Source: Proteromonas lacertae (Eukaryota). Taken from it: DNA of 64,000 nt. The stretch covers positions 186,001-250,000 of the forward strand of contig NGBS01001167.1 in assembly GCA_002245135.1 (NCBI GenBank). The letters are read 5' to 3'. Under the pieces are notes generated by a model. The model searched no databases. It saw nothing but the letters and a program-made list of their open reading frames with translations, and was not told the DNA's origin. How positions within the stretch are numbered: the first letter of the stretch is position 1; each line of letters opens with the position of its first letter. The translations under genes and the position numbers were made by a program. This document shows, in pieces, positions 1-64,000 of the stretch.

Positions 1-3000
1 TTAAGAAATGAATTCTCCTTTCTTATTTTCAATGCTTTTGTTAGAACCTAATAACAATAATTATTCTATAAGTTATACTTTCAAAGATTCATGTTGTGTT
101 TTAAACTTTATCAAAATCCATTTATCGAGGAATAATTGTGTTAAATCATTGTTAGTATCAATGGAAGAACATAACAGCAAAAGTGTTGGTAATAAATCAA
201 TTCTATAAGTATTCATTAAATATGGTTTTAGAGTTTCTAATATTTCTTCAAAACATAATATCTCATGATAAAACATTGTTTTTGTCTATTAAAAATAAAT
301 GAATATGATAATACTTTTGAAATAGCTTCTCCCATATAAGGTAATAAAACTGATGTTGGATGTAAGAATAAATACATTTTATATGGTGAGTGAAAAAGTG
401 CATCAGCTGGAGTTCTATTTATATTTCTAGTGATAAATATAATATTATTAAATAAAATACCCTTCATCTGGAAATGCAAAGTTTGGATTTAGTCCAGCAG
501 CCATTATAAATGATAAAATTCTTTTATCTTTATGACTTATTTCTGTTATTTCTTTTGATATTGCTCTAAAATCAAATGATTCTCTTTCATTAGTAAAAGC
601 AAAAGATTTTTTATCTTCTTTTTCTTCCTCTTCTTCTTCATTATCTGATCCATAAGTTTCAGAAAGTCTTAAAAATCTTTTATCTTTACTTACAAATAGA
701 TTTGATGGTTTTTTATGTCTTCTATCTTCTCTATTCAAAATAACAATAAATTCAATATATATAGATATAGATATATACTTTGTTATTGGTTTTAGATATA
801 ATTTCTGTTCACTTAAAATCTCTAAGAATTGTTGTCTTAGTTTCAAAATATCATAAAGTCTCTGTTCATTCAAATTATGTCTTTTACACCAATGATAACT
901 GTTTTTCCCTTCTTTCTTTGTTTTAACCCATTGATAGAATATATTATATAGTGTGAAAGGATCTCCTGAATAATCATCAAATACTCTTTTGTTATATAAA
1001 TCAACACCATTTCCTGCTTTTTTGTTAATATATGGAGACTATGAATTAACAAATGTAAATATATATATATATATATATACTTGAACTGATATAATTCCAG
1101 CTAATAAACATATTTCTTCAGTATAATTTAATATTGATCCATATATTAACATCTTACCAACTGATACTTCAACAGGTAATAATGACAGCAAATTACCTAA
1201 TGGTGTTAATAGTTTATGTTCAGAATGATCTAATGCATCGATTGATTCTAATAGTTCAATTGCTTGTGATATTGTTTTAAATGGAGGAGTTTGATAAAAT
1301 GGAAATTCAAATGGATCAGATGATGGTAATATTTTATGGAGAAATAGAGTTTTAATCTAATTTATAATATATTATTAATAACAATACTTGCAAAACTACA
1401 CTTTCTAAACTAATTCTACATATCTCTGGTATATTATAATCCTCAAAATCATTAAAATTTTCAATTGCATATATTCTAAAACATTTCCCTGGTCCAGTTC
1501 TTCCTGCTCTTCCTTTCCTTTGTTCAGCTGATGCTTTACTTATATAATATTCTTTCAATTGATGTGTATGACTGGATATATCATGATTCATTTCTTTAAC
1601 TTTTCCAGAATCAATAACAAATCTTATTCCATCAATTGTTATGGATGTTTCTGCAATGTTTGTGGATAGAATGCATTTACGAATTCCTAATGGAGCAATA
1701 TCAAATACTTTATCTTGTTTGTCTACTGATAAAGTACTATGTAATGGTAAAACAATCCATTTCTTTGATAACTGAACATACTAAATATTTACATTATAAA
1801 TGAGTAACTATATACATCTTTAAGACTATTAGCAACATAATTAATCTCTTGTAAGCCACTTAAAATATCAAAACATCGCCTCTTTCATAAGATGGATATT
1901 CTTTATCAATTCTTTGTAATAATGATAAATATGGTGAAGTAAAAGTAGAACCATTTGATTTCTATATATAATAAACAATAATAATTATTATAAATACATC
2001 ATTTCTTTCAGCATAATTGAGTATTAAGTCATTAAATGGGCAATATTCAACTTCAACAGGGTATAATCTTCCTGGAACTTGTATTACTGGAGCATTATTG
2101 AAATATTCACTAAAACCTTCAATATTGATAGTTGCACTCATTAATATAAGTTTTAAATCCTTTCTATTCATATATATATATATAACAATTACTATTTTTT
2201 ATTATACCTTTTTGTTATTAATAATTTCATTGTTCCAAGCAAGAAATCTGTAGAAATATGTCTTTCATGTACTTCATCTAATATAATTACATTGTATTGT
2301 TTTAGTCTAAATATATTAATAATAATAATAATAATAATATATATATATAATACAATGGATCACCTAATAATTGTCTCAATAACAATCCTTCAGTGACAAA
2401 TAATATCTTTGTATTAGGAGTAATATATCCATCAAATCGAATATGATATCCAATGCTATTTCCATACTGATTTAATGTTTCTTGTGAAACTCTTCGGCAT
2501 AATGAAATACAGGAGATTCTACGTGGTTGAGTACAACATATTTTATCATAACTATTTTAAAATTACAATTAGAAATATATATAATATACCCAGCTTCTAA
2601 TAGGAATTGTGGTAATTGTGTTGATTTTCCACATCCTGTATCACCTGCCAATATTAATACATTATGATCTTTGAGTGTTGATATTATCTGTGAACGATAT
2701 TGACTAATTGGAAGATTCACTCTATTCTGAAATATCTAATGAAAAATATATGAAAGATTGATTTGATGAAAAATACTGATTTTAGTTTTGACCATTTCAT
2801 TTTGTTGTTATAATCATCATATAAACTTAATATTAAAAGGAAATCATCATATTCTTTATCATTTATTCCCATAATTTTCATTGCTTCTTTAGATAAAATG
2901 GAATGAAATGAAACATTCATCTTAAATTGTGGTTTTGGTGTTTTTGGTAAGTTATATTTTGGATTATTTGTTGATAATGGTTGATTAGATGGTTCAACAA

Positions 3001-3262
3001 TGTTTTCTCCTTTTTTAGCACGATGATCGATATATCTTTTCATAAATTCTAGATACAAATTAAAACATATATAATACCTTCAAATTGCGTAACTGATCCT
3101 GAAGAATAAAAAATATTAGGTATAAGATAAGGCATTATATCTTTTCTATTATCAATCCACAAATCCCATGTAAAATGTGATCCATCAATAGCTGTTGTAT
3201 CCTAAAATATATTACAAGTATAAATATACAATTTTTCTTTTTTTACTAGGATTTTCATCCAT
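1..3262 (-). CDS. DHX34: DEAH-box RNA helicase, DHX34-like (multi-exon; 3' end runs off the window)
   Basis: Motifs [52 protein letters not shown] and [13 protein letters not shown] lie across exons. ATG at 3262. A few apparent indels. Confidence 0.8.
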
Positions 3263-3353
3263 TTTTGTAATTCTATTTTGAATTGACTGTCAACTTGTCA
3301 TTTTGACATTCATTTGTTTTGTTTTGTTTTTATACTTGCTAACTCCATATTAA

Positions 3354-5081
3354 ATGTCTAAAGTTCCAAGTATAATTTTTATACTATTGTGTTTAATAGA
3401 AGAAGATGGAGATGACACAACAGCTGTTAATAAGGAAGAAATTAAGGAGCAAACAAATGTTTTGAAAGATAGACATGCTGAAGTCAAAAAATGGCTTAAA
3501 GCAAATCTAGAGATCCAAAAAGAGTATAGATGTTGTTATATATTTTAGATATGAAGATTTTCCTCTATTTTGGCAAGAACTGAATGAATGGACCAGGTGG
3601 TCTGAATTACTAAAAAAGTATACAGAATCAACAGAGGCAGAAAAACATAAATTGCAACCTGAAGAGGATATAACCTTCAATGCCAATGATTGGAGAAAGA
3701 GAGGAACTGGTTGGGGAAAAGCATCAGAACATCAAAATAAAAGATACAAATTCACAATAGAACAACCCAAAACTCTTGAAGGATTAGCCACTTGTACAGC
3801 CAATGGTTTAATGCCATCTATAGAAAATGAAATATTGCATATACGATTATTAGTAGAAGAATACGACAAACAATTGCAGGATGTAGATAAGATAGTAGAA
3901 AAATATAGATCTAATCCGACTAGACCTCCTTCTCCTCCTCCAATCTACGATGCAAATGGAAATAAAACAAACACACTAAAACAAAGAATATACGATAATA
4001 TAAATAAATATAGAACATTATCAATGCAAAGATTAATAGATATGAATCCGTTACAAGCATTAGGTATAAGTAGAACACAAATTACTAAGAAGATATATAT
4101 ACCAGTGAAAGAATATCCCAATTATAATTTTATGGGATTAATTATTGGGCCAAGAGCTACAACATTAAAGTATTATATTATATTATTATATTATATTATA
4201 TTATATTTAGAGCAATGGAAGCTGAATCAGGTTGTCAAATCCATGTAGCAGGTAAAGGATCACTCAGAGGCAAACTTGTTCGTCCAGAAGCAGGTATTGT
4301 ACCAGATGAAGATGAATTGCATGTCTTTATTGCAGGAGATACTCAAGAGAAAGTGAATAAAGCTGTTGAAATAGTGAGTAAGTTATTAGTACCTCAGAAT
4401 ACTCAAGCAATCAATGAATTAAGAAAGAATCAATTAAGAGAATTGGCTAAGATTCAAGGTACGATAATTCAAGAATCATATTGTTCAATATGTGGACAAA
4501 AAGGTCATAATCAATATGAATGTCCTAGTAGACAGAGTATATATTATATTTACGTATTTATTTCTATAGAAACAACCAAGACTGAAATTAGATGTGCAAT
4601 TTGTGGTGATTTAGGTCATTTAACATCAGATTGTAAGTTTAGAACAACATCTTTAGATAGTGATAAATGTGATACTGAATATATGGACTTCATGAAGGAA
4701 TTAGGAGTTGCTGATAGTGATGGAGGTTTATCCTTTGCCATTGATAATAAAGTTACTACTAATAATAACTGGATTAATCCAGTTATGCCAACACAGCCTC
4801 AGCAACAATCTCAACAACAAATGCAATATCCGGGTATGTATCCACCTAGTTCATTTGTACAACCTGGTGTACAGCAGCAGATGCAACTGATGCAGCCTAT
4901 GCCTCCAATGCCTGGAATGAATCCTTATGGACAAATGGTACCTCCTGCAATGCCAAATATGCCTTTTCCTGTACCAGTTCCTCCAGGCGGTAATGTTAAT
5001 ATGTATCAACAACCATGTATATTATAATTTTTTGTTACTTTTATATACATAGATTATCCTCCTCCTCCAGCTCCACAGTAG
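3354..5081 (+). CDS. SF1: Splicing factor 1 / branchpoint-binding protein
   Basis: RPPSPPPIYDANG, KH-QUA2 domain (KIYIPVKEYPNYNFMGLIIGPR), two CCHC zinc knuckles and a Pro/Gln-rich tail. Stop TAG at 5079-5081. Confidence 0.92.
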
Positions 5082-5279
5082 TGTTTATTAACTAGAATAA
5101 ATAAATTTATTATGACTTTTTATTATTCATTCTTGTTTTTTAATCAAAAATCTAAATAATTAGGCTTGATGTTCTGTTTGATTGAAAGAAATTTTTTTTA
5201 AATCACTATTTTCAATCACTAATAAGTACAATTTTGCATTTTTACTATCTCTTATAAATAGACTAATCATATTTCCGGT

Positions 5280-6204
5280 ATGGACGGTGAAACAAAAGGG
5301 TATAAACATGTCAGTTTATGATTTGTAGCAAATTTAGTAGATATCTAGAAAGAAACAAGAGATATATCACAATTTGGGTTATTTGTTTAGTTTGTGCTAT
5401 AATAGCCCTTAAATTCTTCAGTGATGGTGATTTTTCATTTATTTTAGTATAACTACATATTTATTATTGTTTAGACATTGGGAAGTTTAGTGCAACTATT
5501 TGCATTCATTGTTTTGGCATTTAAGATCCTCAAGACTCAATCAGTGATGGGAATTTCATTACAAACCCTTCAATGTTACGCTTGTGTTTATTTCGCAAGG
5601 TCTTTATCAGTATTATTCTTCCAAGGATATTTACCATACGACAAAAGTGGTGATTGGTTATACCAATTTTGTGAAATTCTCTCATTATTTGTTGTTTTAT
5701 ATAACATTTACTTAGTGGCTATTACATTCAAAACAACTCATAACCGTCACTTGGATTCTTTTGGCTCAGTTCAATGGTTACCACCAGGTTATGGCAATTT
5801 GATATTAATTGTTCCAGCTTTGATCTTAGCTATATTATTCCATGCAAATTTGAACCATTACTTCTTAACGGATGTTTGTTGGATGTTTGCTCAATATTTA
5901 GAAGCTGTATCAATATTGCCACAATTACATATGTTCTCCAGAAATAAAACAGGTGAAGTTGAAACATTTACAAGTCATTTCGTACTTTGGATTAGCTGTT
6001 AGTAGATTTTTGCAATTTTGTTTTTGGTCTTCTACTTTCCGTGAATTAACTAGCCCTATTGCTAGAGTCAATGTTGGATATTTGGTGTTATTGTCACAAA
6101 TTGTTCAAATTGGGTTGATGGGTAATTATATATACTATTATATTGTAAGTGTTTCAAGTGGTGGACCAATGAGACTACCTGTTTTAGTGAATACAAAGTT
6201 GTAA
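5280..6204 (+). CDS. ER lumen protein-retaining receptor family (ERD2-related)
   Basis: GISLQTLQCY, YLPYDKSGDWLYQ and YLEAVSILPQL motifs. Two small introns and one apparent +1 indel near 5985. Confidence 0.88.
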
Positions 6205-6374
6205 ACACTGTGTTATTAAACAATTTGACATTCAATCTATTTTCTTTGTTTTTATGGAGTTTTATGTATATTTACATTTCATAAACCACAAAAAATTACT
6301 TCACATACATATAAAACTATTAATTAAGTTAAATGAGGAAAAGATCACGTCGTTCATTCCAATTAAATTCTTAT

Positions 6375-7766
6375 TCACTTCAAATTATCTATAATACTCT
6401 TAAATAAACCCTTAAATTCATCTATATTAATCTTCACGTCAGATTGTCCTTCAGTATCACAACCTAATGTATAATAATAATGCCCTAACATCACAGAATT
6501 CCTATATGTAATATATCTAACCATATTTGCGAAAAAATGAGAAGATTTAGGTAAAAATTCCAAGATTGTACTGCCAGATCTCATAAAAAACATATTATAA
6601 AATGCACCTCCATGTGGTCCCATCAAAACTTTCACTTTCGACAAAAATCCAAACAACTCATCTAGATTCTTATACTTCTTCGAGTCAAACACCTCAAACC
6701 TGTATTTAGTATTTTGGAGCATATCATTAGCAGTATCAATAAACTGTTTTTCATTAATCACTCTTCTTCCTCCATTAAAAGTTCCTTTATTCCTTGATAA
6801 ATACAGTATGTAATAAACATCATCACTTTCTTTATAATCAGGTGATAAATGAGGTAATTTAAACAAATACTGTGATCTCTTCCATAAATAAGGATGCATA
6901 GGTGGACATACACATGGAACTATTAATTCATCAGCTGATATATCATTTCTATTTGATATAATAATTCGATTAGAATCAATTCCTAATCTCTTATATAACT
7001 CACCAACAATTGGCCATTTTGAACTTAGTGATATAAAGAACTTCACTTCAGGATCTTTGATGAAGTCTTCAGCTTGTACTATTTTGGGTAAAACACCATC
7101 TAGGAAGTGTTGAAATGCATAACCTTCTGGAACTATTAAATATACTACTTTACCACTTAAATGTAGTGGTTTTCTAGTTCCACTTTTGATTTGATGTAAA
7201 TTGTCAGCTTTGTAACCACAATCGTAGTAACTATCAATTGATCCTTCTTTAACTATATCAACATAACCCAATAAAGTTTGGCTGTTAATTTCAACGCCAA
7301 AATTATTGTAGTTTATGCTGTTATATAGTTTATGTTTTTTATCGTCATATTGAAACATGTAATTTTTTACATTATTACATATTTCTTCTTTACATTCATT
7401 TTTATTTCTTATGTTAGTTTGAATAAATGGCAGATTAATAAAAAAAGGTGGTTCGTTAACAGGAGGAGGAACTACAAACGGTTGATAAGTATATTTCAAT
7501 CGTTTGATAAAGCCTGAAGGAAGATTAACAGTAATTACAGTTGGTTCATTTTTCTCAACATCAATTGTGAAAACCTTCCTAGTAACGCCTCCTTCATTAG
7601 GTGACATACTTACTATGCTACTTACAGACATATTCTTCTCAGCCTTCAACTTGATCGGATCATCTTGCTGAGTTACAGTTTTGGTTATAAATATTGATGC
7701 ATTCTTTAAACTGAATAATTGAACTGCTAAAAATATGGCTAAAAGTAACAAAAAACACCATTTCAT
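6375..7766 (-). CDS. Glycosyltransferase family 61-like type II membrane protein, intronless
   Basis: N-terminal signal/TM segment; FQHFLDGVLPKI, YLSR...RRVINE and VLMGPHGGAFYNMFFM...ILEF motifs typical of GT61. Confidence 0.8.
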   Translation of the reverse strand: MKWCFLLLLAIFLAVQLFSLKNASIFITKTVTQQDDPIKLKAEKNMSVSSIVSMSPNEGGVTRKVFTIDVEKNEPTVITVNLPSGFIKRLKYTYQPFVVPPPVNEPPFFINLPFIQTNIRNKNECKEEICNNVKNYMFQYDDKKHKLYNSINYNNFGVEINSQTLLGYVDIVKEGSIDSYYDCGYKADNLHQIKSGTRKPLHLSGKVVYLIVPEGYAFQHFLDGVLPKIVQAEDFIKDPEVKFFISLSSKWPIVGELYKRLGIDSNRIIISNRNDISADELIVPCVCPPMHPYLWKRSQYLFKLPHLSPDYKESDDVYYILYLSRNKGTFNGGRRVINEKQFIDTANDMLQNTKYRFEVFDSKKYKNLDELFGFLSKVKVLMGPHGGAFYNMFFMRSGSTILEFLPKSSHFFANMVRYITYRNSVMLGHYYYTLGCDTEGQSDVKINIDEFKGLFKSIIDNLK

Positions 7767-7862
7767 CGTATAATAAATAAAAAAACAAAAAGGAATTTTT
7801 GATTGTTTGGGTTATCAAAAAATTAAGTGAAAAATAAAACCCCATACCATTTTTCTCTTTCT

Positions 7863-9355
7863 ATGGGAGTGAAATGTACTAAGGAAATAACTACAGCAAC
7901 TCCAAAATGTCAGGAGACCTATAAGAAGCAGAGAGATAGAGAACATAAACCATATCCAATAATTTTACCAACAGAACCTATAGAAAATGACAAATATAAA
8001 TTCTGTGGAGGGAAAACTTATAAAAACTATTATATTGTTGAGAAGTGCAAACTGATTAAACAACTGTCTATTCAATCAATTCTGGATATTACAATAAAAT
8101 ACAACAGCAATGACGAAATTGAGTTTGAAGAAGATAATAAGATAAAGCAAAATTTAGATCTAGCACTAAGAAGAAATGAAATAACGAATGAAAGAAAAGA
8201 TAAGCTATTCTATAACTTGCTATACATAATTACATGTTTTATCGATTCTGGGATTGAAAATATAGTTAAATTCAAGTCAAATATATTATTTAATGAGAAT
8301 AATGAGATGTTTATTGGAGAATATTTAAAACAAGAATTATCAACTGAATATACAAATCCAATCAACTCATTTTGTATGATAATATATGAACTAACAGACA
8401 ATATTAAAATTAAATCACTTATTAGAAGTGTTATGATAAACAAACTAATAGTCGAAGAGTTGAAATTAGCAATAGAAGATGAATTTAATGAAAAATACTG
8501 TGAAGATAAAACTAAATATTTCAAGAAGTATTTATATAGTAGTATTTATCACCCATTGAGTGAAGAAAGGAGTATTTTATTTTTTAGTATTATTTATAAA
8601 TAGAAAAAACAGTTGATAAATGGGTGGATTATTATAAAAAGTCAAATGACAATCAAATTAATCTCTACAGTAGTATAATTTATATTGTTTAATATTTTTT
8701 TATAAATATAGCTTATTTTAGTGATTCAGTAATCGAGTATTTCTCATTAAAAATACCAACTTTAAGTAATTTAACCAAATTGAACATCATATGTAATATT
8801 AACTACAAGAAAGAACAAAATGATGAAGCAATTATATATTTAAGTAGATGTTTCAAATTTACTCCTTTTCTAACATCACTTCATTTAGATATAAGAATAA
8901 CTTTAGATGGAATGATAGAATTTACAGATAATATACAGTATATACCGGAGTTAACAGATCTTGGTTTAGAGAATAATAGAAGTGGAGAAGAAGGATTGAA
9001 GTATTTATTTGAACAGTTTTCTTACATTTCTAAATTAGAACATGTGTCAATTTCAGGTATTTATTTCATTTTAGTTATTATAATTTATATAGAATGTGAT
9101 AATACTGATGAAAATATAACAGCATTAAATAACAATCTTCAATTCCTTACTAATTTAAAAGATCTGAATATGGAATGTACAGGTAGAAGTTTCATTGCCT
9201 TTGAGACATTCGCTAAAGATATTTACAAGTGTAAAAGCTTAGAATTATTGAATATTACTCTTATTGATTTAGATGAAAAATCATCTCTTAAAATAGATAG
9301 GATATTTAGAGGTTATGTTAGTAAAGATGATTTAAATTTTAATATAATTTACTAG
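7863..9355 (+). CDS. Degenerate kinase-like N-terminus plus RNI-type leucine-rich repeats
   Basis: C-terminal LRRs (LTDLGLENNRSGEEGLKYL). N-half has kinase-subdomain remnants (KSNILF, INSFCMIIYEL) but no catalytic motifs. Confidence 0.6.
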
Positions 9356-9434
9356 TAAATATCATAACTACAAAGTCTACACTACATAGATTACAATTAA
9401 TTAGACAGGTATTTTTTAAATAGTAAATTAAGAT

Positions 9435-10443
9435 TTACTTTCGTTTTCTTTTTATTGCTTTTGTTGTTGATGAAATTTCATTTTGAAATAATAGCAGTTG
9501 AACCCATCCTGCATATTTACCAAATAATTCTTCATATAATTCTTGAACTTCATCATAATTACTTGGTGTTAATGATTTATTTGAATTTTTATAACCATAA
9601 TCTCGTTGAGCTATTTGATACATATGAGTATCAATTGGAACTATATTATAATATCTTAAAGAATATAACATCACACAATCAGCTACTTTATTCCCCACTC
9701 CATTTAACTCTAATAACAATTCTTTCACTTTCTTTTTATCATCTTTTATATTCTTTATATTATTATAATATTCATTTCCTCCATTTTCTTTGATATATTT
9801 CAATGAACTGAGAAAATATTTACTTCGATAACCAAAACCCATTTTATTGTATTCTTCTTCTTTTATTTCGTATAATTGTTCTAATGATGGAAATGTGTAA
9901 TACTTTTTGTCATTATATGTCATTATATAACTTCCATAATTCTCTCGAAGTGAATTAATTAACTAATATCATTAAAATATGATTTTATACTTGTATGTTA
10001 TCCTTTTCATATGTTATTATTCGAACTGCATATATATGAGAATAAGCATATTCATGTATAGTCTTGGATTCATTATTCGGATATCCAGCTTATTCAATTT
10101 AGTGACAACTTAGAATTAGATTTTAACTATTATTGACCAATTTTTACATTCTTCATTTATATTTACATCTAAACTGAAATATTTTACCAATTCTGATTCT
10201 AAATCAAGAGAAGCGTTATTAAGACAACAATATTGAAAAGATTTGTTGGTCTCTGCTTTTATCGCTACTGCATTTGATCCAATTACTCCAATTACTCCTT
10301 CGTCATTATTTTTACTCCAATTGACAGCTTTGGACCTCTATGAAATCACTAGTATAGTATATTTATACGAAAAAACAGTTTTTTCAACATTTAATAATTG
10401 TTGTGATGGGAATATCAATTCTTTCCCATTTTATACTTGGCAT
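9435..10443 (-). CDS. OGG1: 8-oxoguanine DNA glycosylase/AP lyase
   Basis: FPSLEQL, GFGYRSKY and HhH-GPD motif LNGVGNKVADCVML...VPIDTHM. The 5' part carries several apparent indels, so the start is approximate. Confidence 0.85.
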
Positions 10444-10527
10444 TACTACATCATCAACTGAAATATAGAGGTTTTTTAATATTTATTTTGCGATTTTAAC
10501 AGATCTTTATAACATTGTGCTTTTGTA

Positions 10528-12428
10528 ATGAACGAGAATTTATTAGCAACAAGAAGAAGTTAGAACAGAAACTAAATCTGAATTGCAAGCAGTATGAAGT
10601 ATTCTAGTAACATAGCATAGAATAAACCACAAGGTCTCAGTAATTTTGCAGTTGTATGTTTAATGGTCAGCTATGCGGTTAGTAGTGGAGCCTTAAATCT
10701 GCCCTATGTTGTATATTATGGAGGTCCTATTATGAGTTCATTTATTTTGCTATTTGTCTCATTCATTGCGTATAGTTGTTATTATTACAATTTGAAGTAT
10801 ATTTACAGCAAATTGGATATTAGAAGCTGAAGCTAGAATAGAATACTTGAAATATGGAGGAAAAAAAGAAATTACTGACCATAAATATGAAATATCAGAA
10901 ATATGTGAATTCTTTTGGAGTCCAAAGGCTAAGAATATGTATATTATTTTCATTTACAATGATAGATATAACACAGTATTATTCTTCTACATGAGTGGAG
11001 CTTTATGGAGTTATTCAGCTGTATTTGGTGATACAGGAGCATATATAATAGCTACAATGTTTGGAAAGGAAGACAGATGTACATCTATTGATTGTATATA
11101 TATTATTATTATAAATGAATAGCTAAAATGTGTAATAACTATTACTTGATTTCTTTAGCAATATTCTTCGTTATTTGTTTTGTATTAACTTTAATGGGAT
11201 TAAAAGAGCAAGCAGTAGTTCAGAATACATTAACTCTTTACAGATTTGATATCTTTTCTTTTTTTAATTATTAATATATAATATTTTTTTTCTTTAACTC
11301 TGTTTTACTCTCATTTTTCTTCATGTGTTTTTTAGCAATAGTTGGGTTTATAATGAGTGAGAAGTTAGATGGTTCAAAGTTAATAATATCTTGGGATTTA
11401 TTTAATTCAAAGGGAATCAGCGCAATGTTTACATATCATTTTAAAATTGTAATTATTTCTATAATAGTATGTTCTTAATTATAATTTAATGGTTTGATAT
11501 TTGCACAATTATTACATCATTCAGTTCCTGGTATTGGTCAAACAATAAAACATAAAGAAAATGCAGTATATATATATATTTATTTATTTATTATTATGAT
11601 TATTAATAGCATCGTGTATTTGTCTATGGTTTCATGGTTACTACAATGATTTATTGTTTTATTGGAGTGATATTAGCTGCCTATTTTGGAGATGAAATAA
11701 AGTCACCAGCTACTTTGAATTATGACTCTTTTAATATGTTTGATTCTAAAGGACAAGTAGAGAAATATATTGCTATATCATTATATTACAAATTAATAAT
11801 TATTTATATGTTTTCTTTAACTTATATTTTTTAATATTTTGTAAAGTATTTCATCATTATTTTCCCACTTCCTGCTTTAATCTCCAGTTATCCAGTTAAT
11901 GCCATTACTTTAGGAAATAATTTAGTTGCAAGTACTCCACAATCAATAATTGATAAATATGGTTATAGAAAATTACAAATTATATTTCTATCTTTATCAG
12001 TGATTGTTCCTATCGGATTATCTGCATTAGTAAGTCAAGTGCCAATTATATTAGACATATCTGGTACAATGGGTTATTTTATTATGTTTATAACACCAGG
12101 AATTGTTCAAGTATAATATTATTATTTATCATTGTGTGTAATAATATATATATATAGTTACAAAGTGTAAAAGTAATGAAAGAAAAAACAAGTGGATTAA
12201 TTTTATCTGAGAATAATAATGTAAATGGTAGTAGTAATAAATGTGAATGGAAAACTCAATATTCTTATAGATTCTTTTCTGAAACTCCTTTTGTTATATT
12301 CATATTAATATTTGCAATATATCTTTTTTTGTATGTTATTTTAATTACTGAACGTTTTACCTTAATTCTAATGTAGTTGTGGTTTTATCTATGGAATAGT
12401 AAATATAATATTAAATTATATTGCCTAA
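10528..12428 (+). CDS. Amino acid transporter family (AAAP), TMEM104-like
   Basis: Multi-TM protein with YEISEICEFF, GALWSYSAVFG, HHSVPGI and SSYPVNAITLGNNL motifs. Many tiny introns; start uncertain. Confidence 0.7.
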
Positions 12429-12721
12429 TTGTTAAGTTATATATTAAAAATGTGTGTATTATAGTTATTAAAACAATATTTGTAATTGTTAGGAATTAAA
12501 TACTATGCAAAATGAAATCTCTATAAAATAATAAATTGTGATGCTTTTACATTATTCATTGATTTTACTGATGTGTGTTTCAAATATAATATTTATATTA
12601 GATAAATTAGTTTCGTTTCAATTAGATTATAAGAAAAAGGAGAAAAAAAGATAGAAAACTTGAACCTCTCAAACATTTCAAAAAGAAAATTACGAAATTT
12701 AATCTCTTCATTAATATAAGG

Positions 12722-13821
12722 ATGATGTCAAACGATAAGAACAACAGAGTACTGAAATATGTGTCATTAGTTACCTTGACATTCCAAGCTGCTGCTCAGG
12801 TATAGTAGTTTAATATCTTCAATAGTTTCTATTAGTACGATACACTCGAACACTTCCTGGACCTCGGTATATTTAATAATATTGATTTAATGGAATTTTA
12901 GTTACATAACCTCCACTGTTGTGGTTTTAAACGAAATTGCTAAATTATTAGCTTGTTGTGCAATAATTTACTATCAAAAGAATGGATTTGCTGGTTTAGT
13001 TGATGAAATTGATCGTGAAATAATAAAGAAACCAAAAGAGACTTTGCTTTTAATTGTTCCTTCTGGTTTATACACATTACAAACAAATCTAATCTATGTG
13101 TCCTTATCTCATGTAGATGCAACAACATTTCAAATCACATATCAATTAAAAGTATTAACAACTGCATTATTTTTTGTGATTTTACTTCATAAACGACTAC
13201 ATCCAATGCAATGGTTGAGTTTAATTTTGTTAACAGTAGGAATTACCTTAGTTCAACCTCAAGATAAAGGTCAACAAAAGAATGAAGGTGGTTTTGAACA
13301 AAATTATTGGTTTGGCTTGATATGTTTGATTATAAGTGCATTTTCGTCTGGTTTTGCTGGTGTTTATTTTGAAAAATTATTAAAAAATGCAAAGTATATA
13401 TATTATATATATTTAAATAGAACTTCCTTGTGGATTCGTAATATTCAATTATCTCTTTTTGGAGTAGTGTTTGCAATAGGTAATGTAATATATAGTGATA
13501 GTAGTAAAATAAGTGAAAATGGATTTTTCTATGGTTATAACATACTTAGTATGGATGTGTGTTGCTTTACAAGCATTTGGAGGTTTAGTGGTTGCAACAG
13601 TAATTAAATATAGTGATAATATTATGAAAGCATTTGCAACCTCTTTATCTATTGTTGTTTCTGTTATAGTCTCCATATTATTTATGGGTTATAGTTTAAC
13701 TACAACAATAGCAGTTGGAACAGTATTAGTGATGATAGCGATGTTTATGTATGGTAATTATACAGTTCAAGATGTAAAACCAATAGTGACTAAACCTTCT
13801 GATGATGATTTGAAGAATTAA
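12722..13821 (+). CDS. Nucleotide-sugar (UDP-galactose/UDP-GlcNAc) transporter, SLC35A family
   Basis: DATTFQITYQLKVLTTALF, SGFAGVYFEKLLK, SLWIRNIQL and GGLVVATVIKYSDNIMKAFATS. One apparent indel near 13545. Confidence 0.92.
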
Positions 13822-13952
13822 AATAGAATTCTGTTGAATTTATCATAATTCATTTATTACAATAGATAATATGTGTTTTTAAGAATAATATTACCATATA
13901 ATCAAAAATAAAACAATTAATTAATTATTCATTACATTTATGATTTATATAA

Positions 13953-16900
13953 TTATTCTTCTGCTGGAGCTTCTTCTCCTTCCTCGGCTGGTTGTTCTTC
14001 TCCTTCTGCTGGTTGTTCTTCTTCTGCTGGTTGTTCTTCTTCTGTTGGTATTTCCTCTGCTGGTGCTTCTCCTTCTTCAGCTGGTTGTTCTTCTTCTGTT
14101 GGTATTTCTCTGCTGTTGTTCTTCTTGGTTGTTCTTCTTCATTGTTTTTTCTTGTTGTTTTTTCTTCTGTTGGCTTCTTCTGTTGTTGTTCTTCTTCTGC
14201 TGGTTGTTCTTCTGTTGGTTGTTCTTCTTCTGTTGGTATTTCCTCTGCTGGTGCTTCTTCAGCTGGTTGTTCTTCAGCTGGTTGTTCTTCTGTTGGTTGT
14301 TCTTCTTCAGTTGGTTGTTCTTCTCCTTCTGTTGGAGCTTCTTCTGTTGGTTGTTCTTCTTCTGCTGGTTGTTCTTCTGTTGGTTGTTCTTCTTCTGTTG
14401 GTATTTCCTCTGCTGGTGCTTCTTCAGCTGGTTGTTCTTCAGCTGGTTGTTCTTCAGCTGGTTGTTCTTCAGCTGGTTGTTCTTCAGCTGGTTGTTCTTC
14501 AGCTGGTTGTTCTTCAGCTGGTTGTTCTTCTGTTGGTTGTTCTTCTTCAGTTGGTTGTTCTTCTCCTTCTGTTGGAGCTTCTTCTGTTGGTTGTTCTTCT
14601 TCTGCTGGTTGTTCTTCTGTTGGTTGTTCTTCTTCTGTTGGTATTTCCTCTGTTGGTGCTTCTTCAGCTGGTTGTTCTTCTGCTGGTTGTTCTTCAGCTG
14701 GTTGTTCAGATAACAAATATTTACCATTTAATGGAGATGATGCATCTTCAAATGGCATTACTTCTACACTTGAATTGAAATGATATATTAAAGGATTTGA
14801 ATATGGAATATGAACATTCATTATATCTTCATTACTAATGCCATCAATAGATTTAACAATTAATTTGATTGTTGATTCTGGACAACATACAATTACATTC
14901 TTACCACTTTGTAATAATTTCTTAATATTCTCTTCATAATAACTTGTAATACGTCTTTCAGCTAATTCTAATGATTCTCCTTTTGGTAGTAATTCTTTAT
15001 CTACATTATCATATCTTCTATCAATTGATTCATCAACATCATCAACAACTGGTGGCATAGCGGTGAAATCAGAAGATAATTGAGCAACCATATCTGGATA
15101 TTTCTCTTCAGCTGATGCTTTTTCTTCACCTTGTAAAATACCTAAATGTTGTGGGTTTAATTCCCATGATTTAGTTATTGGAATATGTACATAATTGGCT
15201 TCATCTAAAGCTAAATGTAATGATTTAATTGATCTTCCTAAACAGCATGTAAAACCAGCATCAAGTGGAATATTTGATTTTCCTAATACTTTACCAGCAT
15301 TGACAGAATGTGATTCTCCGGTTTCATTTAATGGAATATCTTTCCATCCAACAAATCCATTTGAAACAGATAAATCATCTTCACCATTTCTCATTAATAC
15401 TAAATAAGTAGTTCGTTGTGGAACTGCATTATCTATTACTTCTTTAACACTGTTTGACACTTCTTCAACTTCTTTATTAGCATCAACTCTGTATATAGTT
15501 ACACCTTGTTCTTCTAATTTTGCTACAACTGGTAAACTTTGATTTTGGAAAGTCTCAAATCTGTGTTTGATTGTTTCTTCATTATCATCAGCTCGACCAC
15601 TCGTCTCGCCTCGTTTTAATAATCTTTCAGTCATTACTTCTTCACTACATTCGAAGAATAAAACTCCAACTACATTCACATGACCACTCATTTCTTTATT
15701 CCAACCTTCTAAATTCTCTTCATTTCGAGGGAATCCATCAATTAAGAAATTGTGATGACCTTCATGACAATAAGATAACATCTTCTTTCTTAATAATCTA
15801 ATGGTTATTTCGATTGGAACTATAGTTCCAGCTTGGATATGTTCAGCTATTAATTGACCATCTTCACTTCCACTTTCTTGTTCTTCTCGTAAACAGTCTC
15901 CAGCACTGATATGACGGAATCCATAATGATCAACTATATAACTACATTGAGTTCCTTTACCACTTCCTGGACCTCCCAACACAAATATTACACTTGGATT
16001 ACCTCCAGGGAATTCATTCAAATTATTCACCATCACATTATCAACAGATTTACTCACTTCATCTTTCTCTTGTTCGGCATTTACTTTGAATACTTTTCCT
16101 TCTTTCTCATATAATTCGATTATGGGTTGACTTTCATTTTCGAATGTTAATAATCTCTTCTTTATACTTTCTTCATTATCATCAGCTCGACCACTTGTTT
16201 GAGCTCGGAATAAGATTCTTTGAGTCATACATTCTTCACTACATTCAAAGCATAATACTCCCAATAAATTCACTTTATCAGCTAATTCATTATTATATAC
16301 TTCGATATTTTCCATATTTCGAGGAAATCCATCTAATAAAATCTTGTTTTTACCACTACTGTTTAATTCCATTATCTTATCTCGCATTAAACCAATTAAT
16401 AAACTAGTTGGAACTAATTTACCTTCACTCATTAAGTCTTTCAAGGTTTGACTTGTTTCAGTATCTTTTGTACATTCTTCTCTCAATAAATCACCTGTGG
16501 AAATATGAGCATATCCATATGTATTTTCTATATATTCACATTGTGTTCCTTTACCACTTCCTGGACCACCCAATACAAATAATAATGATGGTTTGCTTCT
16601 ATCAATTTCAACTTCAGGTGGTTTTTCTTCTGTTGGTTTTTCTTCTGCTGGTGCTTCTTCTGTTGGTTGTTCTTCTGCTGGAGTTTCTTCTGCTGGAGTT
16701 TCTTCTACTGGTACTTCTTCTGTTGGTTGTTCTTCTGTTGGTTGTTCTTCTGTTGGTGTTTCTTCTGCTGGTGTTTCTTCTGCTGGAGTTTCTTCTACTG
16801 GTACTTCTTCTGTTGGTTGTTCTTCTGTTGGTTGTTCTTCTGTTGGTTGTTCTTCTGTTGGTTGTTCTTCTGCTGGTGTTTCTTCTGCTGGTGTTTCTTC

Positions 16901-18941
16901 TGCTGGTACTTCTTCTACAGTAGCTTGTAGATTACCTTCTTCAATGTGTAAATTGGTTGTATTAATAATATGATTCATTATTTTATCAACTTCAGATGAT
17001 ACACTTTCTGTATCACCTTCTGCATTAATTCTATTCACTAATCCACTTGCTTCTAATTGATGAACTACAGGAAGTGAATCATTTTGGAATGTAACGAATC
17101 TGTGTTTGATTGTTTCTTCATTATCATCAGCTCGACCACTCGTCTCGCCTCGTTTTAATAATCTTTCAGTCATTACTTCTTCACTACATTCGAAGAATAA
17201 AACTCCAACTACATTCACATGACCACTCATTTCTTTATTCCAACCTTCTAAATTCTCTTCATTTCGAGGGAATCCATCAATTAAGAAATTGTGATGACCT
17301 TCATGACAATAAGATAACATCTTCTTTCTTAATAATCTAATGGTTATTTCGATTGGAACTATAGTTCCAGCTTGGATATGTTCAGCTATTAATTGACCAT
17401 CTTCACTTCCACTTTCTTGTTCTTCTCGTAAACAGTCTCCAGCACTGATATGACGGAATCCATAATGATCAACTATATAACTACATTGAGTTCCTTTACC
17501 ACTTCCTGGACCTCCCAACACAAATATTACACTTGGATTACCTCCAGGGAATTCATTCAAATTATTCACCATCACATTATCAACAGATTTACTCACTTCA
17601 TCTTTCTCTTGTTCGGCATTTACTTTGAATACTTTTCCTTCTTTCTCATATAATTCGATTATGGGTTGACTTTCATTTTCGAATGTTAATAATCTCTTCT
17701 TTATACTTTCTTCATTATCATCAGCTCGACCACTTGTTTGAGCTCGGAATAAGATTCTTTGAGTCATACATTCTTCACTACATTCAAAGCATAATACTCC
17801 CAATAAATTCACTTTATCAGCTAATTCATTATTATATACTTCGATATTTTCCATATTTCGAGGAAATCCATCTAATAAAATCTTGTTTTTACCACTACTG
17901 TTTAATTCCATTATCTTATCTCGCATTAAACCAATTAATAAACTAGTTGGAACTAATTTACCTTCACTCATTAAGTCTTTCAAGGTTTGACTTGTTTCAG
18001 TATCTTTTGTACATTCTTCTCTCAATAAATCACCTGTGGAAATATGAGCATATCCATATGTATTTTCTATATATTCACATTGTGTTCCTTTACCACTTCC
18101 TGGACCACCCAATACAAACAATAATGATGGTTTTGGTCCTGTTGCAACTTCATTAAATTGAGCAGCTAATTTTTGTTCTAATTCTTTAGATACACTGTCT
18201 GGATCTTGTTCTACATTTACTTTCACAATTTGTCCTTGTGATTCATAATAATCAGCGATGTATAATGTTTTATTAATAAATGATTCGTAGGATTCTAAGT
18301 ATTTATTTCTCTTCTCTTGTGGAGCTTCTAATACCCTTCTCATTATGAATTCTTTTGATGCCTCTAAAACTACAGCTCCTTTTACATCACAATACTTATC
18401 CATTTCTAATTTCCATGCATTAAAATTGTCAATATTGACTGGGAATCCATAAATGAGGAATTTAGAGTGGTTTTGTTTGACAAAATGATCCATTCTTTTA
18501 ATTAATAGTTTTCCTAATAAATCACATGGAATTATTCTTCCTTTTGATTTTAATTTCATTATTCTTTTTCCATCATGTGAAGCTCTATGTTAAACTTATA
18601 AAAATAAATAAATATACTTTTCTTCTTCCATTTTTACTAAATTTGACATACTTAAATAAGTATATCCAAATTTACGTTCTAAATTCATAGCTTGTGCCTT
18701 TCTTCCTATCAAAAAATATAAAAAAGTAAAATAATACCAACTTGTGGTGGTCCCATCAATAATAATATTTCTGGTCTTACACCTTTGAATGGTTCTATTG
18801 TTTACACAATAAAAAATAAAAATATACGATTTGGATCATCTAAAAAAAATATAAAAATAAGAATATATACCTGGATTTGTAGCTTTTAAAGCAGACTCAG
18901 CGCTATAAAATAAATATATTTACATTTAAATACCTTCCCAT
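13953..18941 (-). CDS. Multidomain protein: 5 adenylate/UMP-CMP kinase domains (first degenerate), inactive phosphoglycerate-mutase-like domain and Glu-rich repeats
   Basis: Four GGPGSGKGTQC/DGFPRN/GRADDNEE domains. Spliced 5' exons give MGSAESALKATNP...LMGPPQVGRKAQ (fifth, degenerate domain). dPGM-like region at about 14720-15415. The repeat-frame stop is TAA at 13953-13955; indels near 14100-14190 shift the supplied ORF. Confidence 0.88.
13956..14706 (-). repeat. Coding minisatellite (EEQPA/EEQPT units) with higher-order 240-bp duplication
   Basis: 15-18-nt units. 14281-14400 is identical to 14521-14640. Confidence 0.95.
15558..18133. repeat. Near-perfect ~1.04-kb direct repeat (15558-16594 and 17097-18133, offset 1539) inside the kinase gene
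   Basis: Identical translated ORFs in several frames at offset 1539. One synonymous mismatch noticed (16580 vs 18119). Confidence 0.95.
16620..16920 (-). repeat. Coding minisatellite, 15-nt EE(Q/T/V/A)P(T/A) linker
   Basis: Tandem 15-nt units separating the two kinase-domain pairs. Confidence 0.95.
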
Positions 18942-19072
18942 TTGTATATTTCAATTAGAAATCAATCAAAAACGATTTTTGTAACGAAAATAATCTGAAA
19001 CGAGTATATTATTGAAACAAAAAACTAGACGTTAATATTAATTTAAATAATTTCTTTGGTTTATACGCAACT

Positions 19073-20537
19073 ATGGATGATGAATGGGAATTAGATAAAG
19101 AAAATATTAAACCAGCCAAGAAAGGCCATAATGTTGATACTATAAATGAAGTACTAAAAGTACAAAGCAAAGCAGAGAAATTGAACTATTTAGAACAACA
19201 AAAAATGTATATTAGATTTATTATGTGTTTAAAATAGGTATTATGAAAGTAATATAGATAAATACAATGGAATTGATCCATTATCACCTTGGTTAATGTA
19301 TATAACTGTTTAATATATTGTTAGTTATATAAAATGGATTAGAGATACATATGTAAGTGGTTCAGATAGTCCTATTCGATCTGTGATAGAAAATTGTGTA
19401 AACAGATTTCTTTCAGGTGAACAATATCGAAATGATGATAGATATATTAGTTTATGTGTAGAATATGCCGATTTAGAATCAGATCCAGAACCAATTTTCG
19501 AATTCCTAGATTCAAAAGGTATTGGCAGTGAAAGTGGATTTTATGCAATAGCCAAAGCAGTAGTAAAAGAAGAAAAAAAGAATTACATAGAAAGTGATAG
19601 AATATATAGAGATGCCATAAAGCGATTACTACCTCCACAAAACACAGTAAAATTATCATATTCAGAGTTTCTAAGGAGAATAAGGAGAAGTATTATAAAT
19701 TACTGTAAAGAAAGAATTGCCTTAGGAAAACCAGTAATAAATGAATTGTTGGAAATAGAGAAACAAGAGCCAAATATTTATAATAAAAATGTCAAAAAAG
19801 CAATTCACGTATTGACAGCTCATGAAGCTAATAAAAATCCAAATAAAAAGGGATTAATGCCAACTGATAATTCAAATAAACCAATAATTAAATTAAATAA
19901 TTATAATAATGGAATAATGAATAATAATAATAATAAAAAGGAGTTTAAAATATATCATGATGATGATGAAGAAGAAAATAATATAAATGTAAATAATAAT
20001 AATCAAATGATGATGATGATGGAAGAAGAAGAAGAAGAAATAGGAGGAAATAATAATAATAAATTACTTAATAGTATCAATAATAGAAATGGTAATTGGA
20101 ATAATTTAAATAGTCATGAAGAAAGAACCAAAGAGAATATAGTTAATAAAAGGAAATGGAATGAAATAAAGATAGTTCAAAATAGAGGTAAAAATACAAA
20201 TGAAAAGAAAAGTTCATTTCAAATATACCGAGATGATGAGAATGATGAAGAGTTAAAAACAAGAAATATAAGGAGGAAGTTGGAATATAATACTGAATAT
20301 AACTATAGTAACAAAAGATCAAATGGATTAGAAGAGGAAAATGAAGAAGAAGATGATATGACTGTTAATACTAAAAAAGCGTTAGAAGAATTATCTGATT
20401 TGTATAGTACACCAAGTTGGTGTTTAAAGAAACCTCCCAAACCGTTTATTACACCTCATCCAAATAATAATAAAGATGTTAATAAAGAATTATTAATGAA
20501 ATTGAGTAGTGAAGTATTAAGAAAAGTAGAAAAATAG
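19073..20537 (+). CDS. Spindle checkpoint protein Mad3/Bub1 (MadBub) without kinase domain
   Basis: WELDKENIKP KEN box, DPLSPW..YIKW and YRNDDRYI TPR region, second KEN, two ABBA-like motifs and a CD1-like motif. Confidence 0.85.
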
Positions 20538-20649
20538 TTTTTCTTTAATATTTCTACATGTTTTTTTTATTTTTGTATTTTTGTATAATTTTTGTATTAT
20601 TGAACAAACATATCTCAAATCATAATAATAATATATATTCTCCCATTAT

Positions 20650-22298
20650 TTAATAACATATACACTCTTCACAATAATCATAATCTAACTTCTCTTCTTC
20701 TTTATCAGCTAATGTTCCATATTTACTTACCATATTCATTCCAACTCTACTAACATATTCACTATATTCATCACTTCCCATGTAATTACTATAAATATAT
20801 TCTACAGCTTGTTCATTCTCCATATGCAATAAATCATCCATTTTCTTGTATAAATTCATGTAGAAATGGAAAATTAGTTTTTCTCCTCTTATCATTATAA
20901 TTGCATGTCGGTTATTACTGAATGGTTCTAAGTTACCTTCTTCTAACAACTTTTCATCTACCTCTATATCGTTTTTATATAGTTTTAATCTTCTTCTACT
21001 CATTTCACTCAATGCTTTTAATACTTTTAATTCTGTATTCAAACCTAATGCTTGTTTACAATAATCTAAGATTGAACTTCTACTGTTGTTGGCTGTAGTT
21101 TCTAAATCTGCTAATTCTTCTTCATTACAAAGGATTAAACGCAATTACAATTAATTAAAGAAATATAAAATAATAATAATAATATGTATAAACAAAAAGG
21201 ATATATATGCAAATAATAGATAAGGTTCAGGATCATAATAATAATTAGTTATTCTACAACCATAAGTATCACTATATCCACACATTGATAATAGACGATA
21301 CTATTGATTTATATAAATATATATATATATATGTAATACTTTTCTAGATCTAAATGGATCTGATTTTGGTATAGTAAATCTTGTATATATTTCATTAGGA
21401 CATCTTCCATCTGACTCTATATTATTCTCAATAGCAAATCCATAGTTTAATAAGAATCGATGATTACATTTCTTACCATAACTATCATATACTTGATTAC
21501 CTCCCTATCAATAATAATAATAATATATATATATTTATACAGTTAAATTTACCAATGAAGTAATCTGAAATGCTCCACTCTCTTCATCATAACACCAAGC
21601 TGTTTCTCTCGGTCTATAGTGATTCAACATATCAGCAAAAGGTACCATAGCGCTAGTTTGAACTCCATTGATAGTTAAACCAAAATTTCTACTACATACT
21701 ATCATACGAGCCCAAGCAAACCTATCTATACTAAATCTCTTGAAAGTTGGATCAATTGCACATATTTTGTCATAATCACTTCGGAATGCTTCTTTTACGA
21801 TCTTCTACTTGTTGTAATAAATAACTTCCCTTTAACCACTCTAATTCTTCGTCACTCCAGAAAATTGGGAAGTTTGGTGTGGTTTGAGGTAATGTATCAT
21901 AATATGGACGGAAGAAAGAGTCAGGTTTTTCTCCATCTATTAATAAAAACAAAAGAAGGTAAATGTGTTTTGGAGCTTCAAAATCTAGGTTAGCTTCAAT
22001 TATTTTCTTGCTTAATTCAAGCTCCATGCCCATTTCTACAGTAAACAACAACTTTAAAGGTATTTCACAGATTACTTTGTTTGCTTCAATATCATTCTTT
22101 TGCATGAACACCACGTACCTATTTAATAAAGTGAAATAAAAAGTTTACTTCTGGTGTATAGCTAACCATTTCCAATTGTGGGAATTTTGCACCATTTTCA
22201 GTGAGCCAGTCAAGAAGTCTATCATATCGATCACCTTCATTGACTGTCTTAGTAAATTTATCTCTATCTGGATTAAACTCAGCTGCTTCCTTGCTCAT
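20650..22298 (-). CDS. SET-domain protein methyltransferase (SETD3/Rubisco LSMT-like)
   Basis: WARMIVCSRNFG, AMVPFADMLNH and YDSYGKKCNHRFLLNYGF, followed by an LSMT substrate-binding-like C-terminus. Confidence 0.88.
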
Positions 22299-22450
22299 TT
22301 AAAATAAAATGGTGGATGAAACGAAATTATTTTTGAATTTGAAAGTTTGAATTTGAAATTGAATGTCATTTTTCTCTTTAACCACATTAAAAAATGACTG
22401 ATTTAAGTTTTATCAAACAGTAACAAACAATGAAAACGACAAAATAAAAC

Positions 22451-24553
22451 TTATAAAATCGGTTCAGGGATATATTCATCAAATCTATGTTCTAATTCAT
22501 ACTCGTGTTCTTCTACCAATCGTTTCAAATGCTCTAATTCAATCAATACATCACACTGTTCTACTGGAATCATCAAATTTCCTTTGTGTTGTTTCAACAA
22601 CATTTACAATCTCATCTAAGAACGATCTCTCCAATTCAACTCTTTCACTATCTCTATCAAACCTTTCTTCTTCTTTTATATCATTATACTCTTTTATTCT
22701 ATTAAACATATAATCTGAAAATTCTTTATCATCCTTTAGATTATAGTATGAATTATATAAACATGCTGGTATTTTCACACCCAAACTAGTGATTGTATTA
22801 TCACCATACGTAATCCTTTGAAAACCAGAGTATCTAGAATCAACTTCAATCCAGCCATCTTTTAAGAATTCTTTTATCATCTATATTATATATAACAAAC
22901 AATAATAACGATATATACTTTTAATCCATTTTCTGGATGTCTTTCTTGTTTTGTCACAAAATCATTAATTGGATGTTGTTTCAATATCACATTTACAATA
23001 CCTCTGAGTAAAGGAACTCTCTTTGTCACATCCAAAAACATCTCTTTACCTCCCCACACATCATATACATCTTCATGTAGAATATTTAGAATTGTAGTTA
23101 AAAACATTGACATTGGTGGAAATGAAGTGAATGAATCTAATGTTGAACCATCTCCATGAAATAAACGCATAATCTCCCAATATATTGAAGCATTCATATC
23201 TAAAATAAAAATAATTAAAAATAGTTAAATACTCATATCATTATATAATCTATCTTTCAATTGATTTCCTTCATTTATCACTCTATTTTGACAATAATCT
23301 TCAAATTTACTATAATCAAATTCATTATTTTCATTTAATGAATTCTTATATGCTAATTCTATATCAGATTCTCTTGTTCCAATTGATGAAACTAAAAACC
23401 GTTTCACTTTTACATCCATCCAATCATATTCATCTAATTCATTTATACTTCTATCTCCAACTCTTAAAGTCAAAACTTTCTATTATTTAAACAAAAATAA
23501 AATAAAATAAATATATATATAAATTATACATTCTTTATTGAAATCTTGTATAAAAGGAACAGTTGTAATAATAACACTTCTTAAATTACTTTCATTCATC
23601 ATTTTATCAATAAAATCATTATTCACATCTTCATTATCAGATGTAATAGAGATTATTATCTTCAATGAATTTGTTGGAAGTTTAAATAACATATTACTAT
23701 CTAAAGTTTCCAATTCTTTTCCAATTAATTGTAACTTTTCTTCATTATTTAAATTTGATAATTCTTCTTCAGTTGGAAGTGGGAAATCGTGAAGTATTGG
23801 ATCAAATTGTGATTTATCATCTTCTGGGTTATAGTAATTCTCTAATACACCTCCTCCTTCTTTATCAAACATATGGTTTGAATAATTGAATTTCATTTTG
23901 ATTTCATCATCTTTTTTATCATTTTCATTTATTTTAGAACCATCTTCATTTTCTATTAATTTATTTTGGATGTAGTTATTACAAGTATTCTGTAGTATTT
24001 CCCATGTATTTATTCCATTATCTTTATTTCTCTTATTGTTAAATAATGATAATAATGTCAAAGCAACTGATGAAAAACTATTGACTATGTGATAAAATTT
24101 TGATGATTTTATCATCTTTGAGTTGTAATAGGAAAATAAATATTCATTTAGACTTTGATTAGAAGAAGATTTGTTGGATTTCTGTATGTTTGATATATTA
24201 TAAACAATAAAATGATCTTCTAATGATATTTTGTCTAGTAGAGTATGTTTACCACAGCCAGAAGGACCAGCTATTACTAAAGGACAAGAAAAAGGCAATT
24301 GAAACAGAGTTTGAAGTATATTTGTATATTTGGAGTTTAATCTGCTACATTCTATCAATCAATTTAGAATATAACAATACTTTTCTCGTTCTCAATTTCT
24401 AAATCTGATTCTATGATTTTACCTAATCTCTTTCTGTAATAATTTCTCTGCACAATTGGTGCTGTTCCAAATGCACAAACTACACATATATTGATGAATA
24501 AAAATACCTGTAGCTAATGCAATTGAAGTAAAACAAACTTTGAGTTTTTTCAT
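22451..24553 (-). CDS. Uncharacterised P-loop NTPase-like protein with hydrophobic N-terminus
   Basis: Walker A-like IAGPSGCGKHT. Exons join in frame from ATG 24553; one apparent indel near 22565; stop at 22451-22453. Confidence 0.55.
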
Positions 24554-24570
24554 TTTAATTTTTCATTTTG

Positions 24571-26378
24571 ATGTTTAAATTCCTAAGAAGAGAGTTATTT
24601 GGCTATCCAAAAGCAGCAAAACTGTTCCCAAGTATATATGATTGCATAACAAGTAATAGGTCCGTCTTTAAAGAAGGCATTAGCTAAATGGGACTTAGAC
24701 ACACCTTTATCCAGCATGACACCATTCATCAAAGAAAAGTTCATATGCTTTCCAATAAAGAACGCGAATCAAATAGAAGTAATGTATGATCCAAGAGTTT
24801 TCTATAAAAAGCTAGTTGTATTATATAACTATCTCTGTGGTATAGGATGGAGTTAAAAGTGCAAAAGATCGTGTTTTCTTAAGTTGTCTGTATTTAGGTA
24901 CAGGTAAATTAGAACATGAACTACTAGGAGCAATAGAATCAAATATAAAACAAAATTCAAACTTGCAAGTGATAATTCTATTAGATAAATGTCGTGCATT
25001 AAGAGGACATCCAGATAATAGTTCAGTAAGTGTAATTGAAGATTTACTTCACAAATATCCAAGAAAGTATATATATATATTATTTAATATATTTAGTATA
25101 TCACTATATTTACATGGCACACCTCATTTATATGACATTCCTCCAGATACATTGCCAGGAAGAATTAATGAGATAATCGGAGTTCATCATATGAAGGTAT
25201 ATGGTTGGGATGACAATGTTATAATCAGTGGTGCTAATCTCAGTAATGATTATTTCGTAAATAGACAGGATAGATATGTATTATTTCATGATAATGATAT
25301 GTCTCATTTTTACTACAAATTGGTTGGGACATTTTGTGGATTCTCAAGCCATGTTCGACCAAATGGAACAATTCATAACTTTATATGTATTTATTATTTT
25401 ATTTATATTATTTTTTGTATATAGTTACTGAAGATCAAAGATTACAATTATTACACGATATCAGCACAATATTTCAACCATCATCTTTACCAACTATCAA
25501 AACAATAGAAGAAATGGAAAAAGAGAATAAAAAGTCATTTAATTATAATATTCCACAAACATATGTGTTACCTACTATACAATATGGAATTATTGGTGCT
25601 AGATTAGATGAAATAGTATGTCATGATTTATTGAGTAAAATATGTATGAAGTTTTATGAGATTACTTCAGCTACTGGATATATGAATTATCCACTGTCAA
25701 CTATTAAGCAGTTTAACAGTTTTGAAAGTCATATTGAGTTATTAACTTCTACTCCTGTTGCTAATAGTTTTTATAGTGATAAAAGTGCTGGTGGAATGAT
25801 TCCTAGGTTTTATTCAGCTGTATAAATTATTATTATTTATTATTGTTAGAATGAGAAAAAGATATTTAACGAGTTAAATATGAAGAATAATAGTGATAGA
25901 TTATTGTATTATATAATATGAATATATTATTTTATTTATATATTTATTAGATTTGAATATATCAAGAAGGATTGGACTTATCATGGCAAAGGAATGTGGT
26001 GTAAAAGATATAATGATTTCTTACCTTCAATTATTTGTTTAGGAAGTACTAATTATGGAAGAAGATCGTATGAAAGAGATTCAGAAACACAATTATATAT
26101 ATTTACTAATGATACAAAAGATATCTTTTTATTTTTTAAATATATTTTAAACCATAAAGTTATTCATTAATTTAATTTAATTCAAACTCAATTCCAAAAT
26201 GAAATAACCAATATAAAGAAAGATGTATTTATATTTTTTTATTTTATTATGTTATGAATAGTGTAAAATAATAAATGATTCTGATTTTGAAGATGTGAGA
26301 AGAATACCTCCTTATGTGAAGAAAGTGCCAAATTTTGTAATTAAAATGCTATTACCATTTGTATGTAAATATCTATAA
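24571..26378 (+). CDS. PGS1: CDP-diacylglycerol:glycerol-3-phosphate phosphatidyltransferase (PLD-type)
   Basis: FLSCLYLGTG, GVHHMKVYGWDDNVIISGANLSNDYFVNRQDRY, WTYHGKGMW and GSTNYGRRSYERD. Confidence 0.92.
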
Positions 26379-26492
26379 CGGAATAATTTTCTTGTTTGTT
26401 ATTGAATGTATTATTTGATTATTACTAAAATATAACAATGTATATCAATTATTTATTTAATTATGTGAAATGAGTAGATATAATGTGTATAT

Positions 26493-29400
26493 CTAATTTA
26501 TATTAAAGAATTCTTTCAAAAGATCTTTCTTCATTCTTTCTTTTATCCCTTTCATCTCAATGCTTTTAATTAAGTAAAAGGTATTAAGAAATGATTTTAA
26601 TTCTTTCATATCTATATTAGCTTTTATTGATATTGATAATTTATCCAACCTTTCAAAGGTTTCGTTGTTTTCCTTTATTAATCTCAAATCTAATTCGCTT
26701 AACTCATATCCTTCAAAGTTTATTATAGTTATTGGTTTATAACCTTTCAATCTTTCCATTAACATCTTAAAACCTTTTTCACTCATCCCAATATCTATTG
26801 AGATTATAGAATTATGTTAAATACTTGAAAGATTCAATAAAAAGAAATTATTATCAAAGCTTTTTACTACAAAATTTTTTAAACGTTTGCATATCACTTC
26901 AACACCTTCATCTCCGATTTCATTATTAGCTATTGATACATATCTATCTGAATATGTTGGAATAGAATCTATCAACTCTTTTAACCCTTTGTTACTGATT
27001 TTATTATTGGACAAATCTAATCCTGAAAAATCAAGTCGTTTCAAAGATGATATGTGATAATCATTAACACTTAAACCTATTTCATTACAAATTTAGAGTT
27101 TATACTAGAGAAATCATATTTTGGATAATTATCCTTTTTCCTTTTAATATAATAATTCAAGTAGAATTCTGTTTCTGTATTTGTCCAAAATGAACATTTT
27201 ATATCTATAAATGGACGATTTATATTCTCTAATGATTTTGAACATATAGTCATTAATCCATTCATCCTGATATTATTTCCTTTCAATTTCATAATTTCGC
27301 ATCCTTTAATAGATTCAAATACAGAAGTCAATAACATTATACTCTCATCATCAATTGATATATTACTCAAATTCATTACAAATTTATTATCACTATAAAC
27401 ATTTAATGTATTTATAATGTTTAATAAAGATTGAAATCCAATATTACCTATTGGATTATCTATTAAAATAAATGATAAATATATATATACCATGAATGAC
27501 TAACCATGAAATACTATGTTCATCTTTCATATACTTTACTAAATATTCTATTCCATCAGCATCTATATTATTATTATTTATATCAACTAATCTAAAATGT
27601 CTTTGAATTATTTTCATTCCATTAACTAAACATTTTAATCCTATCGATGATAATCCCATATCTATTTCATGTTAAATTAGAATTGATTATACTTGAACAA
27701 TTAATTACCATACAATTATTTATTACATTCCAAATGAGTGGATAATACTTTCATTCCCAAATCTCCAATTCTATTTCCTGTTAACTCAAGCAATTCTAAA
27801 CTTGTGAATGAAGATAAATTATTAATGATTTTTTCTATACTTCTGTAAGTTAGTTTATTATCTAATAATCATTAAAAAATATTGAATATTATACTTCTTA
27901 AATCTAACTCTCTTATTTCCCCAAATTCATTTGATCTTAATGAAACAAAAGGTATGAAGATATTATCCATCAATTTCTGAATCATTATAAATCCAGTTTA
28001 TTGTTGTTGTATGTTCTTTTGATATACTTTATTAATTCTGGAATATCAACATCAACTAGTAATTCTTTACTTCTATTAAAATCAAATTCTATTTTTGAAA
28101 TAGGAAATTTTGAAAATAAGGCTTTTAATCCAATTGAATGAATGTTATTATTTCTCTGAATATCTATTTTCTTAAGATTTGGATATTTACATAATTTTTC
28201 TGACAATAATATCATTGATTCATCATCTAAATTCATTGCATAAAGATCTAATTCATTCTTTTCATTGATCAATAGATGAAGATGAGGAATTAATAATTTG
28301 AAACCTTTTGGACCAATTGGATTAACTATTACAAAACAAAAAATAAAATGAATACTAATACTATGAAGATTTAAATGTTGTAGTTTCATAAATGGAAATG
28401 AATTAACCAATAATTCAATAAAGTTAGATGTAAGATTCAGATAAGACAGGTCTAATTCTTGCAGATTTGATAATTGAACAAAATATAATCCAAACAATGA
28501 TTGAGTAGGGAGAGTGAAAATAATATCATCTAAAATAAATAAAAAATAAATAAACCATACAAAATTTCAATTTTAATATATTCATCAGTTTCAATATTCT
28601 GAACAAATAATTCATTCCTTCTTCACATAAACAGAAGCATCTTACATCTACTTTCATCATTTCTTTATTTTTTTCAACTCCTTGAATATTAAACAACTTT
28701 CCATCTAAAAAACTATTCCTTTCCATCTTTACATGTGTGATGAATATGGTATTTCAGTCTGTCTTTCATGGAAATATCTTCTTTGTATACTTTAAGCATT
28801 AATAATATAGACAGTATTCTTTCATTGTATTTATTATTGTATAAAATTATCATATTGTCTCGAATTTCTATTCAAATTTAACGATTATCAATATATTAAA
28901 TACTTTTCCATTCATTGCTTTTAACATAATATTCTGATGGATAAGCTATTGGAAATGTACCACTACAATTATCATTAAAGAATAATAACTCTTTTCTTTC
29001 TTTACACATCATCAAATTATTCTCTTCATCTCTCAACATCTCACTTATTTTTATCATTTCTTTACTCAACTCTTTTAAACTCAATCTATCTTCATTCTTT
29101 ACTTTCAACATTTTACCAATAATTTCTTTGTATATGTTATTTTTAATTACATCATTTGAATATTTACATTTCAGAATATTCTTTTTTGTTTTATTCATAT
29201 TATTATCTTCATTGAATGGTAATTTATTGTTTATCATTTCATACAAAACACATCCAATTGACCAAACCACACTTTTTTCATTACATTCTAATCCATTTAA
29301 ATCTTCAGGACTGATGAAAGCATAAATCATATATTCTCATGATCTTCTACTCTTCTAATATTATTCAAAAATAAATCACATAACTTCACTTTATTATACA

Positions 29401-29872
29401 CACACAAATTTTCATATACTACATTAGAACTCTTTAAATTATCTACAAAACCAAACCCATTTAATATCATCAAAATATCACATATTGAACATATTATACT
29501 ATTAATACTTTCACCTGAAATGGATTTACACTCAATCATAATCTCCAAGTCATCAAAATAGTATTTACGATAAACGAACATATAATTACTCAGTATAAAC
29601 ATTTTAGATGGCAATGTTAAGTCAAAGCAACAATCTAACAGTAAACAGTTATTCTCAATAAATTTTAATATTTTCTTTTCTTTAATTCCTTCGATATTTA
29701 ATATCTTTATATATTTAATCTGTTTCTGATGTTCTACTGTAAAATCTATTTCAGATGTGTGTTTCTTTCTTTTCTTTTTAATCTATTCAATATAACATTT
29801 GTATAATACTTCAGTACCATGTGGAAATAATGAATTCAATATGTTTTCAAGTGAAAGATTCAAAAAAAACAT
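26493..29872 (-). CDS. Pseudokinase plus RNI-type LRR protein (several frameshifts; possibly degenerate)
   Basis: Kinase-like AFISPE..VVWSIGCVLYEM..KLPF, lacking HRD/DFG. Long LRR array over many exons. Paralogue of 61147-63448. Confidence 0.7.
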
Positions 29873-30028
29873 TTGTTCGTTACATCTGTCAAGCCAAGTT
29901 TATTTTATTTGTTTTATTGTTTTTTCAGAATAATAAACACACATTTCATATTGATTAACAGAGTATAAATAGTTAATCAATTAATATAATTTCAATAATA
30001 AGAGTGAAATGAATGTAATAACAGAATA

Positions 30029-33000
30029 TTACATCATTTCAACTTGAGTTTGACATCCTTCTCCACTAAATCCATCAAAACATTCACAAACACCTGTTGA
30101 ATAATCGCATATACCTCTACCACTACAATCTCGATATTCATCTTTTCCATCTGTATTAGTATTTGTTGCTTCTTCTGGATCTTCACCAGATGGACATTCA
30201 ATCAAACTACAATCATATCCACGATGTCTCTTATCACATAAACAACCATAGATTCTTTCTTTATCCATTTCAATATTGTAATTCTCTAATTCATTATTTG
30301 ATAATAATTCACTCATTGCAACACATCTTCCATTTCCATTACAGTTATTTGGACAATCTAACCTTTGACAATAACTTCCACTAAATCCATCAAAACATGA
30401 ACATATTCCACTTTCTCTATCACATATTCCTTGTCCACTACATTCTAATTTCTTATGAATATCATTCATTGTTGTTGATCTTACTATTGAATAAGTACAA
30501 TCTGTAGAACTACATTTAATGTTTTTAAAATTTGATAATTTCAATCCCCAAAATGTATTTTTTGCTTCATCTAATTGTCTCATTCTAGTTCCAACTTTAT
30601 CATATTCTATTTGAACATTATAATCAATATTGATTATTTGATGATCAACTGATGATGATGATGATTTAGTTATAGAAAGCCAACTTCCAACTGATAAATA
30701 TTGTTTGATTTCATTTAATATGTCTTTATCTTCAATTGGACTAATTATCAGCATTTCTAATTCTTCCATCTTTTTTCCTATTTTAGCAGCTGCATATGGA
30801 TATGTACTTATAACATATCCATCACCATTACCACTAGGACTTACTTCACTTATTTTTCCACCATTAATATCTTCATTAGATAATTCTCCTCTATTACCAG
30901 CAACTGCTGATGGTATCTTTATATTTCCTTTATCATCAACTACAACTGTTTTACCTATTTGACTTTGACTTAAAGAAATTGGTTTTGCTTCACTATCAAA
31001 TAATGGATAACATTGAGATCCAGCTATAGGAACAGTTGGTTGAGGATCAGATAATACTACATCATTTCCTACTATCTCACTTACAAATGTATAATTACTA
31101 ATTGAACCATCTTTTGGACTAGCACAAGGTAAATCTAAATGAGTTGGAGATAATAATCGAAGTAATGGATTGGAATTTTCATTGTCAAAATCATCAAAGA
31201 ATCCTTTACTTATTAATAATGGACCAACTCCTTTCCAGATTATTTCACAATTATCTATATTACTACAACTTTCTTCTTTTACTTTTATTGCATTTGTACT
31301 TAAATCTTCATTTTTACTCATTATTTCAAATTTAAAGTCTTCTGGTTTTGTTCCTGCATTCATTGGGAATGTATATTCAATATTTAAACTTCCACCAATA
31401 TTACTATAAACTATTGCAGTTCCTAATTCTTTTCCTTCTTTGTCATAACATTTTAATGTTCCTCCAATTTCAGGTATTTCATTAATGATGGATTTTAATG
31501 ATTCTGAATCTGAAGCTTTTACTTCTGTTATTTCTTCTTTCACTACTCCACCAGAATTATATTTCCATTCAGATGGATTATCAATTAAATACTCATATCT
31601 ATAATCACTATCTTTTAATTCAATATTTCCATTTTCACCATATAATAATGAACATTCATTAGTTAATGCTGGATCAAATGTAATTTGAACAACATTTGTA
31701 TCATCTGTAACAACTTCAATTTTTATTGGTGCTGATGGTGTAGATATTATTTTATTACTATCTTTGCACACTACATTAACTGAAGAAACAGATTTAATAT
31801 ATGAAGATAGTAAATATTGAGATTTAGCATTTTCTATGGAATAGAGTGACAAATCATTATATTTCTTCATTAATTTACATCCTCTAAGATCATCAGACTT
31901 TCTATCTCCATTTATATAATAAACATCGTTTATTTTACCAATTATATTTGTTTGTATTGTATTACAAACCAATAATCCTCCAAATTTACCAATGTCATAA
32001 TTTACTCCTTTCACTTTGTATATGAATTTCTTTTCATCAGCAGTTGTCATATCATCATCTTTATCAACATATTTATTTCCATCTTCTAATTGTAATTTGA
32101 AAATATCACTATTTCCTATTTCAATATCTTTACCATCAATATCAGAAGCTAAATAACATGTGATCAGATTTATCTGCTAAATTACCATCCTTTGTTATAG
32201 TATACTTTAATGGTGATGCTTTATCTTTTGATAATGCAAAATCATAAATATCAAAAACAACTGAATTGTCTTACTTCCACAAATGAATTTTGCAGCTTCT
32301 TTGTTGGATGATATAAATTTATTATCAAATAAACTCAATTCAGAATTTGGATATATCAAAGCGCAAGTATCATCAGTACATGTTAATGTTAATTCATTTA
32401 TTGTTGAAATATCATTCATTTTCATTATTACATCACAATGATCAATACCTGTTTTATCAGCATCAGTAATTGTTTCTGATGTTGTTACATAATAGCTATT
32501 ATCATCATTTTAATCCAATTATTTGGACTTCTGAAACAAATGAATTATCAGCTTCAAAACAACTTAACAATGCACCACTTTTGCCAATATCATATTTAAC
32601 ACCACTCATTGTATATATTGGTTTAGCTGCATCTGTTCCAGTTATTGGAGTTTTTATTGTTTTACTATCATCAGCTGCAAATGTAATTTTGTTTTGAGTA
32701 TGAGTATAAATTCCATCTTCTTTCTTTGTCAATTTGAATATTTTAGTTAAATCACTTTGTAATATATCTTTTATTGGACTTCCATCACTGTATGATAATA
32801 AATAACACACTTCTTTTTCCTTCACACACTTCTCACAAGTAAATTCTAATTTTTCTTTTCCTTGTTCTTTAGTATCTATTACTCTTGTTGTATCACGAAT
32901 AGTAATTGTATTATCTTTATTATGACAAGCAAATTGATATTTATCATTTTTACTTTCTAAGAAATTTGTTCCTTCATCTAAATAACTATAAACATCAGTC

Positions 33001-34858
33001 CATGATATTGGATTTGAATGCAGCTTCTATGGTGTAAGGATTAAATAATGATAAATCAGAGTGTTTTATTGTCATATTACATATATCAGTTTCTAATGGT
33101 GTTGCTGGGGGTGTTGGTGGTGTAGTTGTTTTAATTATCGCTATATCTCCTTTCTTTCTTAATATTTTTGCTTCATATCTTTTATTATCACTATAATAAC
33201 ATTCTAATGTTCCACCTGAAGGACCAACATTATATTTACCACCTGGTAATTCGTAAATATTTGATTTATCAGGTATTGGTTCTACTTTTTTATATGTGAA
33301 ATCTCCATATTTTGATACTTGCAAATGATATTTTTCCAAATAAGTACCAGTTACACTTTCTACTTCTATCATTTTATTATTATTAGCATTATTTGCATCT
33401 GTTTTTGCTAAAATATAACATGTATAATCTCCACTTGGTATATCACATGTTGCTTTGGTAAATGTAATTTCATCACTAGTCAAACCGTATGTAAATTCAT
33501 CATATACTTTTACATTATTGTCTTCATCTTTACAAGCAAAAGAGAATTCTTTCGCAGAATTATCTGGTCTGTTTATCAATGATGTTGATGATGTTGGATC
33601 TGTTATTACTTTTGACATACCATCCCATGTAATTGTACAATCTTTAGTTTTATCACCATCACTATTCATCTCAGCAGGGAAATAATATGACAAATCATCA
33701 TATCCTAAATATTGTTTACATTTATATTCTTTTGCAGATGGAGTTTCATCTTTTCCTAATTCAATATCATATGCAATATAATATGTTGTAGTAGTTGTTG
33801 AATCTACATTCATTAAATATGCTTTTGTTGATGTTGAATATGGTGTAATACATTCTAATACTCCAATTTTAGCATTCTCAATTTTTATAACACCATTTGC
33901 ATCAACTATTGAATATACCTTCATTGTTTTTTCTTCAATCTTTAACACAGTAGAAGTTGCTGTTACTGTAACAGCTTCTATTTTTGTTCTGATGCTTTCA
34001 GTAACTTCTGCTATTCCTAATAATGAACAAGATTTTTGTAATGCTGGAGTTGGTGTAATAGCAACTGTAAATTTCACTCCTTTTGGATCTAATGGAGTTG
34101 CATTTTCTTCAACATCTACTGTAAAATCAATTAATCCTCCTGTACATTCAAATTTACAAGTTGACGAAATTTCTAATGTAGAGATGATATAACCCATATT
34201 CTCCCAAGTAATAGTAAATGAAGCAGAATCTGTTGTATCTTTTTTATCATATATCAATGAATAATCACTATATTCTAATATCATTATGTAGGAGTATAAT
34301 TCTGGAGTGTAAACTTCACTCTTAGTAAACTTCATGAAACAGATAGTTGTATCTTTTTTGCAGAATATATCTAATTTATCTACAAATTTACCAGTATTAT
34401 CATAACAGTATAATAGACCACCAACTTTATTAAATGGACCTTCTAATTTCACTTCATAGAAATAAGTACCAACTATCTTGGTTGAAGAACTGACTGTAAT
34501 TTCACCTTCTAGTCTTCTAACTTCATTCATACTTCTCAACTCTCTCAATGGTTGATTTCCATCTTCAGTCTTACGAGTTTTATAATCATTTTCACTGGTC
34601 ACTGCAGAAAAAGGAACATCAATTCCACAACTCTCTAAATAATTATATTAATGTAGATTTCATACTTTTAGAACAGTCTGAGCCTATCCAACTGTAAGTA
34701 CTGAATGAACCACCACTAGACAATATTCCAATGTTCTTTTGGCATTCACACACATTATTTTTACATGTGCCGTGACCACTACAGTTGTTTGGACAGATGC
34801 TAATCACCACACTCAACAATATGCTGATAACAACGAGATAAAAGGTTATTCTTATCAC
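30029..34858 (-). CDS. Large secreted EGF/tenascin-repeat protein related to stramenopile mastigoneme proteins, with a long repetitive insert
   Basis: Signal peptide plus CPNNCSGHGTC. C-terminal ECSGQGICDRESGICSCFDGFSG..CQRLDCPNNC and CSGRGICDYSTGVCECFDGFSG..CQTQ. Several frameshifts between 32150 and 33000. Confidence 0.75.
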
Positions 34859-34972
34859 TTTTCAGATACGTTTGATTTGGGGTATGAAAAATGAAATGAT
34901 ATTTTTACATTAACCAAAAATTTAAAAAAACACAAAATAACAGCAATTACCTACAATTCATTAAATTACTAT

Positions 34973-36160
34973 TTAAACACTTAAATTTTCTTCATAACTA
35001 CTAAATATGTTAGTAGCATCCACTTCCAACGTCAAATCATCAAAGAATGGATGTTTAATTGCATCTTCTGTATTAATTCTATTCTCTGGGTTTAATTCCA
35101 ACATCCTAGAAAGTAAATTTAATAAATTCTTATCATTGCGACTATCAATCTTCTCATGAAGTATAGAAGTAGGTGGAAATGGATTTTCTGTATTACTCCA
35201 TCTTTCAATATTGTTATAATATTCACATTGATTCAAATCACTCCAATCCTTTATTTTTGGTAAACTTAAAACATTAAATATTTTATTACATTGTTCAATC
35301 TATTATAATTTATATAAAAATATATTAAAATAAATATACTTGAAAAACATTTCCACTTATTTCATTTCCTTTAAACATCACTTCTAAATTCAACATCTAA
35401 ATATAATAAATAAATAATAATAATAAAATACTTCACAAAAAATACATCCAACTGACCAAATATCCACAGCAGTGTTATAACTCTTACATCCCAATAATAT
35501 CTCAGGAGATCTATACCATAATGTTACAATATTCAAATCTAAATGTTTTTGAGAATTAATATAATTATTAACAGATGGATTCATAACATGAGATAGTCCA
35601 AAATCTGTTATTACTACATTTCCTGTATTTCTTGATAATAGAATATTTTGTGGTTTTATATCACAATGTATAATCCAATTGTTATGTAAATGGTATAATC
35701 CTTTTAATATTTCATATAATATGTATTTTATTGTTAATAATTGTATTGGTTCTTTCTTTTTTTGATGATATCTGATGAATTTATGAAGATCATATTCAAC
35801 TAATAACAATATAAAGCAATTCATCAATACAATAATTATAAATGAGACTCAATTCTGGTGTAGAGTAATTATAAACAATATCAATGAGTTTTACAACATT
35901 TGGATGGTGAATTTCCTTCAGTATTTTAATTTCTCTTATTGTTGATACTGAAAGATAAACTTCATTATGTGGTTTTATTTTCTTAATAGCAACATAATTT
36001 TCATCATTATCTGAATTAGATATACTTTCTGATTTTTTAATTCCTTTATAAACAGTTCCATAGTTACCATGACCTATCTAATAGATAAAATGACTAGTAT
36101 TACTTCTCGAAGTAATGTATATTCTTCTTCTAATGTTGTTGTTGATGAAATAATTGACAT
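34973..36160 (-). CDS. Cyclin-dependent kinase, CDK8-like
   Basis: IGHGNYGTVYKG, SVSTIREIKILKE, EYDLHKFIRYH, NWIIHCDIKPQNILL and IVTLWYRSPEILLG. Confidence 0.75.
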
Positions 36161-36264
36161 TTTTATATTATTATGTCAAACAAAAGCTTGAACAAAGAAA
36201 AACAAAAATAACAATAAAAGAATATAAATATTAAGAAAATAAATATGACAACGAAGAGTATCAA

Positions 36265-37296
36265 CTACCTAACAGTCTTTGGCCTACTAGCTTCTGGATC
36301 AAACTCATCACTTCTAACATCAGCTTTATATTCAGCAGTATGAGAGTATCTACATGGCCTAATCCTACAACTAGCTGGTTTTAATCTATTTGGTGGTTTA
36401 TCTGGTAATTTAGGCATCTTGGTATAAAGATAATCTGTTTGTCTCTTATATGCATTATCCAAACTAGTTGTACCATTCACAGTAGTATTTGATATTTTCT
36501 TCCACTTTTCTAACAAATATCTCTCTTTGGCTTCTGTTTTTTCTTTATGCTCTAAATAGATTCTATTTCTATTCTGCATAAACTCTTTTTTGTTATTATA
36601 TAAATTATAAAATCTATTAGTATTTAAAATCCTCTTATATTCATTATAACTAGCTTGATCTAATTCTACATCTTTTTTGTCTTTTATAAATTTATTATAT
36701 TTCTTATCATTATTATCTAACCATCTTCTTCTCTGTTCATTTTTATGTTTTATTCGATCATTTATTTTCTCTATTTTCATATTCATTTGTTTTGTGTAAT
36801 AATTATTTTGATTTACATCTTCATTTAATTCTTCTTTCTTTGGTGAAACTTTATTGATTTTGTTTTGATATAATTCCATTTGTTCGTTTATATCTGATAA
36901 TTTTTGCTCATATAGATCTCTTACAGATGATAGTTCTATTTTCTTTCTTTCAAAATTTCTGACAGCCTATTTATGATAAAAATAAATAATCAACTACAAT
37001 ACTTTTCTTAAATGGGGTGGATATTGTTCTACTTTAACTTCAGGATCTATGAATTCATAAATATTAGATGATTCTTCACACTGCTGCAAATGATCTAACA
37101 ATTCTTCTTTTTTTAGTTGTAGTTCATCCAATTTCTTTTGTAAGGCAGGTTTTTCAATTGATTCGTTAAGTTCATATCTTGTACTCTTTGGATCAGTTGA
37201 ACAATATTGATTTATTACTCTATTTGGTTTTCTTAAAGGAATCATCATTTTATGCTCCTGCTTTATATAATCAGTATTGTTCAAAAACATATACAT
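36265..37296 (-). CDS. Hypothetical basic coiled-coil protein (2 exons)
   Basis: Two ORFs joined by a small GT-AG intron near 36967-37000; K/E/N-rich heptads. Confidence 0.6.
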
Positions 37297-37427
37297 GGCT
37301 AAAGAAATTCAATAAATAAAAAATAACTGTTTTTATTATCAAACATTGCTTGACAAATTTTTAGTCCTTCAATAGTATTATAAAAAACATAAACAAAAAG
37401 GGAAATAAAGTATAAATTTTACATATT

Positions 37428-38415
37428 CTAATTTAATTCTTGTATTCTCTTCCATATACTCATTATTCTTAATGCATTCTTATAATGTAATCTCTCTATC
37501 AACTGTCCATTCAAAGTAACTAACTCAGTATTAGCCTTCTCATATGCATCAATCACTTTCTTAGAATATTCAACTTCTTCTTCACTTGGACTATATATTT
37601 TATTAGTAACATCAATAGTAGAAGGATGAATTAATGTCTTTCCATCAAAACCTAACATTTTGCCATGTTGACAATGTTTTTCAAAACCAACTAAGTCTTT
37701 ATAATTCAAATATACACCATCCAATGCAGCTATAAATTAAAAATAAAAAAAATAAAAAACATTAAATATACATTTATTATAAGCTCTAGCGGCTGTTATA
37801 CATTGTGATAATGAATATAATAGATTCTCTCTATTTGGAGCTTCTTTTATATGCATATCTTTAACTAAATCTGATGTTCCCATTACTAAAGCGGTGATTC
37901 TTTTACTACAACCACATATTTCTTTAGCATTTAATACACCAAGTGGAGTTTCAATTAAACACCATATTTTCATTGATTCTGGAGCTTTGCACTTTTGCAT
38001 TAATTCTTCTAATTCGTAAATATTCTCTTTTGTTTCTACTTTTGGTAATGCAACTCCATCTACACCACTTTTTCGAAATCATTTCAATATCTCCTTTTCC
38101 CCATTTTGTATTAAGACAATTTGCTCTGATTATCATTTCTTTTTTAGGGAATTTAGTGGTATTTAAGAGAGCTTTGATATTATCTCTTGCAACTTCCTAA
38201 TTATTTACACAATAAGTAAGATAAAATACTTTATTTGATGGTCCTACTGCATCTTCTAAATCCATTATAACACAATCTGTTTTTAATTTTGATAATTTGC
38301 TTAATGCTTTTACATTAGCGCCTGGAACATATAAAACACTTCTTCTTGGTCTCAATTCTTCAGCAAGTGCTTCTGTGTTGATAGATCTGCTAAGACGACA
38401 GAGAAATTTATTCAT
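37428..38415 (-). CDS. HpcH/CitE family CoA-ester lyase (citrate lyase beta-like / malyl-CoA lyase-like)
   Basis: RPRRSVLYVPG, MDLEDAV, LIETPLGV, MGTSDL and GFDGKTLIHP. The N-terminus resembles a mitochondrial presequence. Confidence 0.88.
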
Positions 38416-38550
38416 TTCTATTAATACAATTTAATACATAATCAATACACATTATTTGTATTTCGAAATACACAATAATCAAATGTTTTTTATTTCAAAA
38501 TTTACTAACAAACAATATCAAAATAATCAATAAATGTTATTTAAGAAATA

Positions 38551-38614
38551 AATTTCCATCAAACAAATTTCTTGACAAAATGTCATTTATAAAATTCGTT
38601 TTCATCATGAAATT
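38551..38614 (-). promoter_or_regulatory. Eukaryotic SECIS element (type II) in the 3' UTR of thioredoxin reductase
   Basis: Minus strand reads aatttc-atg-ATGAA-aacgaatttt-at-AAA-tgaca-ttt-tgtca-a-gaaatttgtt-TGAT-g-gaaatt: helix I, ATGA/GA core, ~10-bp helix II, unpaired AAA and an apical mini-stem. Confidence 0.9.
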
Positions 38615-38708
38615 ATACTTCCTAAATTCAGTAATTAGAAAATTAGTGAAGAATATGTTTGAATTCTCTCTTTCTTTCCATAAAATTATATGAAAAATAA
38701 GAGAGAAT

Positions 38709-40223
38709 TTAACCTCAACATCCTCCTTTCTCAGCAGAAACTCCTGAACTTTTAGTAATCTCCATTGTAGTAAATTCCTCAGCAATAGTAGGATGAATAC
38801 CCACTAATGAGTTAATATCGTTATATGTACCATTCATCTTCAAGCAAATAGCATATCCTTGAACAATCTCACCAGCATTAGGTGATAATATATGAATACC
38901 TAATAATCTCATATTGTCATTCTTATTGCAAATCATCTTGGCAAAACATTTATTTTTTGGTCGTTTTGAGGTTATAGTCCATTCTAATGGTGTAAAGTTG
39001 CTAATAAACACTTCAATATTATCCTGACCATATCTATTTATAGCCGTTTCTTCAGTTAAACCACAACTTCCATATTCTAAAGGAGTAAATACAGTCATTG
39101 GTATTTTTTCATAATCCATTTCAATTTTACTATTACCAAATAATCTTCTAGCTAATAATCTACCAGCCATTATTGCTACAGGTGTTAATTCTTGTTTTTC
39201 ATATAATACATCACCAATTCCATAGATATTACCTATATTGGTTTGTTCATGTTCACATTTTATTTTTCCATTTCTTTCCAATTTTATTCCTAATTCTTCT
39301 AATCCAATATCTTTAGTGACTGCATATCTACCAATTGCACTTAATACTGTATCAAATTCTTCAGAATATTCACTACCATTCTTCTTATAATACACTTTTA
39401 ATTTACCTGTTGATAATTTCTCGATTTTGGAAGGTATTGTTTCTTTTATGAATTTTATTCCTTCTTCTTCTTCATATTCACCGATTTTCTCTGCACATTC
39501 TCTATCAAATCCTCTTAATAATATTGATCTTACCATCACAGTTACATCGAATCCAAGTAATTTCAAGAATCCAGCACATTCTAAAGCGACGAAGCTTGCA
39601 CCAACTACGAGTGTTTTTCCTGGTGGATGGTCTAACATGAATATATCATCACTTGATATAGCGTAGTCACTACCTTCACAATCTAATTTTGAGGGTCTTC
39701 CACCTACAGCTACTACTATATTTTTGCATGTATAAGTGACTTTATTTCCCATTATATCAGTACCTTCCACTTGGTTCTTAGTAAGGATTTTACAGTATTG
39801 ATTTTTATATTCTACATGCTTGTCTTTTAAAGAGATTGCATAGTTATAATTTAAGGAACGGATATGATCTTGAACATTGTTTACTAATGTATTCCAATGG
39901 TGATGAATTGTTGGACAATCCCAACCAAATGCTGGTCCATCTCTCATCATTTCACCGATTATGGAGGCTTGATGCATTAATTTCTTAGGAATACATCCTA
40001 CATTCACACAAGTACCGCCTAAACCCCATACTGAACCATAAGGTGATGGTTTAACGAAATCAAAAACAGCTACTTTTGCTCCTAAACCGGCAGCTTCCTT
40101 TGAACACGCCAAACCTAAATAAATAAACACAGATCATATAAAATATTATATACCTCCACTACCACCTCCAATTACAATTAGATCATAGTCATAACTAATA
40201 ATTTTATCAGTTGTAGTAGTCAT
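38709..40223 (-). CDS. TXNRD: Thioredoxin reductase, high-Mr type, selenoprotein (C-terminal GCUG)
   Basis: GGGSGG FAD motif (exon 1, 39-nt intron 40115-40153), CVNVGC redox centre, IHPT..E. Ends GGA TGT TGA GGT TAA, with TGA at 38715-38717 read as Sec. Confidence 0.95.
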
Positions 40224-40392
40224 AATATTCTATGTTCCTTATTTACTTCTAAAATCACAAACAAAGAATATTGAAGAAAAGCTTGAATTTTGATTTGTTA
40301 AATAACATGAGGCTTAAAAATAAATCATCAAATAAAGATAAAAATCAACCTTAAATATTATGTTATGTTTTAGTTTTTACATTTAAAATAAG

Positions 40393-41102
40393 TTATTTAC
40401 AACATTTCTTCTTCTCTTCACCAACAGCATAATTCAATTTCACTGTCTGTTTCATTTCATATCGACTAGCTGGTGGTGGTCTTTTTATTGCTTCATTTGC
40501 TAGATATTCAAATGCTTCATTTATATTGACATTCTCTTTTGCACTGGTTTCTATATATTTTAAAGGATTTACACTACAACTATTACACCAACTTTCTGCC
40601 TTTGAACTGCTAATTACTCTCTCTTGAGGATTTATATCTATTTTATTTCCAACTATTATAAACGGGAAATTTATTGGATCTTCAGGATGTGCTGCTGCTA
40701 GAAATTCTTCTTTCCATACTTCTACTCGTTCAAAGGACTATTGACAATATATAATGGATATGTGAGTTATACTTTTGCATTATTAACATCAAAGACTATC
40801 ATACATGCATCAGAACCTCTATAAAATGCACTACCTAGTGCTTGAAATCTTTCCTGGCCTGCTGTATCCCACAACTAACAAATTAAGTAATGAATAATAT
40901 ACTTGTAGATTTACTAGTTTATTATTGATCATTATTTGTTTTAATAAAAAATCAGCACCTAACGTTGATTTAAAAGCAGTAATGAACTTATGATTGACGT
41001 ATTGATATAATAATGATGTTTTACCAACGCTACAAAAGTATATTTATCAAAAACATACGCACTATCACCCAATACTATTATCTTTATCACTCTTTCCGAC
41101 AT
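40393..41102 (-). CDS. RAB7: Rab7-like small GTPase
   Basis: [53 protein letters not shown] and C-terminal CCK. Three tiny introns; missed by the ORF track. Confidence 0.9.
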
Positions 41103-41329
41103 TTTATTTTTTTATATTCAAGCTTAGCAAATCATTTAGATTTGACGATTATGTCCTACCATAGTAAATAATGAATAATTGATTGTGATAGTAAATATAT
41201 TACTATACTATAAATGTGCTGCTACTTATGATGTAATTATTACATTCTTCACAATCCAGCTAAATATAAAAACAAAAAAAATAATCATCAAACAGGTAAT
41301 CAAGTTTGTTTGGATCTTTTTTATTTCAA

Positions 41330-44300
41330 ATGTCTGCTCCTACCGTATTACCAGAGCAATTTATTCTTCAATTCAATCAACTGATAGAATATGGTGAAGT
41401 ATATTTTTAACGAATAATAAAATCTCATAGGCATTACTCTCTAGATTACATTTCTTAAAAGGCAAATTACCAACCTGTCAGTGCATGAAGGATCCAGCAT
41501 ACAGCAAAATAAGAGATTGGGTATGATAAATGTATTTTATATCAACAGATTAATAAAAACTTCCCAAATTGTGAAATTCAAAAGAAATTTAAAGGTTGTG
41601 AAATTGTTTCAGAAAATCCACATGATGTGTTAGGTCAAGTTAAACCATATGTTGATGTTTTAAAAGGTATTTCAAATTTTAATATTTAATCCAATTTAGA
41701 TGTATATTATTATCGAAGTTGTGCAGTTAAGAAAATTGTTGATTTTTTCAATGCTCCAGGAACAAAGAATTTTCTTTTTGCACCAGATTATGTGAAAGGT
41801 GTAGTAAATGCAACAGTGATATTAACGAAAATGCATTTATTCCTATCAACAATGGATTTAAGAACAGTATTTGGATTTTATTTAGTTGCGCTGTGGTATT
41901 CTACTTCAGGACAAAATTCAACAGAAGATACTGAAATAACTCAATGGATAACTAATGGAATATTCGTAAGTTTCCAATCCTCCATGTTTGAACTGCCACC
42001 TGAGTGTGATTTTTCACCATTTCTAATATCAGCTTCAGAAGGTGCTTCAAAGTCATTTGATGATCAAATATTATACTCCATATTCAATATATTTGCAGAT
42101 CCAGCTGCTTTAGAACATTATCGTATATATATTATTACTAATTTACTCACATTTTTTAATCTTTTATTCTTTTTCTTATTATATTGCTTATATTATTATA
42201 TAGAATGGGATGATAATGTAGAATGGGTCAAATGTCGTCCAATGTTCTTCGATTGGTATGCATTCTTACCACTCATCCAACCCAATTTACTATGTAAAGA
42301 GAGTGTAAGAGGAATGTTAGAATATGTTTTATGTAATGGATATTGTTATCCTTTATATAGAGATGTGAATATTAGATTACATGATTTTTATTATGACATG
42401 ATTGCTATTATTTCCAGTAAGAAGTTGTTCACTAACTATAAAGATTGGAAACCTTTTCATAAAAAGGATCATATATTATCATTAGAAGGTCAAGCTAATA
42501 CTGGAAGTGGCTTGATGCATCAGTATATTATATTATTATTATTATTATTATTATTAATAGAACTACTCGTGGTTTCTTAATCTCTCAATTACAAATGTTA
42601 TATGGATTATTACTAAATGATCAAAAGATAATTGGTAAAATATTCAATCATATATTATGTCTATTATCATTGGCTCAATGGGAATTACGTTGGATTAATG
42701 CACATACATTTACACCTCCAGCAGAGAGGAAATCTTTTTTATCATCTTCTGTACAAGGTTCATACAATGTTAATACATTTAGAGATCCAAACGCACAAAT
42801 TGATTTGATATTTTATATATTTCAAGTGACTAGATTAGTACAATCTAATCTATAGTATATTATTATTATTATTATTTATATATAAATAGTCCAGTTCAAG
42901 ATTATTATATTAAAAGAATATCTCAATATGGAGTAGATATATTATTTCAAGAAACAAAACCTTTACCGAGATCAAATGGTATTAAGAAAGCATGTGAACG
43001 TATATATATATATATTATAATAATAATATAGAAATTGCTAATTTTAGCCATGGAGCTAATAATTATGATATATTAATGAATTTCTATATGGATTGTTATA
43101 GAATAATGGTTGCTATGCCTCCATTAGTTATTACTGATGCTGGTGTTGAAGATAGAATGTTTCAAAGACAAGTTGCTGCTTTATCATGCATAAGACAAAT
43201 GCCATTATGTGCTATATTAGCTTATGAGTATATATATTTAATAATTATTATTATTATATTTATATTTATATAGTTGTTATAATTTTGTTCATCAATATGG
43301 TTCATTAAAAGATATATGGTGGTATCGAAGTTTCTATTTACCATTAATCACCAGCACTTTATCCAATATTGATATTAATTCACAACCTAATGAAAATATG
43401 GTTGGTTTAGTTAATACTTTGATGGATGCACATGAAAATGTATAGTTATTTATTGTTTAGTTATATCAAATAGTTATCTTATTTCAATCCAGAAAGTCAA
43501 GCTACATTTGGTGAAGAGTTAAACACTACAGCAAGAACTCTATTAGAAGAATTATCAAAAGGTATTTCCACAGCAATAATGAATTATCTACAAAACGTCA
43601 GATTAATCGACAAATCTGTAGATCCACCAGCAGATTTCATCCAAAACGAAAGAATCAAAATGGCAAGAAAGAAAGGAGATTCAAAGGAAGTATTACAGCG
43701 ATTTGGTGTTGAATTATTCAATGAACAAGTGTTTGATATAATAGAAAGTATTGATACAAGAATCTCCTTCGTATTATCAAGAATGAAGCAATATGTAGGA
43801 ATAAATGGAAATTTAGATGTTTATAACCATTCATATAGACCATTAATAATGATAAGACAGACTGTTTATTCATTGATTAAAGAACAATTTATTACACTGT
43901 CATTTACAAGTATTAATTATATTATAATAATATATGTTTATATATAGATACTGGATTATTAAGAGAACCACGATTGATCTATCAAGATTTCCTAAACTTC
44001 GTCAGTATTTTACACAAACTGTCCTCCTATGCCAATATTGGTCTACAAGATATAGGAAGAGATTTAATATTAGAATGTACTTATGATAATGATATATCAC
44101 CAGCTACAACATTCCCACAAGCACAATTTACTCCAATTAGCGATCATTATTGTCATCAAATTGGTAAGAAGATATCTGATTATATTAGCCAATCAGTGAT
44201 TGATCCTAATTATGCTGGTTTATTACATACACTGTTATCTTATGAGAATATGACTGCTTTAGTCCAAATGATTGGTGTTCCAGGTATAAAGATTATTGAT

Positions 44301-45189
44301 TCTTATATTGGCGAATTGATTCATGATAAATGTGCTGATGTATATTATGAAATGGGAATTTATAGTGATTTATTCCCATCTTATTTAAAAGCATTTGAAG
44401 ATGGTAATGTTAAACCTGTTGTTAAGAATTTAAAACAAGTGTTAATGTTTCCTACGTCTATATTAACTGTTGGTTATGCTGTTTATTATAGGAAGATCAT
44501 GTGGGAGACAGTAGAAAGAAATAACAATGATGCTATTCCAATGATTGTCTCAACAGTTGAGACATTATATTGTGAAGTGAAAGACAGTGATAATCCATTA
44601 TTATTACCAATTCAGACAGTATATGGAAGTGCTGGACATTTATCTATTAATGTATTGACTGCTGTTATACCAACATTCTTAATATCAAAGTTAGAGAAGA
44701 AAGTAGAAGGTATATATAAATTTATATTATTATATATACATATAGCAAGAGTTCATGAATCTAAATTAGCAGAATATAATACAATATTTACACCAGCTAT
44801 TAAATTTATGTTTTTATACCAGTATATATATATATATATTAATAATTTTATTCATTTTTAATAATAGACCATCTTTGTCACTTATGTTAAATTCATTTTT
44901 CGCTGCTCCAATGACCAATATATTATCTTTAGGTTTATATACGACATTTAGAGGATTAAATCCGGTGTGTGATACGTTTAAATTTAGCCAATGGTTCTTC
45001 GATATATTGAAGCAAACTGTAAGGAATTTAATTCAATCATCAACAAATGAAAAAATATGGAAAGATTTACCTTGTAGTCATATTCAAATCATGTATATAT
45101 TGGATAAGTTGTGTGATAGTTTTAATTTTAATGAGATAATAGCTGATATTGATACAAAGAATCAAATTTTACCTCCTTACATTTATTAA
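41330..45189 (+). CDS. Divergent Nck-associated protein 1 (Nap1/Hem, WAVE complex subunit)-like
   Basis: About 1,100-aa helical protein. The spliced N-terminus (YGEALLSRLHFLK...INKNFPN...VKPYVDVLKDV) resembles the Nap1 N-terminus; also LLNDQKIIGKIFNHILCLLSLAQWELRW and LVQMIGVPGIKII. Confidence 0.6.
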
Positions 45190-45341
45190 CTTCTAACCTA
45201 TATATTTTTATAACAAAATATGAAATGTTTATAATCTTTATAAAATAACTAAATGAATATAAAAATTGATAGAATATAGAATAATAAGATGATATAATGA
45301 ATTTGAAATAAGAAATAAAGACTAAAAAAAGAAAAAGAATT

Positions 45342-45426
45342 TGCTAGCGGTGGGGTTTGAACCCACGAGTGACTGAACACACCAGATCTTAAGTCTGGCC
45401 CCTTGGACCAACTCGGGCACACTAGC
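45342..45426 (-). tRNA. tRNA-Leu (anticodon TAA)
   Basis: GCTAGTG/CGCTAGC acceptor stem, CCAGA-CTTAAGA-TCTGG anticodon arm, long variable arm, GGTTCAAACC T-loop and a downstream oligo-T Pol III terminator. Confidence 0.96.
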
Positions 45427-45825
45427 TGACCAAAATTTTATTCCTACATGCTCATATAAACACTACATTCTTTTATTTATTATTTCTGAACAACCAGCTA
45501 TTATTTTCGTCATAAAACTATAGAAAAGGTTCATTTATAAATTATGTAATATATTAATTTTATTGTTATTTCCTTTCCCCTAATTAGTAATTTAATTCAC
45601 ATATATAATCAACACTAAACCGTATTTTGAAAGTATACCTTATGATCAATAAATTAGTTTGTCATTCTTATCTTAGTTTCAATAATATATTCGTTTCAAG
45701 TCAAAATAGATTACAATCATTCAATTTATTTTAATATAATCACTTCATATTTATTTTGATTTTTTCTCTTCTTTCGTTTTTTATAATTTTCTTCATATTT
45801 GTTCATATAAATTGTGATTTGAAAA

Positions 45826-48800
45826 ATGTCATCCAATCCTAAGAAAAGGGCAAGGGTAGTAACAACTAGTGCCATACCAGAGGATGTATATTTTACATTC
45901 GAGTATATTCTATTAGGTATTCAAAATCACTTATTTTTCAGATATGGAAAGTATAATATTCTGCGGTATTTATTATAGATTTCACACCTGGATCAATAAT
46001 GCAAGTAAAGTTTTATAAATTTATGTGTTATGATAATGAACAAACACCATTTATATTGAATTTAAAGCCAAATCTTACAGTTATACATGGTCAAAATGGA
46101 AGTGGTAAAAGTACAATAGTTGATGCACTTCAAGTATAAATACATTTATATTAAATATTAAATAAATAGTTTTGTTTTGGTGTAACAGCAAGTCAAACAG
46201 ATAGAGCTTCTAAATTAGGTGAATTTGTCTCTCACGGACATACAAAAGGTGCTGCTTCAGTAATATTATGTAATAAACTTAGTAGTGAAGGTGGTTTTTC
46301 TCCATATTATGAAGATGTATTTGGTAGTTACATTCTTATTGGAAGAGAAGCCACTAGAAGTGGACAAGTAACATATCGATTTGATTCTGAATATGTTTCA
46401 CTGTATATATATATATATATATATATAATGATAAATAGAGTGGATAAAGATTTATTAGTGAGGAAAAAAGATTCAAAAGCAATAGAAGCTTCTGTTGGGA
46501 AATATAATAATTATATAAGATCCAGTGCAGAATTAACATACAGAGAAGCATGGAAAAAGATAGTGGATGATATATGTAATCATTATTCAATTCAAATAAC
46601 TAATCCATTGTTAGTATTAAAACAGAATATGGCAAAGACATTTATTAATGGTTCAGATAAAGAAAAATATGAATTTTTACAACAAGTAATGAAGACTGAG
46701 AAAATAGAAAGTGAAATTAATAAAGCAGCTGAAGAATTGATAGACTGTGAAAATGATTTAAAGGAAGTAGAAGAAATTTTAATGCAAATAATACACGAAG
46801 TTAATAATAAACAAATGTTGGTACAGAAAGTAAAAGATGCTGGTGGACAAGATCTGTTAAATAAACAAGTAACCAATGCAATGAATAGAATGAAGAAAGC
46901 AAATTATTTAGTAAAGAATAGAGAAATAGAAGAATTAAAGAAGAAAATTGAAAATATTAAAGGTTTACAAAAAGAATTGGCGGAAAAAATGAATAAAGAT
47001 GAAGAAGAGAGTAAAGAGAGAGAAAATAAAGCTCAATCAATAGTAAGATTATGTAATGAAGCACAATATAAATCTGATACGATAAATTCAGAAAAAAAAG
47101 AATGTATATTATATTTATTTATAATGAATAATAGATCAAACGAAATAGCAGCTCATAAAAGAAGATATCAAGATAATATCAAAGATTTAGATAGAAATAT
47201 ATTAATTTTAGAAAGGAATATTAAAGAAAAGAAATCAGAAATGAGAAAACTCCAGTCACAATCATCAAATACTAAAGAAATAGCAGATAGAATTGTAAAA
47301 TTAGAAAAAGAGATTGATGAACTAGATAATAAAAAAACTAGCACAAGCGAAGAGTTAAATCAAAAAGAAGAAAAATATAGAATTCAAAAAGCTTTAAGTG
47401 ATAAATGTGTAAAAGAATTAACACAATTACAAACTGAAATGAATCAATTAAAGAATAAAGAACGTGATATCTCTGAAATAATCAATAAAACACCACAAGA
47501 TAAAATACAAGAAGCATCTAAAGCACTAAGTGGAAAAATAAAAGGAAAAATCATTTGGCCTGTTTCTGCTTATGTTAGAGTAAAGCCAGAATATGAACAA
47601 TACACTGCTTTAATAGAAACAAAGATGAAATCATGTTTAGATAGTGCAGTAATCTCTGATAATGATGATCGTCCATTAATTCGATCAATTTGCCAAGAAA
47701 GAAAGATTCCCGAACCAAATATTACATCAATACCTGGAACAAACAGTGATGAAGTACAAACCAATTATTATCAAGATACAACTTATGATATTATATCATT
47801 TTTAGACACTTTAGATTTCAGCGCATTAGATGCTCATCATCGAGCTATATTAAAGATATATTTCAGTGATGTAATGAAATTTGATCAAATATTATTATGT
47901 TCTGATGATTTAAAAGCTGAAACATTTTTAAAAAATCAAGGTTTATTACAAGGTAAGAAGAATAATGTATATTTATTTCCTCAAGCCAAACAAATTGATG
48001 GAATGAATAAGAGATTTAAAGAAATATTGACATTGAGAGAAAAGAAGTTGACTTCAACATTTGGTGATTTACAATCTCAATATTCAGCTATTCATCAAGC
48101 AGTTACAATGTTAAATCAACAAAAAGGAGCTAATTTAGAAGAATGTAAAAGACAGCAAAAAGAAATAAAGGAACAATTAATCGTAAAACAAAAGGATTAT
48201 ACTGAAAAGAAGGAAGAAAGATATCGAATAGCAAATACGTTGACAGAATTTGAAAGGAGTATTGATGCATCTAAAGATACTCTTAGACAAACAATACGAA
48301 AACTAGAAGATAGAATATCTGAGAAAAATGAATGTGAAGATCAGTTGAAAGAAGCTCAACAAGGAAGTGGTAGTAAAGTAGATGAATTAGATGCTCAAAT
48401 AACTGATAAAGAAAATGATTTGAATAGAGTAAGACAACAACTGGAAGAACAAAAGAATAGACAAGAAAATGATGCAGAATGTATTATTATTATTATTATT
48501 ATTATTATAGTGATTGAAATGGATAAAAGAAAAACTGAACTAAGTAAAGAATATGAGAGTTTTCAAAATGAAATTAATGAGTATAGAAACCAAATACAGG
48601 AATTGCAAGATCAAAATGCAGCTTATAATAAAGTATTAGAAGAAGATGAAGGTAAAAAGAAAAGTTTAATGATAAAATTAACAAACCACCAACAAGATAT
48701 TGATGTATATATATATATATATATTATTATTATTATTTATTTAGAGATTACGAAGAGAAAATGCTAATTATGAAGCTTATAAGAATGTTAATGTTGATGG

Positions 48801-49449
48801 TGGAGAAATAAGATCACCAGATGAAGAGCAAAAAGAATATGAATTATTAAAGAAAAAGCTAGATCAAATTCGAAATGATGGCTTACCAACATTACAAGAA
48901 GCAGAGGCAGAATTAGATAAAGTTCAAATGAGACAAATCGAATTAGAAGCAAAATATCGTCAAAATTTAGATATTAAAAATGATCTACAGCTTCAAATAG
49001 ATCCAAGAAAGCATGATTTATTGACTATAAGAGATGCTGTAGCTGATGCTTGTCAAGTAAAGATGATAGAATATATGATGAAGTTTAGATCAGCTGCAAC
49101 AGTAACTATTGATTGGGATGAACGAACAGTGCAATTAGAAATACAAGCAAGAGCAGATGAATCTGAAGACAATTCCACTAAAGATATTAATCAATTAAGT
49201 GGTGGTGAAAAAACAAGAACTACATTATGTTTCTTTTTATCATTATTAGATCAAATAAAAACTCCATTTTTAGTAATGGATGAAATTGATGTTTTTATGG
49301 ATGATTATTCTAGAAATAAGAGTTATGAGTTGATATTGGAAGTTGCTGGTAAATCTAAAAGACAAATGATTCTTTTAACACCAAAAGAAATTGATCAAGA
49401 AAAATTAAAGAACTCTTTGATTAATTTGGAGAGAAAATCATTGATTTAA
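45826..49449 (+). CDS. SMC6: Structural maintenance of chromosomes protein, SMC6-like
   Basis: Walker A GQNGSGKS, long coiled coils with a hinge, LSGGEKT signature and Walker B MDEIDVFMD. Confidence 0.85.
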
Positions 49450-49566
49450 TAAAAATATATAGTTTATATTGTTGATAAATATCTTTATTTCAATAATTCC
49501 AATACAAATCAAAATAAAATTCAATAAAGAAAAATATTATCAGTGATATACTTATTTTTAAACTTC

Positions 49567-50209
49567 TCAATGACGATGACTATAATAATATATAAATATA
49601 ATACTGTCTAGATGGTGATCTACTGCTACTTCCAGATCTACTTCTACTTCTGCTGTCACTTACACTTCTATCTCTTCTTGAATGTCTGTGCGATCTACTA
49701 TCACTATGATGATGGTGACGACGTCTTGGTGAGTAACTTCTACTGCTATTTAGAGAATAAACATATATAAATCCAAATAAATACCTTGATCTACTTCTAC
49801 TATAACTACTGTGTCTTCTTCTATAATGAGAATTGCTAAATATAATAAAATAGATAAAATTACTCTCTTTTTCTTCTAACTCTATGTAAAATTAAAAAAT
49901 AATTATGTTATACTCTGCTACTATCACTGACATTTTTTTACCCAACAATTCAGTTTCGTTCATTTCATCAGCTGCAGTTTTTGCTTCCTCTTCTTTATAA
50001 AATCTAACAAATCCAAAGCCTCTATATTTACCTGTATATCTATCTTTTGGTAGATATATATCACCAATTGTACCAAACTTTTTAAATGCATCGCTTACAT
50101 CGTTTATGCTAAAGATAAAAATGCATTAATACGTTATATCCTCACTCAAGTCGCTAATTTTCACAGCGAACATTTTGTTAACATCCTTAGGAGGCTTTCT
50201 ATAGTCCAT
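49567..50209 (-). CDS. SR splicing factor, SRSF2/SC35-like
   Basis: RRM FKKFGTIGDIYLPKDRYTGKYRGFGFVRF plus an RS domain. Split by several tiny introns and micro-exons; absent from the ORF track. Confidence 0.88.
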
Positions 50210-50283
50210 TTTAATTTCTGTAAATCAAGCCTCTGTCAAACCAGATTTTAAAATTCTATTTCCTTTTTTAACACCATTAGAGA

Positions 50284-52053
50284 ATGCAAATAGCAGACTT
50301 ACCACAATGTTCAATATCTAGAAGTAAAATAGAACAGTTATTTGCTGAATGGTTAAGGAAACCATCTACCAATGACTTAGTATCTTATTTTCTTTACATC
50401 ATTATTAGATAAATTCTTTAACACAACAACTAAAGTCAGGGACACCCCTGCCAGTTCCATCACCTGTTTCGTTTGGCACATTAACTCAAAAGTAAAATAG
50501 TCATATATTATTATGAAATAGAGGTTTTACAATACCACCCTTATCAAAATCAACTAGTTCATTAATGTCGCCATTGAATTCTTCAAAGAGAACAAAGCCA
50601 CAAGGACAAAGAGTGAGTACATCAACTAAAATAAAAGAAATACCTCGTTTCTATGATCCAAAACCTGATTTTGATTCATGGCCAAATGATTATGTATATA
50701 ATAATATATATATAACCAATAGAATTCTATAAGATATAATTTTAAAACATTTCCAAATGGAGTAAAACAATTTGAATTTAAAGAAATGACAAAAAAGTTA
50801 TGTAATTTACCTTCATTCTTTTCAACAGGATTATTTCAACGAATAGTTTTAGTTACTCAAGCAATACAACCAAAAGATATAAATGAAGATACAGTAATAA
50901 CTGAAGAAATGATGATAAAGTATATATATATAAATATATTATTATTATTATTTTAGATTTTGGGAAAAACAGTTTTCTCCTTATAAACAAGAATCAAGAG
51001 CTTTTCATTTAGTATATAAATTAAATATTATTATTATTATTATTATATAGATTGCTAAACCAGATTGTGATCATATAATACCTGATGACTTTGAAGTTTA
51101 TTTAACTGAGTTATTAAACACACATCAAGGATTATCATTCCTTAAAGAAACTCCAGAATTTCAAACAAAATATGCATTGACAGTAATAAATCGAATATTT
51201 TATGTATTAAATCGAAGTCAAACTCGTAAAATCAGTGAGAAAGAATTTATAAACAGTCCATTTATGGAAATGTGTGAAGAAACTGACAATGAAGAAGATA
51301 TCAATACAATTCCTGAATTCTTTTCCTATGAACATTTTTATGTTTTATATTGTCGATTTTATGAATTAGATACAGATCATGATAATATGTTAATTGTAAA
51401 TGATTTAATTCCTTATGATAATCATGCTTTAACTCGTAAAATAATCGATCGAATATTCAGTGGAGCTGGTCATCCAATAATGTGTAATGATAAAAGTAAG
51501 ATGGGTTATGAAGATTTTATCTATTTCATGTTATCTGAAGAAGATAAGACGAATGTAACAAGTTTATCTTATTGGTTCAAATGTGTGGATTTAGATGGAG
51601 ATGGAGTAATTCGAGCTCATGAAATTGAAGAATTTTATAATGAACAAATCAAGAGAGTAGAAGGATTGGGTCAACAAGAAACAATTCCAGTTTGTGATAT
51701 AATTTGTCAATTATGTGATTTATTACATACTCAAGAAGATGAATTTTATTTACGAAATTTTACAAAGCCAAGTATAATAAAGAAAAGTGGAGTATTTTTT
51801 GATATATTATTTGATTTGGAGAAATTTATGGCTTATGAGCAGAGAGATCCATTTATGTTAAAACAACAAGAAAATGATGGATTAACGTATGTTACTGTTT
51901 AATTTTTATTTGAATAGACCTTGGAATAGATTTGCTCGATATGAATATGCTCGATTAGCTTCTGAAGAAGATGGTGGATATGAAGATGATGAATATTATA
52001 ATACAATAAACAATGGAAATGAATTGAATGAAGATGTAAATATAAATGAATAG
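50284..52053 (+). CDS. Protein phosphatase 2A regulatory subunit B'' (PPP2R3 family)
   Basis: HQGLSFLKETPEFQTKY, FFSYEHFYVLYCRFYELDTDHD and YWFKCVDLDGDG EF-hands. Confidence 0.93.
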
Positions 52054-52171
52054 AAAGAAATGTTATATATTTGATTTAGATTATATATTTTTATATTTTT
52101 GTGTGTTTGTTGTTTTATTAAACCCAAATAAAAACAAATAATCCAGTGAGATTTATGGGTTTTAAAATGTT

Positions 52172-53479
52172 TTACAACATTGATGCTTGTTCTGTACAAG
52201 CATTTCCATAATATCCTTCAAAACATTTACATAATCCACTGCTTCTTTCACATAATCCATTTCTACTACATTCTAATGGTGGAATTCCATCAACTGTAGC
52301 ATCAATTGGAGTAGCTGATTCATATGGAGTAAAATCAGCAGGATTTCCTCCTACTTTCACATCAGTTCCACTAACAGTCAACTGATCAATAGTCATTCCA
52401 TGATAACCACTTCCACAATTACCACACCATTCAGCTCCTGGTTTATTACCATCTAATTGATTCTTTGTGATTAATCTCATTGGTGATTGTTTTCCTGTTT
52501 GTTGATTTCCAAAGTTGATTGTTGCTATTACTTTATCAGTGTTTTGACTTGGTGTAGATTCAGATACTCCAGCAGCAGATAATTCAACACTTACAGTTGC
52601 ATCAATTGTTCCTACTGGTAATCTTCCAATTACATCATTCCATCCTAATACATAATCACAAACTGCATCTGGTTTATTTCCTGCAGTTGGTTTGGATCTC
52701 TTGTTTTTCACATAATACACAGAATGCATCACTATACCAAATTCGACCATAAATATCTGTATATTCTAAATAACTCATACAACTATATTTAGATGTACCA
52801 TCATAAAATTTATCCGTTTTTTTATCGACTGTAATAGTTTGTGTTGATTTGGATGGACTATCACAATCACTGTTCTCTACATAGCCAGTTGGACATTTCT
52901 TTTCACTACAGTCAAATCCACTATATTCTCCATCACAAACACAAACATAACTATTATCAGCATCCCAACCATTATAATTACTCTTTGGCAGGTTTAGCAT
53001 CGTTTATCAATTCTTTCTAAAGCAGTTCTCATAATAACTTCCACTGTGACTGTCTTCATTCAATCCTAACATCTTTACAGCTGTACAAACTCCATGACCA
53101 TTACAGTTGTTTGGACAACTTAATCTGTCACAACTTACTCCTTCAAAACCACCAAAACATTTACAAACACCACTTGTTCTGTCACAACTACCTTGACCAC
53201 TACATTCTAAACTCGCTCTGTCAGCTAATGTTCCATAACCACCAGGTATTTGAGTTGGATCAACATAACTATGACCATAAGGACAGCTTCCTATTCAAAT
53301 ATTACCATATTTATAAATATACTGCTACTGCAATCACCTTCTAACCAGCCTGGGAAGCAACTACAAACTCCTCCTTTACCACAACTTCCATGACCACTAC
53401 ACATGTTAGGACATGAAGCAGCCATCAAATAATTCATCAATAATAAACAAATTACTGATTTCTTTATCTCAAATCGCAT
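52172..53479 (-). CDS. Tubular mastigoneme protein-like (Ocm1/Sig1 family) secreted EGF-repeat protein
   Basis: Signal peptide, CPNMCSGHGSC..DCS.RSCPYG, ECSGQGSCDRTSGVCKCF, WDADNSYVCVCD..DCSEKKCPTG, LEYTDIYGRIW and terminal ECSRNGLCERSSGLCKCFEGY. Two apparent indels. Confidence 0.8.
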
Positions 53480-53776
53480 TTTGATAAGAATTACTAAATT
53501 CAATGAAGATCTTTCAAACTATTTTGAAAATATCCAATTAAACTATTCTTTATACTCTAATTGTTATTCTTATTGGTTATCTGAGATATTTTTGATTAGT
53601 ATCCAATCAAAACATGATTTTAAATATTTTGAAGTTTCAAAATATTAATCCGTTTCAACTGATGTTTTTTTTCTTTACATCTACTCTATTACTCATTATT
53701 TTCACTTATTTATGTTAATAACACGAACAAATAAAAAAAATAAAGAAGATAATTCTTGTTAAGTAAGACAAAAGAA

Positions 53777-55238
53777 TTAATTACCACCTGTTGTTTGTGG
53801 CATCATCTTATCATCCATCAAAGACTCTCTTAAAGTAGGTGAACTTTTATCAAGAGAAGCAACTTTATAATGTAAATAGAACAAGAAAACAGCACTAACA
53901 GCTTGTAAAATAACTAAAATCAATGATTTAATCCAGAATTGACTTGCTTTCTTTAAGAAAATACCAATCACAAATTGACAAGTAAAACCAAGAGATTGCC
54001 ACATTTTATAATTCGAAACAGCTGCATTAATATCTACATCATCATCATAAATAGATTGTAAAATAGCAGGAACTTGACTTTCCCAAACAGCATCTCCTAA
54101 TCCAAATAAACATGATAATGAAATTGTAACGAAATATCCTAAGAAATTATTATTATAATCTGGTTCATTCCAAATAGTTAATAATCCAGTAAATACTAAT
54201 ACACATGCAGTAGCAACCATACATAATCCTTTTCTACCAAATGAAGTTGAAGCAATTTTACCAAAGAAGTATGAAGCAATTGAATTGACTAAATAGAAAG
54301 TAGCAATAACAAAACCACTGTGATTTGAACCAACTACAGCTCCTGCAATGAATTTCATGAAATCGGAGAACATATAACCTAAAGACATACCATTGAAGAA
54401 TATAACGGGAATCATTAATTGCATAATTCTTGATTTTATGACTAATGTTAATGTTTCAGCTACACCTACTCTTTTTGGCTTTTCTACGTGTTCGGGTGCT
54501 GGTACATCGGGTAAGAAGAATATAGGCGATGATTCCTAATACTGCTGCTGCTGCCATTACACCAAACATAATCTAATTAATTTTAAAATATTTATATATA
54601 CGTTTCTATTATCAAATAATGATAAAATTAAACTACCAATTAATGTACCTGTTGTTCCTGTGAATTGCATAACAGCGAAGAATCTGCCATTAAATATTGA
54701 AGTTGCACCTTCAGGAGCTATGATAAAAATAATAAATTATATATACAAACTCCATCTGTAACTTGTGAATAATGTAAAGCACATCTACCTACATACACAC
54801 CTTCTCCATTCCAAATAATTGCTGCTCCAATGCCTGTTAATATATTAGCTGGGATTAAAATGTAATCTTTAGGGTATAAATTAGCAAGCATAACTAATAC
54901 GTATGGAATACCTCCTCCAATCATTGCCCATCTATAAAAGTTAATTCATTTGGGATATACTTTGGACTAATCATATCTACAATCTTTGGACCTATAATAG
55001 CAACTAATGTAAAAGCTCCATATAAACAACCAAGGCAAATATAACCTAAAGTTTCATTAAGTTGACTTTGAAATGCCTGTACAAATAGACAAAAAATAAT
55101 TTATACTTGAACAGTGTTGAATGCAAAGAAAATACCGAAAAAGCCTAAACTCATTATATTGTTGGCTCTTAAATATTTATTTCCAGCTTTCGCACCACTT
55201 TCTTCATTGGTTGGTAATAATGCTGTAGTTGTAGACAT
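53777..55238 (-). CDS. UNC-93-like MFS membrane protein
   Basis: FFAFNTVQAFQSQLN..LGY, GIGAAIIWNGEGVYV, GLGDAVW and YKMWQSLGF. Confidence 0.85.
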
Positions 55239-55368
55239 TGTCGTTGATCTGTTGGATTAAAAATCAATGATCTTGAAACACAAACCTTCAAAGCTTGACA
55301 AGACTTGGTATTTCAACCAAAAAATAACCTTTCTGTTTTCAATAACCATAATTTTAAAATTGCTTTAA

Positions 55369-57367
55369 ATGGATCTTTTACAAGGTTATGGTGATGATAA
55401 CAATTCAGAACAAACAAAAAATAGTAGTTTAAAACCAGTACTATTAAAATCAAAAATTAATTCAGCACCTGATGTAGATATTACTGATCCAGTATTATTT
55501 TATTTAATTATAATTCATTTTTAGTTTGAAAAGCAATATACAAATGTAGGACAAAGTACAATATATGCAAATAACACTTACGATGAAATGTCAGCTGTTG
55601 TTCAGGTATTTATCAAAAGCTTATAGTTTTATAATAGGGTCCAGCAAAACCTGGATATAATTCTGTAGAAGAATTACAGAAGAACACACATAATGGTTAT
55701 ATTCAAGTATAAATTCACTCTATATTTATTTTTATTAAAATAGAATACAGAAATGGAAGATATACACTTCAAAGAACAAATGTACACATTTCACAATTTT
55801 GGCTATGGCTTAGATCCAACAGGAAACCAAATGATTGGAGATTCAAAGAATATAAAGAAATATTGTGGTAAAACAGCTTTCACATCTGGTGCATTTGCTG
55901 ATATAATTAAGCCAAAAAAGCGAAAATTACCACCAGGAGATCGTATTATATATATATTGTTTTATTTAATTAATAATTTAGCTGGTGATGTTGAAAATTA
56001 TAAAGGACCTTGGGCTGATTATGAAGGTGATGAAGAAGAAAGAATTCCTGATATAGAGAAAGGAACAATGACAGAAGAACAACAAAAGAATTATGAGAAA
56101 TATATCAATAAACAGAACAAAGAAAATAATAACAAATCTGATGAAAATAAAGTGAAGAAACAAATCGGTTTAACTCCCAATGAATGTACAACTGAATGGC
56201 ATGGTGGAGAAAATGATAATAGTAGTGGAAAATCATGGATACAGCCAATAGGAACATATAGAGTAGAACATGATTGTTATATACCAAAACAATGCATTCA
56301 TATATTGTATAATATATATATAAATAATTTGTTTTTATTTTATTTTATTTTATTTTTATAATTAGTAATGGTCATACTAAAGGTGTAAATAGCATTAAGT
56401 TTTTCCCACAGTATGGTAACTTATTATTATCAGGTTCAATGGATGGAACTGTATATATTATTATTATTATTATTATTATTATTAGGTTAAAATATGGGAT
56501 GTAATGAATGATAAACAATGCAAACGAACTTATTCAGGTCATATCACAGGTGTAAGAGAAGTAAACTTTGATAATGATGGAAAACATTTTACATCATTAT
56601 CCTTAGATAAAACTATCAAAATATGGGATACTGAGACAGGAAAATGTTTACAGAGTTTATATCATGGTTCTAGTCCTCAATGTTGTGTTTATTATCCTGA
56701 AGATAATAACATATTATTAGTTGGTTCAGCAAATAAGAAGATATTACAATATGATGTTAGAATGAATACTGTTTTAATGAATTATGAATATCATCAAGGT
56801 TCTGTCAATACTATTACATTTTATGAAGAAAATAAACATTTTATCACTTCTGGTGATGATAGGAAGGTAATTGCATGGGATTTTAGAGTTTCTGCGCCTA
56901 TTAGAATTATTACTGATTCTACGTTGAATGTTATTCCATATGTATGAATTTATATATATTAATATTATATTATAATCATTTAAATAGATGAAAGCTCATC
57001 CTAATGAAAAACAAATATTAGGTCAAGCAATGGATAATAGAGTATATATACACATATTATATATATTATATGATAGATTGTTGTATTTAGTTGTACAGAT
57101 ACTGTTAGATATCAATCCAAAAAAGGATTCAGAGGTCATCATGTTTCTGGCTATAATTGTGGATTAGATATATCACCAGATGGTCAATATGTTTGTTCTG
57201 GAGACGGAACTGGCACATTATTCTTTTGGGATCACAAAACCGCAAAAATAACTAGAAAAATCGTAGCTCATAAGAATTCAGTGTGTGTTGAATGCCAGTG
57301 GCATCCTATTCAACCAAATTATGTCGCAACTTGTGGTTGGGATTCTACAATTAAGCTTTTCGGATAG
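55369..57367 (+). CDS. CDC40: Pre-mRNA splicing factor Prp17 (WD40)
   Basis: [40 protein letters not shown] repeats and WHP..VATCGWD. Confidence 0.92.
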
Positions 57368-57505
57368 ATTTATTAACATATCTGTTATTATAATATTTTC
57401 TTGTTTGTTTTAACAATTCTATAAAGAATAAAAAAGAATTTTCAAAATACATTTTCAAGCCAAAAAGCTTGAAAATTATAGTTTTTTTAAGAATTCTTCA
57501 TCTTA

Positions 57506-58929
57506 ATGGCAAGAAGAGTGGGTAAATATGAGATTGGTAGAACATTGGGAGAAGGAACATTTGGCAAGTATTTCTTGCAATAATATTTATTTTCTAGAGT
57601 TAAAATTGCTGTAGATACTGAAACAGGTGAAAAAGTTGCAATTAAAATCTTAGAAAAAGATAAAATTCAAAAACAAAAAATGGGCACTCAAATAAAACGT
57701 GAAATCTCCATTATGAAAATGATTAGACACGCTAATGTGGTAAATCTACTTGAAGTGCTAGCCAGCAAAACAAAAATATTTATTGTACTGGAATTAGTAA
57801 CGGGTGGTGAATTATTCGACAAAATTGTAGCAGAAGGAAGATTAAAAGAACCAGAAGCTCGTTTTTACTTTACTCAACTAATTAATGGTGTAGAATACTG
57901 TCATTCCCAAGGAATTTGTCATAGAGATTTAAAACCTGAGAATCTTTTATTAGATGATAAATTAAACCTAAAAATCTCTGATTTCGGTTTGAGTAACTTT
58001 TATACAGCTCCAGTCGATGAATCTAATCCAGTATTACTTCATACAACGTGTGGTACTCCCAATTATGTAGCTCCAGAAGTATTACTAGACAAAGGGTATG
58101 ATGGTAAGAAAGCTGATGTTTGGTCAATGGGAGTGATATTATACGTATTAATGGCAGGATATTTACCCTTTGATGAAGAGAATATAAGTGATTTATTCCG
58201 AAAGATTCAAAATGCTGAATATTCAATGCCAAGATGGTTTTCTAAAGAAGGTGCTGATTTAGTAAGATGTATATTAAACCCTGATCCAGAGAAAAGATAT
58301 ACAATTGCAATGATTAAAGAACATCCTTGGATGAAGAAAGGACCTGATTATATTGTATATTGTTATATTATTAATAATATATTATTAAATAGCCAAATGT
58401 AGTAATAAGTGATAGTAAAATGAATGAATCTAAAGCAGGTGATAGTAAATCTCATGGTGTAGATGAAGCAATAACAGATATTACAGCAGAAGAGAAAGAT
58501 GAAAATACTCACAGTATAACGAAACTAACTGGATTTGATATAGTCAATGCTTTTACTACCAATTTATTGAATAAACTAATAACAAAGAATGATACAGAGA
58601 CGTTTAATCGAAATACTTATATAATGTCATCTAAAGATCCAAATTCAATAATTCATATATTAGAGAATGTAGTAAATAATACTGAAAATTTACATTTTGA
58701 AAGTATTAGTAAAGATAGTTATAAATATGAGATAGTAGTGAAAGGAGTAAAACCGATAAATATTCCAGTTCAAATCTATTTAATTAGTAATGAATTATAC
58801 ATGATCGAAATACGTAAAGGTCGAGGAGATATAATGGAATATTATAAGATATATCAAGTATTGGTTCAAGAATTGCAGAAAGCCTTTCATTCTGATCATA
58901 TGTTCAGTAGTCAATTATCTCTTATTTAG
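57506..58929 (+). CDS. SNF1-related Ser/Thr kinase, CBL-interacting (CIPK/SnRK3)-like
   Basis: VGKYEIGRTLGEGTFGKVK, LHTTCGTPNYVAPEV..KGYDG.KAD, a NAF-like segment (KLTGFDIV) and a KA1-like C-terminus (IEIRKGRGDIMEY). Confidence 0.88.
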
Positions 58930-59095
58930 TTTTAATATTTCTTTATATTATATTATTGTTTGTTGTAAAATAATATTTAAAGAATAATGAGTAATTTGTA
59001 TAGTTTATTGAATATTATTAATTATTATAATTCTTCTTTATTAATTAATCCATTCTAAAATATGATATTATGGAAAGTATGTCATTATATTCGTT

Positions 59096-61065
59096 TTTTC
59101 TAAGGTTATCGAATTTATATTCGTTTCATTTTGATGAGGCTATAAATGACTGACATATCTATTTATTTAAAAACAAATAGATTTTTTATTTTAAATCTCT
59201 TAAATGAGAGATAGTACTACTAGTTACCATCATTATCCAAGATGTATTGGACAATATGTCATAATTGCTGTTAATTTAGTATACTTAAAGATTTTATAAA
59301 ATGTAGATTTGGTGTTTGATATTATTAAGTTATGGAATAATTTTATTCAATAAATCATCAATGGGTATTTTTATTTTTAAATTGTAAAAGAATAGGTTTT
59401 AACTTAATTCCAAAAGCATTAGGAGTATATCCTCTAATAGGAATGATTTATACACTAATATCAATGCTATTACTTATTTATTATGGAGAATCTTATGCTT
59501 CAAAAGCGATATCTTCCAGAAATGCTTGTTGTTCTATTTTGCCTCTAATTGTCACATATATTGTAATGATATATGGTAGTACCACATCAACAAAATATCT
59601 TACAAATGAGAATATAAATAATACAATGACATTATGTTGTGGAAATACTACACATTCTAATAAATGTGATTTTATGGAGAAATATGGATGTGAATCATTA
59701 TATATAGCAAGCTATCAGTTTTATGGAGTTGTATATTATTTTTTTATTATAAATACATTATATTTAGTAATAAGTGGATTTTTAACAGTATATATATATA
59801 TGTTATTCATATATTGGGTAGGTATTTTATGGTTATGTAACTAAAAAATTGTTAAAATATGAAGGTAGAATATCTCAAGAAACAATAGAAAATGAAAAAT
59901 TAAAAAAACTATACAACAAGATTAACACTAAAGAAATTAGATCTGTTAGAGAAGAATTAATGAAAAATCCACATGAGAGGAGTTGTTTCAAAACTATAGA
60001 TTTATCAATTTATAATAGAAAATTATATTATTGTTCAGGATTATTGAGTGTATATTTTATATGAATATATTTTAGTTTATATGTGTAATTTTAATTGGAT
60101 GGAGTTCATATGAATTATATCGAACATTTATAATTGGTTATAATCTATTATCAAAGAATATTTACATATGCAAATTAATTTTTTCAATTGTTTTATTAAT
60201 ATATTCAATAAATTTCAAAATAATAATGACAAAATTGCAAGAAAACAAGAAGAAAGGTTATATTGCATTGAAACATGTGATCATTTTAATTATTATTATA
60301 TTTGGCATTTACTTTCTATTTAGCGAAAGTAATATTTCAAATTTTTCTGAAACATTTGATAGTTGTTGTATAAATCATATTTCATCTAGTAAAGTATAAT
60401 AAATAATATATGTTAATATATGTTATGAATCTAGTGTGATTTTTTAGATGAAAATGATTGTAAAAATATTAATGAATATGTAAGAGCTGTTCTTTCTAGA
60501 GCTTATATAAATTATAGCATTTATATAGATGTAATGATATTCATTGCATATATTATTATACTTGTATAAAAACTATTTATTATTGATTATTAGATGTGTG
60601 GATGTTGTTTTAAATTATCCACATTACAAAAAGAAAGAGAAAAAAGACAAGAATTTGAAAGACTTTTGATAAAACTTGGATATGAAGAATTGGTGAATGA
60701 ATATCGAAGTCAGAGTTTCTTATTGAATGAAGAATATAATTAATTAACAATAGTTATAATGAATATAACATAAATATGATATAAATGTATTATGTGTTGT
60801 TATTTACAAGATTATATGATTATCTATACTTATTATTGTTACGTTATGTAGAATATTATGTATATATGTTATTATAATAATCTAATTCTCTTTTCTAAGA
60901 TTATCGAATTTATATTCGTTTCATTTTGATGAGGCTATAAATAACTGATATATCTATTTATTTAAAAACAAATAGATTTTTTATTTAAAAACATTTAATT
61001 GAGTGAGAGCACTATCAGTTACCATCATTATCAAAAATGCATCGAAATATAGATAATTATTGCTA
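59096..61065 (+). repeat. ~170-bp direct repeat (59096-~59270 and 60891-~61065): upstream region plus first codons of the membrane-protein gene
   Basis: Shared ttatcgaatttatattcgtttcattttgatgaggctataaat...agttaccatcattatc. The second copy lacks the ATG. Confidence 0.9.
59204..60743 (+). CDS. Hypothetical polytopic membrane protein with two tetraspanin-like halves
   Basis: Exons joined by eye give about 8 hydrophobic segments and two related Cys motifs, CCGNTTHSNKCDFMEKYGC and CCINHISSSKCDFLDENDC. Confidence 0.6.
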
Positions 61066-61146
61066 TTTATATTGTAGTTAGTTTTATTAATTACACTTCT
61101 TTATAATTCAAAAAACGTTACATCCATGTCCACCTGTAATATGTGT

Positions 61147-63448
61147 TTATTCTACATTTAAGAATTCTTTGGATAATTTTTTCTTCATTTCTTCTGATAT
61201 TCCATCTAATTTAATCATCCTAATTGAAGATAATGTCTCTAAAAATGATTTTAATTCTGATTGATCTATATTCTCTTTCACTGTTATTGATAATTCATCC
61301 AAAATCTCCAAAAAATCTCTGTTTAGTGTCATCATTCTCAATTCTCTTTCATCTAATTCATTTCCTTTTAAATTTAGGTTATTTAGTGGTACATAGTCTC
61401 TCAATCTTTCTATTATCATTTCTAATCCTTTCTCGCTCATTCCAATATCTATTTATATTAAAAAAATGAATTACATTCATAGAATACTTGATAGGTTTAA
61501 TGAAAAATTCGTAACTCTTTCAACAAATATATCCAAATATTTACATATTATCTCCATTCCATCATCTCCAATTGGATTATTGTATATTGAAATATATAAA
61601 TTAGAATAATTTGGAAAAGACTCTGCTAATCCTTTTAATCCTTTATAACTGATATTATTATTGGATAAATCCAGTGTTGCATAATGAATCTTTTTAATAA
61701 TAGAAATGTGAGAATCATTTATATTCATATCTATTTAATAAATATTGATTATATACTTGAAAAATTAAAATCTCCTCTATTCTTCTTACGACAATAATTC
61801 AAATAATATTTCAATTCTTTATTATTCCATGATAAACATTTAATTTGAATAAATGGATAATCCATATTCTCTAATGATTTAGAACATATTGCTTTTAACC
61901 CATTCATTCTAATATTATTACCGTTTAGATATATTGCATTACATACTGGTATTGAATCTAATATGCTTGTCAATAATATAGCACTTTCATCATCAATTGA
62001 AATGTTATTAAAAAACATTACACCAAAGAATTTGTGAAGTAATTCATCCTTTAAATTGTTTAGCAAAAGTTTAAATCCTGTATTACCAATTGGATTATCT
62101 ATTATATATATATATATGAATAAATACTATGAATATATAAAATCTCAATATTATCATTCTCTTTCATATAATCTATCAAATATTCTATTGCTTTTGAATC
62201 AATATTATTATTACTGATATCAAGATTGATTTTTGTATAAATCTTCTTTAAACCATCAATTAAATATTTCAATCCAACTGAAGATAATCCCATTTCTATT
62301 ACATAATAAATATTAATTATTATACTTCTAAAATTACCATGTAATAACCGTAAATGTGGAGATAATATTTTCATACCATCATCTCCTACTTCATTTCCAT
62401 ATAATTGAAGATGTTTAAGGTTTGAAAATGAAGATAAATTGTTAATCAGTAATTTGATACTATTATAAGTTAGTTTATTATCTAATAAATAGAAAAATAT
62501 CATATTATACCACTCAAATATAATATTTCTATTTCTTTTAATTCATTTGATCTTAATGAAATAAATGATTTGAAAAAAATATCATCAATACCTGAATCAC
62601 TCAGATTAAGAAACTGGACATATTTTATTAATTCTGGAATGTCTTTATCTATCAATAATTCTTTACTTCTATTAAAATCAAATTCTATTTTTGATATAGG
62701 AAATTTGGAGAATAAGGCTTTTAATCCTCTTGAATGAATATAATAGTTTTCTGAAATATCTATTTTCTTAAGATTTGGATAGTTATATAATTCTTCTGAT
62801 AATAATATCATTGATTCATCATCTAAATTCATTTCTTTTAAATTCAATTCATTCTTTCTGTTAATCAATACATGCAAATATGGAAGTAATAATTTGAAGC
62901 CTTTTGGACCAATTGGATTTGCTATTTCAAGATAATATAACTAATTAGTATATACATGAAAGATTAACATATTCTAATTTCATAAATGGAATTGATGTAA
63001 CAAATCCTTCTACGAAATAATGAGTAAAAATGCAATCCGACACATCCAATTCTTGAAGATTACGCAAATAATAAAAATAAGATCCAAAAAATAATTGATC
63101 TTCGATTGAAATTTGCATTATATCTAAATAAATAAATTCTATTAATATTATACCAAATTTAATTACAGTTGGATTGACTAGTTTCATTATGTTGAAGAAA
63201 AAGTTCATTCCTACTAAATCAATACATAAACAATCAGATCCAATTACAATTATTTCTTTATAATCAACATAAACACTCTTTATATTTAATATCATTCTAT
63301 CTAAATAATAACTTATACTTTTTCTCCATTTGTGTTTTATTTGGTATTTCAATCGGCTTTGTATAAAATATTCATTAGCGTATAATTTCATCATCAATAA
63401 TAGTAGTTTCAAAAATATCGTTCGATTTGGCTCGAACGTTCGATTCAT
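61147..63448 (-). CDS. RNI-type leucine-rich repeat protein, paralogue of 26493-29872 without the kinase-like region
   Basis: Shares segments such as KALFSKFPISKIEFDFNRSKELL and GNNIRMNGL..ICSKSLEN, and has matching exon structure. Confidence 0.78.
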
Positions 63449-63774
63449 TTTTTTTTAACTTTCTTTTGTTTTTTATTTGATTTTCTAATATATCATAAAT
63501 AAATACATCATAATATATATTTTTGAAAATATAAAATTCCATATCTCTTTCTATTTAACAAAATAAATTAAGTCAAGCTCGAGCCTAAATTCCAAATCGT
63601 TCGAAGTATTTTAAACGCTAACTAGTTGAAATACTTTTGAGTTAATATTTTAAATGGCTACTATATTATATGTATTAATTTTGGCCAACATAAAATCAAA
63701 TGAAAAACCCCTACAAAATATTTTTTTAATTCGGACAATTGTATAAAATTGTATAAAACCTTCTTTTAGGCTAA

Positions 63775-64000
63775 TTACTCTTCTGGGATGTTTGTTATCT
63801 TTCTAATTCGTTTAATGTCATTGTCTAGAACGAAGTCACCCTGTTTGTAAAGACATGCCATACATGCTTCACGATATCTAAAAGCATATTTATGTCTGGT
63901 GGCTTGGCTTGACATTATTTCATTCCAAATTCTTTTTGCAGCTTCTTCTAGGCTATCTAAGTCTTTGAAATTGTTTTCATCTTCACTAATCTTGTGTTTT
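63775..64000 (-). mobile_element. Probable Tc1/mariner (IS630-like) transposase C-terminus, partial
   Basis: Open frame KHKISEDENNFKDLDSLEEAAKRIWNEIMSSQATRHKYAFRYREACMACLYKQGDFVL...*, resembling the post-DDE helices of Tc1-type transposases. No intron and higher GC than the flanks; the catalytic triad is outside the window. Confidence 0.5.

What the first reader, a model, noticed from the sequence alone, without database searches (positions are those of the whole stretch)
13953..18941. Myristoylated five-domain adenylate/UMP-CMP kinase fused to a dead phosphoglycerate mutase
Seen: spliced micro-exons (8 and 12 nt among them) give an MGSAES N-terminus, matching the MGxxxS myristoylation consensus. 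Then come a degenerate kinase domain (GPPQVGRK), four intact GGPGSGKGT domains, a dPGM-fold domain and long acidic linkers. In the mutase domain the catalytic motifs are replaced: RHG to RNG, NER to NPQ, AHGNS to CPEST. Known: multi-domain adenylate kinases act as local nucleotide relays. Inference: a membrane-tethered nucleotide-recycling scaffold in which the pseudo-mutase oligomerises or senses glycolytic metabolites. I do not know this architecture from described proteins.
Basis: partly seen in the sequence, partly recalled or inferred. Interest (0 to 1): 0.78.

Follow-up and report, generated by a model that had tools for sequence, protein, structure and literature searches.

The report
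Nucleotide kinase chain with dead mutase
A protist gene encodes a chain of nucleotide-recycling kinase domains fused to a copy of the glycolytic enzyme phosphoglycerate mutase that has lost its catalytic residues yet is still conserved, and the dead copy likely serves to pair two chains into a dimer that is predicted to be lipid-anchored.

Summary
The gene is real. It has six exons on the minus strand with 31-33 nt GT-AG introns. They give an MGSAES start, a dead kinase (K1), four intact UMP-CMP-kinase-type domains, a dPGM domain lacking 11 of 14 active-site residues, and acidic linkers. Contigs of a ~90%-identical relative (runs guessed to be RNA) skip intron 5, bridge kinase to mutase and keep two of the broken motifs (the third was not listed); dN/dS is about 0.14.

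Corrections:
- The four intact kinases are two pairs sharing 1,022 identical bases, and the relative's contigs show one pair; the conserved core is probably three kinases plus mutase.
- The stated 3' end needs a frameshift.
- MG-starting multi-domain NMP kinases are common and described (Chlamydomonas ODA5-associated kinase).
- Metabolite sensing is unlikely because the anion pocket is gone. A homodimer model scores 0.55 against 0.00 for controls, possibly from memory of solved dPGM dimers.

What is new is the kinase-pseudomutase fusion. It was absent from all 362 proteins fetched, including the top 150 of an exhaustive search of 1.84 billion representatives, and from my paper searches. New variant of a known kind; interest 0.4.

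The parts
18934..18941 (-). Exon 1 (8 nt): ATG, Gly2 and the first two bases of Ser3; start of the predicted MGSAES myristoylation motif
   Evidence: no RNA cover
18871..18902 (-). Exon 2 (32 nt)
18828..18839 (-). Exon 3 (12 nt micro-exon)
18738..18794 (-). Exon 4 (57 nt): first strand and most of the degenerate P-loop of K1
18618..18705 (-). Exon 5 (88 nt)
   Evidence: covered by a relative's contig
18585..18617 (-). Intron 5 (33 nt, GT-AG), skipped in a contig of run X1
   Evidence: table 5: skip of 33, ends CT..AC on + strand, 89 letters on the short side, 1 contig at depth 4.4
13925..18584 (-). Exon 6: uninterrupted 4.66-kb reading frame from K1 to the acidic tail
18145..18780 (-). K1, pseudo-kinase: GPPQVGRKA P-loop, DGFPR changed to YGFPV, LID motif GRxDD lost
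   Evidence: best PDB hit UMP-CMP kinase, E 3.9e-14
17552..18139 (-). K2, intact short-LID NMP kinase (ISTGD, GKLVP, DGFPRNxxN, GRADD)
16964..17545 (-). K3, intact UMP-CMP-type kinase (ISAGD, GTIVP, DGFPRNxxN, RGxxxGRADD) with its own C-terminal strand and helix
16610..16945 (-). Acidic linker of 15-nt repeats (38% Glu, 19% Pro, 15% Thr)
16013..16600 (-). K4, 99% identical to K2
15428..16006 (-). K5, 88% identical to K3; differs only in the C-terminal part
17097..18118 (.). Copy 1 of the 1,022-bp identical block (K2 plus most of K3)
15558..16579 (.). Copy 2 of the identical block (K4 plus most of K5)
14714..15430 (-). Pseudo-dPGM domain; keeps 3 of 14 active-site positions; predicted homodimer surface at domain residues 55-87 and 137-139
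13953..14713 (-). Acidic Glu/Pro/Gln/Ala repeat tail; frame disturbed near 14060-14200, so the true stop (13953 or 13925) is uncertain

Best explanation
The gene encodes a chain of nucleoside-monophosphate kinase domains fused to a phosphoglycerate mutase domain that has lost its catalytic residues; the kinases likely recycle nucleotides near a membrane through a predicted N-terminal myristate, and the dead mutase likely acts as a dimerisation module. Steps, with their basis. (1) Shown in sequence: K2-K5 keep the P-loop, the DGFPR arginine and the LID Arg/Asp residues; K1 has lost them. (2) Inferred: K3/K5 phosphorylate UMP/CMP with ATP. K2/K4 carry adenylate-kinase-like Thr/Leu next to a CMP-kinase-like Asn (roles of these residues recalled), so they may also accept AMP and turn 2 ADP into ATP + AMP. 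(3) Shown: the mutase domain lacks the phospho-histidine and most phosphate-binding residues, and it is under purifying selection. (4) Predicted: it pairs through the usual dPGM dimer face, doubling the number of kinase sites per particle. (5) Predicted: Gly2 is myristoylated, which gives weak, reversible membrane contact because there is no second Cys or basic patch. (6) Inferred: the K2-K3 pair was duplicated or homogenised recently in this lineage, and the conserved core is K1-K2-K3-mutase. A flagellar location is plausible by analogy but was not shown.
For: Single open frame across all domains. A 940-nt contig of run X1 runs from the mutase 170 bases into K5 (14715-15601); contigs tile the rest up to exon 5, and one skips intron 5. 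Of the 38 X1 differences listed in 14756-15214, 24 are synonymous against 21.6% expected (p 4e-8, dN/dS about 0.14), and NPQ and CPEST are unchanged. Of 29 listed K2/K3 codon differences, 28 are synonymous. Kinase motifs intact in K2-K5; best PDB hits are UMP-CMP kinases. 11 of 14 mutase active-site positions lost. Homodimer model: score 0.55, best of 3 controls 0.00, contacts agree 100%, pLDDT at least 89. That mark was reached by 21 of 30 solved microbial pairs and 0 of 23 single chains, and by 17 of 29 eukaryotic pairs. Precedent: the Chlamydomonas ODA5-associated kinase is listed as predicted myristoylated (PMC2171396, passages) and multi-domain (PMC12680740, passages); dead glycolytic enzymes are kept as flagellar proteins in trypanosomes (PMC4106842 passages; PMC7729029 section 6.5).
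Against: The dimer pass may come from memory of solved dPGM dimers; only 1 of 7 eukaryotic pairs without an older solved relative reached the mark. Introns 1-4 and the MG start have no RNA cover. The two runs are only guessed to be RNA, come from one study, and are contigs, so no single transcript is shown. There is no Cys near the N-terminus, whereas 48 of 64 MG-starting multi-domain relatives have one. A quick tree does not place the domains with the ODA5-associated kinase (weak support), and Pfam scans of 87 window ORFs found no flagellum-specific family. No activity was measured.
Confidence: 0.5

Rival explanations
1. The dead mutase is a docking adaptor. It would pair with the cell's active dPGM through the retained dimer face and so tether lower glycolysis to the kinase chain (a local ATP-supply metabolon).
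For: Dimer face predicted intact; in the part with listed differences it changes only by one Ile/Val. Mutase, enolase and adenylate-kinase-domain proteins are placed together at the Chlamydomonas C1b projection, the mutase only tentatively (PMC7596323 and PMC7999657, passages).
Against: No active dPGM of this organism was available (no genome held), so neither its existence nor the heterodimer was tested. A homodimer explains the same surface more simply.
Confidence: 0.15
2. The pseudo-mutase is a metabolite sensor that binds 2,3-BPG, 3-PG or another phospho-ligand and regulates the kinases, as the first reader proposed and loosely as in PFK-2/FBPase-2.
For: R9, R61 and K99 equivalents are kept. 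The kinase-plus-histidine-phosphatase order resembles PFK-2/FBPase-2, the nearest Atlas clusters at score 0.88, a lead only. Brown et al. raise ligand retention for dead GAPDHL (PMC4106842, passage).
Against: R89, Y91, R115, R116, S13, N16, T22 and N185 are lost; Asp and Glu now sit at positions 13 and 184; the domain's net charge is -14.
Confidence: 0.1
3. The mutase remnant is only a folded spacer or structural (for example axonemal) anchor, like trypanosome PGKL; dimerisation is incidental.
For: Purifying selection fits fold maintenance alone. PGKL is dead, axoneme-bound and non-essential in procyclic cells (PMC7729029, section 6.5). Multi-AK chains carry many different accessory modules.
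Against: The dimer face is predicted intact. A flagellum was not shown for this organism in my calls.
Confidence: 0.17
4. The five-kinase form is an assembly product: two loci or haplotypes were joined through, or homogenised at, the 1,022-bp repeat. The real gene has three kinases plus the mutase. This affects the domain count, not the fusion.
For: Zero differences over 1,022 bp. All 8 X2 records laid show one copy of the block, and contigs cross both repeat borders without a break. The tail shows error-like gaps.
Against: The K3 and K5 C-terminal parts are different homologous sequences (55% DNA identity), and the frame stays open through the linker, which a plain duplication error would not give. 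Near-identical internal domains are common in this family: 24 of 287 multi-domain hits at 95% or more, including the ODA5-associated kinase at 97%.
Confidence: 0.25

Closest known systems
Chlamydomonas ODA5-associated flagellar adenylate kinase (DAAK1; P0017, source name XP_001690042) and sea-urchin flagellar AK with triplicated domains
   Same: Tandem short-LID NMP kinase domains; MG start (predicted myristoylated, PMC2171396 Table II passage); near-identical internal copies (97%)
   Different: P0017 has no match to the mutase domain. It has Gln rather than Asn after the DGFPR motif and Cys3. It falls on a separate branch in a quick tree. There is no dead first domain.
UMP-CMP kinase (human 1tev/7e9v, Dictyostelium 1qf9; Pfam PF00406)
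   Same: Best PDB match for K1, K2 and K5 (E 4e-14, 4e-49, 1e-58); K3/K5 share SAG, IVP and RNxxN
   Different: Solved members are single-domain. K2/K4 have Thr and Leu at two of these positions. K1 is degenerate.
Paramecium three-domain kinases (P0023 cluster, 8 members)
   Same: MG start; three domains of the RNxxN type, one degenerate; near K2 in the quick tree, unresolved
   Different: The degenerate domain is the last, not the first; Cys3 is present; no mutase
Cofactor-dependent phosphoglycerate mutase (dPGM/GpmA; 1e58, 5um0; Pfam PF00300)
   Same: Fold (TM about 0.84); 34-37% identity to 5um0 and 1e58; predicted dimer
   Different: H10, E88, H183 and eight further site residues replaced; fused behind kinases
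Trypanosomatid PGKL and GAPDHL (PMC4106842 passages; PMC7729029 section 6.5)
   Same: Degenerate glycolytic enzyme kept, in PGKL's case fused to other domains
   Different: Different enzymes, no active kinase partner; their flagellar location is shown, while here location is unknown
PFK-2/FBPase-2 (PF01591 + PF00300)
   Same: P-loop kinase domain followed by a histidine-phosphatase-fold domain; nearest Atlas clusters, 0.88
   Different: No PF01591 hit; the kinases are NMP kinases, the second domain is dPGM-derived and dead; most likely convergent

Membership tests
Adenylate/UMP-CMP kinase family (PF00406) | Profile match above the curated cut-off | tested here: met
   603.5 bits vs 26.8, 5 stretches
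Adenylate/UMP-CMP kinase family (PF00406) | P-loop GxPGxGKGT, DGFPR and LID Arg/Asp-Asp in K2-K5 | tested here: met
Adenylate/UMP-CMP kinase family (PF00406) | Same catalytic motifs in K1 | tested here: not met
   GPPQVGRKA, YGFPV, LID motif absent
UMP-CMP kinase subfamily | Ala/Ile/Asn at the NMP-specificity positions (roles recalled, not read in a paper; one search gave no source that I read) | tested here: inconclusive
   K3/K5 match human CMP kinase at all three; K2/K4 only at Asn
UMP-CMP kinase subfamily | Measured UMP/CMP phosphorylation | not testable with these tools
   needs an assay
ODA5-associated/DAAK1-type flagellar AK | Tandem AK domains with an MG N-terminus | tested here: met
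   the MG start depends on four introns without RNA cover
ODA5-associated/DAAK1-type flagellar AK | Orthology (one clade with P0017) | tested here: inconclusive
   Quick tree of 102 domains puts them apart; careful search unfinished, no one-clade test
ODA5-associated/DAAK1-type flagellar AK | Flagellar localisation | not testable with these tools
   no flagellum-specific family among 87 window ORFs scanned, which says little about the genome
dPGM (GpmA/PGAM) | Histidine-phosphatase branch 1 fold | tested here: met
dPGM (GpmA/PGAM) | RHG phospho-histidine, Glu88 and His183 | tested here: not met
   RNG, Pro, Pro
dPGM (GpmA/PGAM) | Homodimer | tested here: inconclusive
   model supports it, 0.55 vs 0.00, possibly by likeness to solved dimers
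PFK-2/FBPase-2 | PF01591 kinase domain and an intact RHG motif | tested here: not met
N-myristoylated proteins | Gly2 with Ser at position 6 | tested here: met
   MGSAES; motif only, no predictor run
N-myristoylated proteins | Myristate incorporation | not testable with these tools
   needs labelling or mass spectrometry

The most novel reading that the evidence does not exclude
The dead mutase keeps its dimer face in order to pair with the cell's active phosphoglycerate mutase. One lipid-anchored chain would then hold lower glycolysis next to a bank of ADP/NMP-recycling kinases, possibly in a flagellum: a genetically encoded, pseudoenzyme-based anchor for a glycolysis-phosphotransfer metabolon.
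Probability: 0.15. Interest if true: 0.7.

Novelty: new variant of a known kind. Interest (0 to 1): 0.4.

Why it matters
Multi-domain, lipid-anchored NMP kinases are a known device for local nucleotide recycling, and they pick up varied accessory modules. This one appears to have recruited a glycolytic enzyme, lost its chemistry and kept it under selection. It would be a clean, expressible example of a pseudo-dPGM used as a structural module, a counterpart to the dead PGK and GAPDH of trypanosome flagella. If the dead domain binds the live mutase, it would give a direct handle on how glycolytic enzymes are tethered to phosphotransfer enzymes. Its reach is limited: it is seen only in this organism and one close relative.

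Tried and rejected
Whole genome: none held, so paralogues, an active dPGM and flagellar genes could not be checked.

Sequencing runs: no RNA holder on record; two runs guessed to be RNA, each with a 0.05 share, one study. Both were laid. No cover at 16930-17071 (K3-specific tail) or above about 18706; a hole proves nothing. Depths were not used as copy number.

Searches for other fusions: the mutase region among 763-2175 aa proteins found none of 1,712 candidates; this is weak, since it relies on shared words. No PF00300 among the 120 listed of 2,781 hits or the 120 listed of 311 (a few Pfam lists are cut short there, so sequences were rechecked locally). DNA scans gave 9 and 8 loci, 25-35% identical. 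The 9 metagenome loci were checked and have no kinase nearby; the 8 genome loci are bacterial by title and were not checked. Neither of two N-truncated forms of the ORF is in the 15-billion collection.

Folding K5 plus mutase without an alignment failed (pLDDT 42), so no kinase-mutase contact is claimed. The complex tool ignored my alignment. The careful tree did not finish.

My starting guess of Blastocystis was dropped. Window GC is 27% and introns are 31-33 nt, against 39-55% GC with 30-nt introns in human subtypes and 21-23% GC in tortoise isolates (PMC12129017, passages).

Literature: ten searches. None of the listings or the passages read describes an NMP-kinase/dPGM fusion. The library lacks most subscription journals, and no supplements were opened. 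Earlier scan notes: nothing by sequence or by my words.

PFK-2/FBPase-2 membership was rejected.
Full report
1. Observation. The window is eukaryotic: 27% GC, standard code, short AT-rich introns. On the minus strand, exons of 8, 32, 12, 57, 88 and 4,660 nt are separated by GT-AG introns of 31-33 nt and give a 1,619-residue frame starting MGSAES. An enumeration of in-frame splice paths found five, one per ATG; the path from 18941 is the longest, and the others start inside K1. A Mad3/BUB1-domain gene starts on the opposite strand near 19073, leaving about 130 bp, so further upstream exons are unlikely. Pfam gives five ADK stretches and one His_Phos_1 stretch.

2. The segments 15558-16579 and 17097-18118 are identical over 1,022 bases, so K2=K4 (99%) and K3 is close to K5 (88%), while K2 versus K3 is 50% and K1 about 28%. 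The C-terminal parts of K3 and K5 are different homologous sequences (58 of 105 aligned bases), and the frame stays open through the acidic linker. That argues for a real duplication with recent homogenisation rather than a plain assembly error. Near-identical internal domains occur in 24 of 287 multi-domain hits (these are top hits, not a random sample). The long frame stops at 13925 after a Lys/Asn/Gln-rich run, whereas the acidic repeat resumes in another frame that stops at 13953. The repeat copy in between has several 1-2 base gaps against a cleaner copy, which I read as assembly errors.

3. Evidence from a relative. Two public runs (X1, X2; guessed to be RNA; one study; Logan contigs) hold sequence about 90% identical. 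One X1 contig skips exactly intron 5. One 940-nt X1 contig spans 14715-15601, from the mutase into K5. Contigs tile K1, one kinase pair, the K5-type tail and the mutase. A 760-nt X1 contig crosses the upstream border of the repeat from K1, and a 557-nt X2 contig crosses the downstream border into the K5-type tail. All 8 X2 records laid show one copy of the block. This fits a three-kinase-plus-mutase core, though contig building can collapse repeats. Between window and X1, 38 differences are listed for 14756-15214; their density (8.3%) equals that of the whole contig (74 in 887), so the list looks complete there. Of these, 24 are synonymous against 21.6% expected (p 4e-8; dN/dS about 0.14), and the NPQ and CPEST codons keep their residues. 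The RNG codon lies outside the listed range. The dead domain is therefore expressed or at least present in frame in a second lineage and is under purifying selection.

4. The kinase domains. K2-K5 keep the P-loop, the DGFPR arginine and the LID residues; K1 has lost the DGFPR arginine and the LID motif and has an altered P-loop. Best PDB hits are UMP-CMP kinases for K5 (E 1.1e-58), K2 (3.9e-49, with adenylate kinase 1 close at 3.3e-46) and K1 (3.9e-14). K3/K5 match human CMP kinase at three positions that I recall as setting base specificity; K2/K4 match at one. A quick tree of 102 domains (38 chosen proteins plus K1, K2, K3, K5) puts K3/K5 among CMP-kinase-like domains and K2 in an unresolved group near ciliate proteins, both away from the Chlamydomonas ODA5-associated kinase (unfinished search, K1 on a long branch).

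5. The mutase domain. It aligns end to end with dPGMs (E 1.5e-42; Atlas 0.96), and a model from a 17-sequence alignment (pLDDT 82) matches them at TM about 0.84. Against E. coli 1e58 it keeps R9, R61 and K99 and replaces H10, S13, N16, T22, E88, R89, Y91, R115, R116, H183 and N185 (the choice of these 14 positions and their roles are recalled). Catalysis is excluded on sequence grounds, and phosphoglycerate binding is unlikely. Two copies fold as a dimer with score 0.55, best control 0.00, contacts agreeing 100% and pLDDT at least 89. The mark was met by 21 of 30 solved microbial pairs, 0 of 23 single chains and 17 of 29 eukaryotic pairs, but by only 1 of 7 without an older solved relative. 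dPGM dimers are solved, so the pass may show likeness rather than binding.

6. How common is it? Multi-domain NMP kinases are common. Of 362 proteins fetched, 287 have two or more domains and 42 have five or more; 64 of 267 Met-starting ones begin MG, 39 fit MGxxx[ST], and 48 of the 64 have a Cys within residues 3-8, which this protein lacks. They carry other modules: nucleoside-diphosphate kinase, 5'-nucleotidase, protein kinase, sucrase/ferredoxin. The fusion with dPGM was not found. An index-free search of 1.84 billion representatives with K5 plus mutase listed 150 of 26,029 hits, down to 188 bits, a level that a fusion should exceed. Only two matched the mutase, and both are mutase-only. 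Across all 362 fetched proteins the same two are the only mutase matches. Ten paper searches gave no description.

7. What is known. PMC2171396 (passages) lists the ODA5-associated adenylate kinase among predicted myristoylated flagellar proteins and finds late glycolytic enzymes in flagella. PMC12680740 (passages) describes it as multi-domain. PMC2680645 (passages) covers myristoylated AK1beta, Plasmodium AK2 and the triplicated sea-urchin enzyme. PMC7596323 and PMC7999657 (passages) place mutase tentatively with enolase and CPC1 at C1b. PMC4106842 (passages) and PMC7729029 (passages and section 6.5) describe dead, flagellar PGK- and GAPDH-like proteins. Earlier scan notes call this genome's organism a flagellated protist (unchecked AI notes). 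My Pfam scans of 87 window ORFs found no flagellum-specific family, so that point is open.

8. Mechanism and verdict. Most likely this is a weakly membrane-anchored, dimeric nucleotide-recycling enzyme in which the dead mutase supplies the dimer contact (0.5). Rivals for the mutase's role: folded spacer or structural anchor (0.17), adaptor for the live mutase (0.15), ligand sensor (0.1). Separately, there is a 0.25 chance that the second kinase pair is an assembly effect. The protein works like the known multi-domain myristoylated adenylate kinases; orthology to them is not shown. The mutase domain is dPGM-derived but fails the catalytic test for membership. Novelty: new variant of a known kind.

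Noticed in passing
window 18941-19073: Head-to-head with a Mad3/BUB1-domain gene across about 130 bp, probably a shared promoter region.
   Followed up: no
window 12720-13821 +: Nucleotide-sugar transporter gene (PF04142) ends about 130 bp from the kinase gene's 3' end, convergent.
   Followed up: no
L001:6001-6657, L002:6001-6657, L003:1207-1863, L010:1501-2157: dPGM-like genes (L010 titled Lachnospiraceae) with RDG in place of RHG and AHSN in place of AHGN, while NERHYG is intact: another possibly dead or rewired mutase.
   Followed up: partly
P0178 and P0240: Proteins made of three (P0178) or two to three (P0240) dPGM domains; P0178 has NARH instead of NERH in all three.
   Followed up: no
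runs X1 and X2 laid on window 14700-19050: Other multi-kinase sequences are present, including a 2,074-nt contig that goes back 663 bases, so related arrays exist in the same samples.
   Followed up: no
P0264, P0268-P0270, P0343, P0123, P0236: Multi-domain NMP kinases fused to 5'-nucleotidase (PF00149+PF02872), NDP kinase (Cafeteria), a cNMP-binding protein kinase, or a sucrase/ferredoxin domain.
   Followed up: no
window 30032-34647 - and 52175-54535 -: Two regions with long ORFs carrying EGF-like repeats, possibly large surface proteins.
   Followed up: no
window 37431-38430 -: HpcH/HpaI aldolase or citrate-lyase-beta family gene in several ORF pieces, next to a pyridine-nucleotide disulphide reductase at 38718-40133.
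   Followed up: no
window 26496-29782 - and 61150-63454 -: Two similar multi-exon leucine-rich-repeat regions, the first next to a kinase domain.
   Followed up: no
window 6378-7811 -: Glycosyltransferase 61 gene in one 478-codon open frame in an otherwise intron-rich window.
   Followed up: no
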